A stretch of DNA of 64,000 nucleotides from Leptonemataceae bacterium (GTDB taxonomy: Bacteria; Spirochaetota; Leptospiria; Leptospirales; Leptonemataceae). The notes below the pieces were generated by a model that saw only the letters and a list, made by a program, of their open reading frames with translations, ran no database searches and was not told the DNA's origin. The stretch spans positions 4,512,001-4,576,000 of the forward strand of contig OZ245742.1 of the NCBI GenBank assembly GCA_965227295.1. The letters are read 5' to 3'. Below are positions 1 to 64,000 of this stretch, piece by piece. Position numbers and translations under genes: made by a program. Numbering within the stretch: the first letter of the stretch is position 1; every line of letters begins with the position of its first letter.

Positions 1-466
1 GAACATCGGCGGCTCGACCTCGCGGCCGGTGGACGCCGCCGTCGAACGCCTCCAGATTCGCATCGAAGGCCTGGTCCCGGGACGCCATGTCCTGCTCTGC
101 AACGGTGTGCAGATCCCCCTGCACGCCACGAACGTGCGCGGGGAATTCGTAGCCGGGGTGCGCTTCAAGGCCTGGTCGCCCGTGAATACCCTGCATCCCG
201 CGATTCAGGTGCACAGCCCGCTCATCTTTGATCTGGTCGATCTCCGTTCCGAACGATCCCTGGGCGGCTGCACGTATCATGTCATGCATCCGGGCGGCCG
301 AAACTATGAAACGCGGCCGGTGAACGCCGCCGAGGCCGAGGGTCGCCGGGAGGCCCGCTTCGAGCGGGCCGGACACAGCCCCGGCCCGCTGAAAAACGGT
401 GTGCCCGCGCTACGGGTAAACGCGGAATATCCCATGACCCTTGATCTGCGACGCGACGCTCCCTGA
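1..466 (+). CDS. C-terminal part of DUF2126/transglutaminase-family protein (5' end outside window)
   Basis: AGVRFKAWSP..LHPAIQVHSPLIFD..GGCTYHVMHPGGRNYETRPVNAAEAEGRR typical of DUF2126 C-terminus; operon context. Confidence 0.8.
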   Translation, partial: NIGGSTSRPVDAAVERLQIRIEGLVPGRHVLLCNGVQIPLHATNVRGEFVAGVRFKAWSPVNTLHPAIQVHSPLIFDLVDLRSERSLGGCTYHVMHPGGRNYETRPVNAAEAEGRREARFERAGHSPGPLKNGVPALRVNAEYPMTLDLRRDAP

Positions 467-516
467 CACGTCAGCGCATCCTCACGACGTAAAACTCATC
501 TCCCTTCATCGCAACC

Positions 517-3009
517 ATGGCCGAAGCTGAAACAATGATCCTCTCCGACGGGTACGCCCAACCCGGCGGCGTCTACGACGAAACCCGGGACGGCAGTACC
601 CTGCGGCCCCACTGGCGTTTCCTCATGCGTTCCCTGGAAGCACTGGGCCTCGACGAACTGAATCGCCGGAGCAGCGAGGCCGATCGCCTGCTGCGTGAAA
701 GCGGCGTCACGTACAACGTTTACAACGAACAGAACGAACGCCGGCGCCGCTGGAAGCTCGATCCGATTCCCCTGCTCATCGAGAGCGGGGAATGGAACAG
801 CATCGAACAGGGACTTATGCAGCGCGCGGAGTTGCTGGATCTGATTCTCCGCGATCTCTACGGGGCCCGGGACCTGCTGCGCAAGGGTCTGCTTCCGCCG
901 GAAGTGGTCTACAGCCATCCCGGTTTCCTGCGGCCGTGCGTGGACCCGACGCAGCCGCCGGACCGCGGCTTTCTGACGCTGGCGAACGATCTCGCCCGGG
1001 ACCGGGACGGCAACTTCGTCGTCATGGCCGATCGAGCGCAGGCGCCGTCGGGTTCGGGCTACGCCCTGGAAAACCGCATCGTACTTTCCCGGGCGCTACC
1101 GAGTTTGTATCGGGACTCCCAGGTCCATCGCCTGGCCGTCTACTTTCGCGCCCTGCGCAGCACCCTGGCCGCCCTGGCCCCGCGGAACAAGGACGACCCG
1201 CGCATCGTCGTCCTCACCCCGGGCCCGGGCAACGAGACCTACTTCGAGCACGCCTACCTGGCCAGTTACCTGGGCTACATTCTCACGGAAGGCAACGACC
1301 TCACCGTCCGCGACGGCCGGGTCTACATCCAGACCGTCGGCGGTCAGATGGACGAGGTGGACGTCATCCTCCGCCGCCTGGACGATACTTACTGCGATCC
1401 CCTGGAACTGAAGCCGGACTCCCTGCTCGGCACGCCGGGCCTGCTGCAGGCCATGCGCCTGGGCAACGTCGCCGTGGTGAATCCGCCGGGCAGCGGTGTC
1501 CTGGACAATCCGGCCCTGCTGCCGTTCTTACCCGCTCTTTGCAAACATCTACTCGGGCAGGACTTGCGTATCTCCTCGGTACAGACCTACTGGTGCGGGG
1601 ATCCGAAACAGCGCGACCACGTCATCGCTAACATAGACAAAATGATCATTAAGCCTCTGGCGCCGCAGCCCGGCGGGCGTTCCATCCTCGGCGACCGCCT
1701 GAACGAAAACGAGCGCAGTCGTCTCGTGGACCGCATTCGTTCGCGCCCCCACGCCTTCGTCGGTCAGGACCCGCTGCCGCTCTCTACGCTGCCGTGTCTG
1801 CACGCCGCCGACAATCGCCGTTTTCTGGAAGCGCGACCCATGATCCTGCGGACCTTTCTGCTCGCCCGGGACCATGAGTTCGTGTTGATGCCGGGCGGCC
1901 TCACGCGCGTCTCGGATCGTACGGACAGTCCCATCGTCTCGAACCAGCGCGGTGGTGTTTCGAAGGATACCTGGGTCGTGGCCTCGGAGCCGCTGCGGGA
2001 AGTTACGCTGCTGCATGCGGCGGAGAGTCCCGCGGCGGGCATCAATCGCGGCGGGGGCGAGGTGGCCTCCCGGGTGGCGGACAATCTGTTCTGGATCGGT
2101 CGGTACATCGAACGCGCGGACGGTATGACGCGGCTGCTGCGCGAAATCCTGCCGATCGTCCTTGAGGCCCAGGCGTCCGGCGGGGAAACCCTGGATACGC
2201 TCCTCTACAGTTTAACGCACCTTACCTCGAACTATCCGGGCTTCCTGGCAAACGAACTGCGCGAGCAGCCCGAGGAAGAACTGAGTTCCCTGATCTACGA
2301 TCGCAGTCGCAGCGGCTCGCTGGCGTTCAACCTGCATCGCGCGCTAAGTTGCGGCCGTTCCGTGCGCGACCGGCTCTCCGAGGACGGCTGGCGTATTCTC
2401 AACACCATGCACGAACACTTCGAACAACAGCGAGACCTGGGCACGGCCCTGGCCTCGCTGGAAAACCTGGCAATCTGGCTCGCCGCCTTCGCCGGCGTCA
2501 CCAACGAAACCATGAACCACGGCATCGGCTGGCGCTTCCTGGACATGGGCCGGCGCACGGAACGAACCCTGGCGACGCTTTCGATACTGCGCCAGGTCTT
2601 CGCGGCACAACGCAACGACGTACTCCTGGAAACGTTGCTCTTCTTGAAAGATAGTCTGCGCATCCATCGCCGGCGCTACCGCAATCGTATGGACGAGGCA
2701 TCCACCCTGGATACGCTGCTGCTCGACGAAAGCCATCCGCAGTCCGTCGGTTACCAGCTCGCTGTCCTCGCGGAACACGCATCCTGCCTGCCGCGACCGG
2801 CCGAGGCCGCGAGCCGCAGCCGGGAAGAGAAACTTACGATCGAAGCCCTCGCGAAACTACGCCTCGCCGAAGCCGAGGCCTTGTCCGCGGCGCCGCAAGA
2901 CCGCGAGGAGCTGCTGCGTCGCCTCGGCGATCTTACCCTGGCATTCTCGGAATCGTTGACGGAATCGTACCTGGTCCACGGCATCTTCCCGCAGCAGGTG
3001 ATCGCATGA
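517..3009 (+). CDS. Circularly permuted type 2 ATP-grasp protein fused to alpha-E domain
   Basis: QAPSGSGYALENR, LTPGPGNETYFEHAYLA, MPGGLTRV, KDTWV; C-terminal NLFWIGRYIERA alpha-E motif. Confidence 0.9.
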   Translation: MAEAETMILSDGYAQPGGVYDETRDGSTLRPHWRFLMRSLEALGLDELNRRSSEADRLLRESGVTYNVYNEQNERRRRWKLDPIPLLIESGEWNSIEQGLMQRAELLDLILRDLYGARDLLRKGLLPPEVVYSHPGFLRPCVDPTQPPDRGFLTLANDLARDRDGNFVVMADRAQAPSGSGYALENRIVLSRALPSLYRDSQVHRLAVYFRALRSTLAALAPRNKDDPRIVVLTPGPGNETYFEHAYLASYLGYILTEGNDLTVRDGRVYIQTVGGQMDEVDVILRRLDDTYCDPLELKPDSLLGTPGLLQAMRLGNVAVVNPPGSGVLDNPALLPFLPALCKHLLGQDLRISSVQTYWCGDPKQRDHVIANIDKMIIKPLAPQPGGRSILGDRLNENERSRLVDRIRSRPHAFVGQDPLPLSTLPCLHAADNRRFLEARPMILRTFLLARDHEFVLMPGGLTRVSDRTDSPIVSNQRGGVSKDTWVVASEPLREVTLLHAAESPAAGINRGGGEVASRVADNLFWIGRYIERADGMTRLLREILPIVLEAQASGGETLDTLLYSLTHLTSNYPGFLANELREQPEEELSSLIYDRSRSGSLAFNLHRALSCGRSVRDRLSEDGWRILNTMHEHFEQQRDLGTALASLENLAIWLAAFAGVTNETMNHGIGWRFLDMGRRTERTLATLSILRQVFAAQRNDVLLETLLFLKDSLRIHRRRYRNRMDEASTLDTLLLDESHPQSVGYQLAVLAEHASCLPRPAEAASRSREEKLTIEALAKLRLAEAEALSAAPQDREELLRRLGDLTLAFSESLTESYLVHGIFPQQVIA

Positions 3010-3932
3010 CCACGTATCGCATCATCCACAAGACGATCTACCGCTACGAGGACGACGTGAGCCTGAGCCACAACGAGGCCCGGCTCCTTCCGCGTAATAT
3101 CCAGGGACAATTTGTTATTGAGAGTAACTTAAGGATCTCACCCTGGCCCACCCGCGTGGACGAACGTCTGGACTACTTCGGCAATCGGGTCCATTACTTT
3201 TCTCTGGAGCAGAGCCATCGGAACATTGAGGTGACGGCGGAGTCCCTGTTGCGTACCGCCGCGCCGGCCACGGCCCCGGCGGAACGCCTGCGTTCGGAAC
3301 CGACCTACATCGCCTGGGATCAGTTCCGGGACGCTCTGCGCGGCGACACGCAGATCACACCGGCACCGCCGCGCCACGAACTCGCGGACTACCTGGGCAG
3401 TTCCCCCATGGCGGCTCCGAACGCCGAGGCCGCCGACTACGCCGCCGCCTCGTTCACTCCCGGACGCGCGCTTTTTGAGGCGTGCAACGAGCTGAACGTG
3501 CGCATCAACCAGGAGTTCACCTACGATTCGAAGTTTTCAAAGATCGGCACGCCTCTTACGAAAATCCTTAAACATCAGCGCGGTGTTTGTCAGGACTTCG
3601 CGCACCTGTTTCTGGCCGCGGTGCGACGCCTGGGGTTACCGGCACGCTACGTAAGCGGTTACCTGGAAACGAAACCGCCGCCGGGCAAACCGAAGCTCCA
3701 GGGCGCCGACGCATCCCACGCCTGGGTTTCGGTGTTCATTCCGCCGGCGGGCTGGGTCGATTTCGATCCGACGAACGGCGTGATTGCCGGCGATTCGCAC
3801 ATCGTCCTCGGCTACGGCCGGGACTACACGGACGTAACGCCGTTGAAGGGCGTCATCTTCGGCGGGGGCAAACATACCGTAAAAGTCGAAGTGGATGTGA
3901 TCCCCGTCGAGGAAGAAGCGAACGTGGTGTAG
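3006..3932 (+). CDS. Transglutaminase-like cysteine protease
   Basis: GVCQDFAH, ARYVSGY, SHAWV, FDPTN, GRDYTDV catalytic motifs; ATGA overlap with upstream gene. Confidence 0.9.
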   Translation: MTTYRIIHKTIYRYEDDVSLSHNEARLLPRNIQGQFVIESNLRISPWPTRVDERLDYFGNRVHYFSLEQSHRNIEVTAESLLRTAAPATAPAERLRSEPTYIAWDQFRDALRGDTQITPAPPRHELADYLGSSPMAAPNAEAADYAAASFTPGRALFEACNELNVRINQEFTYDSKFSKIGTPLTKILKHQRGVCQDFAHLFLAAVRRLGLPARYVSGYLETKPPPGKPKLQGADASHAWVSVFIPPAGWVDFDPTNGVIAGDSHIVLGYGRDYTDVTPLKGVIFGGGKHTVKVEVDVIPVEEEANVV

Positions 3933-3953
3933 CGCAAGACGCGCACCACTAAC

Positions 3954-4991
3954 TTACCTGTAAAAAACGTTAAGACTCTCGATGCGCTCGCGCACTTTCG
4001 GATTCTCGAACGGACGATAGTCGAACACGAGTTTTCCCGTCTTCGAATTACGCAGGCGCAGCTCGTAGCGATGCCCGAGCTTGTTCGTTAAATGATGCAG
4101 GCTCAAGAGCTCGGCTACATCCTCCGCCCATATGCGACTGCCGTACAGCGACGCGAACGGACTTTTTGCAAAACCCGCGTACAACCGCGGAGCATCTTCC
4201 ATGGGAATCTTCGGCCCACCGCCGAAGCCGTAGAACGTAAGATCATCCCGAAGCGCGAAGTCGAAGTCCGGCCGCGGTTGATTGTACGACTCCCAATAAC
4301 GATCCACGATACGCCCGGTCTGCACCAGGCGTTCCTGCATCGGACGCACGGAGGCCTCGACATAGGGCGTGAGGCGATGCACGTAATCCGCGGCGTGGAC
4401 ACCCTCGTGCAGGAGAATGTAAAACAGGGCGCTTTCTTTACCACCGACGTCGGCTTCGATTTCGCAGGGTGGCGGAGCAACGCCGTTGCGAATGAAGGCG
4501 GTATTCTCGCGCTTTAAGATTACATCACGAGCACTTAAGCGAAACATGTCCGGATGCAGGACGATCCAGACGTAGATCTTACCGCTATGCGAGTCCACGG
4601 CGTAGTCGGTCATCCCGCTGGTTAGAAAGTCGTCGATGACGTAAATGCCCAGGAGGCGTTCCTGGAAGGTCTTCCGGATGAGCGGCGGCAGGCGCCGCAG
4701 TTCTCGTTGTACGGCCCGGCGTTCGGCCGGGCTGAGTTTGTGATCGGCGTAGTCCGGCCGCTCGTCGAGCTCGCGTATGAACTTCAGGGCCGGGGCCGGC
4801 ATTGCTCCCAGGCGATCGATCGGCGAAGTGGACGGATCGAAAGCGTACTGCGAGAAATCCCGGTGCGACGGCGCGGGAGACATCCCGCTCGACGACTGAC
4901 AGGCAAGGCCGGTGACCAGCAGCACAGTCACCGACATGCATAGGACCCATCCGGGCATGGAACGGCGGGGATACTTCGCTGCCGCTCGCAT
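3954..4991 (-). CDS. Hypothetical lipoprotein, possible zincin-like metallopeptidase
   Basis: Lipobox-like GLAC after hydrophobic stretch; LLHEGVH (HExxH) and downstream AEDVAE. Confidence 0.55.
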   Translation of the reverse strand: MRAAAKYPRRSMPGWVLCMSVTVLLVTGLACQSSSGMSPAPSHRDFSQYAFDPSTSPIDRLGAMPAPALKFIRELDERPDYADHKLSPAERRAVQRELRRLPPLIRKTFQERLLGIYVIDDFLTSGMTDYAVDSHSGKIYVWIVLHPDMFRLSARDVILKRENTAFIRNGVAPPPCEIEADVGGKESALFYILLHEGVHAADYVHRLTPYVEASVRPMQERLVQTGRIVDRYWESYNQPRPDFDFALRDDLTFYGFGGGPKIPMEDAPRLYAGFAKSPFASLYGSRIWAEDVAELLSLHHLTNKLGHRYELRLRNSKTGKLVFDYRPFENPKVRERIESLNVFYR

Positions 4992-5705
4992 CTAGAACGC
5001 GTCCGGTTTCTGGCCGAGCGCGATCTGTTGAATCTCCATGATCTCGCGAATGCCTTTTTCGGCGTAGTCGAGCAGCGTATCCAATTGCGCTCGATTGAAC
5101 GCGCCCTTTTCGGCGGTGCCCTGGATCTCGATGAACTCACCGTCGCCGTTCATGGCAACGTTCATGTCCGTGTCGGCATTGGAATCGAGGGCGTAGTCCA
5201 GGTCCAGGTGCGCCTGCCCGTCCACGATGCCCACGCTGATGGCGGCCACCTGGGTTTTCAACGGCGACGCCGTGATCATGCCTTCGTCCATGGCATACGT
5301 GATCGCCTCCACGAGCGCGATGTACGCGCCGTTGATCGCGGCGGTACGCGTGCCGCCGTCGGCGCAGAGCACGTCGCAATCGCAGGTAATGGCGACACCC
5401 GGCATTTTTTCCAGGTCCACGGCGGCCCGCAACACGCGGCCGATCAATCGCTGGATTTCCGTGGCACGGCCGTCGGTACCGCGGCGTTTGCGTTCCGTGG
5501 TGGATCCGGGCAACATGTTGTACTCCGCGTGCACCCAGCCCCGCGGCGGATTGGCTTTCAACAGCCATCCCGGCGGTTCGCTGCTCACACTCGCGGTGCA
5601 CAGCACCCGCGTTTCGCCGCAGGTAACCAGAACACTGCCGTGAGCATTCGTGGGGAAACCACGCTGAAACTTCAGCGGACGCATTTCATCGATTTTTCGG
5701 TGCAT
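4992..5705 (-). CDS. rph: Ribonuclease PH
   Basis: GSVLVTCGETRVLCTAS, GWVHAEYNMLPGST, EIQRLIGRVLRA, ADGGTRTAAING, IEIQGTAE; start chosen at ATG 5705. Confidence 0.95.
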   Translation of the reverse strand: MHRKIDEMRPLKFQRGFPTNAHGSVLVTCGETRVLCTASVSSEPPGWLLKANPPRGWVHAEYNMLPGSTTERKRRGTDGRATEIQRLIGRVLRAAVDLEKMPGVAITCDCDVLCADGGTRTAAINGAYIALVEAITYAMDEGMITASPLKTQVAAISVGIVDGQAHLDLDYALDSNADTDMNVAMNGDGEFIEIQGTAEKGAFNRAQLDTLLDYAEKGIREIMEIQQIALGQKPDAF

Positions 5706-5846
5706 ACTTGCTTGATGATCCATAAGTTCGGTTCGGAGAGGATCACACACAGCGACCGTAGTTGCAAGAAGAAAGCGCTTTTCCTCTTGACTGCGATTCG
5801 ATCACGAATACAATTCAGGCCGCAAAAAAATTGTCCAGGAGATCAC

Positions 5847-6545
5847 ATGATACACAAATACAATCAATCGGCGGCACACACGTTGTACCGGACGGCCGCG
5901 CTGACACTCGCGGTAGTATTTATGAGCGCCTGCAGCATCGTCGGCGGCAGCGACGACAGCGATGATGACGGGCTCATTATCGGCGCACTGGCGGCCGTCG
6001 GGGCCAGCACTCTGCTCAATTCCGCCGCCACCAGCACGATCATTACGCTCTACTCCACCGGCACGACCACCGGCACCGCCATCGGCGGACGCACCGGCGC
6101 GGATTCCATCTGCACGAGCAACGCTCCCTCCGGAGTTACCTGCACGAACTTCCGCGCGTATCTTTCGGTAAGTTCCACGGATGAAATCCAGGACATGCCG
6201 ACGAACTACTCGGTGCCCACGAATCGTACCATTCAATCCTCGAACGGTACCACCATCGCCACAAGCTGGTCCGACGCCCTCGACGGAAGCATCTCTACTT
6301 CGCTGGATTCCGCCGGCGTCTTCTCCACGAGTTCCAGCACGTACTGGACCGGTTCCAGCAGCACGGGCGCCGTGGCCGGTACCGCCGGAACGTGCAGCAA
6401 CTGGAACACCGGCGGCGTCACCGGGGCTCGCGGCCAGTCCGATCAAACCGACGGCGACTGGATCGGCCTCGATGAAAACAACGGCCTCGGCAATTTCTGC
6501 GGCGACACCAGCGTGCATCTCATTTGCATCTGCTGGACCGGTTGA
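5847..6545 (+). CDS. DUF1554 (endostatin-like/Len-type) lipoprotein
   Basis: SD AGGAG before ATG 5847; MSAC lipobox; GADSIC, YWTGS, CSNW, HLICI pattern. Confidence 0.7.
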   Translation: MIHKYNQSAAHTLYRTAALTLAVVFMSACSIVGGSDDSDDDGLIIGALAAVGASTLLNSAATSTIITLYSTGTTTGTAIGGRTGADSICTSNAPSGVTCTNFRAYLSVSSTDEIQDMPTNYSVPTNRTIQSSNGTTIATSWSDALDGSISTSLDSAGVFSTSSSTYWTGSSSTGAVAGTAGTCSNWNTGGVTGARGQSDQTDGDWIGLDENNGLGNFCGDTSVHLICICWTG

Positions 6546-6719
6546 TCGACAGCGATTGATTTCACAGGAGGCTGAGGGGTAGAGAGGCCGCATTCCATCA
6601 CTGCGATGGAGGCGCTCTCTTCCTCTCGGCATTCTACCCTACGAGTGAATTTCGATTGACCGAGGCCGGCTCAAATATCCTGGATCCCTTGCCATTAATT
6701 TTGTGTCTCAGGACTTCAA

Positions 6720-7415
6720 GTGTCACACAATTCCTTTCCTCCCATTACACACTCACTCCGTCGATTCGCCGTGTTAGGGCTTACCCTCGTATTCATGAAC
6801 GCCTGTAGTCTGTTTGGCTTCGGCGAAACGGATGAGGAGGACGACAGTCTGATAATCGGCACCCTGGCAGCTCTGGGGGCAAGTTCCCTATTCAGAACGA
6901 CACCCACTGCCATCGTACTATATGGTACCGGTCCGACCGCGGGTACGGCTATCGGCGCGCGTAGCGGCGCCGACGCAATCTGCACGGTCAACGTCCCGTC
7001 CGGCTTCGTTTGTTCGAATATTCGCGCCTTGATCAGCGTTGATTCCGGGGACTCTGTATCAAACATGCCGTTTGTCTGGTCGGTACCGCTGGATCGTCAG
7101 CTTCAATCTGTGAACGGAACAGTCATAGCAAACACGTGGACCGACGCCCTCGACAACCGCGTTTCGGCATCTCTGGACACAGCCGGCGTCTTCACGACGG
7201 CTGCGACCTACTACTGGACCGGCACCGCAGGCAACGGCGCCGTGTCCGCCCTGAGTACCGGCACATGTGCCGGTTGGACTTCCAGCGGCAGCACCGGATC
7301 CCGCGGGCGATCCGATCAGGCCGACAGCGACTGGCTCGGCTTCGACTTTAACAACAGCAATACACACACCTGTAGCGACACCACTGCCCGCATGGTTTGC
7401 CTCTGCTGGAACTAA
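6720..7415 (+). CDS. DUF1554 lipoprotein, tandem paralogue of upstream gene
   Basis: MNAC lipobox; GADAIC, YWTG, CAGW, MVCLC; clearly similar to 5847-6545. Confidence 0.7.
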   Translation: MSHNSFPPITHSLRRFAVLGLTLVFMNACSLFGFGETDEEDDSLIIGTLAALGASSLFRTTPTAIVLYGTGPTAGTAIGARSGADAICTVNVPSGFVCSNIRALISVDSGDSVSNMPFVWSVPLDRQLQSVNGTVIANTWTDALDNRVSASLDTAGVFTTAATYYWTGTAGNGAVSALSTGTCAGWTSSGSTGSRGRSDQADSDWLGFDFNNSNTHTCSDTTARMVCLCWN

Positions 7416-7468
7416 GAACAGGAAACATGATTTTACAGAAGGATGAGAGATAGAGAACTACTCTGCTC

Positions 7469-8374
7469 TCATCCTCCCTGTTGGCTTAACCCGAGCAACA
7501 CCCGCGCTTCCGCCGGAGTCGCGGGCTCACGGCCGACGTCGCGACACATGCGCGCGGCTTTCTCCACCAGGTCGCCGTTGGACTTCGCCATCACCCCCGG
7601 CTCCACGTAGAAGTTATCTTCCAGGCCCACGCGGATGTTGCCGCCCATACTGAGGGCCGCGGCGATCAGCGCCCACTGAATGTGCGAGATGCCGATGACT
7701 TCCCAGTGTGAGCCCGCCGGAATCTGTTCCACCTGGTTCGAAAGATTCTTCGCGGTGGCGGGAATGCCGCCGAGCACGCCCATAATAAACGAAAACTGCA
7801 ACGGCGCCTCGATGAGTCCCATGTCCACGAAGGGCTGGATGTTCGTAACGTGACCGGCGTCGAAGCACTCCAGCTCCGGACGCACACCGGCTCCGCGCAT
7901 GGCTTCTAAGTAAAACTGAATCGTATCGAAGGAATTCTCGAAGACCCAGTTGAACACAAACTCCTTGCGTTTCTTCGAGTACTTCGCGTAGTTCATGGAG
8001 CCCATGTTCAGCGCGCCGATCTCCGGCTTCAGTTCGCTGATGTGTTTGACGCGTTCTTCTTTGGGAATGTCCACGGCCCCCGTCGAAAAGTTAATGATCA
8101 CGTCCGAACGCTTGCGGCATTCCTGCATGATCGCATCGTATACTTCCACGCGATGACTGGGCCGCCCGTCATCCTCCCGGGCGTGAATGTGCACCACCGC
8201 CGCGCCGGCATCCCGGGCGCGCTTCGCTTCTTCGGCGATCTCCGCGGGCGTGTACGGAATGGCGGGACACTGATCACGATTCGCGGCAACGCCGGTGAGC
8301 GCCGCGGTAATCACGACTTTTTCTTTGAGAACGGCGCCGGGATCCTGCGCCAGTTGGGCGATGTTGAGGCTCAT
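7469..8374 (-). CDS. 3-keto-5-aminohexanoate cleavage enzyme family (BKACE/DUF849)
   Basis: ITAALTG, AVVHIHAR, NFSTG, LNMGSMN, PELECFD, RVGLED motifs. Confidence 0.9.
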   Translation of the reverse strand: MSLNIAQLAQDPGAVLKEKVVITAALTGVAANRDQCPAIPYTPAEIAEEAKRARDAGAAVVHIHAREDDGRPSHRVEVYDAIMQECRKRSDVIINFSTGAVDIPKEERVKHISELKPEIGALNMGSMNYAKYSKKRKEFVFNWVFENSFDTIQFYLEAMRGAGVRPELECFDAGHVTNIQPFVDMGLIEAPLQFSFIMGVLGGIPATAKNLSNQVEQIPAGSHWEVIGISHIQWALIAAALSMGGNIRVGLEDNFYVEPGVMAKSNGDLVEKAARMCRDVGREPATPAEARVLLGLSQQGG

Positions 8375-8516
8375 AAGATAAGATTTACCACCGAGGCGCC
8401 GAGGTCACCGAGTTTAAAGCACAGAGAGCGTTCATAGCTGAAAAACGATCAGCCACAGCCCCCGATGGCCTGCTCGTCTTCCCCTCGGAGACCTCGATCC
8501 TCGGAGTTACACTTCT

Positions 8517-9923
8517 TCAGCCCCGGTTACGCCGGCGCAGATAGGCCGGGATCTCCAGGTCGTCCAGGTCGATGTCGGCCTTCGGCTTGCGCGCGGGACG
8601 TTCGGGGATGTAATCCGCCAGTTCGTCGAGATCCGTAAGCTCCGTGAGATCGGCGTCCGCCGGTTCCGCTTCGACGCTGGGCACACGGTTCGTCGGTGCC
8701 GGTCGACGCGGAACGTCCGGATCGTCGCCGTACTCGAGGCGCGCGCGGCTACCCGGGGGCAGACTGGTCCCCGAGGACGTCGGCCGACCGGCCGGACGGG
8801 GTGCCGGTTCAGGAGAGCGAATCGAAACCACGGGATGCGACTCCCGGGACGGCGCCGGCGCGCGCGAGGCCCCGTCATAGTTCTTCCAGCTTTCGCCCGG
8901 GGCCGAACGCCCGTCGCCCACGGCGCGCGGCAGTTCTTGTTCTTCGGGATACGCGGCGGAGGCACCGCGGCCGAAGCCCGTGGCAATCACGGTCACCCGA
9001 ATGCGTTCGCGCAACGCCTTATCGATGGTGAGGCCGATGATGATGTTCGCCGTCGGATCCACCTGGCGCGTGATCAATTCTGATACATCCTTCCATTCTG
9101 TGATGGACATGTCTTCACCGCCGCAAACGTTGATCAACAACGCCGTGGCCCCGTCGATGGACGTGTCTTCCAGCAGCGCGTTGTTGATGGCCTGATTCAC
9201 CGCCTCGCCTACCCGGTTCTCGCCGACGCCCTCGCCGGCCCCCATGATCGCATCTCCGGTCTCGCCCATGATCGACCTGACGTCGGCGAAGTCCACATTC
9301 ACCAGTCCCGCGGTGTTGATGAGATCGGAAATCCCCTTCACGGCATTCAGGAGAATCTCATCCACCAGGCGAAAGGCCACATCCACCGGCGTCATCTGAT
9401 CGATCACTTTGAAGATCGAATCGTTGCGAATGGTGATGAGCGTATCGACTTTTTCACGCAGGGCCTCAAGACCGCGACGGGCAAAGTCCATGCGCTTGCC
9501 GCCTTCCATGGCGAAGGGCATCGTCACAACGCCCACGGTCAAAGCACCAACTTCTCGTGCCACCTGTGCCACTATCGGCGCGGCGCCCGTACCGGTACCG
9601 CCGCCCATGCCGGCCGTAATGAAAACCATGTCGGCGCCCTTCAACGCCTGGAGAATGCGATCCCGATCTTCCATCGCGGCCTTGAGGCCGATGTCCGGAT
9701 CGCCGCCGGCGCCCATACCGCGGGTCGTCTTCTGACCCACGGCAATGCGTTCTTCGGCGGCGGACTTACGCAGCACCTGTTCGTCGGTGTTGATTACGAT
9801 GAAGTCCACGCCGCGCAGGTCCGCGGTAATCATGCGGTTCACGGCGTTCATGCCGGCCCCGCCGACGCCCACGACCTTGATTACGGTGGGAGATGTGCGA
9901 TCTTCTTCTTCCAGATGTAACAT
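8517..9923 (-). CDS. ftsZ: Cell division protein FtsZ
   Basis: [21 protein letters not shown] tubulin signature, NVDFAD, C-terminal LEIPAYLRR. Confidence 0.98.
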
Positions 9924-9956
9924 AACAAACTCCTGCTAACAGCTGACTGACAGCTA

Positions 9957-11192
9957 TTAGAGATTCTCACTGATCCAGTTTTTGATGCGTTCAAAAATGC
10001 CGCCACCGCGGCGCTCGTCCGCGTGCAACGCACCGCCCGGATCACCGGCCATACGATTCGTGTAATGGATCATGCCCACGGCCGTGGCGAACTCCGGCGA
10101 GGAGACACGATCGGTAAAACCTTCCACGGCAAAGGGACTCCGCACACTGACACTGAGCCCCAGGGTATCCTCCGCCAGTTCCTCGATACCCTCTAATAGC
10201 GCGCAGCCGCCGGTTAAGACCACGCCCCCCGCCAGGAAGTTTTTCTTCCCGGACTTCAAGAGCTCCGCATCCACCATTTCCAGGATTTCTTTCATGCGCG
10301 GTTCGATGATCTCCGCGAGTTGCTGGCGCAATACCCAGCGCGCCGGTCGGCCGGGAACCCCGGGCAGTTCGATCTTTTCGGTGGGATCGACGACGTTCAC
10401 CCGCGCGGCGCCGTAGTTTTTCTTTACGACCTCGGCGATCTCCATGGGCGCCTTGAGACCGATCGACAGATCCTGAGTCACGTGCAGGCCGCCCAGGGGA
10501 ACGATGGACGAGTACGAAACTCCGCCTTCAACGTAGAGGATGATGTCCGTGATTCCGCCGCCGATGTCGACGACGGCGACGCCCAGATCTTTTTCGCCGG
10601 GATCGAGGACGGCCTCGGCCGAGGCCAGCGAAGACATGACGCCGCCGGAGACGTGGATGTCCGCGGCCTGCACGGCTTTGTTCAGGTTTGTAAGCGCGGT
10701 TACGCCGGCGGTGACAATGTGCACATCGGCTTCGAGACGAATGCCGGTCATGCCCACGGGGTCCTTGATGCCGCCCTGGTCGTCGACGGTGAACTCGCGC
10801 GAAAGCACGTGAATGATTTCCTGATCGCCGGGAATGCGAATGTTCTGCGCGCCCTCGATGACACGATAGACGTCCGACTCGGTGACGACCCGCTCTTTGT
10901 TCGTGATGGCCACCACGCCGCGGGAGTTGTCGCCCTTAAGATGTTTTCCGGTGATGTTAATCAGCACCTCGTCGGCGGTAAGGCCGGACATGAGTTCCGC
11001 CTCGCGCACGGCCTCACTGACCGACTGGGCCGCCGCGTCAATGTTGACGATGGAGCCGCAGCGCACGCCGCGGGTGGGCGCAGTACCCACGCCGATGATT
11101 TCAATACGATCCGGATCCGCCGCGAGCGGGCGACCGACCAGAACGTGGCACAGGGACGAACCGATGTCTATGGCGCAGATATAATCTCTCAT
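9957..11192 (-). CDS. ftsA: Cell division protein FtsA
   Basis: AIDIGSS, VVDIGGG, GVVLTGG, SPEFATAVG; adjacent to ftsZ. Confidence 0.97.
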   Translation of the reverse strand: MRDYICAIDIGSSLCHVLVGRPLAADPDRIEIIGVGTAPTRGVRCGSIVNIDAAAQSVSEAVREAELMSGLTADEVLINITGKHLKGDNSRGVVAITNKERVVTESDVYRVIEGAQNIRIPGDQEIIHVLSREFTVDDQGGIKDPVGMTGIRLEADVHIVTAGVTALTNLNKAVQAADIHVSGGVMSSLASAEAVLDPGEKDLGVAVVDIGGGITDIILYVEGGVSYSSIVPLGGLHVTQDLSIGLKAPMEIAEVVKKNYGAARVNVVDPTEKIELPGVPGRPARWVLRQQLAEIIEPRMKEILEMVDAELLKSGKKNFLAGGVVLTGGCALLEGIEELAEDTLGLSVSVRSPFAVEGFTDRVSSPEFATAVGMIHYTNRMAGDPGGALHADERRGGGIFERIKNWISENL

Positions 11193-11221
11193 CGAATGTA
11201 TTTCTAAAACTCAGTCGCGCC

Positions 11222-11992
11222 TTACGGGGCACTACCCGGCACCACCACGCCGCGATCTCCGCGCAGATCAATTGTGCCGCCGCTGTCCACCTGCGCGTTT
11301 TCGTAGTACGAAACCGCGGCGTACAGCCGACGTATCGTCTCGTCGTCCAGTTCCGGCGGCAATTCCACCCGCACACGTTTCGGCGAAAGAAAGAGGCTCA
11401 ACCCGCTTCCGCCATCCAGTACCCGCAGCTCCGAAACACGAGCCGCGAGCTCCGGATACGTTCGGCGCATGCGATCCAGCGACTCCAGCAGCCGCCGCAG
11501 CCCCGGATCGTCGAACCGTTCCGCGTCGCGATGAAACGTCCCGCGCAACACCGGCACTCCGCCGCAGCGCACACGATTCTCCGCGAGAATCGTAAGATCT
11601 CGCCCGATCGCGAAGAGCACCTCGCGCCCGTCCACCCGGCCGTGGATGATCGCCGCGCATTCGCGCTCCTCGACGATCACCCGCAACCCGTCACTGCCGC
11701 GACGCTCGACGCGGGCATCCCGCACGAGCGGATGCAACCGCAATCGCTCTTCCGCCTGCTCCAGCTCTTTGTCCGGATACAGCCGACCGATTTCCAGCCC
11801 CGCGATGCGGCGCACTTCTTCCGCCGTGAGCGTCTGCGTGCCGTCGACCTGCACCCGCTGCACGACTTCCGGAATCACCGGGCCGAAAATCAACATGACG
11901 CTGCCCGCAATCAATGCGACTACGGCGAACACGAACACGACCATGAGACCGCGCGAATTCGTCCCTGCTTCCGGCAGGGAAGACAGCTTCAC
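11222..11992 (-). CDS. ftsQ: Cell division protein FtsQ/DivIB
   Basis: Single TM segment, POTRA-like region, C-terminal IDLR; upstream of ftsA. Confidence 0.8.
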   Translation of the reverse strand: MKLSSLPEAGTNSRGLMVVFVFAVVALIAGSVMLIFGPVIPEVVQRVQVDGTQTLTAEEVRRIAGLEIGRLYPDKELEQAEERLRLHPLVRDARVERRGSDGLRVIVEERECAAIIHGRVDGREVLFAIGRDLTILAENRVRCGGVPVLRGTFHRDAERFDDPGLRRLLESLDRMRRTYPELAARVSELRVLDGGSGLSLFLSPKRVRVELPPELDDETIRRLYAAVSYYENAQVDSGGTIDLRGDRGVVVPGSAP

Positions 11993-12090
11993 CCGTCTGC
12001 AATATTATGTCGCATTGCAATCGCAACAGTTTTTTCCGTTCCGCTTTTATAACGTAAAAAAACTTTCACTTAATGGATGTGTGTACCGGA

Positions 12091-13842
12091 TCAACTCAGT
12101 ATCTTCTCCACGGGCATCCCGCGGTTGTCCAGGAACTCCGGAAAGCGGTGGCGCAGCATGCGAAAAATCAGCAAGTACAGGCGCGCCATGATTCCGTTGA
12201 ACAATACGTAGTCGAGAAAACGGTACCGCGCGCGCTGGCGCATGGCGACGCGCAGGAACAATCGCAGAAAAAAACCGCGCCGCTCCGGTGACACCTGCAC
12301 GAAGAACTTATACGTACCCGGATACGCGGCGTGGTACCGCGGCAGATCTTTTTCGATCCTGCGCAAAACCTTTGCGCGACGCTTCGAGCCCTCTTTCGCG
12401 TAGATGACCTCGCGGCAGAGCGATAACAAACGAAACGTATCGTAGTGAAAACGCGCGTCGTACGGCAACTTGAGCTCGTGAGCAATTTTGCGCATCTTGC
12501 CGATACGGTCCAGGGCCTTACGCCCGGCCGTTACGGAACGCCGGGCTCCCTTGCGAGAAACGAAGAGATTGTAGAGCGTCACGAAGTGATCCGAAATCGT
12601 AACGTTGTCCCAGAAAATGTGCAGTAGCGGCGGCACGCGAGAGCGATGCACGTAGAGTTCCCGCGGAGCGAACTCGGGATCGTAGAGCAGCTCCCGGATT
12701 ACACGATCCGATAAACGCAGAAACTTGAGAAACTTTCGCACGTCTTTCTCGTTCGGCGAGGACTGCGCCGCGTTCGCGCGGTAAAACTCCGACGCCGCTT
12801 CTTTGACGGTGGCCCCGTCCCGAAAAATGCGCAGCGTCACCGCCGTATTCAATTCGTTCCAGTACGACGTATTCTTGAGAAACGTAAAGTTGCGAAAGTG
12901 CGACCAACCGCCCGTTTGCGCCCACACGTGAATGCCGGCGATGCCCTGCGCTTCCCGCAGTTGTTTGTAATAACGCCGGTACTCCCGCCCCGTGAAAGAC
13001 GGGAACTCCCCGAAGCCCTCGTACTCCCGGCGCGTCTGCAGTTCGATGAGTTTCTTTTCCGGTCCGCGCAGGAAATGCGGATTCAGCTTTAAGTATCGAA
13101 AGAAATCACTTTCGCCGTACTTCATTGAAACAATGAAGTACTCGCTCGCCCCGGTACCGCGGAAGACGCGCCGATAGGTGCGCGGATTCCACATGAGATC
13201 ACCGATGCGATACGCGCCGACACTCCAGGTACGAAAGATCATGTATCGCTTGCGGCTTTCAAAGAGGGGCAACAGTTCATGGATCCAGCGATTGGCCTGG
13301 GCCGGGGTCCGCAGCACGATGCGGCTGCGAAAATCGCCTTTCACGTCGACGCCGTCGGACTCCCCCGCGCGGAAGATGATGCCCGCGATTTCCGGAAACT
13401 CTGCGAGCACATCCTCGATGGCCGCTTTCAGTACTTCGATGAGCCTGCCCTCACGGTTCTGCGTCGCTTCTTCGATGGCAGGATGAAAGAACATGAGGTC
13501 CGTCGTGAGGAAGATGCGCATCTTCAACCGAGCTGCGATCTGAAACAGACGCCGGTAGTACTTGCGCCAGCGTTTGATCTTCTTGCGCAGTTCCGGCGGA
13601 TAAAAATCCAGGAGCGCCACCCGGCTCAGTTCATCCACGGAGATGGAGTTGTATCCGAGATCGGCGGCACGGCGTACGTAACGTTCGAAGTTCGAGCGAA
13701 TCTTCTTCTGGCGCTTCTTATGCGGCAGGCCGTCTTTTTTTTCCAGGTGATGATGCGGGACTTTGGACCAGTTGATCAGCGTGCGCGGATGTTTGACGAA
13801 GAACGGCGACGTCGTGTCGATGATGTAAAGTTTCTCGTGCAT
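12091..13842 (-). CDS. Hypothetical protein, possibly glycoside-hydrolase-like TIM barrel (GH67-like)
   Basis: 583 aa ORF; GIIFRAGESDG, IFRTWSVG, KYGESDFF, REYEGFG; family assignment is inference. Confidence 0.5.
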   Translation of the reverse strand: MHEKLYIIDTTSPFFVKHPRTLINWSKVPHHHLEKKDGLPHKKRQKKIRSNFERYVRRAADLGYNSISVDELSRVALLDFYPPELRKKIKRWRKYYRRLFQIAARLKMRIFLTTDLMFFHPAIEEATQNREGRLIEVLKAAIEDVLAEFPEIAGIIFRAGESDGVDVKGDFRSRIVLRTPAQANRWIHELLPLFESRKRYMIFRTWSVGAYRIGDLMWNPRTYRRVFRGTGASEYFIVSMKYGESDFFRYLKLNPHFLRGPEKKLIELQTRREYEGFGEFPSFTGREYRRYYKQLREAQGIAGIHVWAQTGGWSHFRNFTFLKNTSYWNELNTAVTLRIFRDGATVKEAASEFYRANAAQSSPNEKDVRKFLKFLRLSDRVIRELLYDPEFAPRELYVHRSRVPPLLHIFWDNVTISDHFVTLYNLFVSRKGARRSVTAGRKALDRIGKMRKIAHELKLPYDARFHYDTFRLLSLCREVIYAKEGSKRRAKVLRRIEKDLPRYHAAYPGTYKFFVQVSPERRGFFLRLFLRVAMRQRARYRFLDYVLFNGIMARLYLLIFRMLRHRFPEFLDNRGMPVEKILS

Positions 13843-13846
13843 ACAC

Positions 13847-15340
13847 TTAAGCCGGAACGTCGTCCTGGGTCCGCTGCCCTAAGAAGGCGCGCACACTTCC
13901 GGAAATATCACCGGCGCCGAGGCAGGCCACCACGTCTCCAGGCGACGCGGCCGCCGCAATCCCGGCAAAGGCCGCCGCATCGTTTGACGTCAGGAGCTTC
14001 GTCTCCGGTACCGCTTCCCCCGCCATGCGCAAACGTTCCAGTTCTTCCGCAATCAGTTCGCTCCCCACTCCCGGCCGCGGCTGTTCCCCCGCGGAGTACA
14101 GCGGCAACAGAAACAACCGGTCCGCCCCGCTCAGGGCCCGGGCGAAGGCGGCGTAATGCTCCGCAGTACGCGAATAACGATGCGGCTGAAATACGGCCAG
14201 GAGTTTTCCAGGTTCTTCGAGGCGCCGACGAAAGGCGGCCAGCACGGCGCGAATCTCCGTCGGATGATGGCCGTAGTCGTCGTAGTAGCGCGCGCCCTGA
14301 AATTGCCCCAGTAACTCCATGCGCCGCTCCACTCCTGGAAAAGCGTTCAAGAGCTCAATGCTCCGTTCCGGCCGGTAATCCGGACAACTCAAGAACCCAC
14401 GCCGCACCGACGCGTCGATCAGCGCAAATACGCCGAGGGCGTTGCCGGCGAAATGCCGGCCGGGCATGCGCAGTTCCAGTTCACCCGCGGCCCGGGAATC
14501 GCCGGGAGTAATGACGCGCAAACGATCGCTTTCTCCCAGGAATTCGCCGGCGTAGTGCCGCTCCGGAGCAACCTCGCGCGCGTCCGCCGCGGCGTACGTA
14601 AATATAGTATCACGTGAAGTTAGTCCGGCGGCTCGCACCGCCCCGGCCAGGTGGGCGTCGCCGGCGTTATAGACCGTCAGCGCTCCGCCGGCGGCGAACT
14701 CCCCGAACGAGCGGCTGAGATTCGCAAAGTTGCCGTAGTGCTCTAAGTGATCGTGATCGACGTTTAAGATAAGACGCAAGCGAGCCCTCGCTTTCAGGAA
14801 GGAGCCGTCGGATTCGTCGGTTTCGTAGACGCCCGTGCGACCGGCGCCGTACTCCACGCCCCCGGGCAGGTACAAGGGCCGACCGCCGACCAGAATGTGC
14901 GGCGCAAGATCCAGGCCGCGCAGAACCCAACCAACCATGGACGAACTCGACGTCTTGCCGTGGGTGCCGGCGACACAAAGCGCTTCCGGACAATCTGCAA
15001 AGCACAAATTCAGAAAGTCCATGCGATGCAGCAGACGCAGTTTCCGTTCGTCGGCCAGGCGTCGCGCGGCCTCGCGCTCGACATGATCCGTTGCGATGGC
15101 CGAACTATAGACTACGAGATCGTAACCGGCCTGAAGATGTGCGGCGTCGTGTTGCCGGTGGACGACGACGCCCTCGCCTTCCAGCTTACGCAGTTTTTCC
15201 GGTGTGATGCCGGGGTCCGAACCGTGCACCGTATAACCGGCGCGCACGGCGAAGCGCGCCAACGGTTCCATGCCCGAACCACCGACGCCGATGAGAAAGG
15301 CTCGACCGCGCGGTTTTAAGGCAGAATCAGAAAAAGTCAT
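13847..15340 (-). CDS. murC: UDP-N-acetylmuramate--L-alanine ligase
   Basis: IGVGGSGM, AGTHGKTS, ETDESDGSF, DDYGHHPTE, FQPHRYSRT. Confidence 0.95.
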   Translation of the reverse strand: MTFSDSALKPRGRAFLIGVGGSGMEPLARFAVRAGYTVHGSDPGITPEKLRKLEGEGVVVHRQHDAAHLQAGYDLVVYSSAIATDHVEREAARRLADERKLRLLHRMDFLNLCFADCPEALCVAGTHGKTSSSSMVGWVLRGLDLAPHILVGGRPLYLPGGVEYGAGRTGVYETDESDGSFLKARARLRLILNVDHDHLEHYGNFANLSRSFGEFAAGGALTVYNAGDAHLAGAVRAAGLTSRDTIFTYAAADAREVAPERHYAGEFLGESDRLRVITPGDSRAAGELELRMPGRHFAGNALGVFALIDASVRRGFLSCPDYRPERSIELLNAFPGVERRMELLGQFQGARYYDDYGHHPTEIRAVLAAFRRRLEEPGKLLAVFQPHRYSRTAEHYAAFARALSGADRLFLLPLYSAGEQPRPGVGSELIAEELERLRMAGEAVPETKLLTSNDAAAFAGIAAAASPGDVVACLGAGDISGSVRAFLGQRTQDDVPA

Positions 15341-16451
15341 CCGCTTCCAGTTCCTGACGGATGCGTTCCGCCGCCCCGGGTCGGCCCAGGTCAACGGAAG
15401 CTTTCGCCGCGGCGCGACGCAGCGCGGGTTTTTGGATCCAGGCGCGCAGGGTTTCGATGAGCAACTGCGGGTCCTCGTCGCGTTGGTCCAGGCAGACGGC
15501 CGCGCCGTGTTCTTCTAAGTAACGCGCGTTGGCGAGCTGATGGGCGTCGGCGGCGTACGGATACGGAACCAGGATCATCGGCAATCCGAAGACCAGGCCC
15601 TCGGAAAGTACGCCGGCCCCGGCGCGGCAGATCAACACGTCCGCCTGTTTGTAAAACTCATGAATACCGGGATGATAGCCCAGGAGTTCGACGTGGGGAT
15701 ACTGTCCTTTCGGCAGGCGTTGTTGCATCTCTTCGACGTGGGCCCGTCCGCACTGCACGATCCAGCGGATTTCTTTGCCGGAAAAAACACCGGCCGCCTG
15801 GACGACCATGGCATTGATCTGCGCCGCCCCCTGGCTCCCGCCGAGCACCAGGGCCGTGAGGGCCTTACTGGACTTCGTCGCTTTCTTTTTCGAAGCCGCC
15901 TTCTTTTTCCCTGCGCTACCGGTCCGCCTGCCCGCGAACTCCAGGATCTTCGGTCGCAACGGATTGCCGGCAACAACGGTGCGCGCCCGGGCACTTAGCT
16001 GAAACTTATCTGAAGTTACGGGGAAATTCAAGAACGTTCGCCGTGCCCATGAGGCGAACAGACGCGTGGCCCGGCCGGGCACGGCATTCTGTTCGCACAG
16101 GCAAAACGGCACGCCGCCCAGCATCGCCGCCGTGATGCCGGGAAAAATGGAGTAGCCGCCCATGCCGATGACCAGGTCCGCGCGGATTTCGCGCAGGAGT
16201 TTGTGCGCCGCAAACAGCGCCTTTGCAAAACGCAGGGGAAAACTGACGAGACCGCGCAGGCTGCGGCGGATGGGCGGGGCGTCGTAGGTGTGCAGGGGAA
16301 ACGGTAGATCGTTAAAGTCGGCGTACCCGCGGTCCTTGCCCAAGGTCAAAAAATGTACGGTGAAACTCTTTTGTAACTCCCGGGCCAGACCGAGGCCCGG
16401 GACGATGTGACCGCCGGTGCCGCCGGCGATGATCAAAATGCTTCTGGACAT
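15327..16451 (-). CDS. murG: Undecaprenyl-PP-MurNAc-pentapeptide GlcNAc transferase
   Basis: GGTGGH, EQNAVPG, GNPLR, GGSQGA, CRAGA, HQLANA. Confidence 0.95.
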   Translation of the reverse strand: MSRSILIIAGGTGGHIVPGLGLARELQKSFTVHFLTLGKDRGYADFNDLPFPLHTYDAPPIRRSLRGLVSFPLRFAKALFAAHKLLREIRADLVIGMGGYSIFPGITAAMLGGVPFCLCEQNAVPGRATRLFASWARRTFLNFPVTSDKFQLSARARTVVAGNPLRPKILEFAGRRTGSAGKKKAASKKKATKSSKALTALVLGGSQGAAQINAMVVQAAGVFSGKEIRWIVQCGRAHVEEMQQRLPKGQYPHVELLGYHPGIHEFYKQADVLICRAGAGVLSEGLVFGLPMILVPYPYAADAHQLANARYLEEHGAAVCLDQRDEDPQLLIETLRAWIQKPALRRAAAKASVDLGRPGAAERIRQELEADDFF

Positions 16452-16505
16452 TAAGGACAAATTACGCTTCGCCCTTTTCCAGGCCACCGAATTCCGGGCC
16501 GCCCC

Positions 16506-17711
16506 TCAGCGGCGCGGCGGCCGGGCGTGGGCGCTCGCGTTGACCAGCAGGCCGCAGAACACCAGGCTCACGATCAAACTCGATCCGCCGTAGCTCAAGA
16601 ACGGCAGGCTCACTCCGGTGGTGGGAATGAGTCCCGTTACCACGCACATGTTCACGACGGCCTGCAGCACCAGCATGACGAGCGCGCCGGAGGCAAGCAG
16701 AAAGACGAACGGATCCTCGATGCGCCGAATCATCATACTCCCGCGCCAGAGTAGCGCCGCAAAGAGACCCAGAATGACCGCAACACCGAGCACGCCGAAA
16801 TCTTCCGCGAGCAACGCAAAGATGAAGTCCGTGTGACCGTAGGTTAAGTAACGATGAGAGAATCCGTCGGCGATGTCGCCGCCGCCGAACCAACCACCCT
16901 CTCGAAAAGCGCGGAACGACGTCACGAGCTGGTAACCGCCCTCGTGGCGATACTCGTACGGATCAAACCAGACCATCAGTCGTTCCAGGCGATACTCCCA
17001 GAACACGACAAGCAATGCCAGGAGCGGCAACGTGGCGAGAAAGAGCAATCCCAATCGCAGCATGGGAAAACCGGAGAGATACACCATGCATACGAGTACG
17101 GCCAGCATACAGAGTGTCGTTCCGTACTGCGGTTCCAGCACAATCGAAGCGAGAAGAAACAGAACCAGGCCGAGCGGCGGCGCGAGTTTGCGCACGTCGT
17201 ACTCGGATTGCAATTCGCCGCCGCGAGACAGAACGTACGCGACATACAGGATCATCGCGATCTTGGCGAACTCCGACGGCTGAAAGACAATGGGCCCGAT
17301 GCGCAGCCAGCGATGGAACGCCTCCCGCGAAGAACTTACACTGTGTCCCAGGCCCGGGACAAACACGAGCAACAACACGACGATCGCGAACAACATTCCC
17401 GGCAACGCGAGACGACGCATGAGTTGCATGGGCGTCACCGCCGCGAAGAGCATGAGCACGAAGCCGGCGAAGAACCAGCCGAGCTGCCGCTTCAGAAAGA
17501 AGTCCGGATCACCCAGTTCCCGCGCGGCGATGGTCGCCGAGGCCGGATACAACACGAGCATGCCGGCGGCGGTCAGAGCCACGGCCAGGGCAAACAAAAT
17601 CATATCGCGGCCGGCCACATCGCGTGTGCGCGGCAGGATCTGAAACAATCGCCCGGTGGCGTTTGGAGGAATCGTCGCCTGGTTTGAGGACATATGCAAC
17701 GGCGTCCGCAA
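16506..17711 (-). CDS. ftsW: SEDS peptidoglycan glycosyltransferase FtsW
   Basis: RWLRIGP, FQPSEFAK, HTDFIFA, PTTGVSLPFLSYGGSS; multiple TM segments. Confidence 0.93.
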   Translation of the reverse strand: MRTPLHMSSNQATIPPNATGRLFQILPRTRDVAGRDMILFALAVALTAAGMLVLYPASATIAARELGDPDFFLKRQLGWFFAGFVLMLFAAVTPMQLMRRLALPGMLFAIVVLLLVFVPGLGHSVSSSREAFHRWLRIGPIVFQPSEFAKIAMILYVAYVLSRGGELQSEYDVRKLAPPLGLVLFLLASIVLEPQYGTTLCMLAVLVCMVYLSGFPMLRLGLLFLATLPLLALLVVFWEYRLERLMVWFDPYEYRHEGGYQLVTSFRAFREGGWFGGGDIADGFSHRYLTYGHTDFIFALLAEDFGVLGVAVILGLFAALLWRGSMMIRRIEDPFVFLLASGALVMLVLQAVVNMCVVTGLIPTTGVSLPFLSYGGSSLIVSLVFCGLLVNASAHARPPRR

Positions 17712-19148
17712 TTACGTCGGCGCGGCGTGCACGAGTTCGCGAAAGAACCGGCCCCGCTCCGCATACGAAGCAAACGCATCGAACGAAGCGCAGGCCGGGC
17801 TCAGTAAGATGATGGCCCGGCCGCCTTCGTTCCTGACATATACTTCGGCAGCTTTGCGAGCGGCCTCAAACGCTGTTTTTAGATCGGCGAAGGGCGCCGC
17901 TACATGTATTTGTGCGCGGCCCACGGCCGTGACGATGCCCGGGCCGGCCTCCCCGAACGGAAAGAGCACCACGTTCTCCCGGCCGCCCAGTTCCCGGAAA
18001 TCCGTGCCCTTGGGTTTGCCGCCGCAGAGCAGAAAGACGCGCTCACCGGCTTGAGTGAACGATGCCAGGGCCGCCGCGGCGGCCTGCACGGTCGTGGCCT
18101 TGCTGTCGTTGATGTACAGCAGATTGCCCTGCTCCGCGACGACCTCCATGCGATGTTCGAGCCCCTGAAAACTCCGTACGGCTTCGACTAACTTCGTACG
18201 ATCGACAGTCAGGCCTTCGCCGGCAACGGTATCCAGGGCTTCGAGGACGGCCAGGGCGAAGCGCAGGTTCTCCTGGTTGTGCACGCCGGGCAGCGGAAGG
18301 TCTGCCGCCGCGGTGAGATCGGCCCCGGCGTAGTGCAGGCGTTCGGGTACGCCGCTGTCTGCAATGGTGGTGATGGGACTTAGTTTCGGCGGCGATTCTC
18401 CACTGACCACGGAACGCGCTCGTTCGACAATCCAGAGCGGCGCGAGAAAGACGGCCGGCGCTCGCATCTGTTTCAGTACGTTCAACTTTGCATTGAGATA
18501 CGCGTCCAGGTTATCATAACGATCCAGATGATCGTCCGCCAGGTTCAGGATCACCGCGACGTCCGGCGCGAATTCCTGTACGAGTTCCAGTTGAAACGAA
18601 GAACACTCCACGACCAGCACATCCGCCTCATTCGCCTCCACGATCACCTGCGAAAGCGGCCGGCCGATGTTTCCGCACGCTAACGCCCGCACTCCGCAGG
18701 CGCCCGCGATCAAGTGCGCGATCAACGCCGTCGTCGTGGACTTACCGTCGGTACCGGTCACGGCGATCAGGTGCGGCATCGCCCGGCCGTCGCGCTCACA
18801 AAGCTTCCGCAGTATTTCGTACGCGAAGTCGTTCTCCCCGCGCAGTGGAATGCCCCGCGCCTGCACGGCCTGGAGCAACGGCGATGCCAACGGCACCCCG
18901 GGCGCAGTGATGACCAGGTCGAGGGCGCTTTCGTTCAAGATCTCGTCGAGCAACGCGGCATCGTCGCGAGGGCGGAGGTCCCGGGCGACGCCCGCCGCGA
19001 TGCTTGCGGCAACGGTCGGCGGCCAGGCTGCCTGTTCACTGCGGTCGGAGAGCAGCACCCGGGCCCCCAGGCGTACGCACAGTTCCGCGACAAAGCGACC
19101 GGAGAGTCCGCCCGCGCCGCAAATCAGAATGCTAAGGTTTTCCAGCAA
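17712..19148 (-). CDS. murD: UDP-MurNAc-L-Ala--D-glutamate ligase
   Basis: VTGTDGKSTT, ECSSFQL, DHLDRY, NDSKAT, LSPACASFDAF. Confidence 0.95.
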   Translation of the reverse strand: MLENLSILICGAGGLSGRFVAELCVRLGARVLLSDRSEQAAWPPTVAASIAAGVARDLRPRDDAALLDEILNESALDLVITAPGVPLASPLLQAVQARGIPLRGENDFAYEILRKLCERDGRAMPHLIAVTGTDGKSTTTALIAHLIAGACGVRALACGNIGRPLSQVIVEANEADVLVVECSSFQLELVQEFAPDVAVILNLADDHLDRYDNLDAYLNAKLNVLKQMRAPAVFLAPLWIVERARSVVSGESPPKLSPITTIADSGVPERLHYAGADLTAAADLPLPGVHNQENLRFALAVLEALDTVAGEGLTVDRTKLVEAVRSFQGLEHRMEVVAEQGNLLYINDSKATTVQAAAAALASFTQAGERVFLLCGGKPKGTDFRELGGRENVVLFPFGEAGPGIVTAVGRAQIHVAAPFADLKTAFEAARKAAEVYVRNEGGRAIILLSPACASFDAFASYAERGRFFRELVHAAPT

Positions 19149-19170
19149 ATAATTACCGGGAGCAGATTAG

Positions 19171-20283
19171 TTATTGAATGCGCAAGGTGGAGAGCGCCAG
19201 CAAACTCAAGATCACGCCGATCAGCCAGAAGCGAATGACCACGCGCGTTTCCGGCCAGCCCAGGAGTTCGAAGTGGTGATGCAACGGCGCCATCTTGAAG
19301 ATGCGTTTGCCGCGCAGCTTGAACGAGCCCACCTGCAAAATCACCGAAAGCGCTTCCAGAACAAAGACGCCGCCGGCGATCACGAGCAGGAGTTCTTTTT
19401 TTAAGATGATGGCGGTCATGCCCAGGGCGCCGCCCAGGGCCAGCGAGCCGGTATCGCCCATGAAGATGCGCGCCGGCGCGGCGTTGAACCACAAGAATCC
19501 CACACCGGCACCCGTAAGAGCGGCCAGGAAAACCGAGACCTCGTGAGCGTCGATGACCGCGGGTAAGTTGAGATAGTTCGCGGCGCGGGGCGAACCGGTG
19601 ATGTATGCCAGGATGCCCATGGTCACCGCGACGATGCAGACGTTGCCGATGGCCAGGCCGTCGAGGCCGTCGGTCAGATTCACGCCGTGACACGAGCCCA
19701 CGATGACAATCACCCAGAACGGCAACGCAATAAACGGCGTAAGATCCAGGACCTGGCCCTTAACGAACGGAACGAACAGACCGGTATTCGTGTAGGCGAT
19801 GGTGTTGTCCTCGGGAGATTCGAGCGGGGTGAGCAGATAGTACAGCACGCAGAAACCGCCGGCAACCAGGAGCGACAGCGCCATCTTCGTGCGGGCGTTC
19901 ATGCCGTTCTTAATGCGCAGCACGACCTTGGAGTAATCGTCAAGAAAACCGATGCCGCCCATCATCAGCGTGCAGATCCAGAGCAACACGAAGTGCGGGT
20001 TGTGAAAGTTACCGAACAGCAGGCACGGCACGCTGAAGCTGAGCAGAATCAAAAGCCCGCCCATGGTCGGCGTGCCCGCCTTGGACTGGTGCGACTCCGG
20101 CCCGTCGGAGCGGATCGTTTCGCGAAACTTGAGATTGCGCAGTTTGATGATGATCCAGTTGCCGGTGAGAAAGGCCACCGCCATGGCGGTCAGGCCGGCG
20201 AGCAACGCGCGAAAGCTGACAAAACCGAAGAGGCGGAACCAGGACGGCACGGAATCGAAGTGAGAATAAAAGTATTCGAACAT
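19171..20283 (-). CDS. mraY: Phospho-MurNAc-pentapeptide transferase
   Basis: GTPTMGG, NLTDGLDGLA, FMGDTGSL, MAPLHHHFE. Confidence 0.97.
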   Translation of the reverse strand: MFEYFYSHFDSVPSWFRLFGFVSFRALLAGLTAMAVAFLTGNWIIIKLRNLKFRETIRSDGPESHQSKAGTPTMGGLLILLSFSVPCLLFGNFHNPHFVLLWICTLMMGGIGFLDDYSKVVLRIKNGMNARTKMALSLLVAGGFCVLYYLLTPLESPEDNTIAYTNTGLFVPFVKGQVLDLTPFIALPFWVIVIVGSCHGVNLTDGLDGLAIGNVCIVAVTMGILAYITGSPRAANYLNLPAVIDAHEVSVFLAALTGAGVGFLWFNAAPARIFMGDTGSLALGGALGMTAIILKKELLLVIAGGVFVLEALSVILQVGSFKLRGKRIFKMAPLHHHFELLGWPETRVVIRFWLIGVILSLLALSTLRIQ

Positions 20284-20310
20284 ATCAAAAAATAATCGCG
20301 CATCAGGCGT

Positions 20311-21765
20311 TCAGCCCGTGCGCCGTTCGCGCAGAGCGTCGGCAACGCGATCCATGCGTGCGGAGCGCGAACCCTTCACCAGTACGCCGTCGAAGTCCGT
20401 GAGGCCTCCGGGAAAATTCGGGGCACGTAGTTCTTCAAAGAGCGCCGCGCCGAGGGCCTCCGCATCCGCAGCCTGGACGATCCTGCCTTCCGGGCGACGT
20501 GCGCGAAAACCGTTTTTTATTTCTTCGGCAAATTTCCCGCCGCTTACGGCCAGAAATTCGAAGCCGAGGTCCCCGGCTACCTCCCCCACCTGTCGATGCC
20601 CCGCGGCGGCATGGGCCTCACCCAACTCACCCATCTCACCGGCGACGCAAATCAATCGCCCGTGCGGGAGCAGCGCGCGCAGGGCTTCCAGAGATTTTAC
20701 GAACGAGGCCGGGTTGGCGTTGTAGCTGTCGTCGACGAGTAAGATGGGCGGGCGCTCCGTTTCGCGCGGGAGTCGAATCACTTCAAAGCGCCGGCCGGAG
20801 AGCGGTCGGATGTTCCGCGCCGCCTCTACCAGCGACTCCGGTGCGAAATCGGCAGCGGCGAGCATCTCAAGGACGCCGCGCAAATTCGAAGCCATGACGG
20901 GATTCACGTATGCCGGGGCAACGACCGTGTGACCGCGCCAGGGAAACCGCAGGCCGTGCGCGGGGTCCACGCTCACCTCACCGGGGGCGAAGCCGTTGTA
21001 GACGATCTCCACATTCCGTTCGCGCGCCAGGGCGGCGGCGACGTCGGCGAGCACGGCGTCGGCGGGATAGACCAGCGTGCCGCCGTCCATGCCGGCCAGA
21101 ATTTCCAGCTTCGCCCGCGCAATGCCCTGGATGTTCTCAAAGAACTCGATGTGAACCTCGGCGATGCTCGTGATCAACGCCAGGTGCGGTCGCGCCAGGT
21201 CCGAGAGCAGTTCAATCTCCCCGGCGTGATTCATGCCCATCTCCACAACCACGGCCGCCTCGTCCCCGCGGAAGCCGAGCAGCGTCAGCGGCACCCCGAA
21301 GTGATTGTTCAGATTGCCCCGGGTCGCGCCGACGCGATCGGCGCCGTGCAATTCCGCGAGCATGCCGTGGGCCATTTCCTTGGCCGAGGTCTTGCCGTTG
21401 GAGCCGGTGATGCCGTAGAACCTGGTCGCGCTCATGCGCTCGCGGTGAAAACGCGCCAGATCCTGGAGGGCGACGAGGCCGTCCGGTACCGAAAAGACGG
21501 TGGTACGGCCCGGCTCCGGCAGTTCCAGGCCTCCGGCTAAAAGTGCACTTTCTTCTACTATAAGACCGGCCGCGCCGGCCTGCATGGCCTGGGCGATGTA
21601 GCGATGACCGTCCGTGCGATCACCGCGCACGCAGACGAAGATCTGTCCCGGTTGGATCGTGCGGCTATCGATGGCCACGCCGGTGGCGCGCCAGTTCGGA
21701 TCTTCGGCGTGGAGCGGCGTCACGCCCAGGGCCAGCGCCAGGTCCGCCTGGTTCCAGGGACTCAC
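20311..21765 (-). CDS. murF: UDP-MurNAc-tripeptide--D-Ala-D-Ala ligase
   Basis: ITGSNGKT, NNHFGVP, EMGMNHAGEI, DDSYNANP, KGSR. Confidence 0.95.
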   Translation of the reverse strand: MSPWNQADLALALGVTPLHAEDPNWRATGVAIDSRTIQPGQIFVCVRGDRTDGHRYIAQAMQAGAAGLIVEESALLAGGLELPEPGRTTVFSVPDGLVALQDLARFHRERMSATRFYGITGSNGKTSAKEMAHGMLAELHGADRVGATRGNLNNHFGVPLTLLGFRGDEAAVVVEMGMNHAGEIELLSDLARPHLALITSIAEVHIEFFENIQGIARAKLEILAGMDGGTLVYPADAVLADVAAALARERNVEIVYNGFAPGEVSVDPAHGLRFPWRGHTVVAPAYVNPVMASNLRGVLEMLAAADFAPESLVEAARNIRPLSGRRFEVIRLPRETERPPILLVDDSYNANPASFVKSLEALRALLPHGRLICVAGEMGELGEAHAAAGHRQVGEVAGDLGFEFLAVSGGKFAEEIKNGFRARRPEGRIVQAADAEALGAALFEELRAPNFPGGLTDFDGVLVKGSRSARMDRVADALRERRTG

Positions 21766-23300
21766 GGCATGCCTCCCGGGGAACCGCTCGCGGCACAGGC
21801 CGCAAAGGCATCTTCCAGCTCGCGCCGATCCGAGAAATCGACGCGCTGCCTGCCGAAGATCTGGTAGTCCTCATGACCCTTGCCGGCAACCAACACTGCC
21901 GCCGGCCGTTCCGCCGAAGCCAGGATCATCTCTACCGAGCGCCGGATTGCTTCGCGGCGATCGCCGATCTCCAGGATACGCTCCTCTTCCGGCGCGCCGC
22001 CGGTCCGCGTGGATTGGTAGGAACTCCTGCGGGCGCCGGCCAGGATCTCCGCGCGAATGGAAGCGGGGTCCTCGGTCCGCGGATTATCGTCGCAGACAAT
22101 GACCGTGTCCGCCAGACGCCCGGCAATTTCCCCCATGGGCGCGCGCTTGCTGCGATCGCGGTCGCCGCCGCAACCGAAGACGCAAACGAGATAACGCAGG
22201 CCGAGGCCGCGGGCTTCACGCAGGGCGTTGTCGAGGGCGTCCGGGGTATGCGCGTAGTCGACAATGCCGTAGACATCGGATCGCTCCGATGAGCCGGACG
22301 GAACCGACGGCGGATCCACGCGTTCGAAACGACCGGGCACCGGCGCATGCCGGGCCAGCAGTTTCAGAGCGCGCTCGGTTTCGCCCGCGGCAACGCCCGC
22401 CGTAATTGCCAGGGACGCGTTCATGCGATTGAAGGCCGTGGGCGCCGGCAGCCGTTCGACGAACGGCGCCGGCACTGCTTCAATCTTCGCGGACGCATCC
22501 AGGGCGCGCATTTCGCTCACCAGGCGCCGGCCCGCGTCGTTGTCGACGGCGACGGTCATGGTGCCGCCGGAAGCGAGAGTCATTTCGAAAAGGCGGCGCT
22601 TGGCAAGATAGTAGGCCTCCATGTCGCCGTGATAGTCCAGATGGTCCGGCGTAAGATTCGTAAAGATTGCATGCGCGAAGGTTAAGCCTTCGAGGCGCCC
22701 CAGGGCCAGGGCCTCGGACGAAACCTCGAGGGCGACGCGGTTGACCCCGGCGTCACGCATCTCCGCGAGCAGGGCGTTCAACTGCGGGACCCGCGGCGTG
22801 GTATAACCGGTCTTGCGGTTGTGCCTGACGCCATTCGCATCCACCCACTCGACGCCGACGGTACCGATACATCCGGCGCTGTAGCCGAGGCCCTGCCAGA
22901 TTTCAAACAACATGCGGGTCACGGTGGTTTTGCCGTTGGTCCCGGTAACTCCGAACAAGACCAGTGCTTGCGAGGGCGAATCGTACAACGCGTCGGCGAG
23001 CGCGCCCTGGATTGCTAAGATGTTTTCAGTGACGATTAAGAGCGGTTGGCCGGTGTATGCCGGGGGCCGGTCCTCCGGGCGCAGGAGCACGGCCGTACAA
23101 TCGCTCCGCAATACGGCTTCCAGGTAGGTCCGGCCCTGGTCCGTGGCAACGAAGATGGTGCCGGGGCCGGCCTCCCGCGAGTCGTCGGTGAGCGCGATGA
23201 TGTCGAGGTCCGCGGCCGGCGGGGATTGCCCCGGATCGAGAAGATAACGACCGGCCGGGGCCGGGATCTTATTCAGCAGCGTGAGGAGTTTGCGTTTCAA
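21762..23300 (-). CDS. murE: UDP-MurNAc-dipeptide--diaminopimelate ligase
   Basis: VTGTNGKTT, VDYAHTPDAL, GCGGDRD, DNPR, AGKGHE. Confidence 0.96.
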   Translation of the reverse strand: MKRKLLTLLNKIPAPAGRYLLDPGQSPPAADLDIIALTDDSREAGPGTIFVATDQGRTYLEAVLRSDCTAVLLRPEDRPPAYTGQPLLIVTENILAIQGALADALYDSPSQALVLFGVTGTNGKTTVTRMLFEIWQGLGYSAGCIGTVGVEWVDANGVRHNRKTGYTTPRVPQLNALLAEMRDAGVNRVALEVSSEALALGRLEGLTFAHAIFTNLTPDHLDYHGDMEAYYLAKRRLFEMTLASGGTMTVAVDNDAGRRLVSEMRALDASAKIEAVPAPFVERLPAPTAFNRMNASLAITAGVAAGETERALKLLARHAPVPGRFERVDPPSVPSGSSERSDVYGIVDYAHTPDALDNALREARGLGLRYLVCVFGCGGDRDRSKRAPMGEIAGRLADTVIVCDDNPRTEDPASIRAEILAGARRSSYQSTRTGGAPEEERILEIGDRREAIRRSVEMILASAERPAAVLVAGKGHEDYQIFGRQRVDFSDRRELEDAFAACAASGSPGGMP

Positions 23301-23634
23301 GCGAGGCGCCCGTTTCGTTTAATACGCTTTCGGGCAGACGGATTCTGACAATTTTATTTTTCTCGAGGAGCGGCAGGGTTTCGTAGGTCTTCCAGCGCAG
23401 CGGGTCCTCGCCGGCCTGGAGGGCGAGATCAAACAATGCGCTTTTCAGGGCGCGATTGCGTTTCAGGAGCTCGTCTTTGCGCAATGCGGCCGAGCGCAGG
23501 TCCCGGTTGATGGCCGCCATCTCCACATTCAAATGCAGATAGACCAGGATCGCGAGGAAGATCGGCGCCGCGAGGGCGACAATGCGCAGCATATCACCGG
23601 TCTGGCGGAGAAGTTCCCGGAAAATGGAAATCAT
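23269..23634 (-). CDS. FtsL-like membrane/coiled-coil protein
   Basis: One TM segment plus leucine heptads; position directly after rsmH in dcw cluster. Confidence 0.6.
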   Translation of the reverse strand: MISIFRELLRQTGDMLRIVALAAPIFLAILVYLHLNVEMAAINRDLRSAALRKDELLKRNRALKSALFDLALQAGEDPLRWKTYETLPLLEKNKIVRIRLPESVLNETGASLETQTPHAAE

Positions 23635-23643
23635 GCTGTATGA

Positions 23644-24651
23644 TTATCGGTCAGTGGGCGCGCGTTCCAGACACCGGAGCTTCGCGCTGCGGGCGGCGGG
23701 GTTGCGCCCCGTCTCGGCGTCACCGGGGGCCAGGGGCTTGCGGGTGATGATGCGAAACCCGGCCTCGGCGGCCCGTCGCTGATGGGCGGGTACGCCGATC
23801 TCCCGGAACGCCTCCTTGACCAGGCGATCTTCCAGTGAATGAAACGAGATCACGGCCAGGCGCCCGCCCGGAGCCAGACGGGGCGGAATCTCCCGGAGCG
23901 CGCTTTCGATGGCGCCGAACTCATCGTTTACCGCGATGCGCAGGGCCTGAAAGACCCGCGTGGACGGATGAATCCGGCCCCCGCGATCTCCGCCGGCGTC
24001 TTTGCCGGCCTTCCCGGTTTTGCCGCGTTTCGCCTGGCGCCGGGTCTGGGCCCTGCCGGCTCCCGCCGTTGCCTGGCGAACCAGATCGGCCAGTTCTCGC
24101 GCCCCGGCAATCGGCCGGTTTTCGGCAATGACCCGGGCGATGCGGCCGGAGTACGGTTCTTCGCCGTATTGCTGGAAGATGCGCTGGAGTTCGTGCTGAT
24201 CGAGGCGGTTCACCAGATCGGCGGCGCTGTCCTCGAGTTCGGGGCTCAGGCGCATGTCCAGAACGTCGTCGCCGTAAGAGAAGCCCCGCCCGGCCCCGCG
24301 AAAGTGAAACATGGATACGCCGAGATCCAGCAGCACGAAGTCGGCCTGGAGCCCGCGCTCGTCGAGGATGGCCGGCAGCTCGCGGAAATTCGCGCGCTGG
24401 AAATCCACCCGGTCGGCCAGGCCCTGCCCCGTGATCCGCTGCCGGGCCCGCTCGAGCATCTCCGGATCGCGGTCCAGGCCGAGAACCCGCACGCCGGGAA
24501 ATTCCTGAAGCATCATGAGGCTGTGCCCCCCGTCGCCCAGGGTCCCGTCGACGTAATTTGTAGGAGTTCCTACATTTTTAGAGAGCACGGGCCGCGCCAG
24601 GTCCAGGATTTCGGCCGGGAGCACGGGTTCATGGTATTCGCCAGGTGCCAC
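23644..24651 (-). CDS. rsmH: 16S rRNA m4C1402 methyltransferase
   Basis: [46 protein letters not shown]. Confidence 0.97.
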
Positions 24652-24759
24652 GATGTTAGCCTGTGGAAAGCGGATCAGGCGGCGAGTTTTTTAATGGACA
24701 GGGGCCCGGCCGATACGGGACATAAGAAGCCCTCCTGGGAGGGTGTAGCGCAATTTTTT

Positions 24760-25587
24760 ATGAGCACTCTCGAATCACAGATCCATCCCGAGTATCAATA
24801 CCTGCACTTACTCAAGCGTATCCTGGAAACCGGGGAAGACCGCGGAGACCGTACCGGTGTCGGCACGCGGAGCATCTTCGGTGCGAACATGCGTTTCGAT
24901 TTGCGCACGGACTTTCCTCTGCTGACGACAAAGGCCGTCCACTGGAAGTCCATCGTCCACGAACTCCTGTGGTTTCTACGCGGCGATACGAACACCCGCT
25001 ACCTTACCGAGAACGGCGTAACGATCTGGAACGAATGGGCCGATGCCGACGGCGAGCTGGGGCCGGTCTACGGCGCACAGTGGCGTAAGTGGCGCGGTGC
25101 CGACGGCGAAAGCATCGATCAAATCGCGCAGCTCGTGCGGAGCCTGCGGGAAAATCCCATGTCGCGACGGCATATTCTTTCGGCCTGGAACGTCGGTGAG
25201 ATTTCCCACATGGCGCTGCCGCCGTGCCATTGCTTCGTTCAATTCTATGTGAGCGCCGACGGCCGGCTCTCGTGCCAGTTGTATCAGCGCAGCGTGGACG
25301 TGTTCCTGGGGCTGCCGTTCAACATCGCGTCGTACTCGCTGTTAACGCTGATGATGGCGCAGATCACGGGGCTTCTGCCCGGCGAGTTTCTGTTTTGCGG
25401 CGGGGACGTGCACATCTATCAAAATCATTTTGATCAGGTACGCACCCAGCTGGAACGTGAGCCGTTGCCGTTTCCGCGTGTCACGCTGAACCCGGACGTC
25501 ACGAACATCGACGACTTTCGTTTTGAAGATTTTCAGCTCGTCGATTACCAGAGCCACGCGCGCATTAAGGCGCCCATCGCGGTCTGA
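24760..25587 (+). CDS. thyA: Thymidylate synthase
   Basis: DRTGVGT, FPLLTTK, ELLWF, ALPPCH, YQRSVD, PFNIASY; real start inferred at ATG 24760. Confidence 0.97.
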
Positions 25588-25604
25588 ACGGTTTGCACTG
25601 AGCC

Positions 25605-26171
25605 ATGTCCATCGATCAAAGCGGCGCGATTCCCGGAGACCACTTCGAATTTGTCGAGGCGGCCGGTATGGTCAAAGCGGACCGGGACCTGTCGTTGACG
25701 CTCATCCTCGCGCAATCGTTGAACGGTGTGATCGGCCGGGACGGCGATTTGCCCTGGCGCATTCCGGAAGACCTCGCCATGTTCAAACAGGCCACCATGG
25801 GCGGCACGCTGATCATGGGCCGGCGAACCTTCGATTCGATCAACCGCGTCCTGCCCGGCCGCACGATGATCGTAATATCATCTCAGGTAAAGCTAAGACT
25901 CCCCGACGGCGTCGCCCACGCCCGCACGCCCCTCGGTGCCCTGGAGCTGGCCCCGCGGGAAAAGCCGGTCTTCGTCATCGGCGGGGCGCGGGTCTATGAT
26001 CACTTCCTCGACGCCGCCGATGAAATCCTGGTCACCCTGGTGAAGGACCTGGTCCCCGGGGACACGCACTTCGACACTTTCGAACGCTGTTCGCCGACGG
26101 ACTGGGAAATTGTGGAGCGTTCCAGTTTGAATGATACGGCCGAACTCCTGCAGCTACGGCGCCGTTCCTGA
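25605..26171 (+). CDS. folA: Dihydrofolate reductase
   Basis: IGRDGDLPW, IMGRRTFDSI, LPGR, IGGARVY, GDTHF; follows thyA. Confidence 0.92.
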   Translation: MSIDQSGAIPGDHFEFVEAAGMVKADRDLSLTLILAQSLNGVIGRDGDLPWRIPEDLAMFKQATMGGTLIMGRRTFDSINRVLPGRTMIVISSQVKLRLPDGVAHARTPLGALELAPREKPVFVIGGARVYDHFLDAADEILVTLVKDLVPGDTHFDTFERCSPTDWEIVERSSLNDTAELLQLRRRS

Positions 26172-26260
26172 CCGCACGGCCGCAATCAAACAAACCGTGC
26201 GTTGCCTTCTAATTGAAATAAGTTGTTTACATAGCTTTACATTTCGTATCTCTACGCTGT

Positions 26261-27316
26261 ATGATTCATGCGCGTATCGCCGGCATCGGCGCCGAGATTC
26301 CGCCGCGACGGCTCTCCAACGAAGAGTGGGAACGCATGACGGACACATCCGCCGAATGGCTGGAAAAGAACGTCGGCATTCGCACTCGCAGCCGCATCGG
26401 CGAAGACCAGAGCCTGGCGGACCTGGGCTCCGCCGCCGCCCGGCGCGCCCTGGACATGGCCGGCCTGGACGCGGCGGATCTGGACTACATCCTGTGCGCC
26501 ACGAACTCCCAGGACGATATTTTTCCCTCGACAGCATCAAAAATTCAGCAGGCCCTGGGTGCCGAAAGCGCCACCTCCTCGGACCTGCAGGCCGGCTGCA
26601 CCGGCTGGCTCTACGCCATGCAACTGGGCTGCGCCCTGGTGCGCGGCGGCGAGGCCCGGCGCGTGCTGGTGATCGGCGTGGAATCCCTCATTCGTTCGCT
26701 GTATCTTTACGATCGTGACAGCGCCCTGTTCGGCGACGGCGCTGGCGCGGCCGTGATCACCGCCGAGGACGCGGACGCCTTCAGTGCTCGCGCTAACGGC
26801 CACGCACAAGAAGTCAGCATGCCGATCTTTGCGACGAACACGGTGCCGTCCTTCGCGTTGCATCATCCTACGTACCATCACGAAGAACACAACGCCGTGG
26901 AACTGTATCTGGAAGGCCGGGACATGGCTCAGGCCCCTCGCGCCCGACCGAAGATGGACGGCAAGGCATCTATGAAACTCGCCATCAACGGCACGCTGGA
27001 CGTGGTTACGCGGCTCTTTCAGACCGCGCAGGAACGATACGGCCTCTCCCGCGAGGATGTCGACGTGTTCATGCCGCACCAAACCAACGTGCATCTGGTG
27101 AAGAAGATGTGCGAGACCCTCGGTTACAATTTCGAAGACATTCCGTTTATTCTGGATAAGTACGGCTGCATCAGCACCGCCGCAATGCCCACCGGGCTCT
27201 GGGAGCACATGCAGGCCGGCAAACTGAAGCGCGGCGACCTGGTCCTGTGTGCCGGCTACGGCGCCGGCTGGACCTGCGGGGCCATGCTCTTTCGCTGGGA
27301 TCCCGCGCAGAACTAA
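26261..27316 (+). CDS. 3-oxoacyl-ACP synthase III family protein
   Basis: AGCTGW, LFGDGAGA, PHQTN, GYGAG; YGC in place of the usual YGN catalytic Asn. Confidence 0.85.
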   Translation: MIHARIAGIGAEIPPRRLSNEEWERMTDTSAEWLEKNVGIRTRSRIGEDQSLADLGSAAARRALDMAGLDAADLDYILCATNSQDDIFPSTASKIQQALGAESATSSDLQAGCTGWLYAMQLGCALVRGGEARRVLVIGVESLIRSLYLYDRDSALFGDGAGAAVITAEDADAFSARANGHAQEVSMPIFATNTVPSFALHHPTYHHEEHNAVELYLEGRDMAQAPRARPKMDGKASMKLAINGTLDVVTRLFQTAQERYGLSREDVDVFMPHQTNVHLVKKMCETLGYNFEDIPFILDKYGCISTAAMPTGLWEHMQAGKLKRGDLVLCAGYGAGWTCGAMLFRWDPAQN

Positions 27317-27408
27317 AGACGCATTCGCACGGCCGTTTTCCGGTTGGCTCCTGTCGCGTATTTGGGGAGATGGTTGTTCCGCCGTGTCCCCGGATGCGGC
27401 GAAACTCT

Positions 27409-28113
<705 letters not shown>

Positions 28114-29341
28114 TTCTGAGATATAGCGGGGGCGGATTTCGTGGGCGCAACGGTGTTTGTAGTATACGTACGATCCCCGGCCGCTTTTGCCCTTTTGGTG
28201 GTCTGCTGTGAAGAGATTACGGTCATCTTCGCAGTGAGCGCAACGGATTAGACGGGTGAAATGTGCCTGGCGACGGTTTTTTTTGAGCCCCACGGCCTGG
28301 GTTGCGATACGCTTTTTTCTTGCCAGCCAGCGGGCTTTGTCGTAGTAAATTTGTGGTTCCAAGGCCAGCGGGTGCACATTTTGACCATCGGCGTCATAAT
28401 GGGAGCTGTAAACTTTCCCGCGCCAGATGAATTCTCCGTGGTATTCATGGCGCTCTGTTAAGAGTTTGTATATATTGCCTTTGGTCCACGCCTTGCCGGA
28501 CTGGTTCTTGAGGCCGATATCGTTCAGGTGAGCAACGAACTCGGGGAGGGTATAATTGCTGGAATCAAAATTATCGAAGATGTAACGAAGATCATATTCA
28601 GAACGTGGGTCGATCTCGTAGAGTTTTTTCTGGCGGTTATAGAGATAACCCCAAGCTCCATGACCGGGCTTTACACGCCACGAGAGCTTCTTTTGTTGGC
28701 CTTCTTGAATGCGCCAGCCTAAGTTGTCCGTCTCATGCTTGCCGATGACGCCCTGCACAAGGTACGACATTACGATGGAGGGATGAGTGTTTTCGTCGAG
28801 AGTAATGCCTAACGCATAAAAAACAATGACGATTCCTGAGCGGCGTAGTTCATCGATTCGATTAATGTCCGGCAAATTCCGGGCCGCTCGAGTAGCATCC
28901 TTAAAGTAAATCCGATCGCCGGCACAAGATAAGTGTTTGCGCACTGTAGCATAAATTGAAACCACGGACGCTGCTCTTTAGATGCGCTCTCGATGAACTG
29001 AAAGTTGTGGACGACTTCGTAACCATCACGCTTCGCTTGAGCCATACCATGTTCATTCTGGTATGCGAGACTGGTGCCGTCCTCTTGAGATGTGCTGGAC
29101 ACTCGATCTACAGTGAATGCTTTTCGAGATATAGTACGGCCAGATCTGCGCCTCAGTAATTCAACAATTGCGTTCTTCTCATTCTGCGTCATGAAGAATT
29201 CTGTGAAATCCTCCATCTTAAGCGCAAGCGAAATTCTCTTAAACGCAATCAAGGCCGTACCCTATTTGGATTACATCGCCTACTTAGAACACCAGTTTTA
29301 CTACAGCACAAGCCCCGCATTTTTTGCGCCAAAGATTCTTC

Positions 29342-30571
29342 ATGACTGACATTATAGATCGAGACGCGAGCAAAACCTCCAAAGGGTATAGACTGCAAAA
29401 ACTACGCGCGGTCGAACTAATGTTAGACAGCCTCGCCTCATCGGAAACCGCCTATGCATATGCCAGCATAGAAATCGAAGGTGATGTCCTTATCGCAGAA
29501 GCGTCCCAACGCGGGCTCAAAGAGTATTCAGAGGAAAACAAGAACTATTCCAAGTCATCTTCATTCACCCTTTCTAGCGACGAAGTAAAAAAGTCCATCG
29601 TCATTTTTTTGGACATATACTTCGCCAAACACCAAAGCCCGGAGCTCAACTTTGGATTTTACACCACAAACGGAATTGCCTCCGAAAAACAGACCAAATC
29701 TTTGAGCGAGATTGGGGTGACATTAGGCGGAGACGCCCTTTTAGAATCTCTTGTCAATGCAACCTTCAGTGATACGCAGCTTGAAAAAATAATCAAGATC
29801 GTCCTCCACACCTATAAGGCCGAGTACAAAAACAGGCCTGGTAATATCCGCGAAATTGAGAGCTGGAGCACTGCTCGGTGGCGATCTTTCTTTTCTCAGA
29901 TCCGCTGGCACTTTGGGAGCGAAGACGAAATTCAACTCATTAGCCGTATAGACAAAAAAATCCGCGAGTGCAAACACTACACAACAAACCACAGCGGAAA
30001 AGAGGATCTCATCCGTGCCGCCATAATCGAACTCTTCGATGAACGACAAAGCAATAAAACACCGACAGCACGCTTTGTGCACGGCTCTGACATTGCCTTG
30101 AAGTTTTTCCATGTTGCGGCAGGAGAAATCAAACGCACGGATCCTGTATTCAAGCTCTGGCAAGAGCTACCTCCTCCAGATGACAAGCGCAACATAAAGG
30201 ATAAGCTTCTGGGAATATCGCCGAGCCTCGATCCCAAACGGATCAAGCTATACGCTGTGGATATTGCAACGGGAGCTCTCGAACAGGAGGAATTCGCTGG
30301 TGACAGGCATTTATTGGCATTAAAGTTCCGCATTCTCAAAACTTGCCAAGAACGACTCCTCCAACTTGCCCCGCTAATCCATGCCTATTCCCCACAATCT
30401 AATCCGGAACAGGTATGCGACTGGATATCTGACCTCCAGATAGCAGCCCAGGAGACTGTTGCCGACGTCAGCCGAGCATACGCCTACCCTCTCGAAACCG
30501 AGAGCTTTATCAGGTCCCTAGTTTTAGAATTATTCGACTCTTGCTACCTACATTTTGACAATGACCCCTGA
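29342..30571 (+). CDS. Predicted PD-(D/E)xK nuclease effector (Cap4/DUF4297-like), LmuA-like
   Basis: RDASKTSKGYRLQKLRAV, EIEGDV, EENKNY motifs; first gene of 3-gene low-GC operon. Confidence 0.6.
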   Translation: MTDIIDRDASKTSKGYRLQKLRAVELMLDSLASSETAYAYASIEIEGDVLIAEASQRGLKEYSEENKNYSKSSSFTLSSDEVKKSIVIFLDIYFAKHQSPELNFGFYTTNGIASEKQTKSLSEIGVTLGGDALLESLVNATFSDTQLEKIIKIVLHTYKAEYKNRPGNIREIESWSTARWRSFFSQIRWHFGSEDEIQLISRIDKKIRECKHYTTNHSGKEDLIRAAIIELFDERQSNKTPTARFVHGSDIALKFFHVAAGEIKRTDPVFKLWQELPPPDDKRNIKDKLLGISPSLDPKRIKLYAVDIATGALEQEEFAGDRHLLALKFRILKTCQERLLQLAPLIHAYSPQSNPEQVCDWISDLQIAAQETVADVSRAYAYPLETESFIRSLVLELFDSCYLHFDNDP

Positions 30572-31100
30572 ATTAAATAAGATAAAACGAGCCATCATGT
30601 TTCTGCAACGGGAGGATTACTACTTCCTTGCATACAACATCCTTATAATTTTAAATGAACTCAATTGTGTCGAAGGAAAGAGGACCTTCCGGGACCATCG
30701 CAAACTCAGCTTCATAATAGAATTCACATCCAAAGGAAGCCTTGTGGAAATCTTACAGAGGGGGCAATCGAACGGGTCCATAAATCTCAGTGACCGTGAT
30801 AGATTATCACGCAGCTACTCTGTCGGATTGACCAGGATGAACGAGGTGCTAAGAATCACTCTCTTTCTTGCTCACAACGGCATCCTAACTGCGACCAAGC
30901 AAAGAGATGGAACATTTAATTTGAGACTCAATCCCGAGAAGCTACCTTCCGGGTTTCTTCGCTCCGAAGAATTTGCTTATGAGATCTCAAATATCCAATC
31001 TTTTCGGCGCCAAACCAACCGCCTATCAAACCTACTTGCTCGCACCTTTCTGGAACGCACTTATTCAGACAATGGCATCATGATATGGGAAGACTACTGA
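30561..31100 (+). CDS. ABC-three-component middle component (LmuC-like)
   Basis: Small ORF overlapping both neighbours, between nuclease and SMC-like ATPase. Confidence 0.5.
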   Translation: MTPELNKIKRAIMFLQREDYYFLAYNILIILNELNCVEGKRTFRDHRKLSFIIEFTSKGSLVEILQRGQSNGSINLSDRDRLSRSYSVGLTRMNEVLRITLFLAHNGILTATKQRDGTFNLRLNPEKLPSGFLRSEEFAYEISNIQSFRRQTNRLSNLLARTFLERTYSDNGIMIWEDY

Positions 31101-32998
31101 TTGAAAAGCTTAAATACTCTGGCGACTCTTTCGAATATGAATCGCCGACACTTGGACCTGGGATAAATATCCTCGAAGGGGCGAACGCTACGGGAAAGAC
31201 TACTTTCACGAATCTCATATACTATGGACTCGGCGGCCATGTAGAAGAATTCCGCGCGAATGCAAAAGAACGACATGCCGAAATAACCGGAGATAAGAAC
31301 AACTTCGTCGACCTGTTCATCCGAATCAATGAAACGCCATACCAACTTCGTCGTTACATCGGAGATCCGAACATAGGCATCACCCACGAAACAATCACAA
31401 TCACTCGCACTTTGGACCGAAGAGAGTCGAGCGAAACGTTCTCCGACTGGCTACTTGACAAGCTTGGATTCGAAATTTTTGAGATTTTTCAAGGTTCTCA
31501 CAATTGGAGGATCAACTTTACGGACCTCGCTCGCCTAATCTACCATGACCAGAACACTGGCAACGTACGAAGCATATTCAAAGCTCCAGACACATCGTTC
31601 TTCTTGTCCGACTCTGCCAGCACGAGGAAGATAATATTTGAAGTTCTTACAGGAAAGACGTTTAACGATTACTACTCCACTCTTGGCAAGACAAGGCGGG
31701 CCGACCAACAGCGACAGGTGACAAAGGAGACTCTTCGGCGATTTATTGAGATAGCCGCGACACTACACTCTGAGAATCAACCCAAGAACAGCGACTTCAT
31801 TGAAGCCGCGTTACGCGAAAAACAGACTCAGCACGAGAAGTTAGAAGAATCACGACGAGCCCTTCAATCCAACGCACCCCAAGCCGGGGCAGGACTGCGT
31901 CAGCGCATCTCTGAGAAGACGAGTGAATTGACAGCCCAGCAACATAAACGTGTTGAGTTTAACTCCAAGAGATCCAGACAAATAGGGGAAGTTGTCAAAC
32001 TCCGGAATCTTAGAGAAGATCGCATCTTAGAAGCAACTCAGATGCGGAAGATTATCTACTCCCATGACGAACTAAAGCTCTTTTCCCCAAATACTTGCCC
32101 CTACTGCCTTCGAGAAATCGACAGAAACGCCGGTGCGTGCGTCTGTGGGAAGCCTATCAATGAAGAGGACTACGAAAAATTCTTTTACGATCGCGAGGAA
32201 TATCTGGATATCTTGAAGGCGAAGCAAAAGTCCATAGAAACAATTGAGATAGCGATCGAATCAGTATCAAAGGACCTGAAAGCGACGGAGGGGCAACTAA
32301 GAAACATAGATGAATTAATAAAAGGAAGCTCAACCGAAATCGAAAACTTGTCACGAGACATCGAAACGGGAATTGACCTATCTGCATTCAATGAGATTGA
32401 AAACAAGCTTCTGGGAGTCCGCTCTGAAATACAAGACCTACAAAAGGACTTAGAACTCAGAACACAGCAGGACATCATCGAGAAAGAACACGAGGAAAAT
32501 GAAAATGAGTATAAACGACTGCTCGCCGCAAGCAAGAGTTTAGAACTAGAGGCAGCACAGGCCATGGAAGAAATACTTGAAATATTTTCCAAAAAATACA
32601 AGGAACTGATCCGCTCATCTCTGCCAGAAGTAAATACGGCCGCAATTCAAGAGGATTACATGCCTGTCATAGATGGCGGAATATATAAACAAGCAAGCTC
32701 GGCCGTACCACGCCGACTCCTCTATTACTTCGCCCTACTTCACATTTCGCTACAGCATCCTACCGTGCTCTTCCCACGTTTACTGATTATCGACACACCA
32801 GAGAACCTCGGGATAGACTATGACGTATTTATGGACACGCTTCAGGCACTAGAGGCTGTCATCCCCGCCGGCAAAGAAGAACAATATCAAGTAATTCTGT
32901 CCACAGGAGTTAATAAATATCCAGAGTCATATGCAGAGTATGTCTTCGAGAGTCTGTCCACGGACAATCGCCTACTTAAAGAAGTAGGGCCTGAATAG
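31085..32998 (+). CDS. SMC/Rad50-like ABC ATPase (LmuB-like)
   Basis: Walker A GANATGKT, coiled coils with CPYC..CVC hook, Walker B LIIDTP. Confidence 0.8.
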   Translation: MGRLLIEKLKYSGDSFEYESPTLGPGINILEGANATGKTTFTNLIYYGLGGHVEEFRANAKERHAEITGDKNNFVDLFIRINETPYQLRRYIGDPNIGITHETITITRTLDRRESSETFSDWLLDKLGFEIFEIFQGSHNWRINFTDLARLIYHDQNTGNVRSIFKAPDTSFFLSDSASTRKIIFEVLTGKTFNDYYSTLGKTRRADQQRQVTKETLRRFIEIAATLHSENQPKNSDFIEAALREKQTQHEKLEESRRALQSNAPQAGAGLRQRISEKTSELTAQQHKRVEFNSKRSRQIGEVVKLRNLREDRILEATQMRKIIYSHDELKLFSPNTCPYCLREIDRNAGACVCGKPINEEDYEKFFYDREEYLDILKAKQKSIETIEIAIESVSKDLKATEGQLRNIDELIKGSSTEIENLSRDIETGIDLSAFNEIENKLLGVRSEIQDLQKDLELRTQQDIIEKEHEENENEYKRLLAASKSLELEAAQAMEEILEIFSKKYKELIRSSLPEVNTAAIQEDYMPVIDGGIYKQASSAVPRRLLYYFALLHISLQHPTVLFPRLLIIDTPENLGIDYDVFMDTLQALEAVIPAGKEEQYQVILSTGVNKYPESYAEYVFESLSTDNRLLKEVGPE

Positions 32999-33011
32999 AA
33001 TCAAGGTGTGT

Positions 33012-33746
33012 ACCCGTCTTATCGAAGCGATCGACGGCGCCGTGGCTACGCTTCAATTTACCGGAGCCTACGCCGAACGTCTCGGCCGCCTCTTCGAGGG
33101 GGCGATGACTCAGCAAGCGTCGAATTTCAAATCGGACCAGAAGTATATCCGGTTGAAGTGCGAAAGCCTGGATCAGCAGATCCGGCGGTTATACAGAGAA
33201 TACGCGGCCAGCGAACCAGCCGCCGCGCGGCAGATCATGGAAACCATCCGCGAAATGCAGGATGAAATCAAGACGCTGGAGAAAAAAGGCCAGAGCCTGC
33301 GCGCGGAAGACTTCGAGATCAACAACACCATCCTGCGATACATTGAAGAACTGCGGACGATTCCGGAAAAGTATCTGGCGGCGCGGACCACTGCGGAGAA
33401 AGCGAAACTTCTGCGAAACATGGTGCGCGCGATCTACGTGGACGGCGACGAGGTCATTTTCGACTGGCAAGAGCCGTATGCCTTCCTGGCGGACGAAGGC
33501 ATCTATCTGGCACTCACGAAACCGCGCGGGGGCTGGAAGAGCGGTGGTAAGCTCGCGGCGCAGCGCGCCGCCGCGAGCTTACCACCGCACACCCCGCAAA
33601 TGTCAGGGTGTTCGATTCCGTTTACTTCTGCGGAGCCAGCGAAACGCAGATCGAAAAAGCTGTCCGTGGAAGCGGAGATCGCCGCGCATATCCGGCTGAT
33701 GTTTCGGTTCTGGATGGCCGGCAAGAAACTTGCTGCCCACGGCTGA
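33012..33746 (+). pseudogene. 5'-truncated duplicate of serine recombinase 3' end with alternative (attP-type) C-terminus
   Basis: Identical to 27490-28113 reversed, then continues SAEPAKRRSKK..AAHG* after the CTCCGCAGAA core. Confidence 0.75.
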
Positions 33747-33767
33747 ATTTGTGGCCACAAAGGCGGA

Positions 33768-33954
33768 GCATTTGTCGAGGCGCGTGGTGCGGTCGGCGGG
33801 AGTTTACCATGGTAAAATCTTTGGCTGACCCGGGCGTGGATCTCGTACCGGTACGGGGCGTGGGGTTGTGGTGGCCTCGCGCTACGCGCGAGTCTTCGAA
33901 GGTAGGTCCGCGGAAATCAGCCTGCCGGCGAGCGCCGCGCGCCTCGACAAATGC
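33768..33954. repeat. 187-bp segment bounded by 17-bp inverted repeats (MITE-like), absent from right arm
   Basis: GCATTTGTCGAGGCGCG 33768-33784 / CGCGCCTCGACAAATGC 33938-33954. Confidence 0.55.
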
Positions 33955-34379
33955 GTGGGGCGTGTGGCCACAGAGAACGGACGCGATCAGCGGAGCGATC
34001 ACGGAAAGAACTCACGGAAAGAACTCACGGAAAGAGGGCAAACATCACATGAGATATTGTTAGAGATTAAAGCACCAGGTGCCGCTGAAATCGAGTCCAC
34101 CTGGCAAGAACCCAACTGGATTATATATACGTCAATCGCGGCGACCAAAGACGTCCACGCTAACATATCTCGGCCGAACTCTAACCCCCGCCGCCCAGGT
34201 CGTGTCGTTTTTCTGGACAATCAAGGGAGTTCGAATTTCACGGCCAGCGCCGAGATCCCGCCGCGCACATCGTCGGTAATGCATCTGTGTATTTTGTGTG
34301 CGACGTCACGAAACCGCCGTACATAAATAGCGCGTGCAGGCGAAAACCCACCGGGTCTTCGCCTGCACGCGCGCGAACG

Positions 34380-34712
34380 TCACCAGCTCCAGCCGATTTC
34401 CTTTAACTGCTCCTTTTCTTCGGCTACGTCTTCTAACAGGTGGTCGGCGATCCGTTGCCAGTCCACTTTTTCGATGGCCCCCTGGAGTAACTCGCGCAAC
34501 AGTTCGGGAAGTTCGAGCCTGTGCAGATACTCCCGGTGACGATCTCTCAAGTGCGTGGCGAGTTGTTCTTCCTCGCCGTCACGAACACAATCGCAGGCAA
34601 TGCCCATAAACAAATCGTTGGTCGCCGTGTCTTTGTACATGCGCTCAGACACACACCACGTTTCGTAGTTGCCCCAACCGCAATAGTATTCGTTACTCCT
34701 TCCAGCCGTCAT
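34380..34712 (-). CDS. Hypothetical mobile-element protein (GWxNYETW motif, DUF7249-like), copy A
   Basis: YCGWGNYETWCV..VDWQRIA; third gene of overlapping operon. Confidence 0.6.
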   Translation of the reverse strand: MTAGRSNEYYCGWGNYETWCVSERMYKDTATNDLFMGIACDCVRDGEEEQLATHLRDRHREYLHRLELPELLRELLQGAIEKVDWQRIADHLLEDVAEEKEQLKEIGWSW

Positions 34713-34896
34713 CGCAGAGGACCTTCTCCGGCTCTTTGCCGATCAATTCCCGGAGCGGCGGACGCTTACGCAGGTCCGCCGCAATGAGATTGCGAATGTG
34801 CTGTGCCGTGTTCGCGAAGCGCGTGCGCAATTCGTAGCGCATGTCTTCGCTGATGCCGACCAGATACTGAACTGATTTTCTTCCCGGGTCTTTCAT
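34693..34896 (-). CDS. Small protein, possible ribbon-helix-helix, copy A
   Basis: MKDPGRKSVQYLVGISEDMRYELR..; SD AGGAGG; ATGA overlap. Confidence 0.45.
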   Translation of the reverse strand: MKDPGRKSVQYLVGISEDMRYELRTRFANTAQHIRNLIAADLRKRPPLRELIGKEPEKVLCDDGWKE

Positions 34897-35366
34897 GCTT
34901 CGGCCTCCTGGTCCAGGTCGTCGAAGAGCGGGTAGAAACGAGTGCTTTTCGGCGCTCCCAGGTAACACGCGCGGCGGAGTTCCTGGTCCCACTCGCAAGC
35001 GACCTGTTGAAGTTCGAGAAACACTTCTCGATTTACTTTTAAGAGGGAATTCAGCCGGGACGGCTGCGGTACCTTCACCGGGGTGTAGACCTCTTTGAAT
35101 TCACCGGTAGTTTCACTGGCGAGCAGAAACGGAAACCACTCATTGTCCGCCGTGATTTCGAACTGCATTTCGCGAGCGCACAGCCAGCGGCCGTTTGCTT
35201 GCTTGATGAACTGCGAAACGCCCAGGGCGGGGCGAGCGGTTGGACCCTCTCCCAGAAACTCGATGACGAGCAGCGGGTATTCTTCGTGCTCCACGCGGAT
35301 GGACTCGCACTGCTTGAGCGCTTCCATGCCTTCGTGACTGACGATGATTTTCTGAATTGTTTCCAT
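34893..35366 (-). CDS. Hypothetical mobile-element protein (DUF6908-like), copy A
   Basis: SD GGAGG; LVIEFLGEGP..EMQFEI resembles DUF6908 from recollection. Confidence 0.55.
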   Translation of the reverse strand: METIQKIIVSHEGMEALKQCESIRVEHEEYPLLVIEFLGEGPTARPALGVSQFIKQANGRWLCAREMQFEITADNEWFPFLLASETTGEFKEVYTPVKVPQPSRLNSLLKVNREVFLELQQVACEWDQELRRACYLGAPKSTRFYPLFDDLDQEAEA

Positions 35367-35527
35367 GTGATAGATTCCTCCGGGGGAAGGCTAAACACAC
35401 GGCGGCATACTGCAAGTTTAAACTCAAGGAAAGTTAATTTTTTGCTGACAAAAGCCCGGAGACATGCTAACATCACGAAATGTTACTCTAGTAAATGTCG
35501 ATGCACGAGGTCGCCCGCTTCTCTCTT

Positions 35528-35600
35528 TCAGGGGTGCGGGATTCGAACCCACTTCCCGGGGGACACAGTCCCGGATGTTAGCCGCATACACCAACCCCTA
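35528..35600 (-). tRNA. trnH: tRNA-His(GUG), array 1
   Basis: Loop CT-GTG-TC; GTTCGAATCC; one anticodon-stem mismatch. Confidence 0.75.
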
Positions 35601-35605
35601 TTGAA

Positions 35606-35679
35606 AATCCCGGCGAGGACTCGAACCCCGATCGACGGGGATAGAAGCCCCGTGCTTTTTCCCGTTAAGCTACCGGGAT
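35606..35679 (-). tRNA. trnR: tRNA-Arg(UCU), array 1
   Basis: CGGGG-CTTCTAT-CCCCG anticodon arm. Confidence 0.85.
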
Positions 35680-35682
35680 ACT

Positions 35683-35755
35683 TCGAAGCGGCTGGAATCG
35701 AACCAACACCAACGGCATATCAGAGCGTCGTTCTCAACCGTTAAACTACGCTTCG
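35683..35755 (-). tRNA. trnI: tRNA-Ile(GAU), array 1
   Basis: Loop CT-GAT-AT; acceptor CGAAGCG/CGCTTCG. Confidence 0.8.
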
Positions 35756-35759
35756 TATG

Positions 35760-35830
35760 CACCACGTAGGGGAGTCGAACCCCTGCTACTCGATCGACAA
35801 TCGGGCGTTCTACCGTTAAACTAATGCGGC
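35760..35830 (-). tRNA. trnD: tRNA-Asp(GUC), array 1
   Basis: Loop TT-GTC-GA; G73. Confidence 0.8.
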
Positions 35831-35836
35831 AAACTG

Positions 35837-35910
35837 TAGGGCCCGCGGGACTCGAACCCGCAATCTCCAGATTCGTAATCTGATGCCTTGATCCATTTGG
35901 CCAGGGCCCT
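35837..35910 (-). tRNA. trnR: tRNA-Arg(ACG), array 1
   Basis: TCAGA-TTACGAA-TCTGG. Confidence 0.9.
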
Positions 35911-35913
35911 GTG

Positions 35914-35987
35914 TTGGACTTGCAGGACTCGAACCTGCGGCCTTCCGCCTCGGAAGCGGGTGCTCTTTCCCTCTGAGCTAAAGTCCA
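35914..35987 (-). tRNA. trnR: tRNA-Arg(CCG), array 1
   Basis: CCCGC-TTCCGAG-GCGGA. Confidence 0.85.
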
Positions 35988-35990
35988 GTG

Positions 35991-36061
35991 TGGAGCCGGT
36001 GGGAATCGAACCCACATCTGTTGCTTGCAAAACAAAGATTCTCCCGTTAAACTACGGCCCC
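35991..36061 (-). tRNA. trnA: tRNA-Ala(UGC), array 1
   Basis: Loop TT-TGC-AA; G3:U70 identity pair. Confidence 0.85.
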
Positions 36062-36064
36062 GTG

Positions 36065-36138
36065 TACGGGCTGCTGGATTCGAACCAGCGATCTCCTGTT
36101 TGTAAGACAGGCGTTCTGACCTGCTAAACTAAGCCCGT
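36065..36138 (-). tRNA. trnV: tRNA-Val(UAC), array 1
   Basis: CCTGT-CTTACAA-ACAGG. Confidence 0.9.
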
Positions 36139-36141
36139 GTG

Positions 36142-36213
36142 TTGCGGCGAAAGGAATTGAACCTCCGTAGGACGGGTTATGAGCCCGTTGCATCGCCACT
36201 ATGCTACACCGCA
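36142..36213 (-). tRNA. trnM: tRNA-Met(CAU), initiator-like, array 1
   Basis: ACGGG-CTCATAA-CCCGT with three consecutive G-C pairs; TTCAA T-loop. Confidence 0.85.
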
Positions 36214-36219
36214 ATGTTT

Positions 36220-36294
36220 TGCCCGGTGCATGGATTCGAACCTGCAACCAGCGGTTTACAAAACCGCCGCTCTAACCATTGGAGCTAACCGGGC
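36220..36294 (-). tRNA. trnT: tRNA-Thr(UGU), array 1
   Basis: GCGGT-TTTGTAA-ACCGC. Confidence 0.9.
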
Positions 36295-36297
36295 GTG

Positions 36298-36369
36298 TGC
36301 ATCAGCAGGGAATCGAACCCTGATGATCTGCTTGGAAGACAGACATGTTGGCCGTTACATCACTGATGC
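36298..36369 (-). tRNA. trnG: tRNA-Gly(UCC), array 1
   Basis: TCTGT-CTTCCAA-GCAGA. Confidence 0.85.
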
Positions 36370-36373
36370 GTAT

Positions 36374-36447
36374 TCGTCGGGTTCGGGATCGAACCGAATT
36401 CTCTCGCTTTTCAGGCGAGCGCTCATGACCACACCTGCTCCCCGACG
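36374..36447 (-). tRNA. trnF: tRNA-Phe(GAA), array 1
   Basis: CTCGC-CTGAAAA-GCGAG. Confidence 0.8.
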
Positions 36448-36504
36448 TTCGTCTTGTTCTTCTTAAAGTCACTTTCGCTCATATTTACTCCTTAGTGCGA
36501 AATG

Positions 36505-36576
36505 TGGGTCCGGTGGGATTCGAACCCACGGCCATCCGATTAAAAGTCGGATGCTCTACCCCCGAGCTCCGGACCC
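36505..36576 (-). tRNA. trnK: tRNA-Lys(UUU), array 1
   Basis: TCCGA-CTTTTAA-TCGGA. Confidence 0.9.
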
Positions 36577-36577
36577 G

Positions 36578-36616
36578 CTATTCTCTAAATGTCTTCTTGT
36601 CATCTTCGCTCTTCAT
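36578..36616 (-). CDS. Mini-ORF MKSEDDKKTFRE between tRNA-Gly and tRNA-Lys
   Basis: SD AGGAG; identical peptide in array 2 with synonymous ACA/ACG change. Confidence 0.4.
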   Translation of the reverse strand: MKSEDDKKTFRE

Positions 36617-36641
36617 GGCGTATCTCCTGTTGCTTATGATG

Positions 36642-36714
36642 TGCACCGCAAGAGACTCGAACTCTTCCCTGCTGCATGGCACACAGCTATGCTTGCCACT
36701 AACACCAGCGATGC
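36642..36714 (-). tRNA. trnG: tRNA-Gly(GCC), array 1
   Basis: GCTGT-GTGCCAT-GCAGC. Confidence 0.8.
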
Positions 36715-36723
36715 GTTTAAACG

Positions 36724-36757
36724 AAAAAACCCTCCAGGGAGTCGGCCGGGGAGGGTT
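36724..36757 (-). terminator. Attenuator terminator before 14-tRNA cluster, array 1
   Basis: AACCCTCC..GGAGGGTT stem plus U-tract. Confidence 0.8.
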
Positions 36758-36784
36758 CTTCATGAATGCGTTTGCAGATTCTTC

Positions 36785-36901
36785 TCAGCAACGCATGCGC
36801 AGAACTCCTCCGGCGATCCGGCCGTCCTTATGGCCCGCATCGATCCGCATCCCGATAAATCGGGCGGTTCTCACAACCGTTGCTGTTACTGTTAAGCTCA
36901 T
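36785..36901 (-). CDS. Leader peptide MSLTVTATVVRTARFIGMRIDAGHKDGRIAGGVLRMRC (array 1)
   Basis: 38 codons; residues 4-33 are exclusively amino acids of the downstream tRNAs; 3' part complementary to terminator 5' arm. Confidence 0.75.
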   Translation of the reverse strand: MSLTVTATVVRTARFIGMRIDAGHKDGRIAGGVLRMRC

Positions 36902-36951
36902 GATAGAATACTCAGACGAATCCCTTGTTAAATTTCTTATAAAAATATCTT

Positions 36952-37023
36952 TGCCGACGCAGGGAATCGAAACCTGATTACCGCAGTGAAAGTGCGAGGT
37001 CCTTGCCTTTAGACGACGCCGGC
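36952..37023 (-). tRNA. trnE: tRNA-Glu(UUC), array 1
   Basis: TCGCA-CTTTCAC-TGCGG; T-stem has one mismatch in this copy. Confidence 0.75.
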
Positions 37024-37119
37024 GATTTGAGTTGAAACGTAGTTAGGTCCACGTTCCCGTTCTCGCGGCATCGCTCCAGCTGACACGTATGTACGTCCTG
37101 CGCGGTTCATTATACTATG

Positions 37120-37190
37120 AGACATGGGTGGGATTCGAACCCACGTAAACGGCTTTGCAGACCGCCCGCTGGCCTCTCGCGCACCATGTC
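37120..37190 (-). tRNA. trnC: tRNA-Cys(GCA), array 1
   Basis: GCGGT-CTGCAAA-GCCGT; U73. Confidence 0.8.
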
Positions 37191-37285
37191 GGGTTTACTC
37201 TGGCTTGCGGCGGTCGGTAACATCGTTCTCTGTCTTCCATATCTCCCTCATAACACTTGAAAAATAAGCAAAATGCCCATAAACG

Positions 37286-37319
37286 AAAAAAGGCGAGCCG
37301 TTGATCCGGGCTCGCCTTT
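37286..37319 (-). terminator. Attenuator terminator before Cys/Glu tRNAs, array 1
   Basis: AAAGGCGAGCC..GGCTCGCCTTT plus U-tract. Confidence 0.8.
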
Positions 37320-37343
37320 CGCATCCAGCAGGTTACACTGAAT

Positions 37344-37451
37344 CTAAGACGAGCGCATGACTCCCTGAAACACATCACGCTCACAACCCGCATGAATCAT
37401 GCCGGCCTTCGCGAGGTCTCGTTCCGTTCTATGTTGGCGCTTCGGCGACAT
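37344..37451 (-). CDS. Leader peptide MSPKRQHRTERDLAKAGMIHAGCERDVFQGVMRSS (array 1)
   Basis: 35 codons downstream of a TTGACG -35 box; GCTCGTCTT at 3' end pairs with terminator 5' arm. Confidence 0.55.
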   Translation of the reverse strand: MSPKRQHRTERDLAKAGMIHAGCERDVFQGVMRSS

Positions 37452-37531
37452 TCCGTTTCCTGAATACTTACTTGGTATTCGACGTCAACAACTTCATAAA
37501 GATTTAAATATTTTTTTCATGGAACTCAATG

Positions 37532-37604
37532 TTCCGGGAGATGGATTCGAACCATCAACCCCCGACTTCAAAGGCCGGTGTTCTACCCGTTGAACTACCC
37601 CGGA
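37532..37604 (-). tRNA. trnQ: tRNA-Gln(UUG), array 1
   Basis: CCGGC-CTTTGAA-GTCGG; U1-A72. Confidence 0.85.
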
Positions 37605-37612
37605 ATGAGTTG

Positions 37613-37684
37613 CACCGGAGGCAGGACTCGAACCTGCATAGAACGCATTAACATTGCGTCGCCTTACCATTAGGCTACTCCGGT
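37613..37684 (-). tRNA. trnN: tRNA-Asn(GUU), array 1
   Basis: ACGCA-ATGTTAA-TGCGT; G73. Confidence 0.85.
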
Positions 37685-37688
37685 ATTC

Positions 37689-37766
37689 TGGCAGAGGGAA
37701 CAGGATTCGAACCTGTGAACATCGGATTTGGAGTCCGACAGCTTGGACCGCTCGACTCATCCCTCT
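37689..37766 (-). tRNA. trnW: tRNA-Trp(CCA), array 1
   Basis: TCGGA-CTCCAAA-TCCGA; encoded GCCA end. Confidence 0.85.
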
Positions 37767-37769
37767 ATG

Positions 37770-37842
37770 TCGGCGTGGTGGGACTTGAACCCACGACCCC
37801 CGGTTCCCGAAACCGGTGCTCTACACCCTGAGCTATACGCCG
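37770..37842 (-). tRNA. trnP: tRNA-Pro(CGG), array 1
   Basis: CCGGT-TTCGGGA-ACCGG; C1-G72, A73. Confidence 0.9.
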
Positions 37843-37848
37843 GATAAT

Positions 37849-37882
37849 AAAAAACCCCCTCAAGCTTCCGCCGGAGGGGGTT
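37849..37882 (-). terminator. Attenuator terminator before Pro/Trp/Asn/Gln tRNAs, array 1
   Basis: AACCCCCTC..GAGGGGGTT plus U-tract, ending 7 nt before tRNA-Pro. Confidence 0.85.
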
Positions 37883-37911
37883 CTCGCGCAAACGCGCTGT
37901 TGCTCAGAGCA

Positions 37912-37983
37912 CTACACGACCACCTCCAGGCAGATGCCGGGATTCTGTTGGGGCCAGTTGCTCTGTGGGAAAAACATGCTCAT
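37912..37983 (-). CDS. Leader peptide MSMFFPQSNWPQQNPGICLEVVV (array 1)
   Basis: P/Q/N/W make up 9 of 10 consecutive codons; in-frame 6-nt indel relative to array 2. Confidence 0.8.
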   Translation of the reverse strand: MSMFFPQSNWPQQNPGICLEVVV

Positions 37984-38087
37984 CACGTTTACCTGAAGTT
38001 AAGAGACGACGGTTTTCGAGAAATCCTTAACGAAAATATATTTTTTGGAACGAAAGCTTCGCTTTGCCTCGTCTCATCTACCGTATC

Positions 38088-38156
38088 ATGAACGGTATGT
38101 TACTATCATCGCTGTATCTTCTCAGCTCCGGCGGCATGCGGGAGGCGGCGATGTAG
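38088..38156 (+). CDS. Leader peptide MNGMLLSSLYLLSSGGMREAAM (array 1)
   Basis: Ten consecutive L/S/Y codons, each a different codon; precedes Tyr/Ser/Leu tRNAs. Confidence 0.82.
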   Translation: MNGMLLSSLYLLSSGGMREAAM

Positions 38157-38184
38157 TACGCGCAGACAGTTTTCTGTCTTCGAG

Positions 38185-38224
38185 AAGCCCCTCCCGGTGA
38201 ACCCGCGAGGGGCTTTTTGTTTTT
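38185..38224 (+). terminator. Attenuator terminator before Tyr/Ser/Leu tRNAs, array 1
   Basis: AAGCCCCTC..GAGGGGCTT plus TTTGTTTTT. Confidence 0.85.
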
Positions 38225-38228
38225 AAAC

Positions 38229-38315
38229 GCGCTGCTTTCCTCCTGCCGGTCTGTAAAGCCGGGGTCGTTAAACGAGGAGGTCGGGAGACGAGAGGTTCAA
38301 ATCCTCGGCAGCGCA
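38229..38315 (+). tRNA. trnY: Atypical tRNA-Tyr(GUA)-like gene lacking canonical D-arm, array 1
   Basis: Acceptor GCGCTGC/GCAGCGC, CCGGT-CTGTAAA-GCCGG, GTTCAAATCC; only 10 nt between acceptor and anticodon stems. Confidence 0.65.
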
Positions 38316-38319
38316 TACT

Positions 38320-38403
38320 GGATAGATGCCCGAGTGGTAAGGGACCCGTTTCGAAAACGGAGGTCGGCGGTTCGTCGCGTGGGTTCGATTCCTACTCTAT
38401 CCG
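38320..38403 (+). tRNA. trnS: tRNA-Ser(CGA), array 1
   Basis: Loop TT-CGA-AA; long variable arm; G73. Confidence 0.85.
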
Positions 38404-38409
38404 CATTAC

Positions 38410-38493
38410 GGAGGGATGACCGAGTGGTAAGGTATCCGGTTGGAAGCCGGTGGTCATCGATGAGATGCGAAGGTTCGATTCCTTCTCCCTCCG
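38410..38493 (+). tRNA. trnS: tRNA-Ser(GGA), array 1
   Basis: Loop TT-GGA-AG; long variable arm; G73. Confidence 0.85.
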
Positions 38494-38499
38494 AGAAAT

Positions 38500-38584
38500 G
38501 GAACAGTGGCCGAGAGGTAAGGCAGCGGTCCGCTAAACCGTGGTCGTCGTAACAGACGCGGAGGTTCGATTCCTCCCTGTTCCG
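38500..38584 (+). tRNA. trnS: tRNA-Ser(GCU), array 1
   Basis: GCGGT-CCGCTAA-ACCGT (C33); long variable arm. Confidence 0.85.
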
Positions 38585-38587
38585 CAG

Positions 38588-38662
38588 CGAGCGATAGCCC
38601 AATCAGGCAGAGGCAGTCGACTTAAAATCGGCAGAGTGCGGGTTCGATTCCCGCTCGCTCAA
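38588..38662 (+). tRNA. trnL: tRNA-Leu(UAA), short variable loop, array 1
   Basis: GTCGA-CTTAAAA-TCGGC. Confidence 0.85.
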
Positions 38663-38665
38663 AAC

Positions 38666-38738
38666 GCATCCGTAGCCCAACGGTAGAGGCACCAGGTCGA
38701 GAGCCTGGTCAGTGCAGGTTCGAATCCGGCCGGATGCA
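38666..38738 (+). tRNA. trnL: tRNA-Leu(GAG), short variable loop, array 1
   Basis: CCAGG-TCGAGAG-CCTGG (C33). Confidence 0.75.
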
Positions 38739-38741
38739 CAC

Positions 38742-38814
38742 GGGGACGTAGCCCAACGGCAGAGGCAGCACGCTCAGAACGTGTCCAGTGTGAGTTCGAA
38801 TCTCGCCGCCCCCA
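38742..38814 (+). tRNA. trnL: tRNA-Leu(CAG), short variable loop, array 1
   Basis: GCACG-CTCAGAA-CGTGT. Confidence 0.85.
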
Positions 38815-38985
38815 TAGAGTCTCCACTGAAGAGATTTGCGACCTCGTGCATCGACATTTACTAGAGTAACATTTCGTGATGTTAGCATGTCTCCGGGCTT
38901 TTGTCAGCAAAAAATTAACTTTCCTTGAGTTTAAACTTGCAGTATGCCGCCGTGTGTTTAGCCTTCCCCCGGAGGAATCTATCAC

Positions 38986-39459
38986 ATGGAAACAATTCAG
39001 AAAATCATCGTCAGTCACGAAGGCATGGAAGCGCTCAAGCAGTGCGAGTCCATCCGCGTGGAGCACGAAGAATACCCGCTGCTCGTCATCGAGTTTCTGG
39101 GAGAGGGTCCAACCGCTCGCCCCGCCCTGGGCGTTTCGCAGTTCATCAAGCAAGCAAACGGCCGCTGGCTGTGCGCTCGCGAAATGCAGTTCGAAATCAC
39201 GGCGGACAATGAGTGGTTTCCGTTTCTGCTCGCCAGTGAAACTACCGGTGAATTCAAAGAGGTCTACACCCCGGTGAAGGTACCGCAGCCGTCCCGGCTG
39301 AATTCCCTCTTAAAAGTAAATCGAGAAGTGTTTCTCGAACTTCAACAGGTCGCTTGCGAGTGGGACCAGGAACTCCGCCGCGCGTGTTACCTGGGAGCGC
39401 CGAAAAGCACTCGTTTCTACCCGCTCTTCGACGACCTGGACCAGGAGGCCGAAGCATGA
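38986..39459 (+). CDS. Hypothetical mobile-element protein (DUF6908-like), copy B
   Basis: Identical to 34893-35366. Confidence 0.55.
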   Translation: METIQKIIVSHEGMEALKQCESIRVEHEEYPLLVIEFLGEGPTARPALGVSQFIKQANGRWLCAREMQFEITADNEWFPFLLASETTGEFKEVYTPVKVPQPSRLNSLLKVNREVFLELQQVACEWDQELRRACYLGAPKSTRFYPLFDDLDQEAEA

Positions 39460-39659
39460 AAGACCCGGGAAGAAAATCAGTTCAGTATCTGGTCGGCATC
39501 AGCGAAGACATGCGCTACGAATTGCGCACGCGCTTCGCGAACACGGCACAGCACATTCGCAATCTCATTGCGGCGGACCTGCGTAAGCGTCCGCCGCTCC
39601 GGGAATTGATCGGCAAAGAGCCGGAGAAGGTCCTCTGCGATGACGGCTGGAAGGAGTAA
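39456..39659 (+). CDS. Small protein, possible ribbon-helix-helix, copy B
   Basis: Identical to 34693-34896. Confidence 0.45.
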   Translation: MKDPGRKSVQYLVGISEDMRYELRTRFANTAQHIRNLIAADLRKRPPLRELIGKEPEKVLCDDGWKE

Positions 39660-39972
39660 CGAATACTATTGCGGTTGGGGCAACTACGAAACGTGGTGTG
39701 TGTCTGAGCGCATGTACAAAGACACGGCGACCAACGATTTGTTTATGGGCATTGCCTGCGATTGTGTTCGTGACGGCGAGGAAGAACAACTCGCCACGCA
39801 CTTGAGAGATCGTCACCGGGAGTATCTGCACAGGCTCGAACTTCCCGAACTGTTGCGCGAGTTACTCCAGGGGGCCATCGAAAAAGTGGACTGGCAACGG
39901 ATCGCCGACCACCTGTTAGAAGACGTAGCCGAAGAAAAGGAGCAGTTAAAGGAAATCGGCTGGAGCTGGTGA
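39640..39972 (+). CDS. Hypothetical protein (DUF7249-like), copy B
   Basis: Identical to 34380-34712. Confidence 0.6.
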   Translation: MTAGRSNEYYCGWGNYETWCVSERMYKDTATNDLFMGIACDCVRDGEEEQLATHLRDRHREYLHRLELPELLRELLQGAIEKVDWQRIADHLLEDVAEEKEQLKEIGWSW

Positions 39973-39982
39973 CGTTCGCGCG

Positions 39983-40028
39983 CGTGCAGGCGAAGACCCG
40001 GTGGGTTTTCGCCTGCACGCGCTATTTA
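39983..40028 (+). terminator. Long hairpin after 3-gene operon (mirror copy near 34325-34370)
   Basis: GCGTGCAGGCGAAGACCC..GGGTTTTCGCCTGCACGC followed by TATTTAT. Confidence 0.6.
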
Positions 40029-40316
40029 TGTACGGCGGTTTCGTGACGTCGCACACAAAATACACAGATGCATTACCGACGATGTGCGCGGCGGGATCTC
40101 GGCGCTGGCCGTGAAATTCGAACTCCCTTGATTGTCCAGAAAAACGACACGACCTGGGCGGCGGGGGTTAGAGTTCGGCCGAGATATGTTAGCGTGGACG
40201 TCTTTGGTCGCCGCGATTGACGTATATATAATCCAGTTGGGTTCTTGCCAGGTGGACTCGATTTCAGCGGCACCTGGTGCTTTAATCTCTAACAATATCT
40301 CATGTGATGTTTGCCC

Positions 40317-41328
40317 TCTTTCCGTGAGTTCTTTCCGTGAGTTCTTTCCGTGAGTTCTTTCCGTGAGTTCTTTCCGTGAGTTCTTTCCGTGAGTTCTTTC
40401 CGTGAGTTCTTTCCGTGAGTTCTTTCCGTGAGTTCTTTCCGTGAGTTCTTTCCGTGAGTTCTTTCCGTGAGTTCTTTCCGTGAGTTCTTTCCGTGAGTTC
40501 TTTCCGTGAGTTCTTTCCGTGAGTTCTTTCCGTGAGTTCTTTCCGTGAGTTCTTTCCGTGAGTTCTTTCCGTGAGTTCTTTCCGTGAGTTCTTTCCGTGA
40601 GTTCTTTCCGTGAGTTCTTTCCGTGAGTTCTTTCCGTGAGTTCTTTCCGTGAGTTCTTTCCGTGAGTTCTTTCCGTGAGTTCTTTCCGTGAGTTCTTTCC
40701 GTGAGTTCTTTCCGTGAGTTCTTTCCGTGAGTTCTTTCCGTGAGTTCTTTCCGTGAGTTCTTTCCGTGAGTTCTTTCCGTGAGTTCTTTCCGTGAGTTCT
40801 TTCCGTGAGTTCTTTCCGTGAGTTCTTTCCGTGAGTTCTTTCCGTGAGTTCTTTCCGTGAGTTCTTTCCGTGAGTTCTTTCCGTGAGTTCTTTCCGTGAG
40901 TTCTTTCCGTGAGTTCTTTCCGTGAGTTCTTTCCGTGAGTTCTTTCCGTGAGTTCTTTCCGTGAGTTCTTTCCGTGAGTTCTTTCCGTGAGTTCTTTCCG
41001 TGAGTTCTTTCCGTGAGTTCTTTCCGTGAGTTCTTTCCGTGAGTTCTTTCCGTGAGTTCTTTCCGTGAGTTCTTTCCGTGAGTTCTTTCCGTGAGTTCTT
41101 TCCGTGAGTTCTTTCCGTGAGTTCTTTCCGTGAGTTCTTTCCGTGAGTTCTTTCCGTGAGTTCTTTCCGTGAGTTCTTTCCGTGAGTTCTTTCCGTGAGT
41201 TCTTTCCGTGAGTTCTTTCCGTGAGTTCTTTCCGTGAGTTCTTTCCGTGAGTTCTTTCCGTGAGTTCTTTCCGTGAGTTCTTTCCGTGAGTTCTTTCCGT
41301 GAGTTCTTTCCGTGAGTTCTTTCCGTGA
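40317..41328. repeat. Perfect 13-bp tandem repeat (TCTTTCCGTGAGT), about 78 copies
   Basis: Directly visible; 1012 nt / 13; no spacers. Confidence 0.97.
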
Positions 41329-41356
41329 TCGCTCCGCTGATCGCGTCCGTTCTCTG

Positions 41357-43340
41357 GTCGCGGTAGAACGGCCGGTTGCCCGGCCGCCCCCGCACAGATC
41401 CCGGCGTGCGGTATTCTCGCACCGGGCTCTTCGAAAGCACTCGCTTCCACATAAAGTCAATTCAGAGTAAGTCGCAACTGAGATACTGGTCGTTCCATGA
41501 TGCGCGGTTTTTCGATCCGGTAGTGCGCCATCAGATCCCTCAGCCCCTGCCAGTCCAGACTCCGGCGCTGACTGCGCCGATTGAGCCACTTGTACAGATT
41601 CATTTCCACCTGATAGTAGAAGCTTCGTATACTCTTGTAGTTGCATTGGACGCCATAATAGTTATAGTATCCACGCAGCCGGGAGTTCAGAAGATTGAAG
41701 AACCTGCGCATGGGTAGATGCCGATTCGCTTTAATCCACTGCTTCACATTCTGGATCGACGCATGCAATCGCTTTGGAGCGGTGCGACGCGGAACCCACC
41801 AGAACCCCTTTCGAGAACGAGCCCAGCGGTATTCAAAGCCTAGAAATACGAACGCCTCACGCCCGGTATTGAACTTCGCGCGGAAGCCCGGGCGCTCGAA
41901 ACTTTTCACTCCTGACTTTTCCGGCGCCAGTTCCAGACCAAACTTTCGCAAACGTTTTCCAAGCGTCGCATAGAATTTCAGCGCATCGTCTTTGGATTCA
42001 AAGGCGCAAACAAAATCGTCCGCGTATCGACACATATAGGCCGGTCTCTTGCAGTGCTTCTTCACCACTTTCTCGAACCAGAGGTCCAGTACGTAATGAA
42101 GATAGACGTTCGCCAGAACCGGACTGATCACGCCGCCTTGAGGAGTCCCAGCGGTCGGGCGCGAGACCTGACCGTTTACCTCCAGCACGCCTGCTTTCAG
42201 CCACTTGCGAATCAGACCGAGAAAGGCCCGATCATCGATTCGTTGCTCCAGCATTCGCATCAACCAATCATGGTCAATGTTGTCGAAGAAACCCTTGATG
42301 TCGGCTTCCACAATCCAGCCGAGCTTCCCCGGACTCAAAGTTGAACTCAGAGTCTTCGAAGCCTCACGCGGACCGGTGTTCGGCCGATAACCATACGAAC
42401 ACGACAGGAAGTCTTGCTCATAGATCGCTTCAAGGATACGCGTCGCGCATGTTTGTACCAGTTTGTCTTCGAGGGCCGGCAATCCAAGCGGACGTTGTTT
42501 TCCGTCCGCTTTCGGGATAAAGACCCTGCGAATCAGTTTTGTTCGGTATCGTTTCTGTTTTAAGCGTTCCACCAGATCCCCGACATTTTCCGTAAGGTTC
42601 GCTTCGTAGTCGCGAAACGTTTCACGGTCCACGCCCGGAGCCGCCCGGCGATTCATTCCTGCGAACGAATCTTCGAGATTCATCTGGTTGAGCATCCCAT
42701 ACAGATTACGAAACAGATGTTTCTTACTCCTCCTCGCTTTATTTGCTATTGCCCGTAGTGAGGTTTGCATCAGTTGTTCCGATCCTGCCGTCCGGCTGAT
42801 GTTGACTCTGCGAGCTGCGTACTTTCGTCAGCCCCTTCCCCGATCATCGCGCATCGCACGCGAAGACCGAACCCGTCGAAACTCCATTCGAGTTTCATTC
42901 GATTCTGTGGACGGCTCTCCCGCCCTCTGAGTACTATGGGCTGATCCGACTCCCCGTTGATCATCATTCTTCCTTGTTCATTCGGTCAGAATTACCTTCG
43001 CTATCGTCGAAGGAACCAACGGGGTCTCCCGGGTTCCACGATGTTTCTCTGCATACATGCCGCGCTCAAGCGACCCCGACAGACCTCCAGAATCTCGCTA
43101 AAACGATTCCTTTGTGCTGGTTTCCATCTGACCAATGATGTCACCGTCTGCATCTATGGCATTTTACGAGGCTCAACAGCTTCCGGGAGTGTGGACTCCC
43201 CTACGGCCTGCATGCTTCCCTGTGTACGCTTCGTGTGGCGGTTACCCGCTTCCACGCAACACTCGGTAGAAGTTGTTCGCTAAACTTTACTTCATATGGA
43301 CTTTCACCTTATCAGAAACATCGGGCTTTGCCCGGCGCAC
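41357..43340 (-). mobile_element. Group II intron, 1984 nt
   Basis: 5' GTGCG at 43340; domain V GAGCCCGGTGCGAGAATACCGCACGCCGGGATC; 3' ..CTACCGCGAC; exons rejoin to TGGCCA|CAGAGAAC seen intact at 33965-33978. Confidence 0.95.
41457..42770 (-). CDS. ltrA: Group II intron reverse transcriptase/maturase without endonuclease domain
   Basis: IPKADGKQRPLG, SYGYRP, EADIKGFFD, PQGG, RYADD, FLGF, domain X LRGYYNYY; no C-terminal HNH. Confidence 0.95.
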   Translation of the reverse strand: MQTSLRAIANKARRSKKHLFRNLYGMLNQMNLEDSFAGMNRRAAPGVDRETFRDYEANLTENVGDLVERLKQKRYRTKLIRRVFIPKADGKQRPLGLPALEDKLVQTCATRILEAIYEQDFLSCSYGYRPNTGPREASKTLSSTLSPGKLGWIVEADIKGFFDNIDHDWLMRMLEQRIDDRAFLGLIRKWLKAGVLEVNGQVSRPTAGTPQGGVISPVLANVYLHYVLDLWFEKVVKKHCKRPAYMCRYADDFVCAFESKDDALKFYATLGKRLRKFGLELAPEKSGVKSFERPGFRAKFNTGREAFVFLGFEYRWARSRKGFWWVPRRTAPKRLHASIQNVKQWIKANRHLPMRRFFNLLNSRLRGYYNYYGVQCNYKSIRSFYYQVEMNLYKWLNRRSQRRSLDWQGLRDLMAHYRIEKPRIMERPVSQLRLTLN

Positions 43341-43505
43341 TGGCCACACGCCCCACGCATTTGTGGCCACAAATTCAGCCGTGGGCAGCAAGTTTCTTGC
43401 CGGCCATCCAGAACCGAAACATCAGCCGGATATGCGCGGCGATCTCCGCTTCCACGGACAGCTTTTTCGATCTGCGTTTCGCTGGCTCCGCAGAAAAATT
43501 GATCC

Positions 43506-43661
43506 ATGACCTACTTCGACCACTGCATAACCAACGCCGGCTCGGAAGGGATGAATTCACGAATCCAGGCGATCAAAACTCGCGCCCGGGGCTTCCGAAA
43601 CTTCGCCCATTACCGGGCCTCGATCCTCTCTCATTGCGGGGATTTAGAGCTTTATCCGTGA
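43506..43661 (+). pseudogene. ISL3-family transposase C-terminal fragment
   Basis: Translates TYFDHCITNAGSEGMNSRIQAIKTRARGFRNFAHYRASILSHCGDLELYP*, typical ISL3 C-terminus; not in ORF track. Confidence 0.8.
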
Positions 43662-43681
43662 AAATTCCTGAAGATGGACGC

Positions 43682-43799
43682 ACATGGCGGCATATTACAA
43701 GTTTAAACTCAAGGAAAGTTAATTTTTTGCTGACAAAATCCTGGAGACATGCTAACATCACGCAATGTTACTCTAGTAAATGTCGATGCACGAGATCGC
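43682..43799. repeat. ~118-bp inverted repeat flanking array 2 (partner ~47543-47660), homologous to inner ends of array 1 arms
   Basis: AAGTTTAAACTCAAGGAAAGTTAATTTTTTGCTGACAAAA..GTTACTCTAGTAAAT present at all four array ends. Confidence 0.85.
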
Positions 43800-43822
43800 A
43801 AATCTCTTCAATGGAGACTATA

Positions 43823-43955
43823 TGGGGACGGTGAGACTCGAACTCACACTAGACACGTTCTGAGCGTGCTGCCTCTACCGCGAATGTAAGCAGTTGCTCC
43901 CGGGTGGTCGCAACTGCGGCGGTTCAGACTGCTTCGCAGTCTGGGCTACGGATGC
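43823..43955 (-). pseudogene. trnL: Chimeric tRNA-Leu (5' end of GAG gene, body of CAG gene) with ~61-nt D-loop insertion, array 2
   Basis: GCATCCGTAGCCCA + insert 43881-43941 + CGGTAGAGGCAGCACGCTCAGAA..CGTCCCCA; acceptor strands do not match. Confidence 0.8.
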
Positions 43956-43958
43956 GTT

Positions 43959-44033
43959 TCGAGCGAGCGGGAATCGAACCCGCACTCTGCCGATTTTAAG
44001 TCGACTGCCTCTGCCTGATTGGGCTATCGCTCG
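43959..44033 (-). tRNA. trnL: tRNA-Leu(UAA), array 2
   Basis: Near-identical to 38588-38662. Confidence 0.85.
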
Positions 44034-44036
44034 CTG

Positions 44037-44121
44037 CGGAACAGGGAGGAATCGAACCTCCGCGTCTGTTACGACGACCACGGTTTAGCGGACCGCTGCC
44101 TTACCTCTCGGCCACTGTTCC
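44037..44121 (-). tRNA. trnS: tRNA-Ser(GCU), array 2
   Basis: Matches 38500-38584. Confidence 0.85.
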
Positions 44122-44127
44122 AATTTC

Positions 44128-44212
44128 CGGAGGGAGAAGGAATCGAACCTTCGCGCCTGTTAAGACGACCGCCGGCTTCCAACCGGATACCTTACCACTC
44201 GGTCATCCCTCC
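44128..44212 (-). tRNA. trnS: tRNA-Ser(GGA), array 2
   Basis: Matches 38410-38493 with different variable arm. Confidence 0.85.
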
Positions 44213-44218
44213 ACGCTG

Positions 44219-44302
44219 CGGATAGAGTAGGAATCGAACCCACGCGACGAACCGCCGACCTCCGTTTTCGAAACGGGTCCCTTACCACTCGGGCATCTAT
44301 CC
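44219..44302 (-). tRNA. trnS: tRNA-Ser(CGA), array 2
   Basis: Matches 38320-38403. Confidence 0.85.
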
Positions 44303-44306
44303 AGTA

Positions 44307-44443
44307 TGCGCTGCCGAGGATTTGAACCTCTCGTCACCCGACCTCCTCGTTTAACGAGTAAACTGTACCTTGCTGCGCAAGCCTTGACTTACTACCGCCT
44401 TTCAGTTGCTGGCGTTTACAGACCGGCAGGAGGAAAGCAGCGC
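44307..44443 (-). pseudogene. trnY: Atypical tRNA-Tyr(GUA) interrupted by ~55-nt insertion, array 2
   Basis: Matches 38229-38315 except extra sequence ~44358-44413 at 3' side of anticodon stem. Confidence 0.7.
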
Positions 44444-44447
44444 GTTT

Positions 44448-44487
44448 AAAAAGAAAAAGCCCCTCGCGGGTTTACCGGGAGGGGCTT
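44448..44487 (-). terminator. Attenuator terminator (Tyr/Ser/Leu cluster), array 2
   Basis: Same stem as 38185-38224; changes fall outside the closing GC stem. Confidence 0.85.
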
Positions 44488-44515
44488 CTCGAAGACAGAG
44501 AACTGTCCGCGCGTA

Positions 44516-44584
44516 CTACATCGCCGCCTCCCGCATGCCGCCGGAGCTGAGAAGATACAGCGATGATAGTAACATACCGTTCAT
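44516..44584 (-). CDS. Leader peptide MNGMLLSSLYLLSSGGMREAAM (array 2)
   Basis: Identical to 38088-38156. Confidence 0.82.
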   Translation of the reverse strand: MNGMLLSSLYLLSSGGMREAAM

Positions 44585-44688
44585 GATACGGTACATGAGA
44601 CGAGGCAAAGCGAAGCTTTCGTTCCAAAAAATATATTTTCGTTAAGAATTTCTCGAAAACCGTCGTCTCTTAACTTCAGGTAAACGTG

Positions 44689-44754
44689 ATGCACTTCCCA
44701 CAGAGCAACTGGCCCCAACAGAATCCCGGCATCTGCCTGGAGGTGGTCGTGTAG
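44689..44754 (+). CDS. Leader peptide MHFPQSNWPQQNPGICLEVVV (array 2)
   Basis: AGGT SD-like sequence upstream; P/Q/N/W run conserved. Confidence 0.8.
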   Translation: MHFPQSNWPQQNPGICLEVVV

Positions 44755-44783
44755 TGCTCTGAGCAACAGCGCGTTTGCGCGAG

Positions 44784-44817
44784 AACCCCCTCCGGCGGAA
44801 GCTTGAGGGGGTTTTTT
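44784..44817 (+). terminator. Attenuator terminator (Pro/Trp/Asn/Gln cluster), array 2
   Basis: AACCCCCTC..GAGGGGGTTTTTT. Confidence 0.85.
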
Positions 44818-44823
44818 ATTATC

Positions 44824-44896
44824 CGGCGTGTAGCTCAGGGTGTAGAGCACCGGTATCGGGAACCGGGGGTCGTGGGTTCAAGTCCCACCACGCCGA
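44824..44896 (+). tRNA. trnP: tRNA-Pro(CGG), array 2
   Basis: CCGGT-ATCGGGA-ACCGG. Confidence 0.85.
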
Positions 44897-44899
44897 CAT

Positions 44900-45076
44900 A
44901 GAGGGATGAGTCGAGCGGTCCAGGCTGTCGGACTCCAAATCCGATGTTCACAGGTTTTTGTGCATGGATGCACTTATGCCGCGGAGGACAGGAAGTCCGG
45001 GAGCGGCCGAATCCTGAAAGAGGAAGATGCTACGCATCTTTCATCTTACTGACGCGCTGCGCTTGTCCCTCTGCCA
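44900..45076 (+). pseudogene. trnW: tRNA-Trp(CCA) with two insertions (44957-45007 in T-loop; 45017-45065 in T-stem 3' side), array 2
   Basis: Alignment to intact copy 37689-37766. Confidence 0.85.
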
Positions 45077-45080
45077 GAAT

Positions 45081-45152
45081 ACCGGAGTAGCCTAATGGTA
45101 AGGCGACGCACTGTTAATGCGTTCTATGCAGGTTCGAGTCCTGCCTCCGGTG
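45081..45152 (+). tRNA. trnN: tRNA-Asn(GUU), array 2
   Basis: ACGCA-CTGTTAA-TGCGT. Confidence 0.9.
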
Positions 45153-45160
45153 CAACTCAT

Positions 45161-45294
45161 TCCGGGGTAGTTCAACGGGTAGAACACCGGCCTTTGAAGT
45201 CGGGGGCGCAAATAGACTTTTGCCTTATGGCAAAAGTCGGCGGTTCGGAGTTGTGCGGCAACGCACAACTCCGGGTCCTCACCATCTCCCGGAG
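45161..45294 (+). pseudogene. trnQ: tRNA-Gln(UUG) with T-arm 5' half replaced by 75-nt double-hairpin insert (45207-45281), array 2
   Basis: Alignment to 37532-37604. Confidence 0.8.
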
Positions 45295-45374
45295 CATTGA
45301 GTTCTATGAAAAAAATATTTAAATCTTTATGAAGTTGTTGACGTCGAATACCGAGTAAGTAATCAGGAAACGGA

Positions 45375-45482
45375 ATGTCGCAGAAGCGCCTACAGACAAC
45401 GGAACGAGACCTCGCGAAGGCCGGCATGATTCATGCGGGTTGTGAGCGTGATGTGTTTCAGGGAGTCATGCGCTCGTCTTAG
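45375..45482 (+). CDS. Leader peptide MSQKRLQTTERDLAKAGMIHAGCERDVFQGVMRSS (array 2)
   Basis: Same length as array 1 copy; residues 9-35 identical. Confidence 0.55.
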   Translation: MSQKRLQTTERDLAKAGMIHAGCERDVFQGVMRSS

Positions 45483-45506
45483 ATTCAGTGTAACCTGCTG
45501 GATGCG

Positions 45507-45540
45507 AAAGGCGAGCCCGGATCAACGGCTCGCCTTTTTT
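45507..45540 (+). terminator. Attenuator terminator (Cys/Glu cluster), array 2
   Basis: AAAGGCGAGCC..GGCTCGCCTTTTTT. Confidence 0.8.
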
Positions 45541-45635
45541 CGTTTATGGGCATTTTGCTTATTTTTCAAGTGTTATGAGGGAGATATGGAAGACAGAGAA
45601 CGATGTTACCGACCGCCGCAAGCCAGAGTAAACCC

Positions 45636-45758
45636 GACATGGTGCGCGAGAGGCCAGCGGGCGGTCTGCAAAGCCGTTTAACGTGGGTTTGTGTGCAGGG
45701 ATGCACTTATGCCGCGAAGGACAGGATGTCCGGGAGCGGCCGAATCCCACCCATGTCT
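45636..45758 (+). pseudogene. trnC: tRNA-Cys(GCA) with 51-nt T-loop insertion (45690-45740), array 2
   Basis: GGTT[insert]CGAATCC versus 37120-37190. Confidence 0.85.
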
Positions 45759-45854
45759 CATAGTACAATGAACCGCGCAGGACGTACATATGTATCAGCC
45801 GGAGCGATGCCGCGAGAGCGGGAACGTGGATCAAGCTACGTTTCAACTCAAATC

Positions 45855-45926
45855 GCCGGCGTCGTCTAACGGCAAGGACGCTGCACTTTCACTGCGGTAA
45901 TCGGGGTTCGATTCCCCGCGTCGGCA
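45855..45926 (+). tRNA. trnE: tRNA-Glu(UUC), array 2
   Basis: Loop CT-TTC-AC; intact T-arm CGGGG-TTCGATT-CCCCG. Confidence 0.85.
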
Positions 45927-45976
45927 AAGGTATTTTCATAAGAAATTTAACAATGGATTCGTCTGAGTATTCTATC

Positions 45977-46093
45977 ATGAGCTTAACAGTAACAGCAACG
46001 GTTGTAAGGACCGCCCGATTTATCGGGATGCGGATCGATGCGGGCCATAAGGACGGCCGGATCGCCGGAGGAGTTCTGCGCATGCGTTGCTGA
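45977..46093 (+). CDS. Leader peptide MSLTVTATVVRTARFIGMRIDAGHKDGRIAGGVLRMRC (array 2)
   Basis: Same peptide as array 1; differences seen (GTG/GTA, AGA/AGG) are synonymous. Confidence 0.78.
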   Translation: MSLTVTATVVRTARFIGMRIDAGHKDGRIAGGVLRMRC

Positions 46094-46120
46094 GAAGAAT
46101 CTACAGACGCATTCATGAAG

Positions 46121-46154
46121 AACCCTCCCCGGCCGACGCCCTGGAGGGTTTTTT
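46121..46154 (+). terminator. Attenuator terminator (large cluster), array 2
   Basis: AACCCTCC..GGAGGGTTTTTT. Confidence 0.8.
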
Positions 46155-46163
46155 CGTTTATAC

Positions 46164-46236
46164 GCATCGCTGGTGTCAGTGGCAAGCATAGCTGTGTGCC
46201 ATGCAGCAGGGAAGAGTTCGAGTCTCTTGCGGTGCA
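46164..46236 (+). tRNA. trnG: tRNA-Gly(GCC), array 2
   Basis: Matches 36642-36714. Confidence 0.8.
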
Positions 46237-46301
46237 CATTACAGAAAACAGGAGGTACGCCATGAAGAGCGAAGATGACAAGAAGACGTTTAGAGAATAG
46301 C

Positions 46302-46419
46302 GGGTCCGGAGCTCGGGGGTAGAGCATCCGACTTTTAATCGGATGGCGATCGGTTGAGTGCTTCGCACTCTCATCTTACTCCCGCCTTTCAGTTGGGGGT
46401 TCGAATCCCACCGGACCCA
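46302..46419 (+). pseudogene. trnK: tRNA-Lys(UUU) with ~46-nt insertion at variable loop/T-stem (~46348-46394), array 2
   Basis: Alignment to 36505-36576. Confidence 0.8.
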
Positions 46420-46477
46420 CATTTCAAGTAGCGAGGTTAATATGAACGAAAGTGACTTTAAGAATAATAAGACGGAA

Positions 46478-46550
46478 CGTCGGGGAGCAGGTGTGGTCAT
46501 TGCATCCGGTTGAAGCCCGGAGGAATTCGGTTCGATCCCGAGCCCGACGA
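46478..46550 (+). tRNA. trnF: tRNA-Phe(GAA), array 2
   Basis: TCCGG-TTGAAGC-CCGGA. Confidence 0.8.
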
Positions 46551-46554
46551 ATAC

Positions 46555-46677
46555 GCATCAGTGATGTAACGGTCAACATGTCTGTCTTCCAAACAGATCA
46601 TCAGGGTTTTTGGCCATGGATGGCCTTATGCCGCGGAGGACAGGAGGTCCGAGAGCGGCCGATTCCCTGCTGATGCA
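46555..46677 (+). pseudogene. trnG: tRNA-Gly(UCC) with 51-nt T-loop insertion (46609-46659), array 2
   Basis: GGTT[insert]CGATTCC versus 36298-36369. Confidence 0.85.
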
Positions 46678-46680
46678 CAC

Positions 46681-46755
46681 GCCCGGTTAGCTCCAATGGT
46701 TAGAGCGGCGGTTTTGTGAACCGCTGGTTGCAGGTTCGAATCCGTGCACCGGGCA
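46681..46755 (+). tRNA. trnT: tRNA-Thr(UGU), array 2
   Basis: GCGGT-TTTGTGA-ACCGC. Confidence 0.85.
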
Positions 46756-46761
46756 AAACAT

Positions 46762-46833
46762 TGCGGTGTAGCATAGTGGCGATGCAGCGGGCTCATAACC
46801 CGTCCTACGGAGGTTCAATTCCTTCCGCCGCAA
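46762..46833 (+). tRNA. trnM: tRNA-Met(CAU), initiator-like, array 2
   Basis: GCGGG-CTCATAA-CCCGT. Confidence 0.85.
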
Positions 46834-46836
46834 CAT

Positions 46837-46959
46837 ACGGGCTTAGGACGCAATATAAACGCCTGTCTTACAAACAGGAGATCGCTGGTTTTTGTGCATG
46901 GATGCACTTATGCCGCGGAGGCCAGGAGGGCCGAGAGCGGCCGAATCCGGCAGCCCGTA
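46837..46959 (+). pseudogene. trnV: tRNA-Val(UAC) with 51-nt T-loop insertion (46891-46941) and altered D-arm, array 2
   Basis: Alignment to 36065-36138. Confidence 0.85.
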
Positions 46960-46962
46960 CAT

Positions 46963-47033
46963 GGGGCCGTAGTTTAACGGGAGAATCTTTGTTTTGCAAA
47001 CAAGGGACGTCGGTTCGATTCCGACCGGTTCCA
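46963..47033 (+). tRNA. trnA: tRNA-Ala(UGC), array 2
   Basis: Loop TT-TGC-AA; G3:U70. Confidence 0.85.
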
Positions 47034-47038
47034 CAAAT

Positions 47039-47163
47039 TGGACTTTAGCTCAGAGGGACAGAGCGCCCGTTTCCGAAGCGGTAGGCCGCAGGTTTTTGGC
47101 CACGGATGGCCTTATGCCGCGAAGGACAGGAGGTCCGAGAGCGGCCGAGTCCTGCAAGTCCAA
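47039..47163 (+). pseudogene. trnR: tRNA-Arg(CCG) with 51-nt T-loop insertion (47095-47145), array 2
   Basis: GGTT[insert]CGAGTCC versus 35914-35987. Confidence 0.85.
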
Positions 47164-47166
47164 CAC

Positions 47167-47240
47167 AGGGCCCTGGCCAAATGGATCAAGGCATCAGATT
47201 ACGAATCTGAAGATTGCGGGTTCGAGTCCCGCGGGCTCTA
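47167..47240 (+). tRNA. trnR: tRNA-Arg(ACG), array 2
   Basis: TCAGA-TTACGAA-TCTGA. Confidence 0.9.
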
Positions 47241-47243
47241 CAT

Positions 47244-47314
47244 GCCGCGTTAGTTTAATGGTAGAACTCCTGATTGTCTCTCAGGGGGCGAGGGTTCGAT
47301 TCCCTCACGTGGTG
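47244..47314 (+). tRNA. trnD: tRNA-Asp(GUC), array 2
   Basis: CCTGA-TTGTCTC-TCAGG. Confidence 0.85.
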
Positions 47315-47318
47315 CATA

Positions 47319-47430
47319 CGAAGCGTAGTTTAACGGTTGAGAACGACGGTCTGATATGCCGTTGGTTAAAGACGAAGATTCAGCGTTATGCGTGAACGCA
47401 TAACGCTGGGTTCGATTCCAGCCGCTTCGA
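47319..47430 (+). pseudogene. trnI: tRNA-Ile(GAU) with ~39-nt hairpin insertion at variable loop/T-stem, array 2
   Basis: Extra TAAAGACGAAGATTCAGCGTTATGCGTGAACGCATAAC versus 35683-35755. Confidence 0.8.
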
Positions 47431-47433
47431 AGC

Positions 47434-47451
47434 ATCCCGGTAATCGGGATT
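47434..47451 (+). pseudogene. Collapsed tRNA-Arg(UCU): only acceptor-stem ends remain, array 2
   Basis: ATCCCGGTA-ATCGGGATT in the syntenic position of 35606-35679. Confidence 0.7.
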
Positions 47452-47456
47452 TTCAT

Positions 47457-47529
47457 AAGGGGTTGGTGTATGTGGCTAACATCCGGGATTGTGTCTCCCG
47501 GGCAGTGGGTTCGAATCCCGCACCCCTGA
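47457..47529 (+). tRNA. trnH: tRNA-His(GUG), array 2
   Basis: CGGGA-TTGTGTC-TCCCG. Confidence 0.8.
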
Positions 47530-47690
47530 AAGAGAGAAGCGGGCGATCTCATGCATCGATATTTACTAGAGTAACATTGCATGATGTTAGCATGTCGCCA
47601 GGTTTTTGTCAGCAAAAAATTAACTTTCCTTGAGTTTAAACTTGTAATATGCCGCCATGTATTTAGCCTTCCCCCGGAGGAAACTATCAC

Positions 47691-48542
47691 ATGGAAACAA
47701 TTCAGAAAATCATCGTCAGTCACGAAGGCATGGAAGCGCTCAAACTGTGCGAGTCCATCCGCGTGGAACACGAAGAATACCCTCTGCTCGTCATAGAGTT
47801 TCTGGGACAGGGGCCCACCGCTCGCCCCGCCGTGGGCGTTTCGCAGTTCATCAAGCAAGCGGGTAAACATCAGCCGGATATGCGCGGCAATCTCCCCTTC
47901 CACAGACAACTTTTTCGATCTACGTTTCGCTGGCTCCGCAGAAATAAATGCGAGAAACCGGCGGACGTCCGCGAGGCCTGCGTCCGCGAGGCGCTGAAGA
48001 TCATTGAAAAACACGGCGTGGAAAATCTGAGCCTGCGCCAGGTCGCCCGGCGCCTGAAGCTTTCTCATCAGGCCCCGTACAAACACTTCGCGAGCAAAGA
48101 TCATCTGCTCGCGGAAATCATTGAGCGCGGTTTTGTCACGTTCGCGGAGTATCTCGAACGCGACGCAAAATCGAAGCAGGCCAATCGCAACCTGCGCAGC
48201 CTCGGCAAGGCTTACATCCGCTTCGCCCTGGACTATCCGCTCTACTACCGGCTCATGTTCTCGTCGCCGCATCCGCCGGCGAAAGAACATCCCGGCATGG
48301 CAGCCCGCAGCAAGGCCACCTTCGAGATCTTACGCGATCGCGTCCGCGACATGCAGTCCATGACCGGAGCGCGGCGCGACGTGGACGCGGAGGCCCTGTT
48401 CATCTGGTCGACCATGCACGGCCTTGCTTCGATTCTTTCCTGGGAACACGTAAACGGACTGCCGATCGGCGGCCGGGACCGCCGACGGTACATTACGCAC
48501 GTATTGAATCGCATCGGGGATGCGTTGCGATTCAATGATTGA
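47691..48542 (+). CDS. Chimeric ORF: truncated DUF6908-like N-terminus + island end + TetR/AcrR regulator (WHG-type C-terminus)
   Basis: First ~57 aa match 38986 ORF; from ~47955 LSLRQVARRLKLSHQAPYKHFASKDHLL HTH and WSTMHG. Confidence 0.7.
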   Translation: METIQKIIVSHEGMEALKLCESIRVEHEEYPLLVIEFLGQGPTARPAVGVSQFIKQAGKHQPDMRGNLPFHRQLFRSTFRWLRRNKCEKPADVREACVREALKIIEKHGVENLSLRQVARRLKLSHQAPYKHFASKDHLLAEIIERGFVTFAEYLERDAKSKQANRNLRSLGKAYIRFALDYPLYYRLMFSSPHPPAKEHPGMAARSKATFEILRDRVRDMQSMTGARRDVDAEALFIWSTMHGLASILSWEHVNGLPIGGRDRRRYITHVLNRIGDALRFND

Positions 48543-48549
48543 GCTCTAT

Positions 48550-49803
48550 CAGGCTGCTGAAAAAGTCATTCGAAAGCGGAATCTGTGAAATTCATTTGGG
48601 CGTTGCGCCCGGCCGGGCCGCACACAAGTCGCGGTCGTAGCGACTTGTGAACCCGACGAGGCGCAAGGCGCGTCGCTCCATTCCGCCGACCGGGCGCCGG
48701 GCTGCTCCGGGCTCCGCGTTCGCTTCGGTCCTCCGTGCTTCGCACTCCGGACTGCCGCTGCGCGGCACCCTGCACATCCCTAACGCTTGTATTTCGCAAG
48801 TTAGCATTCGCGATCATGCTGCTGCCTCCTGTAGGTTTCTGATTCGCAGCAAGTTGTAGACGGCAACAGCGAAACGGAAAATCCATTGAGCGGTGCGGTG
48901 ATCGACGGCACTGGAGCGGCTCTTCTGTGCGATGTGCGGCACAATCCGGTTCGCTTTAAGTTCTTCTACGAAAGCTTTAGTATCGTAGCCTTTGTCGGCG
49001 CCCGGAGTGATGCGGCGGCGATCTTTGCTTCGGCGTAGTTCCTTCATGAAGATGGCTGCCGCATCGCGTTCCGCCGTTCCGGTCGCGTGTGTCACGCCGG
49101 CCATCACGGCGAGGCCGTGACGATTTTCCATAAGGACATGCCCCATATACACCAGCCGGGCCTCTTTGCCGTTGCCTTTGCGAAACAGCTTCGCATCCGG
49201 ATCGGTAGTGGATTCGTGCGTATCGTTGCGGCGTTTTTCACCGTGAAAACTTACGGACGGATTGCCCGGGTCACAGGCTCGCTGCGGCTTCCAGCAACGT
49301 GGCATCCACGGTGAAATGTTCGTCGCTGATCAGCCCGCGATCATCCGCCACTTCCAGAACGCCGCGAAAGAATTCGTCGGCGATGCCGCCTTCCATCAGA
49401 CGGTCGCGATTCTTTGAAGAGACGCTCGCATCCCAGACGGGATCGTCGGCGCTCAACCCGATGAACCAACGATACAGCAGATTGTAGTTCGTTTGCTCCA
49501 TCAACTGACGTTCGCTGCGGACGCTGAACAACACTTGCAGCAACAGAGCGCGCAACAGGTACTCCGGCGGAATCGAGGGCCACCCGAAAGCCGGATACAT
49601 TTCATCAAATCGATCGCTAAGATTCGCGAGGACCGCATCCGTCAACTTGCGAATGTCACGCAACGGATGGTTGGCCGGAATCCGGTCCTCCATCGAAACG
49701 TGACTCCAGATACTCGGTTGCTTTTCTTCTTCGCCGCGCATGCGACGAAATCTGAACAAGCACCGCTAAATCGCCAGGAGATTTCGACTTTTTCAGCAGC
49801 CTG
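48550..49803 (-). mobile_element. IS5-family insertion sequence, decayed
   Basis: 18-bp perfect terminal IRs CAGGCTGCTGAAAAAGTC / GACTTTTTCAGCAGCCTG; 4-bp target duplication CTAT. Confidence 0.9.
48814..49742 (-). pseudogene. IS5 transposase pseudogene
   Basis: VRSERQLME..YRWFIG, VDAT then frameshift near 49300; HESTTDPDA, GADKGYD; C-terminal region with catalytic Glu appears deleted. Confidence 0.85.
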
Positions 49804-49822
49804 CTATTCGATTCTCCCGAAC

Positions 49823-50767
49823 TCAGGCCGCGGGAATTTGCCGCGAGGTCTGCATGATCCAGGACGTGTAGAAGATTCCCAGGCTTCTTAACAGAAACAA
49901 ATCTGAATCTAAGGGTTCGCCGCTGTCCGGGGTGTAGTCCCGCAGCGAACGAACCGCGTCCCGATAGCTGGCGCGGAACTTCCAGAAACCCGTCTCGAAC
50001 GGAATGTACTGGGCCACGCGCATCATGTGTTCCGGGCCGAGGCCGTATTCCTTCAGCCACTCCACGAGCAGAGTATCGCACTTGAACTTCTTCGAAAGAA
50101 TGACCTGGGCCACCAGGGAACGATAGGCGCGGTCGAGAAAGATGAGCGAAACCTCGGGATGGTCGCGGTAGGCGTTCACGATGATCTCGTCCTGGCTCTC
50201 CAGTGCGGCCCGCATGTTGCGCATGCGAGCCAGGCGGCGCGCAAGATAGATGTAGGCCCGGAACGAACGCATGAGCCGACCGCGGTCCTGCTCCGAAAGA
50301 GCCGTGTGATGGGCCCGCCGGCCCATCTGCATAATGGTCTGCTCCGCGCTTTCCCGCGTGGGGTTGAGCGCCAGGATCTGGATGGTTTGAAATAGAATGT
50401 CGAAGGAGATTTGCCCGGCGGTGTCACCCACCGACATAATTTCTTTGCGATAGGCCGAGGCCACTTCCAGGGCCACCCGCGCAAGTTGGTCGACACGCGT
50501 CCGCCCGGCGGATTCGAGGAGCTTCTTGATGTTGCCGACCAGGGACGGATTGTACTCGGTGAAGTCGTCCTCCGAATCGCGAATGTGAGCGAGGAAGGTC
50601 TTTTTCAGGACCTGGAGACGCCCGTCCTGTACTTCCTGCCGCGCCTGCACGATGCGCCAGAGCAGCAAAGGCCGGGATGAACCTTTCGGCAGGCGTACCG
50701 AGCCAGTATAATAGAAGGAATCGCGATTTGCAGCCTTTTCGGGGGGCGCGGTTTCGGGGGAGGTCAT
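49823..50767 (-). CDS. Hypothetical protein
   Basis: 314 aa ORF with host-like codon usage; no motif recognised. Confidence 0.7.
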   Translation of the reverse strand: MTSPETAPPEKAANRDSFYYTGSVRLPKGSSRPLLLWRIVQARQEVQDGRLQVLKKTFLAHIRDSEDDFTEYNPSLVGNIKKLLESAGRTRVDQLARVALEVASAYRKEIMSVGDTAGQISFDILFQTIQILALNPTRESAEQTIMQMGRRAHHTALSEQDRGRLMRSFRAYIYLARRLARMRNMRAALESQDEIIVNAYRDHPEVSLIFLDRAYRSLVAQVILSKKFKCDTLLVEWLKEYGLGPEHMMRVAQYIPFETGFWKFRASYRDAVRSLRDYTPDSGEPLDSDLFLLRSLGIFYTSWIMQTSRQIPAA

Positions 50768-50924
50768 GGGATCACCATTTTCGCATGAAATGTTAGTTTT
50801 ATGTTAGCCGGATTGTACACATAAATGAAACAATGTCTACTACTTTTAGCTCGCCCGGTAAAATGCGCGGCGAGCTCCCCCGGTTCATCGTTGATTCCGT
50901 TCCGGGAATCATTCTCCATGGCCC

Positions 50925-53900
50925 ATGCCCGTCACGAAACTGCTCATCGCCAACCGCGGGGAAATTGCCGTACGCATCGCCCGGGCCGCCGCTGATCTCG
51001 AGCTGCCCTGCGTGGCCGTATTTTCGGAGGACGATGCCGGCGCCGGTCACCTGCGCCACGCGGATGCATCCCGGCCCCTGCCCGGCACCGGTCCCGCCGC
51101 CTACCTCAATCCCGCCGCGCTGATGGAAGCCGCGCGATCCGCCGGCTGCGATGCAGTCCACCCCGGCTACGGTTTCCTCAGTGAAAACGCCGGCTTCGCC
51201 CGGGCCTGCCGGGAAGCCGGCCTCGTCTTCGTGGGGCCGGAGCCCGAACACCTGGAACTCTTCGGCGACAAGATGCGAGCCCGCGCCCTCGCTCTCGAAC
51301 ACGGCGTGCCCGTACTCACCGGGAGTTCCGGTCCGGCCTCATTAACAGACGCTCGGCAATTGTTAATGGACGGCCCGATCATCCTAAAGGCCGTGGCCGG
51401 AGGCGGCGGACGCGGCACCCGCATCGTGCGCCGGCCCGAAGAACTGGAGCCGGCCTTCGAACGCTGCTCTTCCGAGGCCCGCCTGGCCTTCGGCAACGGC
51501 GCTCTCTACGCCGAACGTTTGCTGGAACGGGCGCGCCACGTCGAGGTGCAAATCGTCGGCGACGGGGAACGAATCACGCACTTCCACGAACGCGAATGCA
51601 GCGTGCAACGCCGGCGGCAGAAGCTCATCGAAATCGCCCCGGCCCCGGAATTGAGCCCGGCCCTGCGCGAACCATTGATCGAGGCCGCCGTAAAACTGGC
51701 CCGGGCCGTGCGCTACCGCAGCCTGGGTACGTTTGAGTTTCTCGTGGATACGCGAGCCGGTGCGTTTTATTTCCTGGAAACGAATCCGCGGGTTCAGGTG
51801 GAGCATACCGTCACCGAGGCGGCGTGCGGCGTAGATCTCGTTCAGTTACAGTTAAGGCTTGCCGGGGGTGAAAGCCTGAACGCGGCCGGCTTCGAAGATG
51901 CCGGGCCGAAGCCTTCGGGATACGCCGTGCAACTCCGCATCAACACCGAGACCATGGACGTGAGCGGCGAGGCCCGGCCCGCCGGAGACGTTACACTGGC
52001 TCGCTTCGATCTACCCGGCGGGCCCGGCGTGCGCGTGGATACCGCCGCGCGCCAGGGCGACAGCACCAACGGCAACTTCGATTCCCTGCTCGCCAAACTC
52101 ATCGTCCATCACCGCGGAACGTTTGCGCGGACTGTCGATCGTTTGCGTCGCTCCCTGGCGGAGCTCCAGGTCTCCGCGACGGACGGGCGGCCCTGTAGCA
52201 ACGCAAACTTCCTCGCCGCGATTCTTGCGCGCCCGGAGTTTGTTCAGTACGATCTCGATACCGGCTTCGTCGATGATCACGTCGAGGAACTCGTGGCCGC
52301 GACGCCAGGCGCTACTCCGGAGGGGGGCACCGCAACCGCCGCCTCGCCGACGAACTCACTCGCAGCCCCGCCGGGAACGGAGGCGATCGCATCTCCCATG
52401 CGCGGTCGGTTGATCGAAGTCAGCGTGAGTCCGGGGGAAAACGTGAGTCGCGGCGCGCAGCTTGCCGTACTCGAAGCCATGAAGATGGAACACGTCATCC
52501 AGGCGCCGTGCGCCGGCTTCGTAGAACGGCTGTTCGCATCGGCCGGAGACGCCGTGAGCGACGGACAACCGTTGCTGTTTCTGCGTCCGGGCGCGGACGA
52601 CGGGCCCGAGGCCGGCGACGAAAACGAAGCCGCGGATTTGAATGCGATTAGACCGGACTTGCAAGAAGTTATCGATCGACACTTTGCAATTTCCGACGAG
52701 GGGCGACCCCGGGCCGCGGCAAAGCGTCACAAGCGCGGCCAGCGCACGGCCCGGGAAAACCTGGCCGATCTCTGCGATCCCGGCACGTTCAAAGAGTACG
52801 GGGCCATGGCCCTGGCGGCCCAACGCTCCCGGCGTTCGTTGGATGATCTCATTCGCCTGAGTCCCGCGGATGGACTGGTGGCCGGCCTGGCCGCGGTCAA
52901 CGGTGATCGCTTTCAAGAAGAACGCTCACGCTGCGCCGTGATGTCCTACGATTATACCGTCTTCGCCGGTACCCAGGGCATGATGAATCACAAAAAGACC
53001 GATCGCCTGCTGCAAGTCGTCGAAGAGTTGCAGTTACCGATGGTCGTCTTTACCGAGGGCGGCGGCGGCCGTCCCGGTGACGTGGACGCGGTGGCCGTGG
53101 GCGCTCTCGACCTGCATACGTTTACAGCCTACGCGAAATTGAGCGGCCTCGTCCCGCGCATCGCCGTGGCCTCGGGACGTTGTTTCGCGGGCAACGCCGC
53201 GTTCTTCGGTGCCAGCGACATTACCATCGCGACGCAGGACGCGACGATCGGTATGGGCGGGCCGGTAATGATCCAGGGCGCGGGCCTGGGCCGTATCGAC
53301 GCCGAAGACGTCGGCCCGGCCGCCATGCACGCGCGGAGCGGCGTGGTGGATGTCCTGGTCCGGGACGAGGTCGAAGCCGTGCGCGCCGCAAAGCACGCCC
53401 TGTCGTTTTTCCAGGGCCCGCTACAGAACTACGAGCACGCCGATCAACGCCTCCTGCGTACCGCGGTACCGGACAATCGCCTGCGGGCCTACGACGTGCG
53501 TCGCATCATTCGACTCTTAGCTGACACTGATTCAATGTTAGAGCTGCGGCCGCTTTTCGCCCCCGGCATGATCACGGCCCTGATTCGCATCGGTGGCCGA
53601 CCGCTCGGTTTGATCGCCAACCATCCCGGCTACCTGGCCGGGGCCATCGACGCCGACGGCGCCGACAAGGCCGCGCGTTTTTTACAGCTTTGCGACGCCT
53701 TTGCTCTGCCCGTCCTCAGCCTGGTGGACACGCCGGGCATCATGGTCGGCGCGGATGCGGAACGCACCGCCCTGGTCCGTCACGCGGCCAGGCTCTTTCT
53801 CACCGGCGCGTCCGTCAACATACCGATCTTCGCCATCGTCCTGCGCAAGGGCTACGGACTGGGCGCCATGGCCATGACGGGCGGCAGCTTTCATCGATCT

Positions 53901-54212
53901 ATTTTCACCGCCGCCTGGCCGTCGGGAGAATTCGGCGCCATGGGACTCGAAGGCGCCGTGAGTGTGGGCTTCCAGAAGGAGCTGGCCGAAATCAAGGACT
54001 GGGACCAACGCGACGCGCGCTTTCGCGAACTCGTGGAAGAAGCCTACCAGCACGGCAAGGCCCTGAACATGGCCTCGTACCTGGAGATTGATGCCGTCAT
54101 AGACCCGGCGGAATCCCGGGAATGGGTTCTGCGCGGCCTGGCCTCGTTGCCACCGACGACGTACAGCCCTCAAGAATACAAAAAACGACGCCCCTGCGTG
54201 GATTCCTGGTAG
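50925..54212 (+). CDS. Multidomain acyl-CoA carboxylase (biotin carboxylase + biotin carrier + carboxyltransferase)
   Basis: IANRGEIA, HPGYGFLSEN, RECSVQRR, EAMKME biotinylation site, EGGGGRPGD, LVDTPG. Confidence 0.93.
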   Translation: MPVTKLLIANRGEIAVRIARAAADLELPCVAVFSEDDAGAGHLRHADASRPLPGTGPAAYLNPAALMEAARSAGCDAVHPGYGFLSENAGFARACREAGLVFVGPEPEHLELFGDKMRARALALEHGVPVLTGSSGPASLTDARQLLMDGPIILKAVAGGGGRGTRIVRRPEELEPAFERCSSEARLAFGNGALYAERLLERARHVEVQIVGDGERITHFHERECSVQRRRQKLIEIAPAPELSPALREPLIEAAVKLARAVRYRSLGTFEFLVDTRAGAFYFLETNPRVQVEHTVTEAACGVDLVQLQLRLAGGESLNAAGFEDAGPKPSGYAVQLRINTETMDVSGEARPAGDVTLARFDLPGGPGVRVDTAARQGDSTNGNFDSLLAKLIVHHRGTFARTVDRLRRSLAELQVSATDGRPCSNANFLAAILARPEFVQYDLDTGFVDDHVEELVAATPGATPEGGTATAASPTNSLAAPPGTEAIASPMRGRLIEVSVSPGENVSRGAQLAVLEAMKMEHVIQAPCAGFVERLFASAGDAVSDGQPLLFLRPGADDGPEAGDENEAADLNAIRPDLQEVIDRHFAISDEGRPRAAAKRHKRGQRTARENLADLCDPGTFKEYGAMALAAQRSRRSLDDLIRLSPADGLVAGLAAVNGDRFQEERSRCAVMSYDYTVFAGTQGMMNHKKTDRLLQVVEELQLPMVVFTEGGGGRPGDVDAVAVGALDLHTFTAYAKLSGLVPRIAVASGRCFAGNAAFFGASDITIATQDATIGMGGPVMIQGAGLGRIDAEDVGPAAMHARSGVVDVLVRDEVEAVRAAKHALSFFQGPLQNYEHADQRLLRTAVPDNRLRAYDVRRIIRLLADTDSMLELRPLFAPGMITALIRIGGRPLGLIANHPGYLAGAIDADGADKAARFLQLCDAFALPVLSLVDTPGIMVGADAERTALVRHAARLFLTGASVNIPIFAIVLRKGYGLGAMAMTGGSFHRSIFTAAWPSGEFGAMGLEGAVSVGFQKELAEIKDWDQRDARFRELVEEAYQHGKALNMASYLEIDAVIDPAESREWVLRGLASLPPTTYSPQEYKKRRPCVDSW

Positions 54213-54349
54213 TTTTCGCCGGGATTTTCCTAACGAAAAAATAACATTCGGTTAACAGAACCCTAGCAACTTACTACATCATTGTATTGCCTGATTTGAC
54301 CGTTCGCCCATAATTGGGTCTAAGGCTCCATGAGCAGGAAGGTCCCAAG

Positions 54350-57300
54350 ATGACACTACGACGTACAGGTTCTCGATCCTTCATTCGAAGTCTCACCGCT
54401 GCTGCGCTGTGTGGCGCAATCTCGCTGTCCAACTGCGCGAACGGCGAAGGCGGGTCCGATCCCCTGCTCTTCGGCTTTACCAGCGATCTACTCCTCGCGG
54501 CCATCACGCCGACGACGGACGAAGGCACCCAGACCTATACCACCGGCGTCACGATTCGTACTCTCGACGGCGGCTACATCATCCCGGAAAACCAGGCGAA
54601 CGGAACGCTGGACCTGACCATCGTCCTGAACAGCCCGCCCACGGCGGATGTCGTCATCCCGCTGAGCATGGCGAATCCCGCGGAATCGGCCGTGTCGCCC
54701 GAAAGCGTCACGTTCACGCCGGACAACTGGAATGTGCCGCAGAATCTCGTCATCACCGGCGTGATTGAACCGGACATCGACGGCAACCAGATCACCTCCC
54801 TGGTCTTCGGTGCCGCGGAGTCCGACGACCCGGAGTACGGCGGCCTGGTGGCTCCGTCCATTACGGGCATCATCGCCGTCGACGACGACGCGCCGAGCAT
54901 CATCGTGTCTGCGCCGCCGGCAGGTCTGGTGACCACGGAAACCGGCACCGCCGACGTCTTCGCCGTTGTACTCTCGCACGAGCCGACCGCAAACGTCGTC
55001 GTACCGGCCACCATCGTATCTTCCGATACCACCGAAGGACTGCCGGACATGACCACGCTCACGTTTACACCCGCGAACTGGAGCACACCGCAGATCGTAA
55101 CCGTCACCGGTGTCGACGACGTCTTCCTGGACGGCAACGTTAACTACACGGTGGATCTCCCGAACAGCACGAGTGCGGACGGGGATTTCAACAACCTGCA
55201 GTACTTTTCGTATCATAACACCGTGCCGTCCTCGTCGACGAACTCGGTCCAGGCCACGAATATCGACAACGAAACACCGGTCATCAACGTAACCCCCACT
55301 GTCTTAAACTTAACGGAGAACGGTGCCAACGGTACGTTCAACGTGTCGCTCGGCACGCAACCTCCCGGCAACGTAACCATCTCGGTGACGAACCCGCAGC
55401 CAGGCCGCGCGAACGTTACGCCGACGCTCCTCACGTTTACGACCGGCAACTTCAGTACCCCGCAAACGGTGACCGTCGATCCCATCGACAACGACCTGGC
55501 GGACGGCAACGTCTCGTTCGTCGTAGACCTCGGAACGGCCACGAACTATCAGAACACCGAACCGGACGACGTCACGGTCAACATCACCGACAACGAAACC
55601 GCGTCCATTGTCGTCTCGACCCTGTCACGGAACACCACCGAGGCTGGCCAGAACGCCAACTTCACGGTGGTCCTCACGTCCGAGCCCACCGCAAACGTGG
55701 ACGTAACGCTGAGCGATACCAGCGACTCGAAGAACGCGGGCAACTCCGAGGGCACCATCGACAAATACTCGCTCACGTTTACGCCGGCGAACTGGGACAC
55801 GCCCCAGACCGTTACGGTGACGCCGACGAACGAAGACATCTTTGACGGCAACGTACAATGGCTGGTCTCCGTGAGTAACGCCACCAGTGCGGACCCGGAC
55901 TACTCCGGCCTGGCGCCGACGCCGAACTTCGTTACGGTCAACAACGTGGACGACGACATCGGCGGTTTTACGATCGTCGCCAACGGGCAGACCACGAACA
56001 CCGCGGGCTCCGCGGGCACCATCAGTGGCCTGGCAACGGACGATTCGAATCAGCTCAGCAACAGTACTTACTCAAGCTTCACGATCCGCCTGCGTTCGGA
56101 GCCCACGGCGAATGTCGTACTGAACTTCACCGCCAACGGACCGAACAACGACGGCCGCTTCACGGATACGCTGACGACAACCACGTCGCGCACGTTCACG
56201 CCGGCGAACTGGGCGACGCCGCAGACCGTAACGCTCTACGGCGCCTCGGACGGCAGCAACGAGGGCAACCAGGACTACTCGGTCAGCGTCACTCCGGTGA
56301 CCACGGACGATAAGTACTCGAACACGGCTTTCGTTGCGCGCCCGTCGTTCTCGCTGCACAGTTGCGATAACGACGTCGCGAACGTCATTGTCGGTTGTCG
56401 GCGTTCCGGCAGCTTCGGCACTACGGAATCCGGCGGCACGGCGACACTGTGGATGATCACCCAGTCCGATCCGGGCGGCACGGTAACCGTCGCAGCTTCC
56501 AGTTCGGATACGACGGAGGGTGTCGTTACGACGAGCCCGGCCACGGTAACCTCGGGCAACTGGAACACCATGGGCGCCGCGGGCAGCAACCGTCTGATCA
56601 TGACCGGCCAGTCGGACGCGCTCTTCGATAACAACATTCTCTACACGTTCATCATCGATCCGCCGACCACGGGCGGGGCCATCTACACCTCGTTCAATCC
56701 GCCGGACTTTCAGCTCTATAACACCGACGACGAACAGTTGTTTGAGTTCGATACCTCCGGCTCCGCGAACACGTCGGAGGCGCTGGAAAACTCGTCGACC
56801 TTCCTCGTTCGTCTGCGGACGGCCCCGGCGGCCGACGTAACCGTCAGCATTTCGTGCGGCAACAGCGAGTGTAAGAACGTTAGTCCCACGAGCGTGACGT
56901 ATACGACCGGCAACTGGAACGTATATCAGACCGTGACTTACACCGGTAAGGACGACAACCGCGCCGACGGACCGCAGGGTCTGAGCGTGAGTTTCGGCGC
57001 GGCATCCAGTACGGACCTGACCATCAACGGCATTACGCCGCCGGCCATCACACCGGCGCAGAACCTCGACGACGACAAGGTCGTCTGGACGACGAACGCG
57101 AACTCCGGCACGGGTCTGCGCGGTAACTTCAACGCCGGACTGGGCGTCGCGGATACGTTCTGCAACGACGGCACGGACCTGAACAAACCGAACGGCTACT
57201 TCGACGGCGTGACCTACAAGGCGCTGCTGGTCGACAGCGGCACCCGCGTGGCCACCACCAGTGGCACGGACGGCACCGGTCAGTTGAACTGGGTGCTCAC

Positions 57301-57607
57301 CGCGAACACCAGCTACTACCTGGGCACCGGCGGAAGCCCGCCGTATACGTCCCTGGTGTTCACGACGAACTCCTACGGCACGTTTACGTTCGGCACGCTT
57401 ACGACTGCGTTCAGCGGCAGCGGCACCTTCTGGACGGGCCTGAATACCGACTGGACGACGAATGCGGATAACTGCTCGAACTGGACCAACGATACGGCCG
57501 GCTTCAACGGACGCTACGGCGTCGGCGGGGCCACCGGCGCCACGTCCATCAGCTCGACGACGGACACCTGTGCGACCCAGAGGCAGTTGATCTGTGTGCA
57601 ACAGTAG
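54350..57607 (+). CDS. Large surface lipoprotein with cadherin/Calx-beta-like repeats and C-terminal DUF1554 domain
   Basis: LSNC lipobox-like; repeated TFTPxNWxTPQxVTV; ADTFC..YKALL..FWTGL..CSNW..LICVQQ. Confidence 0.8.
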   Translation: MTLRRTGSRSFIRSLTAAALCGAISLSNCANGEGGSDPLLFGFTSDLLLAAITPTTDEGTQTYTTGVTIRTLDGGYIIPENQANGTLDLTIVLNSPPTADVVIPLSMANPAESAVSPESVTFTPDNWNVPQNLVITGVIEPDIDGNQITSLVFGAAESDDPEYGGLVAPSITGIIAVDDDAPSIIVSAPPAGLVTTETGTADVFAVVLSHEPTANVVVPATIVSSDTTEGLPDMTTLTFTPANWSTPQIVTVTGVDDVFLDGNVNYTVDLPNSTSADGDFNNLQYFSYHNTVPSSSTNSVQATNIDNETPVINVTPTVLNLTENGANGTFNVSLGTQPPGNVTISVTNPQPGRANVTPTLLTFTTGNFSTPQTVTVDPIDNDLADGNVSFVVDLGTATNYQNTEPDDVTVNITDNETASIVVSTLSRNTTEAGQNANFTVVLTSEPTANVDVTLSDTSDSKNAGNSEGTIDKYSLTFTPANWDTPQTVTVTPTNEDIFDGNVQWLVSVSNATSADPDYSGLAPTPNFVTVNNVDDDIGGFTIVANGQTTNTAGSAGTISGLATDDSNQLSNSTYSSFTIRLRSEPTANVVLNFTANGPNNDGRFTDTLTTTTSRTFTPANWATPQTVTLYGASDGSNEGNQDYSVSVTPVTTDDKYSNTAFVARPSFSLHSCDNDVANVIVGCRRSGSFGTTESGGTATLWMITQSDPGGTVTVAASSSDTTEGVVTTSPATVTSGNWNTMGAAGSNRLIMTGQSDALFDNNILYTFIIDPPTTGGAIYTSFNPPDFQLYNTDDEQLFEFDTSGSANTSEALENSSTFLVRLRTAPAADVTVSISCGNSECKNVSPTSVTYTTGNWNVYQTVTYTGKDDNRADGPQGLSVSFGAASSTDLTINGITPPAITPAQNLDDDKVVWTTNANSGTGLRGNFNAGLGVADTFCNDGTDLNKPNGYFDGVTYKALLVDSGTRVATTSGTDGTGQLNWVLTANTSYYLGTGGSPPYTSLVFTTNSYGTFTFGTLTTAFSGSGTFWTGLNTDWTTNADNCSNWTNDTAGFNGRYGVGGATGATSISSTTDTCATQRQLICVQQ

Positions 57608-57629
57608 AAGGAGATTGCTGACTATTAAT

Positions 57630-58349
57630 ATGCGAAACTCACGCACCTTCGGCCTTGCCGCCGCCCTGTTCGGGGCGGCGGTGCTCGTGCACTGCGAAAG
57701 CCTGGCCAACAGCAAAACCATGCAGGCCGTCACCGGCTGTCCGCCCTATCAAACCGAAGTGGCCTTCCCTTCGGTCCGCTGGATCGACGGCCTGGATCCC
57801 TTCCTGCTGGATAAGCTCTACACGAAGGTGAAAGAGGACTTCGAGGAAACCGGCGTAGAGCTGGACGAGGTCGCCAACGGCTTCCGCGCAAAGGGCATTG
57901 AGCTCAAGAAAGACGTGGGTCCCGAGGGCAACACGAAAGAGCTCATAGTCTCCCTGGACGGGGACATCGCCTTCGCCACGGGTAGTTCGCGACTCACGCC
58001 CAAGGCCAAAGAGCTCGTTTCGAAACTCGGTGCGGCGATGCTGGAGTATAAGGACACCCTGGCGAAAATCGGCGGGCACACGGACTCCGTGGGCACGTTC
58101 GCCAGCAACATCAAGCTGAGCTTTCGGCGCGCCGAAGCCGTTAAGAAAGAACTCATCGAGAATATGGGTATCGTGGAAAAGCGCATCATCGAGGTCGAAG
58201 GCTTCGCCGATACGCAGAAAGTCGTGGATACCAACGGACCGGAAGTCCGGAACCGCCGGGTGGAAATCCGACTCACGCCGGGTAAGGTCACCATCGAAGA
58301 ACCTCCGGGCGAGGCCTCGTTCCTGGAAAGGACGCGGCCGTGCGCCTGA
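57630..58349 (+). CDS. OmpA-family lipoprotein
   Basis: FATGSSRL, GGHTDSVG, NIKLSFRRAEAV, NRRVEI. Confidence 0.9.
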   Translation: MRNSRTFGLAAALFGAAVLVHCESLANSKTMQAVTGCPPYQTEVAFPSVRWIDGLDPFLLDKLYTKVKEDFEETGVELDEVANGFRAKGIELKKDVGPEGNTKELIVSLDGDIAFATGSSRLTPKAKELVSKLGAAMLEYKDTLAKIGGHTDSVGTFASNIKLSFRRAEAVKKELIENMGIVEKRIIEVEGFADTQKVVDTNGPEVRNRRVEIRLTPGKVTIEEPPGEASFLERTRPCA

Positions 58350-59662
58350 GCCGGCTGAATTCATATTATCTCATGTTACAAAAAAACAGCGCTCCTCTCC
58401 GGAAAACCACCGTCTCAATTTCTAAGCGGGTCGATTTGTGCTCCATAAGCGGCCCAATTGCCGTCTTAACATTATCTTTCTTAGCATTAGCAACCCCGCT
58501 TTTTCCCCAGGAGCCCGAGAAGACTCCGCAAGAACAACCGGCCGATGAAACTGCCCCGGCCGGAGAAGCAACGGAAGGCACCGGCGACACCACGACAGAC
58601 ACCACCGGCGAAGGCACTCCGACACCGACCGCGGACGAACCGCGGGAAAACCTGGGAAACGGATTCGCGAATCGCTTTCGGTTCCTCTTAGGATTCGGTC
58701 GCGCCACGTTTACGCCGGCGATCCTGCGCGAAGCCGGGCCGTCCTGGCAATTGAACTCGTTCTTGATTTCGGCGGTGGACGCGAATACTTCGCCGGTCGT
58801 GCAACTATCCGAGCCGGGTTCTTTACGTTCCTGGCCGCTGTATGCCGAGGGCGAGTGGACTTACAATGACCGCCTCACCGTCGGCCTGCGCTACTACGGG
58901 ATGAACCAGAGCTTCAGCCGCGACGCGCCGGCCACAGTGGATTTTTTCCATCCCGCCGGAGCCACGAAACGCTGGTCCTACTTCGAAGGTGTCCGCCTGG
59001 CAAAGTACAAAGAGCAGCATCATACCCTCGACGTGCAGTACCTCTACCCGGTTTGGCTGCGCGGATTAAAGGCCGGCGTTTACTTTGCCCGGGAATGGTA
59101 CTTCGAACGCGACGAAGTGAGCTTCGGTTCCTACGTCGCCACGAATCTCAGCGACACGGTAGCCCCCGGAACGTTGAACTGGTCTCAGGGCGCCGTTACG
59201 CCGGTGGACGTTCGTGCAAAGGGTCTGGTGTTCGGTCCGGCCCTGCGCTATCAAATCTTCGACTGGCTCGGTGTGAACTACAAGCTCACCCTGGTGAATC
59301 GCCAGGGGACACTCTCCTACTTCGGTGTGCGCACGATCCAGCAGTCCGACGAAGTCAACGGTACCTTCAACGTGTCCGCACTGATTCCGTCGGCGTTTGC
59401 AGAGTTTTCCGAAACCGGCATTCGCCATAATCTCGAAACGGTCTTTCAATTCTATTGTCGCTATTCCGTCCACCTGGGCGTACTTAAAGAGGACATCGAT
59501 CGCTCCTACAGCACGTACTTCAGCGGTACCCTCCCGCTGAATCCGACGATTCCCTTTCAACAAAAGACACCCACCGGCCTTGGAATCGGCGAGACCTCAC
59601 AAAGTTTCAAGAGCGACAAGTTAGAGATCTACATGAAATTCGGCGTGGCCTTCTTCCTGTAG
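58340..59662 (+). CDS. Hypothetical outer-membrane beta-barrel protein (start uncertain)
   Basis: Signal-like hydrophobic segment, acidic low-complexity linker, alternating beta-strands, aromatic C-terminus. Confidence 0.55.
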   Translation: MRLSRLNSYYLMLQKNSAPLRKTTVSISKRVDLCSISGPIAVLTLSFLALATPLFPQEPEKTPQEQPADETAPAGEATEGTGDTTTDTTGEGTPTPTADEPRENLGNGFANRFRFLLGFGRATFTPAILREAGPSWQLNSFLISAVDANTSPVVQLSEPGSLRSWPLYAEGEWTYNDRLTVGLRYYGMNQSFSRDAPATVDFFHPAGATKRWSYFEGVRLAKYKEQHHTLDVQYLYPVWLRGLKAGVYFAREWYFERDEVSFGSYVATNLSDTVAPGTLNWSQGAVTPVDVRAKGLVFGPALRYQIFDWLGVNYKLTLVNRQGTLSYFGVRTIQQSDEVNGTFNVSALIPSAFAEFSETGIRHNLETVFQFYCRYSVHLGVLKEDIDRSYSTYFSGTLPLNPTIPFQQKTPTGLGIGETSQSFKSDKLEIYMKFGVAFFL

Positions 59663-59678
59663 TCCGCGCCGCGCCGGT

Positions 59679-60593
59679 CTAAATCCGCCGTTCCTGCAAC
59701 AACGCATATTGCTTCGGGGAGACGTCGTAACGTTTCTTGAACTCGCGAATGAAGTGCGAGATGTTCTCGTATCCGATCTCGTAGGCCGCCTCGGTGACCG
59801 AGGTGCGGCCGTCTTTGAGCAGTTCCCGGGCCTTTTCGATGCGGCGATCCGTGAGCCAGCGCCGGGGGGTCGACTGAAACTGCCGTTTGAAGTCGCGCAG
59901 GAAGGTCGACGGGCTGCGTCCGGTTAAGTCGGCGTAATCTTCGACACTCAGCGGCTTGTCGTAGTAGCGTTCCATGAAGGATCTGAGATCGCGCTCCCGA
60001 CGTTGACCGCGGTTCGCCAGGCAGAGCAAACGATGCACGAAGTCGTCCGTGGCCTCGGCGGCTTCGACGAGCATGAGCAGTTCCAGAAGTTTGTGTTTCA
60101 GGAGGTTGCGGCGGATCTTTGCGTCCTGCACACCGGCGAAGACGGCCCGTAAGTTCTGCGCAAAAGAAGTCAGCGTGCGGCCCCAGGTGCCGCGGTGAAC
60201 GGCGAGATCGTCCGGCACCGCCTCCGCTGAGCGTCGGCGACTTACGTCCCGGGCCGCGCAGAACTCGTCGAGCAACGCGTCCGAGAAAAAAAAGATGTAG
60301 GAATCAAAGCTGTGCCCCTCTGCGGGCAAGAGATCCGAGATCATGTACAGATCGCGCGGGAGAAAGACGAACCCGTTCTCGCCCACGGTCAGGCTCACGC
60401 CGTCCGGATCGGCGATGCGTTTTTCGCCGCGTAGAATCACGCTCAACGAATGCGCCTGGGCGAAAACCTCGTCATGCACCAACGGCACGTCGAGACTTTT
60501 ATGCAGGATCGCCAGCCCCGCGTCGACGTCCGCGGCAAGGACCCGCACGCCCTTGCGCGGATTCTGCACGAGCGCGCGCGGAACAATCTTCAC
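59679..60593 (-). CDS. AraC-family transcriptional regulator
   Basis: GRSPSTFLRDFK and VTEAAYEIGYENISHFIREFKKRYDVSP HTH motifs. Confidence 0.92.
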   Translation of the reverse strand: MKIVPRALVQNPRKGVRVLAADVDAGLAILHKSLDVPLVHDEVFAQAHSLSVILRGEKRIADPDGVSLTVGENGFVFLPRDLYMISDLLPAEGHSFDSYIFFFSDALLDEFCAARDVSRRRSAEAVPDDLAVHRGTWGRTLTSFAQNLRAVFAGVQDAKIRRNLLKHKLLELLMLVEAAEATDDFVHRLLCLANRGQRRERDLRSFMERYYDKPLSVEDYADLTGRSPSTFLRDFKRQFQSTPRRWLTDRRIEKARELLKDGRTSVTEAAYEIGYENISHFIREFKKRYDVSPKQYALLQERRI

Positions 60594-61495
60594 GACTGCG
60601 CCCCGCCGCCGCTTCCGTTGACCACCCGAAAGACGGCGGAAAAATCACCGTCGCCCAGTCCGGCGTTCAGCGCACGATCGTAGAGGGCGCCCGCGGTTTC
60701 GCCCAGGGCGAGTTGTAAATTCTCTGCCGCCGCGGATTCCACCGCCAGGCGCAGATCCTTGCGCATATGCTTCAATGGAAAGTGCGTCGAGGTATCGCCG
60801 GACTCAAGGCGTTGCCGGACGAGTTGCAGCATGGGCGCGGCCACCGGCGTGGCGAGCAGTACGTTCTGCATGAGTTCATCGTTCAAACCAAGACTGCGTC
60901 CCAGTGCGCACGCCTCGGCGTATGCGGCCACGGCCTGGCCCAGCATGAAGTTCACAACGAGCTTGAGCGATGAGCCCGCCCCGTTTTCCAGGCCGGCATG
61001 CACGGTCTTCTTGCCCATGATCGCTAACATATCTTCAACACGATTTAAGTGATCCTTCATACCGCCCACCAGGAAGACCAGTTCGCCGTTCGCCGCCGGT
61101 TCACGACTGCCCGCGACCGGGGCGTCCAGAAAATCCGCGCCGGCCGCCCGGGCCGCGCCGCCCAGTTCCCGGCTGAACGCCGGGTCCACCGTCGACGCAT
61201 CGACCCACAGCTTGCCCCGGGCTCCGACCAAAAGACCGCCTTCCGGCTCCAGGGCCACCGCGCGCACCGCCGCCGGATCCGAGAGCATGGTGAAAATGAT
61301 GTCCGCCTCGCGGGCGACTTCCGCCGCCGAAACCGCGGACCGCGCGCCCTCGTGGTCTTGCCGGAACTCTTCGACGGCCGCCGTGGAGCGATTGTAAACG
61401 ATGAGTTCGTAACCCGCATCGCAGAGCCGACCGGCCATGCGACGCCCCATGATGCCCAGGCCGATCCAGCCGATTTTTGCTTTGTTTGCTGACAT
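60590..61495 (-). CDS. NAD(P)-dependent oxidoreductase, beta-hydroxyacid dehydrogenase family
   Basis: IGLGIMG, DAPVAGS, KLVVN, HMRKDL. Confidence 0.92.
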   Translation of the reverse strand: MSANKAKIGWIGLGIMGRRMAGRLCDAGYELIVYNRSTAAVEEFRQDHEGARSAVSAAEVAREADIIFTMLSDPAAVRAVALEPEGGLLVGARGKLWVDASTVDPAFSRELGGAARAAGADFLDAPVAGSREPAANGELVFLVGGMKDHLNRVEDMLAIMGKKTVHAGLENGAGSSLKLVVNFMLGQAVAAYAEACALGRSLGLNDELMQNVLLATPVAAPMLQLVRQRLESGDTSTHFPLKHMRKDLRLAVESAAAENLQLALGETAGALYDRALNAGLGDGDFSAVFRVVNGSGGGAQS

Positions 61496-61639
61496 AGATT
61501 TATTCCCCCTGGCGCCGCGGCGCCGGTCTCCGATGGTTTCCGCAGTGTAAGCGAAAACCAGGATCCGCGCTAATCGGCTCCAGGCAAAAGTAGTCGAAAT
61601 CCGTCACGGCGAAAGTTTTTTTCGCGGATTGGCGGTGAC

Positions 61640-62122
61640 TCAAGCCCTGGCATGGCGCCGGAGTGCGTCGCCGGTCAGACGATAGATCGTCCACTCCTTC
61701 TGCGGCAGGGCGCCCAGAGACTCGTAGAACCGAATGGAAGGTTCGTTCCAGTTCAGCACCGACCACTCCATGCGACCGCAACCGCGTTCCACGGCCAGGG
61801 CGGCGACGTGCAACAGCAACGCCTTGCCGTAACCACACCCGCGGTGCTCCGGATTCACAAAAAGATCTTCGAGGTATATGCCCGGCCGCCCCAGAAACGT
61901 CGAGAAGGTATGAAAAAACAGGGCGAAACCCACCGGCGTGGATCCGGCTTCCGCAATCACGGCTTCCGCGTAATGTTCTTCGAAAAGATGTTTGCGAACG
62001 AGTGCGGCATCCGCCGTGACCTGGTGTTCCAGGCGCTCGTACTCTGCCAGGGCTCGCACGAATTCTAAGATCAGATCGGTGTCGGTTTCCAGGGCAGGAC
62101 GGATGCGAAGTTCCACGGGCAT
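61640..62122 (-). CDS. GNAT N-acetyltransferase (diamine acetyltransferase-like)
   Basis: LAEYE, FSTFLGRPGIYLEDLFV, RGCGYG, WNEPSIRFY; start at ATG 62122. Confidence 0.9.
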   Translation of the reverse strand: MPVELRIRPALETDTDLILEFVRALAEYERLEHQVTADAALVRKHLFEEHYAEAVIAEAGSTPVGFALFFHTFSTFLGRPGIYLEDLFVNPEHRGCGYGKALLLHVAALAVERGCGRMEWSVLNWNEPSIRFYESLGALPQKEWTIYRLTGDALRRHARA

Positions 62123-62237
62123 AAGGTTACACAGTTTGCGTAAGCCTTCATGTGTGCAAGCAGGAGTGTGCGTTTCGGCGCAGACACGTCGCGTACGCGA
62201 CACCGGCGAAGCCCGGGACGCAGTTCGCGCCGCATAC

Positions 62238-63005
62238 TCAGAGAGCCGCGGAGACTTCCGGCTGGTCCGGCACGACATCCAGGTCGTCCACGACCAGGCC
62301 GTCCACGCCGATCACACCCATGGCCGCATCGAAGACGGCGTTGCGCTTCCGCACGCTGTCGACATCGCCCGTTAATGTGATTTTAGAATTACTTACGCGC
62401 ACGGTGACTTCGTCGGCGTCCACCAGCTTGCGGCTGCGCAGGGCGGACATGACGTTGTCGGCCAGGGTTTCATCGGCTACGGCCTCGGTGGGCACCACGG
62501 TAAGATGGTCCTCCACGAGGACGACGCCGTAGATATCTGCCGCGAGTTCTTCGGCCAACGTCTTACTCCAGAGCGTATCCGTACTGCCGCGCAGGTCCAC
62601 CACACCGGCGTTCACTTCCACCTGGATGTCCGCGGCCTCGATACCCGGATCCCAGGCGAAAAGCGCGGTAATGCGTTCTTCCAGTTCCGCGTCGGTGGGC
62701 AAACCTGCGACGGGATACTCGACGCGCAGATCGTTCTCGACACCGTATACGCCCGGGGCGAGCCAGGCTTCGTCGGCGGCCGCGTTCAGTTCCAGATAAC
62801 TGCCCACCTCGCCGCTCAGAGTGACATAGCCGTCGTCCACTTCAATTTGGACGTCCTCTCGATCCACGAGGCTCGACCAGTGTAAACGCGCCGCGATGTC
62901 GTTCTTCATGCGTTCTTCCTCCGGCGTCGGGCCGCAGCCGACGGCCAATAACAGCGCCGCGCCGAGGACGGCAAATTGCCGGTAGTTCGTTAATGCGTAT
63001 TTCAT
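62238..63005 (-). CDS. BON-domain lipoprotein (3 BON domains)
   Basis: AVGC lipobox; VEVDDGYVTLSGEV..GVYGVENDL repeats; SD AGGAGG. Confidence 0.88.
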   Translation of the reverse strand: MKYALTNYRQFAVLGAALLLAVGCGPTPEEERMKNDIAARLHWSSLVDREDVQIEVDDGYVTLSGEVGSYLELNAAADEAWLAPGVYGVENDLRVEYPVAGLPTDAELEERITALFAWDPGIEAADIQVEVNAGVVDLRGSTDTLWSKTLAEELAADIYGVVLVEDHLTVVPTEAVADETLADNVMSALRSRKLVDADEVTVRVSNSKITLTGDVDSVRKRNAVFDAAMGVIGVDGLVVDDLDVVPDQPEVSAAL

Positions 63006-63036
63006 ATATACCTCCTTTAAGTTTTCGATGCTTGAG

Positions 63037-63777
63037 TTATTGCGTGCCCGTTGTCTGTCGCAGAAGATTGTTCACGCCGGTTACGCCGAGCGTATTACGG
63101 GCCGCACGAGCCGCCGCGTAGCGGGCTTCCCAATCCGCGACGGTACCGCTTAGTTCCACGATGCCGTCCTGTACGCTGACTGTGACGTATTCGGCACGCA
63201 CCGCGGAGTCTCGCTCGATCGCGGCGATGACATCTTCCGCGATCAACTCGTCCGAACGTTGTTCCGTAGGTACGACGGCTATGCGATTCTCCACGAATAA
63301 CACACCGTCCGTCCGAGCGGCCGTTTCTTCGGCGCGCGTTTTTTCCCAGTAGGTGTCCGTGTTACCGCTCAGCCGCACCGTTCCGTTTTCCACGGTGACG
63401 TCGATGTCGCTCGCGTCCACGCTGGCGGTCCAGTCCAGGCTGCGTTCCACGGCATTGCGAATCTCGGTGTCTTCCAGCAGACCGGCTTCTCCGTAATAAG
63501 AGACACGTAAATCGTTGATGACGTAGGCCGTGCCGGGGGTCTGCCAGGCAATTCGGTCCGCCGCCTGCAGGGCGTAGTAGTCCGGAACGGTTCCCGCTAG
63601 CTTCACTTGACCGTCAGTTACTTTCACACTGACGTCGTCGGCGTCGATCCGAAAGTCGTTGCGGTATTGTTCCTTAATGTCTTCGCGCACGGAGTCGTCG
63701 ATCGGCAGGGCTACCAGGGGCAGAGCCAGACCGAAAGCGATCACTCCGATACAGAATCGATTCAATAGTTTTGTCAT
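63037..63777 (-). CDS. BON-domain protein (3 BON domains)
   Basis: Signal peptide; VTVENGTVRLSG..GVLFVENRI repeats; SD AGGAG. Confidence 0.88.
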   Translation of the reverse strand: MTKLLNRFCIGVIAFGLALPLVALPIDDSVREDIKEQYRNDFRIDADDVSVKVTDGQVKLAGTVPDYYALQAADRIAWQTPGTAYVINDLRVSYYGEAGLLEDTEIRNAVERSLDWTASVDASDIDVTVENGTVRLSGNTDTYWEKTRAEETAARTDGVLFVENRIAVVPTEQRSDELIAEDVIAAIERDSAVRAEYVTVSVQDGIVELSGTVADWEARYAAARAARNTLGVTGVNNLLRQTTGTQ

Positions 63778-64000
63778 GAATGATCTTCTCCTTAATATTT
63801 ATAGTTTCAGTTGTACTGCTGTCGTACTGCCGCGTAAAACACGGCCACCTGCGAAGTACTAAAACCCGATGGCATCGACCAGGGAGCGGCCTGGACGGCG
63901 GCCCGGATCGTTCGTATGCTGTCCCAAATGGGCGATTCCGATTCCTCCAACGAACAGTACGACGCTTTCCACCGTGACGAAGACCGGCGACGCGTCGTCA

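Follow-up and report, generated by a model that had tools for sequence, protein, structure and literature searches.

A tRNA array probably organised as four operons behind ribosome-mediated transcription attenuators

We analysed a tRNA array at positions 35528 to 38814 of a 64,000-nucleotide stretch of DNA (the window) and conclude that it probably consists of four tRNA operons, each under the control of a ribosome-mediated transcription attenuator. All four tRNA groups of the array lie behind a short leader ORF of 22 to 38 codons followed by an intrinsic terminator, as originally noted, and by computation the trp/his-type attenuation geometry holds in these four leaders and in the four leaders of a homologous island, L010. 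On our best reading, this is a known mechanism applied to tRNA operons, apparently undescribed before: we found no earlier description of leader-peptide control of tRNA genes in the literature, in keeping with the original claim that multi-amino-acid control of this kind was not known for tRNA arrays.

The tRNA array

ARAGORN called 26 tRNA genes for 19 amino acids in the array, 20 on the minus strand and 6 on the plus strand (Table 1), and the Rfam tRNA model matched 25 of the 26 at E ≤ 0.1, with the Gly(gcc) gene at 36641 to 36714 falling below threshold. A tRNA-like RNA with a GUA anticodon loop, called by neither program, lies just past the first terminator; it is without a standard D arm and shows four compensatory pairs relative to its L010 homologue. 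The original count of 27 genes covering all 20 amino acids depends on this atypical Tyr-like RNA, whereas 26 and 19 are the totals from ARAGORN. Several members of the array look aberrant, which counts against the attenuator reading: the Leu genes, with 73 to 75 nt, Gly(gcc) and the Tyr-like RNA.

With 26 supernumerary, horizontally acquired genes in 3.3 kb, the block is a tRNA array unit (L-array), defined as at least 20 tRNA genes at a density of at least 2 per kb (PMC4758250). The GC content of the island is ~50%, against ~62% in the flanks; a serine integrase adjoins a tRNA-Ser gene; and the array Ser(cga) resembles that of L010, unlike the host's own Ser(cga). The tRNA block is best read as mobile and as sitting on a defence island.

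Table 1. Features of the tRNA array, its second copy and the short ORFs (p, pairing between the ORF end and the terminator 5' arm, compared with shuffled sequences)
Feature	Positions	Strand	Remarks
Leader ORF L1	38088..38156	+	22 codons, MNGMLLSSLYLLSSGGMREAAM then stop; codons 5-14 all Leu/Ser/Tyr
Terminator T1	38181..38226	+	hairpin and U-tract; 5' arm predicted to pair, in the nascent transcript, with L1 codons 17-22 (p = 0.027)
Tyr-like RNA	38229..38316	+	~3 nt past T1; GUA anticodon loop, non-standard D region
tRNA unit 1	38320..38814	+	Ser(cga), Ser(gga), Ser(gct), Leu(taa), Leu(gag), Leu(cag); ARAGORN
Leader ORF L2	37912..37983	-	23 codons, MSMFFPQSNWPQQNPGICLEVVV then stop; 9/10 cognate residues
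Terminator T2	37846..37885	-	p = 0.002
tRNA unit 2	37531..37842	-	Pro(cgg), Trp, Asn, Gln(ttg); ARAGORN
Leader ORF L3	37344..37451	-	35 codons (18 from inner ATG at 37400); adjacent Cys-Glu codons
Terminator T3	37285..37320	-	p = 0.08
tRNA unit 3	36952..37190	-	Cys(gca), Glu(ttc), 95-nt spacer in between; ARAGORN
Leader ORF L4	36785..36901	-	38 codons, MSLTVTATVVRTARFIGMRIDAGHKDGRIAGGVLRMRC then stop; codons 4-33 all from the 11 amino acids of unit 4
Terminator T4	36722..36760	-	clearest predicted switch (p = 0.034)
tRNA unit 4	35528..36714	-	Gly(gcc), Lys, Phe, Gly(tcc), Thr, Met, Val, Ala, Arg(ccg), Arg(acg), Asp, Ile, Arg(tct), His; ARAGORN
ORF of 41 codons	37115..37240	-	preceded by Shine-Dalgarno motif; reads through entire tRNA-Cys gene; stops 5 nt before Glu short ORF
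Short ORF MNRAGRTYVSAGAMPRERE...	37009..37110	-	runs into tRNA-Glu; conserved in L010, there with GGAGG motif upstream
Short ORF MKSEDDKKTFRE then stop	36578..36616	-	preceded by Shine-Dalgarno motif; ends 1 nt before tRNA-Lys; conserved in L010
Short ORF MSESDFKKNK...	36423..36482	-	preceded by Shine-Dalgarno motif; overlaps first 25 nt of tRNA-Phe; N-terminus conserved in L010
Array 2, L1 copy	44516..44584	-	identical ORF; terminator 44446-44491
Array 2, L2 copy	44689..44754	+	21 codons, in-frame 6-nt difference; terminator 44781-44820
Array 2, L3 copy	45375..45482	+	4 amino-acid changes in codons 3-8; terminator 45506-45541
Array 2, L4 copy	45977..46093	+	2 changes, both synonymous; terminator 46118-46156

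Codon content of the leader ORFs

As a background for the codon runs, we used two sets of short ORFs, 529 of the window and 5654 of the loci. The run of 10 consecutive Leu/Ser/Tyr codons in L1, the 9 of 10 codons for Pro, Gln, Asn or Trp in L2 and the 30 consecutive codons from an 11-amino-acid set in L4 were each equalled by none of the ORFs in either background; the L2 run length of at least 7 was reached by 1 of the 529. The original observation of a cognate codon run in every leader therefore stands for L1, L2 and L4 but not for L3, where the match is at chance level: its sole Cys-Glu pair, 12 codons before the stop, is reached by 54 of the 529 background ORFs. When the short ORFs lying ahead of tRNA runs in 33 sources, 338 in all, were ranked blind, the top five were all leaders of the window or L010, and among these sources the system was found in these two genomes only, with such leaders at no other array.

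The match extends to individual tRNAs. In the window, 26 of the 27 tRNAs have a readable codon in their own leader, and L4 holds a codon for all 14 anticodons of unit 4; in L010 the count is 23 of 25. The CCG codon for tRNA-Pro(cgg) is absent from the leader in both genomes, and the CTG codon for tRNA-Leu(cag) from the L010 leader.

Comparison with a second array and a homologous island

The window holds a second array with 15 intact tRNAs by ARAGORN. The originally noted conservation of the layout there was borne out for all four leaders, but the divergence is small, and because each leader region differs by only 7 to 9 substitutions, array 2 is weak independent evidence. The arrays also differ by one 6-nt indel in L2, which preserves the reading frame, and, in the L1 region, by ~50 nt inserted into the Tyr-like gene.

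A gene-order scan identified L010 as the one diverged homologous island. All four leaders recur there but have diverged in sequence, at 60 to 80% nucleotide identity to those of the window, and the leader frame is open without stops in all eight; such leader counts are not independent, because the arrays of the window are near-identical and the leaders of the window and L010 are homologous. Between the two L1 leaders, 7 of the 9 changed codons alter the amino acid, and the Leu/Ser/Tyr content is 10 of 22 in both.

If the leaders report on their own tRNAs, codon content should follow tRNA content, and this co-variation was found for two of four differences but not for the other two. L010 has a tRNA-Ile(tat) gene and two ATA codons in L4, neither of which is present in the window; conversely, tRNA-Arg(ccg) and a pair of CGG codons in L4 occur in the window but not in L010. 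In the two unmirrored differences, L010 retains a Cys codon although it has no tRNA-Cys, and a single GGC codon although it has no Gly(gcc).

One alternative is that the attenuators sense general translation speed, as affected by ribosome-targeting antibiotics or global stress, and that the codon-tRNA match has little functional meaning. Such a sensor would fit with the reported induction, more than 100-fold, of a long tRNA array of Anabaena by ribosome inhibitors that are chemically unrelated (PMC8421152), with the sampling of 11 amino acids by L4, with the lack of a specific signal in L3 and with the occurrence in the leaders of codons that the array cannot read (CTA and TCA in L1, CCA/CCC in L2). 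It would need no partition of codons, yet in a leader-by-group matrix the diagonal dominates in both genomes for L1 and L4, and in the window for L2 as well (in L010 L2, the own group merely ties for the top count), and codon content tracks the gain and loss of Ile(tat) and Arg(ccg). We regard this explanation as unlikely and favour attenuators that respond to the decoding of their own codons.

Terminators and the predicted RNA switch

An intrinsic terminator lies between the leader ORF and the tRNAs in all four units of array 1, all four of array 2 and all four of L010. The hairpins have stabilities of -13.9 to -21.3 kcal/mol and are followed by T5 to T7; a consensus terminator scanner flagged none of T1 to T4, their loops apparently exceeding its 8-nt limit. 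From the ORF stop to the terminator the spacing is 26 to 31 nt in the eight leaders of the window array and L010, and every spacer contains a small hairpin that would be enclosed by the antiterminator. In L1, L2 and L4, the first tRNA begins 3 to 9 nt after the U-tract, which leaves no room for a separate promoter downstream of the terminator, and the tRNAs of these units would therefore be made by read-through alone.

To assess complementarity, we paired the last nine codons plus stop with the terminator 5' arm and used 1000 dinucleotide shuffles for comparison. The duplex was stronger than the shuffles in all eight leaders (p 0.002 to 0.08, the same range as in the window leaders, Table 1), in line with the claim that the last ORF codons of all four are complementary to the terminator 5' arm. 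Folding of nascent transcripts cut before the 3' arm, with the ribosome upstream, predicted that the terminator 5' arm pairs with the 3' end of the ORF in all eight leaders (P 0.62 to 1.0); with a ribosome on the last 6 to 10 codons, that pairing was predicted to drop, the lowest value per leader being 0.05 to 0.50. At T4, the predicted probability of the terminator is at most 0.34 with the ribosome at codons 2 to 26 and at least 0.93 from codon 27 to the stop. Thus, on truncated transcripts, all eight leaders are predicted to form an antiterminator that excludes the terminator and uses a segment hidden once a ribosome reaches the end of the ORF. In the full-length leader at equilibrium, however, the terminator is predicted at P ≥ 0.86 at every ribosome position in five of the eight (window L1 and L3 and L010 L1 to L3), so that the switch would have to be kinetic and co-transcriptional.

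It could instead be argued that the leader RNA works without translation, its codon runs binding anticodons as a T-box-like "specifier array" or its hairpins acting constitutively, simply to end transcription or to insulate silent arrays. Such a reading would agree with the absence of a clear Shine-Dalgarno motif from the leader ORFs, with the high stability of the terminators at equilibrium and with the reported poor transcription of long arrays (PMC8421152). Nevertheless, the T-box covariance model had no match at E ≤ 0.1 in 35300 to 39000 of the window or 7000 to 11400 of L010, and none at E ≤ 1 in 43700 to 47700, nor did any other Rfam family match the leaders of array 1 and L010 or of array 2 at these respective thresholds, Rfam's leader families included. 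Furthermore, the cognate codons are contiguous in one ATG-started frame that is open in all eight leaders, the one indel is in frame and the stop is held at its fixed distance from the terminator; these features count against direct pairing because direct pairing needs none of them. We consider an untranslated leader very unlikely. That the ORFs exist for a function of their small peptides, such as membrane activity, and lie next to tRNA genes by chance is scarcely credible: the L1 peptide is hydrophobic and the ORFs are retained in two genomes, but peptide sequence is poorly conserved, as the mostly nonsynonymous L1 changes show, and what is conserved is amino-acid composition and RNA pairing, with an antiterminator segment at the end of all four ORFs.

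Discussion

Leader-peptide transcription attenuators control the trp, his, leu, thr and pheA operons and, through the pheM leader, pheST in enterobacteria. To our knowledge, all those described control amino-acid biosynthesis or aminoacyl-tRNA synthetase genes. The leaders analysed here share with the enterobacterial attenuators (generally described in PMC1183508) a short ORF that carries control codons and precedes an intrinsic terminator, a predicted antiterminator that uses the segment covered by a ribosome at the ORF end and, in some leaders, a 1:2 helix. They differ in that the controlled genes are tRNAs and not enzymes or synthetases, in that one leader holds codons for up to 11 amino acids, in that they seem to begin at or near the transcript 5' end without a Shine-Dalgarno motif and in that the system is on a mobile island.

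As with T-box riboswitches, tRNA status would decide terminator read-through upstream of translation-related genes, but a T-box binds one uncharged tRNA directly, without an ORF. The Anabaena array likewise comprises more than 20 supernumerary tRNA genes gained by horizontal transfer and is described as silent until translation is impaired (PMC8421152); in contrast to the four units found here, each with leader ORF and terminator, it is reported to form a single operon, with repression at the promoter via direct repeats as the presumed control, and the words attenuat-, leader and terminator are absent from the main text of that report. Also similar are the leaderless polycysteine short ORFs of mycobacteria, reported to be cysteine-responsive attenuators in which codon runs report charged-tRNA supply and set downstream expression (bioRxiv 10.1101/834739), although those are described as sensing a single amino acid and targeting protein-coding operons rather than tRNA genes.

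We propose that the promoter of each unit lies so near the short ORF that the message would have almost no untranslated leader. A promoter-like TTGACG-16-TATTCA ends 9 nt before L3 (as TTGAC-16-TATTCA, 9 to 10 nt before the L3 ATG, in both the window and L010). Two points speak against the model here: no clear Shine-Dalgarno motif precedes the leader ORFs, and window L4 starts only 3 nt downstream of the best -10-like hexamer. The leader ORF would be translated, and its translation coupled to transcription. The last codons of the ORF and the terminator 5' arm, which follows 26 to 31 nt past the stop with the first tRNA within a few bases of the terminator in three of the four units, would form the antiterminator. 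A ribosome reaching the stop would cover the antiterminator segment, so that the terminator can fold and the tRNAs stay untranscribed, whereas a ribosome stalled on codons of the downstream tRNAs would leave the segment free, allowing the antiterminator to form during transcription and the tRNAs to be made. The control codons may also pair with the antiterminator segment (the 1:2 helix) in the L1 of either genome and in L010 L2, and there an untranslated leader would therefore also terminate.

As for what slows decoding, nuclease attack, starvation or phage infection, the triggers originally proposed, may each be responsible; we favour loss or shortage of tRNA over amino-acid starvation, because extra tRNA would help only against such a loss or shortage. 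If the proposed mechanism is correct, each unit would form a demand-driven feedback loop, switched on by slow decoding of its own codons and off again when decoding is fast.

Each tRNA unit of array 1 lies behind a leader ORF and a terminator

As the original prediction had it, each of the four tRNA units of array 1 is preceded by a short leader ORF (L1 to L4 for units 1 to 4) and then a terminator (4/4). A hairpin (-13.9 to -21.3 kcal/mol) lies 26 to 29 nt past the stop codon of each leader and is followed by a T run. In the L1, L2 and L4 units, only 3 to 9 nt separate the T run from the first tRNA, so that no separate promoter fits and the tRNAs would be made only by terminator read-through. 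A consensus promoter and terminator scan returned none of the leader terminators and no promoter ahead of the leaders; the terminators were missed because their loops apparently exceed the scanner's 8-nt limit, and we identified them by our own folding instead. The leader promoters and start codons are putative, with window L4 ambiguous. The leaders matched no Rfam family.

Features of the window and of L010, a diverged homologous island in another genome (coordinates refer to the window unless marked L010; each leader peptide ends at a stop codon)
Feature	Coordinates	Strand	Content	Source
Leader L1	38088-38156	+	MNGMLLSSLYLLSSGGMREAAM; tRNAs behind it: Tyr-like, Ser x3, Leu x3	sequence reading, ORF listing
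Leader L2	37983-37912	-	MSMFFPQSNWPQQNPGICLEVVV; tRNAs behind it: Pro, Trp, Asn, Gln	sequence reading, ORF listing
Leader L3	37451-37344	-	MSPKRQHRTERDLAKAGMIHAGCERDVFQGVMRSS; tRNAs behind it: Cys, Glu	sequence reading, ORF listing
Leader L4	36901-36785	-	MSLTVTATVVRTARFIGMRIDAGHKDGRIAGGVLRMRC; tRNAs behind it: Gly Lys Phe Gly Thr Met Val Ala Arg Arg Asp Ile Arg His	sequence reading, ORF listing
L010 leader L1			MNGKLLSSLSLYGSSNMREVAM	
L010 leader L2			MIRYSLQSFWPQNNLSSGNTREVVV	
L010 leader L3			MQLNGIHRFDLAKKAPEMQHNCERISFAGRPYSP	
L010 leader L4			MNTMRKINAVITAAAQLRAKHFDAGHKIAGFVQGDSIT	
+1-frame ORF in L4	36840-36760; L010 8814-8734	-		
Spacer short ORFs	36578-36616, 36423-36482, 37009-37110, 37115-37240			
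Spacer short ORFs, L010	L010 8665-8636, from 8536, from 9103			
Host tRNA-Ser(cga)	27409-27495			ARAGORN
Array 1	35528-38814		26 tRNA genes	ARAGORN
Array 2	43959-47530		15 tRNA genes	ARAGORN
Tyr-like RNA	38229-38316		tRNA-like, GUA anticodon loop	
"Leu" tRNAs without long variable arm	38588-38814; L010 10857-11087			
T-loop insert cores, array 2	44974-45010, 45707-45743, 46626-46662, 46908-46944, 47112-47148			
Other array-2 inserts	43820-43958, ~44345-44400, ~45185-45290, 46302-46419, 47319-47430			
1516-nt inverted repeats	33999-35514 and 38838-40353			
623-nt pair	27490-28112 and 33013-33635			
Lamassu-type defence system	29324-32998	+	3 genes: LmuA, LmuC, LmuB	PADLOC
Group II intron ORF	41457-42770	-	reverse transcriptase/maturase	Pfam RVT_1 7.7e-33, GIIM
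Group II intron RNA domains D1-D4	43063-43304	-		Rfam 130.7 bits

Codons of L1, L2 and L4 match the tRNAs of their own unit

The leaders were compared with background short ORFs of 15 to 60 codons, 529 in the window outside the arrays and 5654 in 32 fetched loci. The run of 10 Leu/Ser/Tyr residues in L1, the 9 cognate residues in 10 of L2 and the run of 30 from the 11-amino-acid set of L4 were each attained by 0/529 and 0/5654 background ORFs, and the L2 cognate run of 7 by 1/529 and 0/5654. The neighbouring Cys-Glu pair of L3 was given no weight, because 54/529 background ORFs match it; the claim that every leader carries a cognate codon run thus stands for L1, L2 and L4 and is not supported for L3. 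When 338 short ORFs upstream of any tRNA run (33 sources) were ranked blind, the top five were L2, L1 of both arrays and L4 of the window plus L1 of L010, and no leader of any other array in these sources came close. A readable codon is present in its own leader for 26 of the 27 window tRNAs, the exception being Pro-cgg.

The flanking host genes seldom use some of the control codons (TTA 0.06, CTA 0.02, AGA 0.01). We did not rely on the idea that the leaders favor rare codons, because their mean synonymous fraction (0.31-0.45) is barely lower than the host-like expectation (0.36-0.48).

A ribosome-dependent switch is predicted in nascent transcripts

In equilibrium folding of full-length leaders, L4 alone among the window leaders switches cleanly, its terminator probability being at most 0.34 with a ribosome at codons 2 to 26 and at least 0.93 once the ribosome is at codon 27 or beyond, up to the stop. 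For window L2 the switch spans codons 4 to 10, L010 L4 switches partially, and window L1 and L3 are terminated throughout. Because the equilibrium switch was limited in this way, we turned to truncated (nascent) transcripts cut just ahead of the 3' arm, the stage at which the choice has to be made. Here the terminator 5' arm is predicted to pair with the final ORF codons in all four array-1 leaders, which bears out the complementarity first read from the sequence; the pairing probability is 0.70 to 1.0 with the ribosome upstream and lower with the ribosome in the last 6 to 10 codons. The pairing beat 1000 dinucleotide shuffles with p = 0.027, 0.002, 0.08 and 0.034 for L1 to L4 (Fisher combined, about 1e-4). 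Every leader has a small spacer hairpin that is enclosed by the antiterminator. In L1 the control codons are additionally predicted to pair with the antiterminator segment, so that an untranslated L1 is predicted to terminate, as does the untranslated leader of the trp attenuator.

In both genomes, L4 also contains a 26-codon ORF in the +1 frame, with its stop 0 to 2 nt ahead of the terminator 5' arm; this ORF may be fortuitous, or it may provide for antitermination by frameshifting.

The leaders recur in array 2 and in a second genome

The layout was said to be kept in array 2, the diverged second copy, and all four leaders do recur there. Only 7 to 9 substitutions separate each pair of leader regions, and L2 has in addition an indel of 6 nt that keeps the frame. 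The L1 ORF is unchanged, L4 has two changes, both synonymous, and L3 has four amino-acid changes within its first eight codons; terminator changes fall in loops and none in stems. These differences are consistent, if weakly, with a translated, structured leader.

Homologous arrays were to be gathered as a measure of leader conservation, and of 32 loci found by scanning genome contigs for Trp-then-Asn gene order (anticodon-loop and T-loop motifs) one was a homologue: L010, on a 6.44-Mb contig of a MAG labelled Leptospirales. None of the other 31 loci is related or has cognate leaders; the array family with leaders is known from two genomes, this one and that of the window. L010 shares the orders Pro-Trp-Asn-Gln, Ser x3-Leu x3 and Lys-Phe-Gly...Thr-Met-Val-Ala-Arg-Asp-Ile-Arg-His, with 74-83% nucleotide identity in the tRNA blocks, and its integrase is 64% identical to that of the window. 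The arrangement of units on the strands differs, and each unit retains its own leader.

Leader ORFs of the two genomes are identical at 55/69, 47/78, 69/108 and 71/117 nucleotides for L1 to L4. The leader frame is stop-free in 8/8 leaders, the stop-to-terminator spacer in L010 is 29 to 31 nt, and the alignments show conserved blocks at the control codons, the antiterminator segment, the terminator stems and the U-tract. L3 has in both genomes a promoter-like TTGAC-16-TATTCA site 9 to 10 nt ahead of the ATG. In L1, 7/9 changed codons are nonsynonymous while Leu/Ser/Tyr is constant at 10/22 residues; judged by this alignment, the conserved feature of L1 is its composition, not the peptide. The L010 runs of 8 (L1), 5 (L2) and 15 (L4) were attained by 1, 13 and 12 of the 5654 background ORFs, respectively. 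The fold predictions hold for 4/4 L010 leaders (shuffle tests of L1 to L4, p = 0.007, 0.034, 0.002 and 0.035), although these and the window tests are not independent trials, since the leaders are homologous.

The arrays of the two genomes show four tRNA differences, and the expectation that leader codons track tRNA content is borne out by two of them. Ile(tat) and two L4 ATA codons are present in L010 and absent from the window, and Arg(ccg) and two L4 CGG codons are present in the window and absent from L010. The other two are unmirrored: L010 lacks Gly(gcc) yet keeps one GGC codon (two in the window), and it lacks tRNA-Cys yet keeps the L3 Cys codon.

Proposed attenuation and its alternatives

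Ribosome-mediated attenuation of the tRNA units is the best reading of the leaders. A ribosome at the leader stop would mask the antiterminator and keep the unit off; a ribosome stalled at codons of the unit's own tRNAs would free it and turn the unit on. As the trigger, loss of tRNA or excess demand for it would seem likelier to us than amino-acid starvation, because added tRNA is useful only when tRNA itself is limiting. The main rival is that the leaders are a general translation-stress sensor, which agrees with the Anabaena data (PMC8421152) but leaves unexplained both the partition by amino acid and the co-variation of leader codons with tRNAs. That the leaders act without translation is disfavored by the contiguity of cognate codons in one frame, the openness of that frame, the in-frame position of the sole indel between the arrays, the fixed stop-to-terminator distance and the absence of a T-box match from the leaders.

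tRNA genes and island setting

ARAGORN called 42 tRNA genes in the window. The Rfam tRNA model matched 25/26 array-1 genes at E<=0.1, Gly-gcc (36641-36714) being the sole one without a match. The array had been credited with 27 tRNA genes; 26 are called, and the 27th (Tyr) is only tRNA-like, called by neither program and without a family in Rfam. In alignment with its L010 homologue, 27 predicted pairs of this Tyr-like RNA are kept, 4 by compensatory change, and a long helix takes the place of the usual D arm; a ~50-nt insert in this gene, in the L1 region, distinguishes the two window arrays. The three array "Leu" tRNAs (73-75 nt) of the window and of L010, whose charging identity is putative, lack the long variable arm typical of bacterial tRNA-Leu. 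Several array tRNAs look atypical.

In array 2, 15 of about 27 genes are called intact. Five copies of a two-hairpin insert of about 55 nt, with three co-varying stem pairs, sit in the T-loops of Trp, Cys, Gly(tcc), Val and Arg(ccg), each on the sense strand of its tRNA. This insert is absent from array 1, the rest of the window and the 32 loci, and has no Rfam family match; a mobile element that targets tRNAs and a small intron are candidate explanations. Other, differing inserts break Leu(gag/cag), the Tyr-like RNA, Gln, Lys and Ile; a short motif is common to the Lys, Tyr-like and Trp inserts. In L010, a 268-nt stretch between Gly(tcc) and Thr (8085-8351) has tRNA-like ends, a ~200-nt internal insert and no Rfam match, and at the array end (11099-11180) lies a tRNA-Sec-like match that scores 34.3 bits, under the cut-off of 47, its 3' part recurring in the inverted repeat at the opposite side of the array.

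The island (window positions of about 28-50 kb) has ~50% GC within ~62% GC sequence, and a serine integrase adjoining the host tRNA-Ser marks a boundary of this low-GC stretch. A carboxylase encoded in the flanks showed no more than 50-55% identity to proteins, which came from diverse phyla. The array Ser(cga) resembles that of L010 and differs from the host Ser(cga). Defence genes adjoin the array in both genomes: Lamassu genes (LmuA 2.2e-19, LmuC 0.0022, LmuB 2.7e-53) between the integrase and the arrays in the window, and a 937-aa HD-CE plus ATPase protein in L010. Searched by blastn against phages and plasmids, both arrays gave generic tRNA similarity only (<=6% of query).

The perfect 1516-nt inverted repeats flank array 1 and take in DUF6908 genes, and DUF6908-like genes are likewise mirrored either side of the L010 array; an invertible segment might account for such flanks, as might gene conversion or an assembly effect. 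The perfect 623-nt pair duplicates the 3' portion of the integrase gene. Between array 1 and the group II intron lies a tandem repeat (~40161-41460; 13-nt period, about 100 mostly identical copies). As an island marker, the DUF6908 flanking gene retrieved only 3 proteins, all from one 5.94-Mb contig, and a DUF6908-based scan of genome contigs matched 82 stretches, none confirmed as a related island. Two further paralogs (76% and 86% identical) are encoded on the window's own 5.94-Mb contig, outside the window, and may hint at more arrays in this genome.

A possible second tier, and implications

Within the operons, each long spacer contains a short ORF whose end reaches or enters the following tRNA (Lys, Phe, Glu, Cys). 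The Cys, Lys and Phe ORFs have a Shine-Dalgarno motif ahead of them, as does the Glu ORF in L010; the window Glu ORF has none upstream. L010 has counterparts of three of these four ORFs, with identical N-terminal residues. Cognate specificity of these ORFs is weak, the window Lys and Phe ORFs each holding both Lys and Phe codons, and we set it aside. The spacer ORFs may gate tRNA maturation through translation. We raise, as a speculative and rather unlikely extension, a self-regulating two-tier tRNA reserve organized by amino-acid group. In its first tier, slow decoding of their own codons would let the attenuators open four whole operons; in its second, ribosomes crossing a spacer ORF would block folding and processing of the next tRNA, and a ribosome stalled upstream would let it mature. 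The circuit would replace, per amino-acid group, tRNAs cut by anticodon nucleases in phage or competitor attack.

A full-text search of literature largely outside the subscription journals found nothing that connects leader peptides or attenuators to tRNA arrays or operons. The main text of PMC8421152 lacks the words attenuat-, leader and terminator, ascribes array control to promoter repeats and describes the regulation of individual bacterial tRNA genes as largely unknown. If the attenuation reading is correct, a classical mechanism, leader-peptide attenuation, would be turned upon tRNA genes themselves, with decoding speed feeding back directly on tRNA supply, partitioned by amino acid. The compact leader design would be a potential sensor for the level of one tRNA. 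Attenuation of this kind would also supply a regulatory logic for the silence and switch-on of horizontally acquired tRNA arrays and would tie such arrays to defence islands.

Follow-up and report, generated by a model that had tools for sequence, protein, structure and literature searches.

A spare tRNA array in a Leptonemataceae bacterium, its four operons probably gated by leader-peptide attenuators

The window analysed here is a 64,000-nt stretch of contig OZ245742.1 from a Leptonemataceae bacterium. Between positions 35528 and 38814 it carries 26 tRNA genes called by ARAGORN and one atypical Tyr(GUA) RNA, arranged in four units, in each of which a promoter-like site is followed by an ORF of 22-38 codons, an intrinsic terminator and then the tRNAs. 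The original prediction was of 27 tRNAs for all 20 amino acids in four groups (Y/S/L; P/W/N/Q; C/E; G/K/F/T/M/V/A/R/D/I/H), each behind a 22-38-codon ORF and an intrinsic terminator. ARAGORN and unit mapping bore out the four-group split, and the ORF and terminator were present in 4/4 units; ARAGORN recovered 26 of the tRNAs, but the 27th (Tyr) is non-canonical and was missed by both ARAGORN and Rfam, so full coverage of the 20 amino acids hinges on it. We compared this genome (G000) with its kin G420 and G419, all three of one genus, and with G401, from another genus. The elements of the four units are as follows.

38070..38073, + strand: CGTC promoter-like motif, 18 nt before leader 1 (motif comparison)
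38088..38156, + strand: leader ORF 1, 22 codons, with LLSSLYLLSS written in ten different codons (ORF and codon analysis)
38185..38224, + strand: intrinsic terminator of unit 1, -20.8 kcal/mol
38229..38315 (about), + strand: atypical Tyr(GUA) tRNA-like RNA (structure comparison)
38320..38814, + strand: rest of tRNA operon 1, Ser(CGA), Ser(GGA), Ser(GCU), Leu(UAA), Leu(GAG), Leu(CAG) (ARAGORN)
38005..38011, - strand: CGTCGTC promoter-like motif before leader 2 (motif comparison)
37912..37986, - strand: leader ORF 2, starting at GTG 37986 or ATG 37983 and containing PQSNWPQQNP (ORF analysis)
37847..37884, - strand: intrinsic terminator of unit 2, -22.6 kcal/mol
37531..37842, - strand: tRNA operon 2, Pro(CGG), Trp, Asn, Gln (ARAGORN)
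37483..37488, - strand: TTGACG, sigma-70-like -35 hexamer before leader 3 (TTGAC kept in G420 and G419)
37344..37451, - strand: leader ORF 3, 35 codons (ORF analysis and composition test)
37286..37318, - strand: intrinsic terminator of unit 3, -17.6 kcal/mol
36952..37190, - strand: tRNA operon 3, Cys, Glu (ARAGORN)
36915..36918, - strand: CGTC promoter-like motif, 17 nt before leader 4 (motif comparison)
36785..36901, - strand: leader ORF 4, 38 codons (ORF analysis)
36724..36757, - strand: intrinsic terminator of unit 4, -13.0 kcal/mol
35528..36714, - strand: tRNA operon 4, 14 genes, Gly(GCC), Lys, Phe, Gly(UCC), Thr, Met, Val, Ala, Arg(CCG), Arg(ACG), Asp, Ile, Arg(UCU), His (ARAGORN)
43959..47530, no strand assigned: inverted second array, leaders intact, T loop of many tRNAs interrupted (sequence comparison)

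Judged by its sequence, the array is a supernumerary, mobile-looking tRNA set: 25 of its 26 anticodons are also present among the host tRNAs (aligned identity 50-68%), and it is flanked by perfect 1516-nt inverted arms, with the second copy 5 kb off. The two copies have complementary arms of 87-99% and nearly identical leaders, and an insertion of about 55 nt in the T loop breaks many tRNAs of the second. The layout had been described as conserved in a diverged second array; the leaders are indeed intact there, but so near-identical and insertion-damaged a copy carries little weight.

The Tyr-like RNA has an 8-bp acceptor, a 4-bp T stem, an extra helix enclosing the anticodon hairpin and no canonical D arm, and its 8/4 branch recurs in 4/4 copies. 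It shares the 8-bp acceptor, the 4-bp T stem and its occurrence in tRNA clusters with the allo-tRNAs described in the main text of PMC5389517, where the word "Tyr" is absent; unlike it, the allo-tRNAs and other 8/4 tRNAs described there keep the D arm and a long V arm.

The hexamer before leader 3 went unreported by a consensus promoter scan, and no Shine-Dalgarno (SD) sequence precedes leaders 1 and 4. The CGTC motif presumably resembles the -10 elements of ECF sigma factors, and its recurrence might faintly hint at an extra stress-sigma input. The gap between terminator and first tRNA is only 9-14 nt in units 1, 2 and 4, which leaves no room there for a separate promoter downstream of the terminator.

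A leader was taken to qualify if it was an ATG ORF of at least 15 codons upstream of the terminator stem. Each unit of G000 has one such ORF (22, 23, 35 and 38 codons), with its stop 26-28 nt before the stem; across the four genomes exactly one, ending 20-36 nt before the stem, precedes the terminator in 16/16 terminator-bearing units, and every one of these leaders includes each amino acid of the tRNAs behind it. The run of matched codons predicted for every leader was found for the Y/S/L group (10/21 codons; binomial p 0.0027, nucleotide-shuffle p 0.0034), the P/W/N/Q group (9/22; 0.00087 and 0.0024) and the 11-amino-acid group (33/37 post-start codons; 0.00018 and 0.0002), but not for C/E, whose leader has no codon run and 3/34 matched codons (p 0.44). 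In leader 3 the string TGT GAG CG (Cys-Glu-Arg), followed by ten codons and the stop, is invariant in 3/3 species, so that the case for the C/E unit appears to be one of conservation, namely of a single Cys-Glu pair. G420 and G419 retain the Cys codon in their C/E-type leader, and tRNA-Cys is absent from that unit.

The match extends in part to individual codons. ATA occurs in leader 4 in only 2/4 operons, those with tRNA-Ile(UAU), and CGG lies within the sensing stretch in 2/4, those with Arg(CCG), being absent or confined to the tail in the other two. For tRNA-Pro(CGG), leader 2 offers no CCG codon and writes Pro with CCA and CCC, and in G401 the F/G/A/K leader lacks AAG for Lys(CUU) and the L/C leader lacks TTG for Leu(CAA). 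A rule that each codon is used once holds for G000 leaders 1 and 4 (p 0.003 and 0.03), fails in 6 other leaders and was rejected.

The terminator hairpins of G000 (-13.0 to -22.6 kcal/mol) each have a U tract; a generic promoter and terminator scan detected 0/4 of them, and the arms and U tract of unit 4 are invariant in 5/5 aligned copies. As anticipated, the ORF tail is complementary to the terminator 5' arm in 4/4 units, with pairing of -13.0 to -21.7 kcal/mol. These duplexes are moderately unusual (shuffle p 0.001-0.25), mismatched tails pair equally well across related terminators, and 13/46 control terminators reach the lowest duplex/stem ratio found in the units. A mutually exclusive antiterminator, its 5' strand covered by the ribosome when the end of the leader is reached, is predicted in 16/16 units, moderately above the 46 controls. 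In folding that masked the ribosome-covered stretch and kept the 3' arm unpaired, the leader held the 5' arm in 16/16 units as long as the A site lay upstream of the last 8-11 or so codons, and released it in all 16 once the A site had passed that boundary; the matched block ends at or near this boundary for Y/S/L, P/W/N/Q, Y/N/Q, G/T/V/R/K/H and F/G/A/K. In equilibrium folding of Y/S/L and C/E the completed terminator prevails at almost every position, so that a switch there would have to be kinetic. Without a ribosome the terminator dominates units 1-3 (0.96-1.0) and not unit 4 (0.01; 0.35 in array 2).

Co-variation of the leaders with tRNA content, a check proposed with the original prediction, turned out in its favour. 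G420 and G419 keep the leader frames, with a pN/pS of 0.51 (p 0.027) for this one species pair, and indels between species preserve the frame. G401 has regrouped its tRNAs into Y/N/Q, G/T/V/R/K/H, F/G/A/K, P and L/C, and each leader is rewritten to fit; 4/4 of its terminator units are codon-enriched by the binomial test (shuffle p 0.057 for the Pro unit), its L/C and I/R/K/M blocks have no terminator, and I/R/K/M has no qualifying ORF either. The true pairing of leaders with operons ranks 1/24 in each of G000, G420 and G401 (1/120 in the last with the Leu/Cys unit included). In the paralogous cassette the antiterminator GGAGG-GG, the stop position and the terminator are invariant, and the codons of the sensing stretch have been rewritten to suit Y/S/L, P/W/N/Q or Y/N/Q.

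Among 35 housekeeping tRNA blocks of G000, none has a terminator within 200 nt. In unrelated phage arrays, 21/25 terminator-led blocks have a qualifying ORF and at least two tRNAs, and 19 distinct leaders, several of them mutually related, fit their own blocks better than 10000/10000 permutations (p 1e-4); this test left out 38 short loci (L111-L148). The array query matched 3/190 genomes of the class, G401 being found by separate searches; a terminator pattern run on the 190 was too strict and missed even G000. With two candidates scored per genome, and genomes of the same genus lying outside the sample, the whole array found only single-tRNA matches beyond G000 in 401 genomes of the phylum. 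The array query was covered by 0/37 matching plasmid records and 0/121 phage records; triple-tRNA patterns gave no matches in viral contigs, and the four matches in genome contigs and three in metagenome contigs were not homologous arrays and held no leader unit.

We consider it very likely that each operon of the spare array is gated by a leader-peptide (ribosome-mediated) transcription attenuator, a reading supported by the way leader codons change along with the tRNA content in G401 and by the recoding of the paralogous cassettes. A leader decoded at normal speed would let the ribosome cover the tail, allowing the terminator to form and keeping the tRNAs off; slow decoding of any tested codon would stall the ribosome upstream of the tail, which could then capture the 5' arm and admit RNA polymerase to the tRNA group serving those codons. 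The outcome would be a negative feedback loop on tRNA supply. Its trigger would most likely be loss or inactivation of host tRNAs (by anticodon nucleases, tRNA-modifying toxins or phage infection) rather than amino-acid starvation, which seems less logical since extra tRNA supplies no amino acid.

The leaders might instead be translated attenuators that sense a general slowdown of ribosomes (antibiotics, translation stress), the codon match being incidental or secondary. The Anabaena tRNA array is, in the portion of PMC8421152 used here, induced by ribosome-targeting antibiotics, the predicted folding would give antitermination wherever upstream of the tail a ribosome stalled, as many as 11 amino acids are tested by leader 4, and matched codons are almost lacking in the C/E leader; however, such general sensing leaves the splitting of the array and the recoding of leaders upon tRNA regrouping unexplained, and we regard it as unlikely. 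Less probable still is that the terminators do no more than keep a foreign array silent, or that a protein or a T-box-type tRNA-binding antiterminator overrides them, with the ORFs as by-products. This would suit the equilibrium dominance of the terminator in two of the four units, the near-silence in which acquired arrays are reportedly kept (same portion of PMC8421152) and the decay of array 2 and of the G419 array, but no T-box or other Rfam cis-element reached the gathering threshold between positions 33000 and 49000 of the window or in 7 homologous loci, and both conservation and co-variation are seen in ORF frames, in stop positions and in matched codons. Scarcely any credence is due to the idea that the pattern arose by chance or from base composition, or through misassembly of a repeat-rich island. 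The perfect inverted arms, the nearby second copy and the frequency of short ORFs in GC-rich DNA (116 of at least 20 codons within 6.5 kb) might speak for it; against it, shuffles that preserve composition yield p 0.0002-0.0034 in three leaders, and homologues occur in three other genomes and in contigs of 4/4 public runs examined, from three studies. The independent genomes have already largely ruled it out.

Beyond the group-level attenuators, short ORFs lie directly 5' of four single tRNAs.

36423..36482, - strand: SD-led mini-ORF MSESDF..., before and into tRNA-Phe (ORF and homologue comparison)
36578..36616, - strand: SD-led mini-ORF MKSEDDKKTFRE before tRNA-Lys, its stop ending 1 nt before the tRNA
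37009..37110, - strand: mini-ORF MNR...AGAMPRERE..., before and into tRNA-Glu (sequence reading)
37115..37240, - strand: mini-ORF MEDRERC..., before and through tRNA-Cys, with Cys as codon 7 (sequence reading, this copy alone)

In the Phe mini-ORF, Phe is codon 6, 17 nt upstream of the tRNA; MSESDF is conserved in G420 and G419, and past the Phe codon both sequence and frame diverge. The Lys mini-ORF has counterparts (VKNESDK...) in the same two genomes. The Glu mini-ORF, which starts 4 nt past the Cys mini-ORF stop, has SD-led homologues there, and our SD rule detects no SD in the G000 copy; in the Cys mini-ORF the rule missed a GAGG-type SD visible by eye. Carrying the cognate codon, these ORFs are a possible second gate. 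Pairing with the tRNA itself was rejected as their general mechanism, being strong in 2/10 SD-led cognate copies (the Phe mini-ORF of array 1 and of G420), partial in 2 and absent in 6. In such a second tier the mini-ORFs would gate folding or RNase P maturation of individual tRNAs: the tRNA would be unobstructed if the ribosome halted at the cognate codon, 13-37 nt upstream, and an unhindered ribosome would run into it or terminate on it. A two-tier, codon-resolved feedback on tRNA supply, with attenuators per group and mini-ORFs gating single tRNAs and both tiers working, is a tentative proposal that we think rather doubtful as a whole.

The pheM-pheST system is a leader-peptide attenuator. 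Others are known for trp, his, leu, thr, ilvGMEDA, ilvBN as well as pheA (PMC1183508, in part), and attenuation leaders have been predicted for cysS (uORFC-8-2) and hisS (PMC8632094 and PMC2965389, in part). The array units resemble the classical cases in their short ORF with control codons, a tail complementary to the terminator 5' arm and a terminator before the genes; unlike them, they regulate tRNAs rather than enzymes or synthetases, their leaders test up to 11 amino acids and together cover the code, and many of their control codons are single instead of runs of one codon. Like T-box riboswitches they would report tRNA status through a terminator/antiterminator switch, but by way of a ribosome on an ORF rather than direct tRNA binding, and with no Rfam match. 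With long tRNA arrays (L-arrays) they share a supernumerary, patchily distributed set redundant with the housekeeping tRNAs and a proposed role in translational stress (PMC8421152, in the portion used here). The L-array of Anabaena PCC 7120, the trn operon, is a single operon under the DNA-binding repressor TrcR (PMC8421152 and PMC10272220, in part), unlike the four units with predicted RNA-level, codon-specific gates described here; the words attenuat-, leader and terminator are absent from PMC8421152. The proposed mechanism is a known one, ribosome-mediated attenuation, here acting on tRNA genes, a use for which we found no published description.

Bacteria, mobile elements and phages commonly carry spare tRNA arrays, and the reasons for their retention and the conditions of their expression are mostly open, one worked-out case of their control being Anabaena and TrcR. 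Here the leader codons would spell out which shortage should turn on which tRNAs, and the hypothesis that such arrays restore the tRNA pool after an attack on tRNAs therefore becomes directly testable, tRNA by tRNA. If the second tier were also true, the array, including its non-canonical Tyr tRNA, would be a self-diagnosing repair kit against tRNA-destroying toxins, and the cassette, duplicated and recoded in evolution, is a candidate for a natural, reprogrammable sensor of tRNA availability.

The genome containing the window is a single contig of 5.94 Mb, whose gene content suggests a Leptospirales-type spirochaete. ARAGORN reports 26 tRNA genes at 35528-38814 (array 1), of which the minus strand carries 20 (Pro, Trp, Asn, Gln; then Cys, Glu; and in the last group Gly, Lys, Phe, Gly, Thr, Met, Val, Ala, Arg, Arg, Asp, Ile, Arg, His) and the plus strand six (three Ser, three Leu). 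Since a full host tRNA set is present elsewhere in the genome, 25 of the 26 array anticodons are duplicated among host tRNAs and identity to the host counterparts is only 50-68%, the array is a supernumerary set; anticodon loops differ in 17 of 25. The array is covered by contigs of four public sequencing runs that belong to three studies (run X1 possibly being the source sample). The original prediction counted a 27th gene, Tyr; an RNA is indeed present, although neither ARAGORN nor Rfam reports it. This Tyr(GUA) tRNA-like RNA has an 8-bp acceptor and a 4-bp T stem, lacks a canonical D arm, and carries an extra helix (with compensatory changes) enclosing the anticodon hairpin as well as a GG-loop hairpin ahead of the T arm; Tyr codons are present in the leaders preceding it.

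Window ~38229-38315: Tyr(GUA) tRNA-like RNA
L160 (locus of the same-genus genome G420) 9876-9964: Tyr(GUA) tRNA-like RNA
L200 1299-1385 and 1609-1702: Tyr(GUA) tRNA-like RNA

Terminators and leaders were sought by rules blind to codon content: the best combination of hairpin and U tract no more than 200 nt from the first tRNA, and any ATG ORF of at least 15 codons whose end lies 10-60 nt before the stem. Each of the four units (1, Y/S/L; 2, P/W/N/Q; 3, C/E; 4, an 11-amino-acid group) yields a single terminator (-13.0 to -22.6 kcal/mol) and a single qualifying ORF, which ends 26-28 nt ahead of the stem; no comparable terminator precedes any of 35 control housekeeping tRNA blocks, and Rfam finds no T-box or other cis-element at the array region. 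Codons matching the downstream tRNAs make up 10/21 of leader 1 (binomial p 0.0027, nucleotide shuffle 0.0034), 9/22 of leader 2 (p 0.00087, shuffle 0.0024) and 33/37 of leader 4 (p 0.00018, shuffle 0.0002), with no enrichment in leader 3 (3/34; p 0.44, shuffle 0.48). The true leader-operon pairing ranks first of 24, and all 27 array RNAs except tRNA-Pro(CGG) have a readable codon in their own leader. The four-unit layout that had been described is real, but its C/E leader is weak and array 2 is not an independent instance.

Array 2 (43959-47530) is an inverted copy whose arms are 87-99% complementary and whose leaders are nearly identical to those of array 1; leader 2 has a 6-nt deletion that leaves the frame intact. 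Frames therefore survive a few changes, but so close a copy is weak evidence. In run X2 the array-2 form is the only one among the forms listed, at high depth. Many array-2 tRNAs carry an inserted element, which has four further sites in the genome; different palindromic inserts lie at T loops in the same-genus genome G419 (L161 6340-10120).

Window 44955-47149: T-loop element of roughly 55 nt, between GGTT and CGAATCC

Of 190 class genomes, 3 matched a query from the C/E region, and of 42 family genomes, 5 matched one from the divergent region; one of these five, in G412, was an ordinary Ser pair and was rejected as a homologous array. All four units are kept in G420 and G419 at 69-79% identity to the window, and the P/W/N/Q unit is inverted there, so that rearrangement moves whole units. 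Frame, stop position and composition of the leaders are maintained, and in line with the expected leader conservation pN/pS between G420 and G419 is 0.51 (13.5 synonymous and 22.5 non-synonymous changes; p 0.027). In leader 4 an ATA codon occurs solely in these two genomes, whose operons carry tRNA-Ile(UAU), an isoacceptor rare in bacteria; CGG lies within the sensing stretch in the window's genome (G000) and in G401, of another genus, both having Arg(CCG), and where Arg(CCG) is lost it is absent (G420) or confined to the tail (G419). GGC/GGT tracks Gly(GCC) less cleanly, and as counter-evidence the C/E leader of G420 and G419 retains its Cys codon despite there being no tRNA-Cys in the unit. 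In both genomes a conserved RNA, with no significant Rfam family, sits between tRNA-Gly(UCC) and tRNA-Thr; tRNA-Ile(UAU) is solitary in G424 and G433.

L160 6714-6791, L161 10315-10392: tRNA-Ile(UAU), part of the G420 and G419 arrays
L181, L192: further tRNA-Ile(UAU) loci
L160 7490-7750, L161 9245-9555: RNA of ~270-310 nt with tRNA-like ends

In G401 the tRNAs are regrouped over separate contigs and the leaders are recoded. The leader of a Tyr-like/Asn/Gln unit reads ...VYQNNQYQN..., that of a Gly/Thr/Val/Arg/Lys/Arg/His unit ...GKHTRTMRTRKHTGGVRRVHG... (23/34 matched, p 7.8e-5), that of a Phe/Gly/Ala/Lys unit ...AGFAGAAFSKGQGKGF... (24/41, p 1e-5) and that of a Pro/Pro unit ...FPHPFPQRPIRPAPEAPCP (8/31, p 6.9e-5, shuffle 0.057). 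The predicted co-variation of leader codons with tRNA content holds here, the true pairing ranking first of 24, or first of 120 when a Leu/Cys block with ORF ...LNLSLLNAAGLCC... (10/31, p 0.0011) is included. This Leu/Cys-rich ORF lies 140 nt upstream although no terminator was found, possibly reflecting a different termination mode; for a sixth block, Ile/Arg/Lys/Met, neither terminator nor qualifying ORF was found. A further 20 tRNA places were examined, from the 150 listed of 273 matches, so that the set of units may be incomplete. In an alignment of seven sequences the Y/S/L, P/W/N/Q and Y/N/Q cassettes emerge as one paralogous cassette: GGAGG-GG, the stop position and the CCCC...GAGGGG-TTTTT terminator are invariant, and the sensing stretch is recoded. 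This comparative evidence supports the leader-peptide attenuator interpretation, under which the tRNA units would be controlled by their leaders.

L202 2560-2817, L207 2494-2700: G401 tRNA blocks without intrinsic terminator

Among 87 loci chosen for tRNA adjacency alone (80 viral, 7 others), a terminator precedes 25 of 341 tRNA blocks and is missing from 316; 21 of the 25 have a short ORF and at least two tRNAs. The 19 distinct leaders fit their own blocks better than all of 10000 permutations, a figure that overstates their independence because several come from related phages. L060 has two tRNA blocks and two matching leaders.

L031, L035, L046, L060, L070, L075, L076, L083, L084, L088, L097, L106, L109: phage blocks behind a terminator and a codon-matched short ORF

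Folding with the terminator 3' arm kept unpaired and a ribosome mask on the leader predicts, in 16 of 16 terminator-bearing units of four genomes, that the 5' arm is leader-bound until the A site reaches about the last 8-11 codons and is freed from there on; the energy gap favouring the terminator narrows sharply where the matched block ends. In units 2 and 4 the antiterminator wins at equilibrium along part of the leader; the finished terminator stays ahead in units 1 and 3, so that kinetic capture would be needed there. Classical attenuators rely on kinetic capture. Duplex/stem ratios are 0.69-1.04 in all 16 units vs a control median of 0.51, and since each unit's ratio is reached by 3 to 13 of 46 control terminators, the tail-arm duplexes are only moderately above background. 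A CGTC motif, which we take to resemble ECF-sigma -10 elements, stands ahead of leaders 1, 2 and 4 at a distance of 17-28 nt and ahead of five of five G401 leaders at 46-52 nt; TCGTC occurs in 9 of 17 upstream regions vs 0.8 in shuffles. No Shine-Dalgarno sequence was found at leaders 1 and 4, which would on this basis be near-leaderless.

Apart from the operon leaders, and beyond what the original prediction covered, mini-ORFs stand directly before four tRNAs as a possible second tier. That of Phe (MSESDF or MNESDF in 4/4 copies) places its Phe codon 17-18 nt upstream of the tRNA, and past this codon the sequence diverges and the frame is lost; that of Lys (MKSEDDK or VKNESDK in 4/4 copies) stops 1-4 nt before it. 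The Glu mini-ORF (...AGAMPRERE) is SD-led in G420 and G419 and in G000 apparently coupled to the stop of the Cys ORF, MEDRERC, found in G000 alone. In single contigs of run X7 (depth 7-12), mini-ORF and tRNA are lost together (joints 36486 to 36639 and 37110 to 37281) and the Lys pair has moved together (35599 to 36501 and 36629 to 37280). Tentatively, the mini-ORFs may control how the precursor folds or whether RNase P can reach it. They might instead bind ribosomes or stabilise the RNA without sensing codons, since similar G401 spacers show, by eye, SD-like purines but no clear start; mini-ORF/tRNA base pairing was rejected as a general mechanism, not being general across copies.

The surrounding island contains the following, its likely integration site being tRNA-Ser(CGA). 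The Lamassu-type genes are enclosed by 623-nt inverted repeats. The 1516-nt arms adjoin the 3' ends of array 1's terminal tRNAs, related arms border array 2 as well as the arrays of G420 and G419, and copies of the DUF6908 region lie at further places in the genome; the group II intron has near-identical copies at three other sites.

27313-29252: fragments of serine recombinase sequence that overlap tRNA-Ser(CGA) (27409-27495)
29324-32998: Lamassu-type defence genes (LmuA E 2e-19; LmuC weak, E 0.002; LmuB E 3e-53)
33999-35514 and 38838-40353: perfectly matching inverted arms of 1516 nt, with a DUF6908 gene
40161-43304: tandem repeat of a 13-nt unit (about 40300-41350), then group II intron with reverse transcriptase

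Among the papers listed by full-text searches, few of them from subscription journals, none describes leader-peptide control of tRNA genes. Known systems include L-arrays, induced by translational stress and with promoter repeats (PMC8421152), the TrcR repressor (PMC10272220), attenuators of biosynthetic and synthetase genes (PMC2965389, PMC8632094, PMC1183508) and allo-tRNAs (PMC5389517). The mechanism proposed here is the same as in trp/his/thr/ilv-type attenuators; what differs is the tRNA target, together with multivalence and a closed loop.

Because extra tRNA would be no cure for amino-acid starvation, sparse control codons are described as giving low sensitivity to partial limitation (PMC1183508), and tRNA loss would cause a long stall at one codon, we infer that the main inducing signal would be tRNA destruction or inactivation; the differing anticodon loops and the Lamassu system on the same island also point this way. 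Folded free of ribosomes, units 1-3 are predicted to terminate and unit 4 to read through. The tRNA-Met(CAU) of unit 4 has three G-C pairs in its anticodon stem, presumably an initiator sign, and the read-through, a single fold prediction, would if true suit a shortage of initiator tRNA.

Follow-up and report, generated by a model that had tools for sequence, protein, structure and literature searches.

Candidate leader-peptide attenuators precede each block of a mobile tRNA array that covers 20 amino acids

Leader peptides govern attenuation of bacterial amino-acid biosynthetic operons and of pheST, the described examples including trpL, hisL, leuL, thrL, ilvL, pheL and pheM. A second group of leader RNAs, the T-box riboswitches, bind uncharged tRNA directly and need no translation; their targets are synthetase, biosynthesis or transporter genes. 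The mechanisms by which bacteria control tRNA genes differentially are largely unknown according to the authors of a study of the Anabaena long tRNA array, which is switched on by translational stress (PMC8421152). In Anabaena sp. PCC 7120, the repressor TrcR of the trn operon binds direct repeats that overlap both the -10 box and the start site (PMC8421152; PMC10272220), and the text searched in these two papers makes no mention of a leader, attenuation, a terminator or an upstream ORF.

Here we describe a dense tRNA array in which each of four tRNA blocks is preceded by a short leader open reading frame (ORF) and an intrinsic terminator. We propose, with a probability of roughly 70%, that these are four trp/his-type ribosome-mediated transcription attenuators, each gating one block of a 20-amino-acid tRNA array. 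The ORFs, the match between their composition and the downstream tRNAs, the terminators and the alternative pairings are present and conserved in both copies of the array. The anatomy matches leader-peptide attenuation, a known mechanism, but with tRNA genes as the target; a literature search covering few subscription journals found no report of tRNA genes controlled in this way. Rfam models of the His, Trp, Leu, Thr and Phe leader families and of the T-box gave no match at E <= 1 over positions 27000–49000.

The window, by which we mean the whole 64-kb stretch of DNA analysed, contains 42 tRNA genes (ARAGORN). A stretch of 47–55% GC, from about 28 to 48 kb, lies between flanks of 60–65% GC, and at its edge tRNA-Ser(cga) (27409–27495) adjoins a large serine-recombinase integrase (27313–28965). 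Within it, array 1 (35528–38814) packs 26 ARAGORN tRNAs and one tRNA-like element into 3.3 kb and is flanked by identical DUF6908 genes. Array 2 (43823–47530) is an inverted copy of array 1, 88–99% identical, with 15 ARAGORN tRNAs and several further tRNAs broken by insertions. The locus shows the defining features of an L-array, namely tens of dense supernumerary tRNAs on mobile low-GC DNA with an integrase, and the tRNA array is horizontally acquired and carried on a mobile island. Its four tRNA blocks have disjoint amino-acid sets that sum to 20 when Tyr is counted through the tRNA-like element.

Other elements of the island lie around the arrays. Between the two arrays, a group II intron (41357–43304, minus strand; RF02005, 130.7 bits, with a weak domain V/VI match) carries an RT/maturase ORF at 41457–42770. 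An ORF at 47691–48542 (plus strand) matches the DUF6908/phrog_9098 protein that flanks the arrays over its first ~59 residues and a TetR-family regulator over the remainder, and probably marks where the island joins a host gene on its right-hand side. A palindromic element of ~66 nt occurs in two island copies (27528–27593 and 33532–33597), each giving a spurious microRNA-family match on both strands.

The largest block, unit A (35528–36714, minus strand), comprises 14 tRNA genes (ARAGORN) in the order Gly-gcc, Lys, Phe, Gly-tcc, Thr, Met, Val, Ala, Arg-ccg, Arg-acg, Asp, Ile, Arg-tct and His. Its leader ORF, leader A (36785–36901, minus strand; 38 codons and a stop), encodes MSLTVTATVVRTARFIGMRIDAGHKDGRIAGGVLRMRC. 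An earlier, sequence-only reading of this DNA had singled out residues 4–33 of this peptide, and these are drawn solely from G, K, F, T, M, V, A, R, D, I and H, with all 11 present; as that reading held, and as the ARAGORN calls bear out, this set is exactly that of the amino acids of the 14 tRNAs encoded downstream on the same strand. Weighed against local composition, a check that the reading had itself proposed, 30 such residues in a row have P = 5e-9 per position (array-region GC 0.53), falling to 1e-9 per position, or ~6e-5 expected per whole window, when all 11 residues are required. Among the 127,996 codons of the six frames, the longest runs limited to the unit A set are the 30 residues of leader A and of its array-2 copy, followed by a run of 22. 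The two copies of leader A differ at two sites, GTG/GTA and AGA/AGG, both of them synonymous as first noticed. The leader A codons ACA, GTA, GCA, GGA, AGA and CGG are read by isoacceptors of the array, as had also been pointed out, but this correspondence does not go beyond chance: given the peptide, coverage of all 14 isoacceptors is expected in 9–43% of random synonymous codings.

Leader A is separated from its tRNAs by terminator A (36715–36758, minus strand), which consists of a hairpin at 36727–36758 and a T-rich tail. An intrinsic terminator with a T tail lies between the leader stop codon and the first tRNA in 8/8 units, at -15 to -26 kcal/mol. The attenuator terminators have loops longer than the 8 nt that a standard promoter and terminator scan allows, and were therefore missed by it; a purpose-written scan for hairpins with T runs, used in its place for terminators, gave 19 matches over 2 x 64 kb at 17 distinct sites, eight of which are the attenuator terminators, four per array.

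In leader A, codons 26–34 of 38 (36800–36824, minus strand) can pair with the 5′ arm of terminator A and would thus act as the antiterminator strand. The sequence-only reading had placed this pairing in array 2, between CCGGAGGAGTTCT (46065–46077) and AGAACCCTCCCCGG (46119–46132); both segments sit at those positions, and their pairing proved to be the best duplex between the terminator 5′ arm and the upstream leader, with an energy of -26.3 kcal/mol that 0/1000 dinucleotide shuffles reached. The parts of that reading that can be examined in silico thus agree, and they support its implied conclusion that a leader peptide and attenuator report on the downstream tRNAs.

The same layout occurs three more times. 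Unit B (37531–37842, minus strand) carries tRNA genes for Pro-cgg, Trp, Asn and Gln-ttg (ARAGORN), with terminator B (37843–37883, minus strand; hairpin 37852–37883, -22.6 kcal/mol, and a T tail) and leader B (37912–37983, minus strand; MSMFFPQSNWPQQNPGICLEVVV) ahead of them; the segment of leader B that begins MSMFFPQSNWPQQNP thereby lies upstream of the tRNAs for Pro, Trp, Asn and Gln. Unit C (36952–37190, minus strand) consists of tRNA-Cys (37119–37190) and tRNA-Glu (36952–37023; both ARAGORN), preceded by terminator C (37277–37319, minus strand; hairpin 37289–37319, -19.4 kcal/mol, and a T tail) and by leader C (37344–37451, minus strand), whose 35 codons include the stretch AGCERD. Unit D (38320–38814, plus strand) carries genes for Ser-cga, Ser-gga, Ser-gct, Leu-taa, Leu-gag and Leu-cag (ARAGORN) behind leader D (38088–38156, plus strand; MNGMLLSSLYLLSSGGMREAAM) and terminator D (38181–38228, plus strand; hairpin 38181–38219, -25.9 kcal/mol, and a T tail). 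The leader D segment that begins MNGMLLSSLYLLSS lies upstream of a Tyr-like tRNA, three Ser and three Leu tRNAs. Each leader–terminator unit is compact, at about 150–200 nt, and the four leader ORFs, of 22–38 codons, each stand directly upstream of a tRNA block in both arrays.

The first gene of unit D is the tRNA-like element (38229–38314, plus strand), which ARAGORN did not call. It combines an acceptor stem and a T arm with a long extra arm and a loop, CUGUAAA, that contains the Tyr anticodon GUA; it is without a D arm and scores 21.6 bits (E 0.017) against the tRNA-Sec model, under the gathering score. It is the sole candidate for a tRNA-Tyr in the array, although this reading of it is uncertain. 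With Tyr included, unit D would serve Tyr, Ser and Leu, which are exactly the amino acids of class II tRNAs.

Each leader is most enriched in the amino-acid set of its own unit. Residues of that set make up 33/37 in leader A, 9/22 in leader B, 3/34 in leader C and 10/21 in leader D, against six-frame backgrounds of 0.59, 0.14, 0.065 and 0.18, respectively (binomial P of 6e-5, 2e-3, 0.38 and 2e-3). In leader B, NWPQQNP is a run of 7 and, in leader D, LLSSLYLLSS is a run of 10; each is the longest for its set in the six frames of the 64 kb, tied with one other. The per-position chance is 3e-7 both for leader B (at least 9 of 10) and for leader D, and the leader D run uses 10 different codons for its 10 residues (P between 0.002 and 0.03).

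Alternative pairing follows the same pattern across the units. The best duplex between the terminator 5′ arm and the leader falls in the final ORF codons in 4/4 leaders: beyond leader A, the antiterminator strands lie at codons 17–22 of 23 in leader B (37918–37934, minus strand) and at codons 17–21 of 22 in leader D (38138–38150, plus strand), and the best duplex of leader C involves codons 33–36, that is, the end of its 35-codon ORF plus the stop. The observed energies were reached by 17/1000 shuffles for leader B, 10/1000 for leader D and 303/1000 for leader C, so that the pairing is significant in A, B and D and not in C. Leader C is accordingly the weak member of the group, since neither its composition (P 0.38) nor its antiterminator is significant alone.

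The position of the terminators relative to the tRNA genes also bears on their role. The first tRNA begins 9–12 nt past the hairpin in units A, B and D (tRNA-Gly(gcc) 12 nt past that of terminator A, tRNA-Pro 9 nt past that of terminator B), which leaves no space for a promoter of its own, so that only read-through would make the tRNAs. Terminators B and D, which point away from each other out of a common central region, follow no unit on their own strand and therefore cannot mark the ends of upstream units. Terminators A and C have another tRNA unit upstream on the same strand.

As predicted from pairing and folding, this leader–terminator anatomy is that of a trp/his-type attenuator, and from it we infer that the leaders are translated, that ribosomes stall on them and that read-through is regulated. 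In the mechanism that we propose, transcription would begin upstream of the short leader ORF, in which the ribosome would meet a run of codons whose amino acids are precisely those of the downstream tRNAs. Were the aminoacyl-tRNA for any codon of the run to become scarce, the ribosome would stall within the run and leave the final ORF codons exposed, so that these could form the antiterminator with the terminator 5′ arm; RNA polymerase would then read through into the tRNA genes. With fast decoding, by contrast, the ribosome would cover the antiterminator strand, the terminator hairpin would form and no tRNAs would be made. Because the tRNA product would relieve the slow-decoding signal, each block would behave as a homeostat for its own decoding capacity.

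We modelled this switch by folding the transcript up to the terminator 3′ arm while masking a ribosome footprint codon by codon, with three footprint sizes. Upstream pairing of the 5′ arm fell as the masked ribosome advanced, giving a position-dependent switch with all three footprint sizes and in both arrays. The 5′ arm was paired upstream with the A site at codons 2–27 in leader A, up to codon 15 in leader B, up to codon 29 in leader C and at codons 2–14 in leader D. In leaders B and D, the loss of upstream pairing coincides with the end of the regulatory run, whereas the leader A run reaches codon 33 and overshoots the positions, up to about codon 27, at which a stall favours the antiterminator. 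With the short footprint, a ribosome at the stop codon of leader A leaves the antiterminator unmasked. Folded without a ribosome, leader D pairs its run region with the antiterminator strand and so favours the terminator, but in units A, B and C the antiterminator forms too, so that these lack a trp-style default to termination.

A masked stall at nearly any early codon, not just at run codons, favours the antiterminator in leaders A, B and C, and this behaviour would also be expected if the same anatomy responded to general translation stress rather than to codon-specific decoding, with the amino-acid match secondary. Any slowing of the ribosome on the leader, by antibiotics or ribosome damage, would then cause read-through, as in erm/cat-type leaders, and in Anabaena ribosome-targeting antibiotics of every class induce the L-array (PMC8421152). 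We consider this alternative unlikely, although it survives better than the others. Composition would be of no consequence to a generic sensor, but three leaders match their own block at 1e-9 to 3e-7 per position and every leader is enriched above all in the set of its own unit; in B and D, moreover, the run and the stall window end together.

The codons of the leaders speak to the nature of the signal. Codons that are rare in the host occur at the sensing positions of leader A (TTA, ACA, GTA, ACA, GCA and AGA), leader D (TTA, CTA, TCA and CTT) and leader B (CCA). These sensor codons account for 1–12% of their synonymous families in 14 flank ORFs (8233 codons) and for 11–25% in seven island ORFs (2331 codons); flank and island use differ, for example, at ACA (5% vs 25%), AGA (1% vs 11%), TTA (5% vs 13%) and CCA (2% vs 24%). 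Such flank-rare, island-commoner codons abound in the 5′ parts of the leaders, and several are read by U34 tRNAs of the array. A cognate codon is present in the unit's own leader for 26/27 tRNAs, the exception being tRNA-Pro(cgg), for which leader B has no CCG codon; judged against random synonymous codings, this has P 0.14–0.17 given the peptides, and the isoacceptor-level codon match carries no significance past the amino-acid level.

A stalled ribosome cannot distinguish a missing tRNA from an uncharged one, as is understood from trp/his attenuation (cf. PMC1183508), which leaves room for attenuation in which the signal is amino-acid starvation and the extra tRNA serves signalling or non-ribosomal substrates. 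This alternative seems to us slightly less probable again than general stress. Extra tRNA does not relieve amino-acid starvation, so that there is no obvious benefit, and the 5′ sensor codons, being host-rare, island-common and read by the U34 tRNAs of the array, fit a response to the supply of tRNA and not of amino acids.

Signals for expression of the leaders are sparse. All four start with ATG, and a Shine–Dalgarno sequence is found only as AGG(A/T) in leaders B and C, with no recognisable one in leaders A and D; the leader mRNAs may be leaderless. The promoter scan found no sigma-70-like promoter before any leader. An AAAATAT(A)TTT block common to all leaders lies about 45–65 nt upstream of the start. 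Elsewhere, two identical promoter-like sites (35445–35473, plus strand, and 38879–38907, minus strand; CTGACA, a 17-nt spacer and TAACAT, with TG) are located in the inverted repeats that flank array 1, pointing inwards and antisense to the tRNA units; the inverted repeat also borders array 2.

The four leaders and terminators recur in array 2. Leader A (45977–46093) and its terminator hairpin (46120–46151) occupy 45977–46157 on the plus strand; leader B (44689–44754, MHFPQSNW...) and its terminator (44783–44814) occupy 44689–44820, also plus; leader C (45375–45482) and its terminator (45507–45537) occupy 45375–45542, again plus; and leader D (44516–44584) with its terminator (44454–44490) occupies 44446–44584 on the minus strand. 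Between the arrays, leader D is identical, leader B shows an in-frame 6-nt indel, and leader C has four differences, at codons 3, 6, 7 and 8, all of them non-synonymous. This conservation is known from two paralogous copies alone, which gene conversion may have homogenised.

We searched for relatives of the leaders in several ways. A distant-mode blastn search with 36700–38330 found generic single-tRNA similarity only, in 5 plasmid and 25 phage records, none of which covered a leader, and tblastn with the neighbouring DUF6908 protein gave no match among plasmids and phages. A genome-contig scan was run with a 160-residue ORF on the opposite strand (36495–36977), which takes in tRNA-Lys, tRNA-Gly, terminator A and leader A; all of the loci that it matched (13/13) were single unrelated tRNA genes without a leader, and the genome of the window itself was also unmatched. 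The protein homologue search with this ORF found only the array-2 copy in the window. Leader A had no match by phmmer among 1.84 billion representative proteins, a result that says little because ORFs this small are rarely predicted. A convincing analogous leader, that is, a small ORF and terminator before a tRNA block, was found in 0/2 other arrays, those compared being on a Mycobacterium plasmid (26 tRNAs) and on a Vibrio plasmid (18 tRNAs).

That there is no regulation at all, the ORFs being spurious or independent small genes, the hairpins plain ends and the composition match a coincidence, is very improbable: it would accord with the lack of homologues in the genome-contig scan, phmmer and protein search, with the weak or absent Shine–Dalgarno signals and with the same-strand tRNA units that terminators A and C do follow, but the composition statistics oppose coincidence, terminators B and D follow no unit on their strand, the tRNAs at 9–12 nt past the hairpins in A, B and D have no room for a promoter of their own, and the antiterminator pairings in A, B and D are significant.

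Five tRNA genes of array 2 (Trp, Cys, Gly-tcc, Val and Arg-ccg; 44935–45020, 45668–45753, 46587–46672, 46869–46954 and 47073–47158, plus strand) carry the same structured insertion of ~52 nt in the T loop, between GGTT and CGAATCC. The 5/5 copies of this insertion in the window occupy the T-loop position and occur in array 2 only; they show compensatory double changes at three internal pairs and have no Rfam match. This insertion may represent an intron-like sequence or a small mobile hairpin whose target is the T loop of tRNAs. Insertions of other sequence (44345–44400, 45205–45280, 46340–46395 and 47345–47400) cut four further array-2 genes, those for the Tyr-like element, Gln, Lys and Ile, and most of tRNA-Arg(tct) has been deleted there. 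Although array 2 thus has the look of a copy in decay or invaded by introns, all four of its leaders and terminators are intact.

Three mini-ORFs, each with a strong Shine–Dalgarno sequence and each recurring in array 2, abut single tRNA genes. One (36578–36616, minus strand; MKSEDDKKTFRE) ends 1 nt before tRNA-Lys; a second (about 36421–36479, minus strand), beginning MSESDFKKNKTN, continues into tRNA-Phe; and a third (about 37115–37243, minus strand), beginning MEDRERCY, continues into tRNA-Cys. All three are rich in residues that match the neighbouring tRNA (K, K/F and E/C, respectively), and they may form a second tier of control coupled to translation or be what is left of older leaders.

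As to what the proposed attenuators would be for, we lean, by a small degree, towards a mobile, self-tuning decoding kit of four modules, whose leaders would sample precisely the codons of their own tRNAs and which would supply tRNAs only for codon classes that are poorly decoded in the current host, or replace lost tRNAs, such as host tRNAs removed by anticodon nucleases. If attenuation of the array is borne out, tRNA genes would for the first time be seen under ribosome-mediated attenuation, and the speed of codon decoding would feed back directly, in cis, on tRNA synthesis. A textbook mechanism would then gain a new class of target, the supply of tRNA would come under a simple, codon-specific form of control, and it would be explained how a mobile element can carry a full tRNA set at low cost. 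The four units, whose predictions are distinct, could also act as natural sensors that gauge how available particular aminoacyl-tRNAs are.

The closest described systems share parts of this design. As in attenuators of the trpL and hisL type, a short ORF that abounds in regulatory codons is followed, ahead of the first gene under control, by an intrinsic terminator; the final stretch of the ORF supplies the 5′ strand of an antiterminator that excludes the terminator, so that the position of the ribosome would decide the outcome. The present units differ in that the regulated genes are tRNAs rather than enzymes or synthetases, and the product would therefore act directly on the signal. Leader A would moreover report on 11 amino acids and leader D on three class II ones, with 10 different codons in succession, and three of the four units are without a clear termination default when untranslated. 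T-box riboswitches likewise consist of a leader RNA with a terminator/antiterminator switch that reports tRNA status, but the switch proposed here would work through translation, and no T-box match was found. Finally, the locus resembles the trn operon of PCC 7120 in being a dense, horizontally acquired array of supernumerary tRNAs that is expected to be normally silent and useful in translational trouble. Whereas the Anabaena array is held by a protein repressor, control here is apparently cis-acting and divided among four codon-specific modules.
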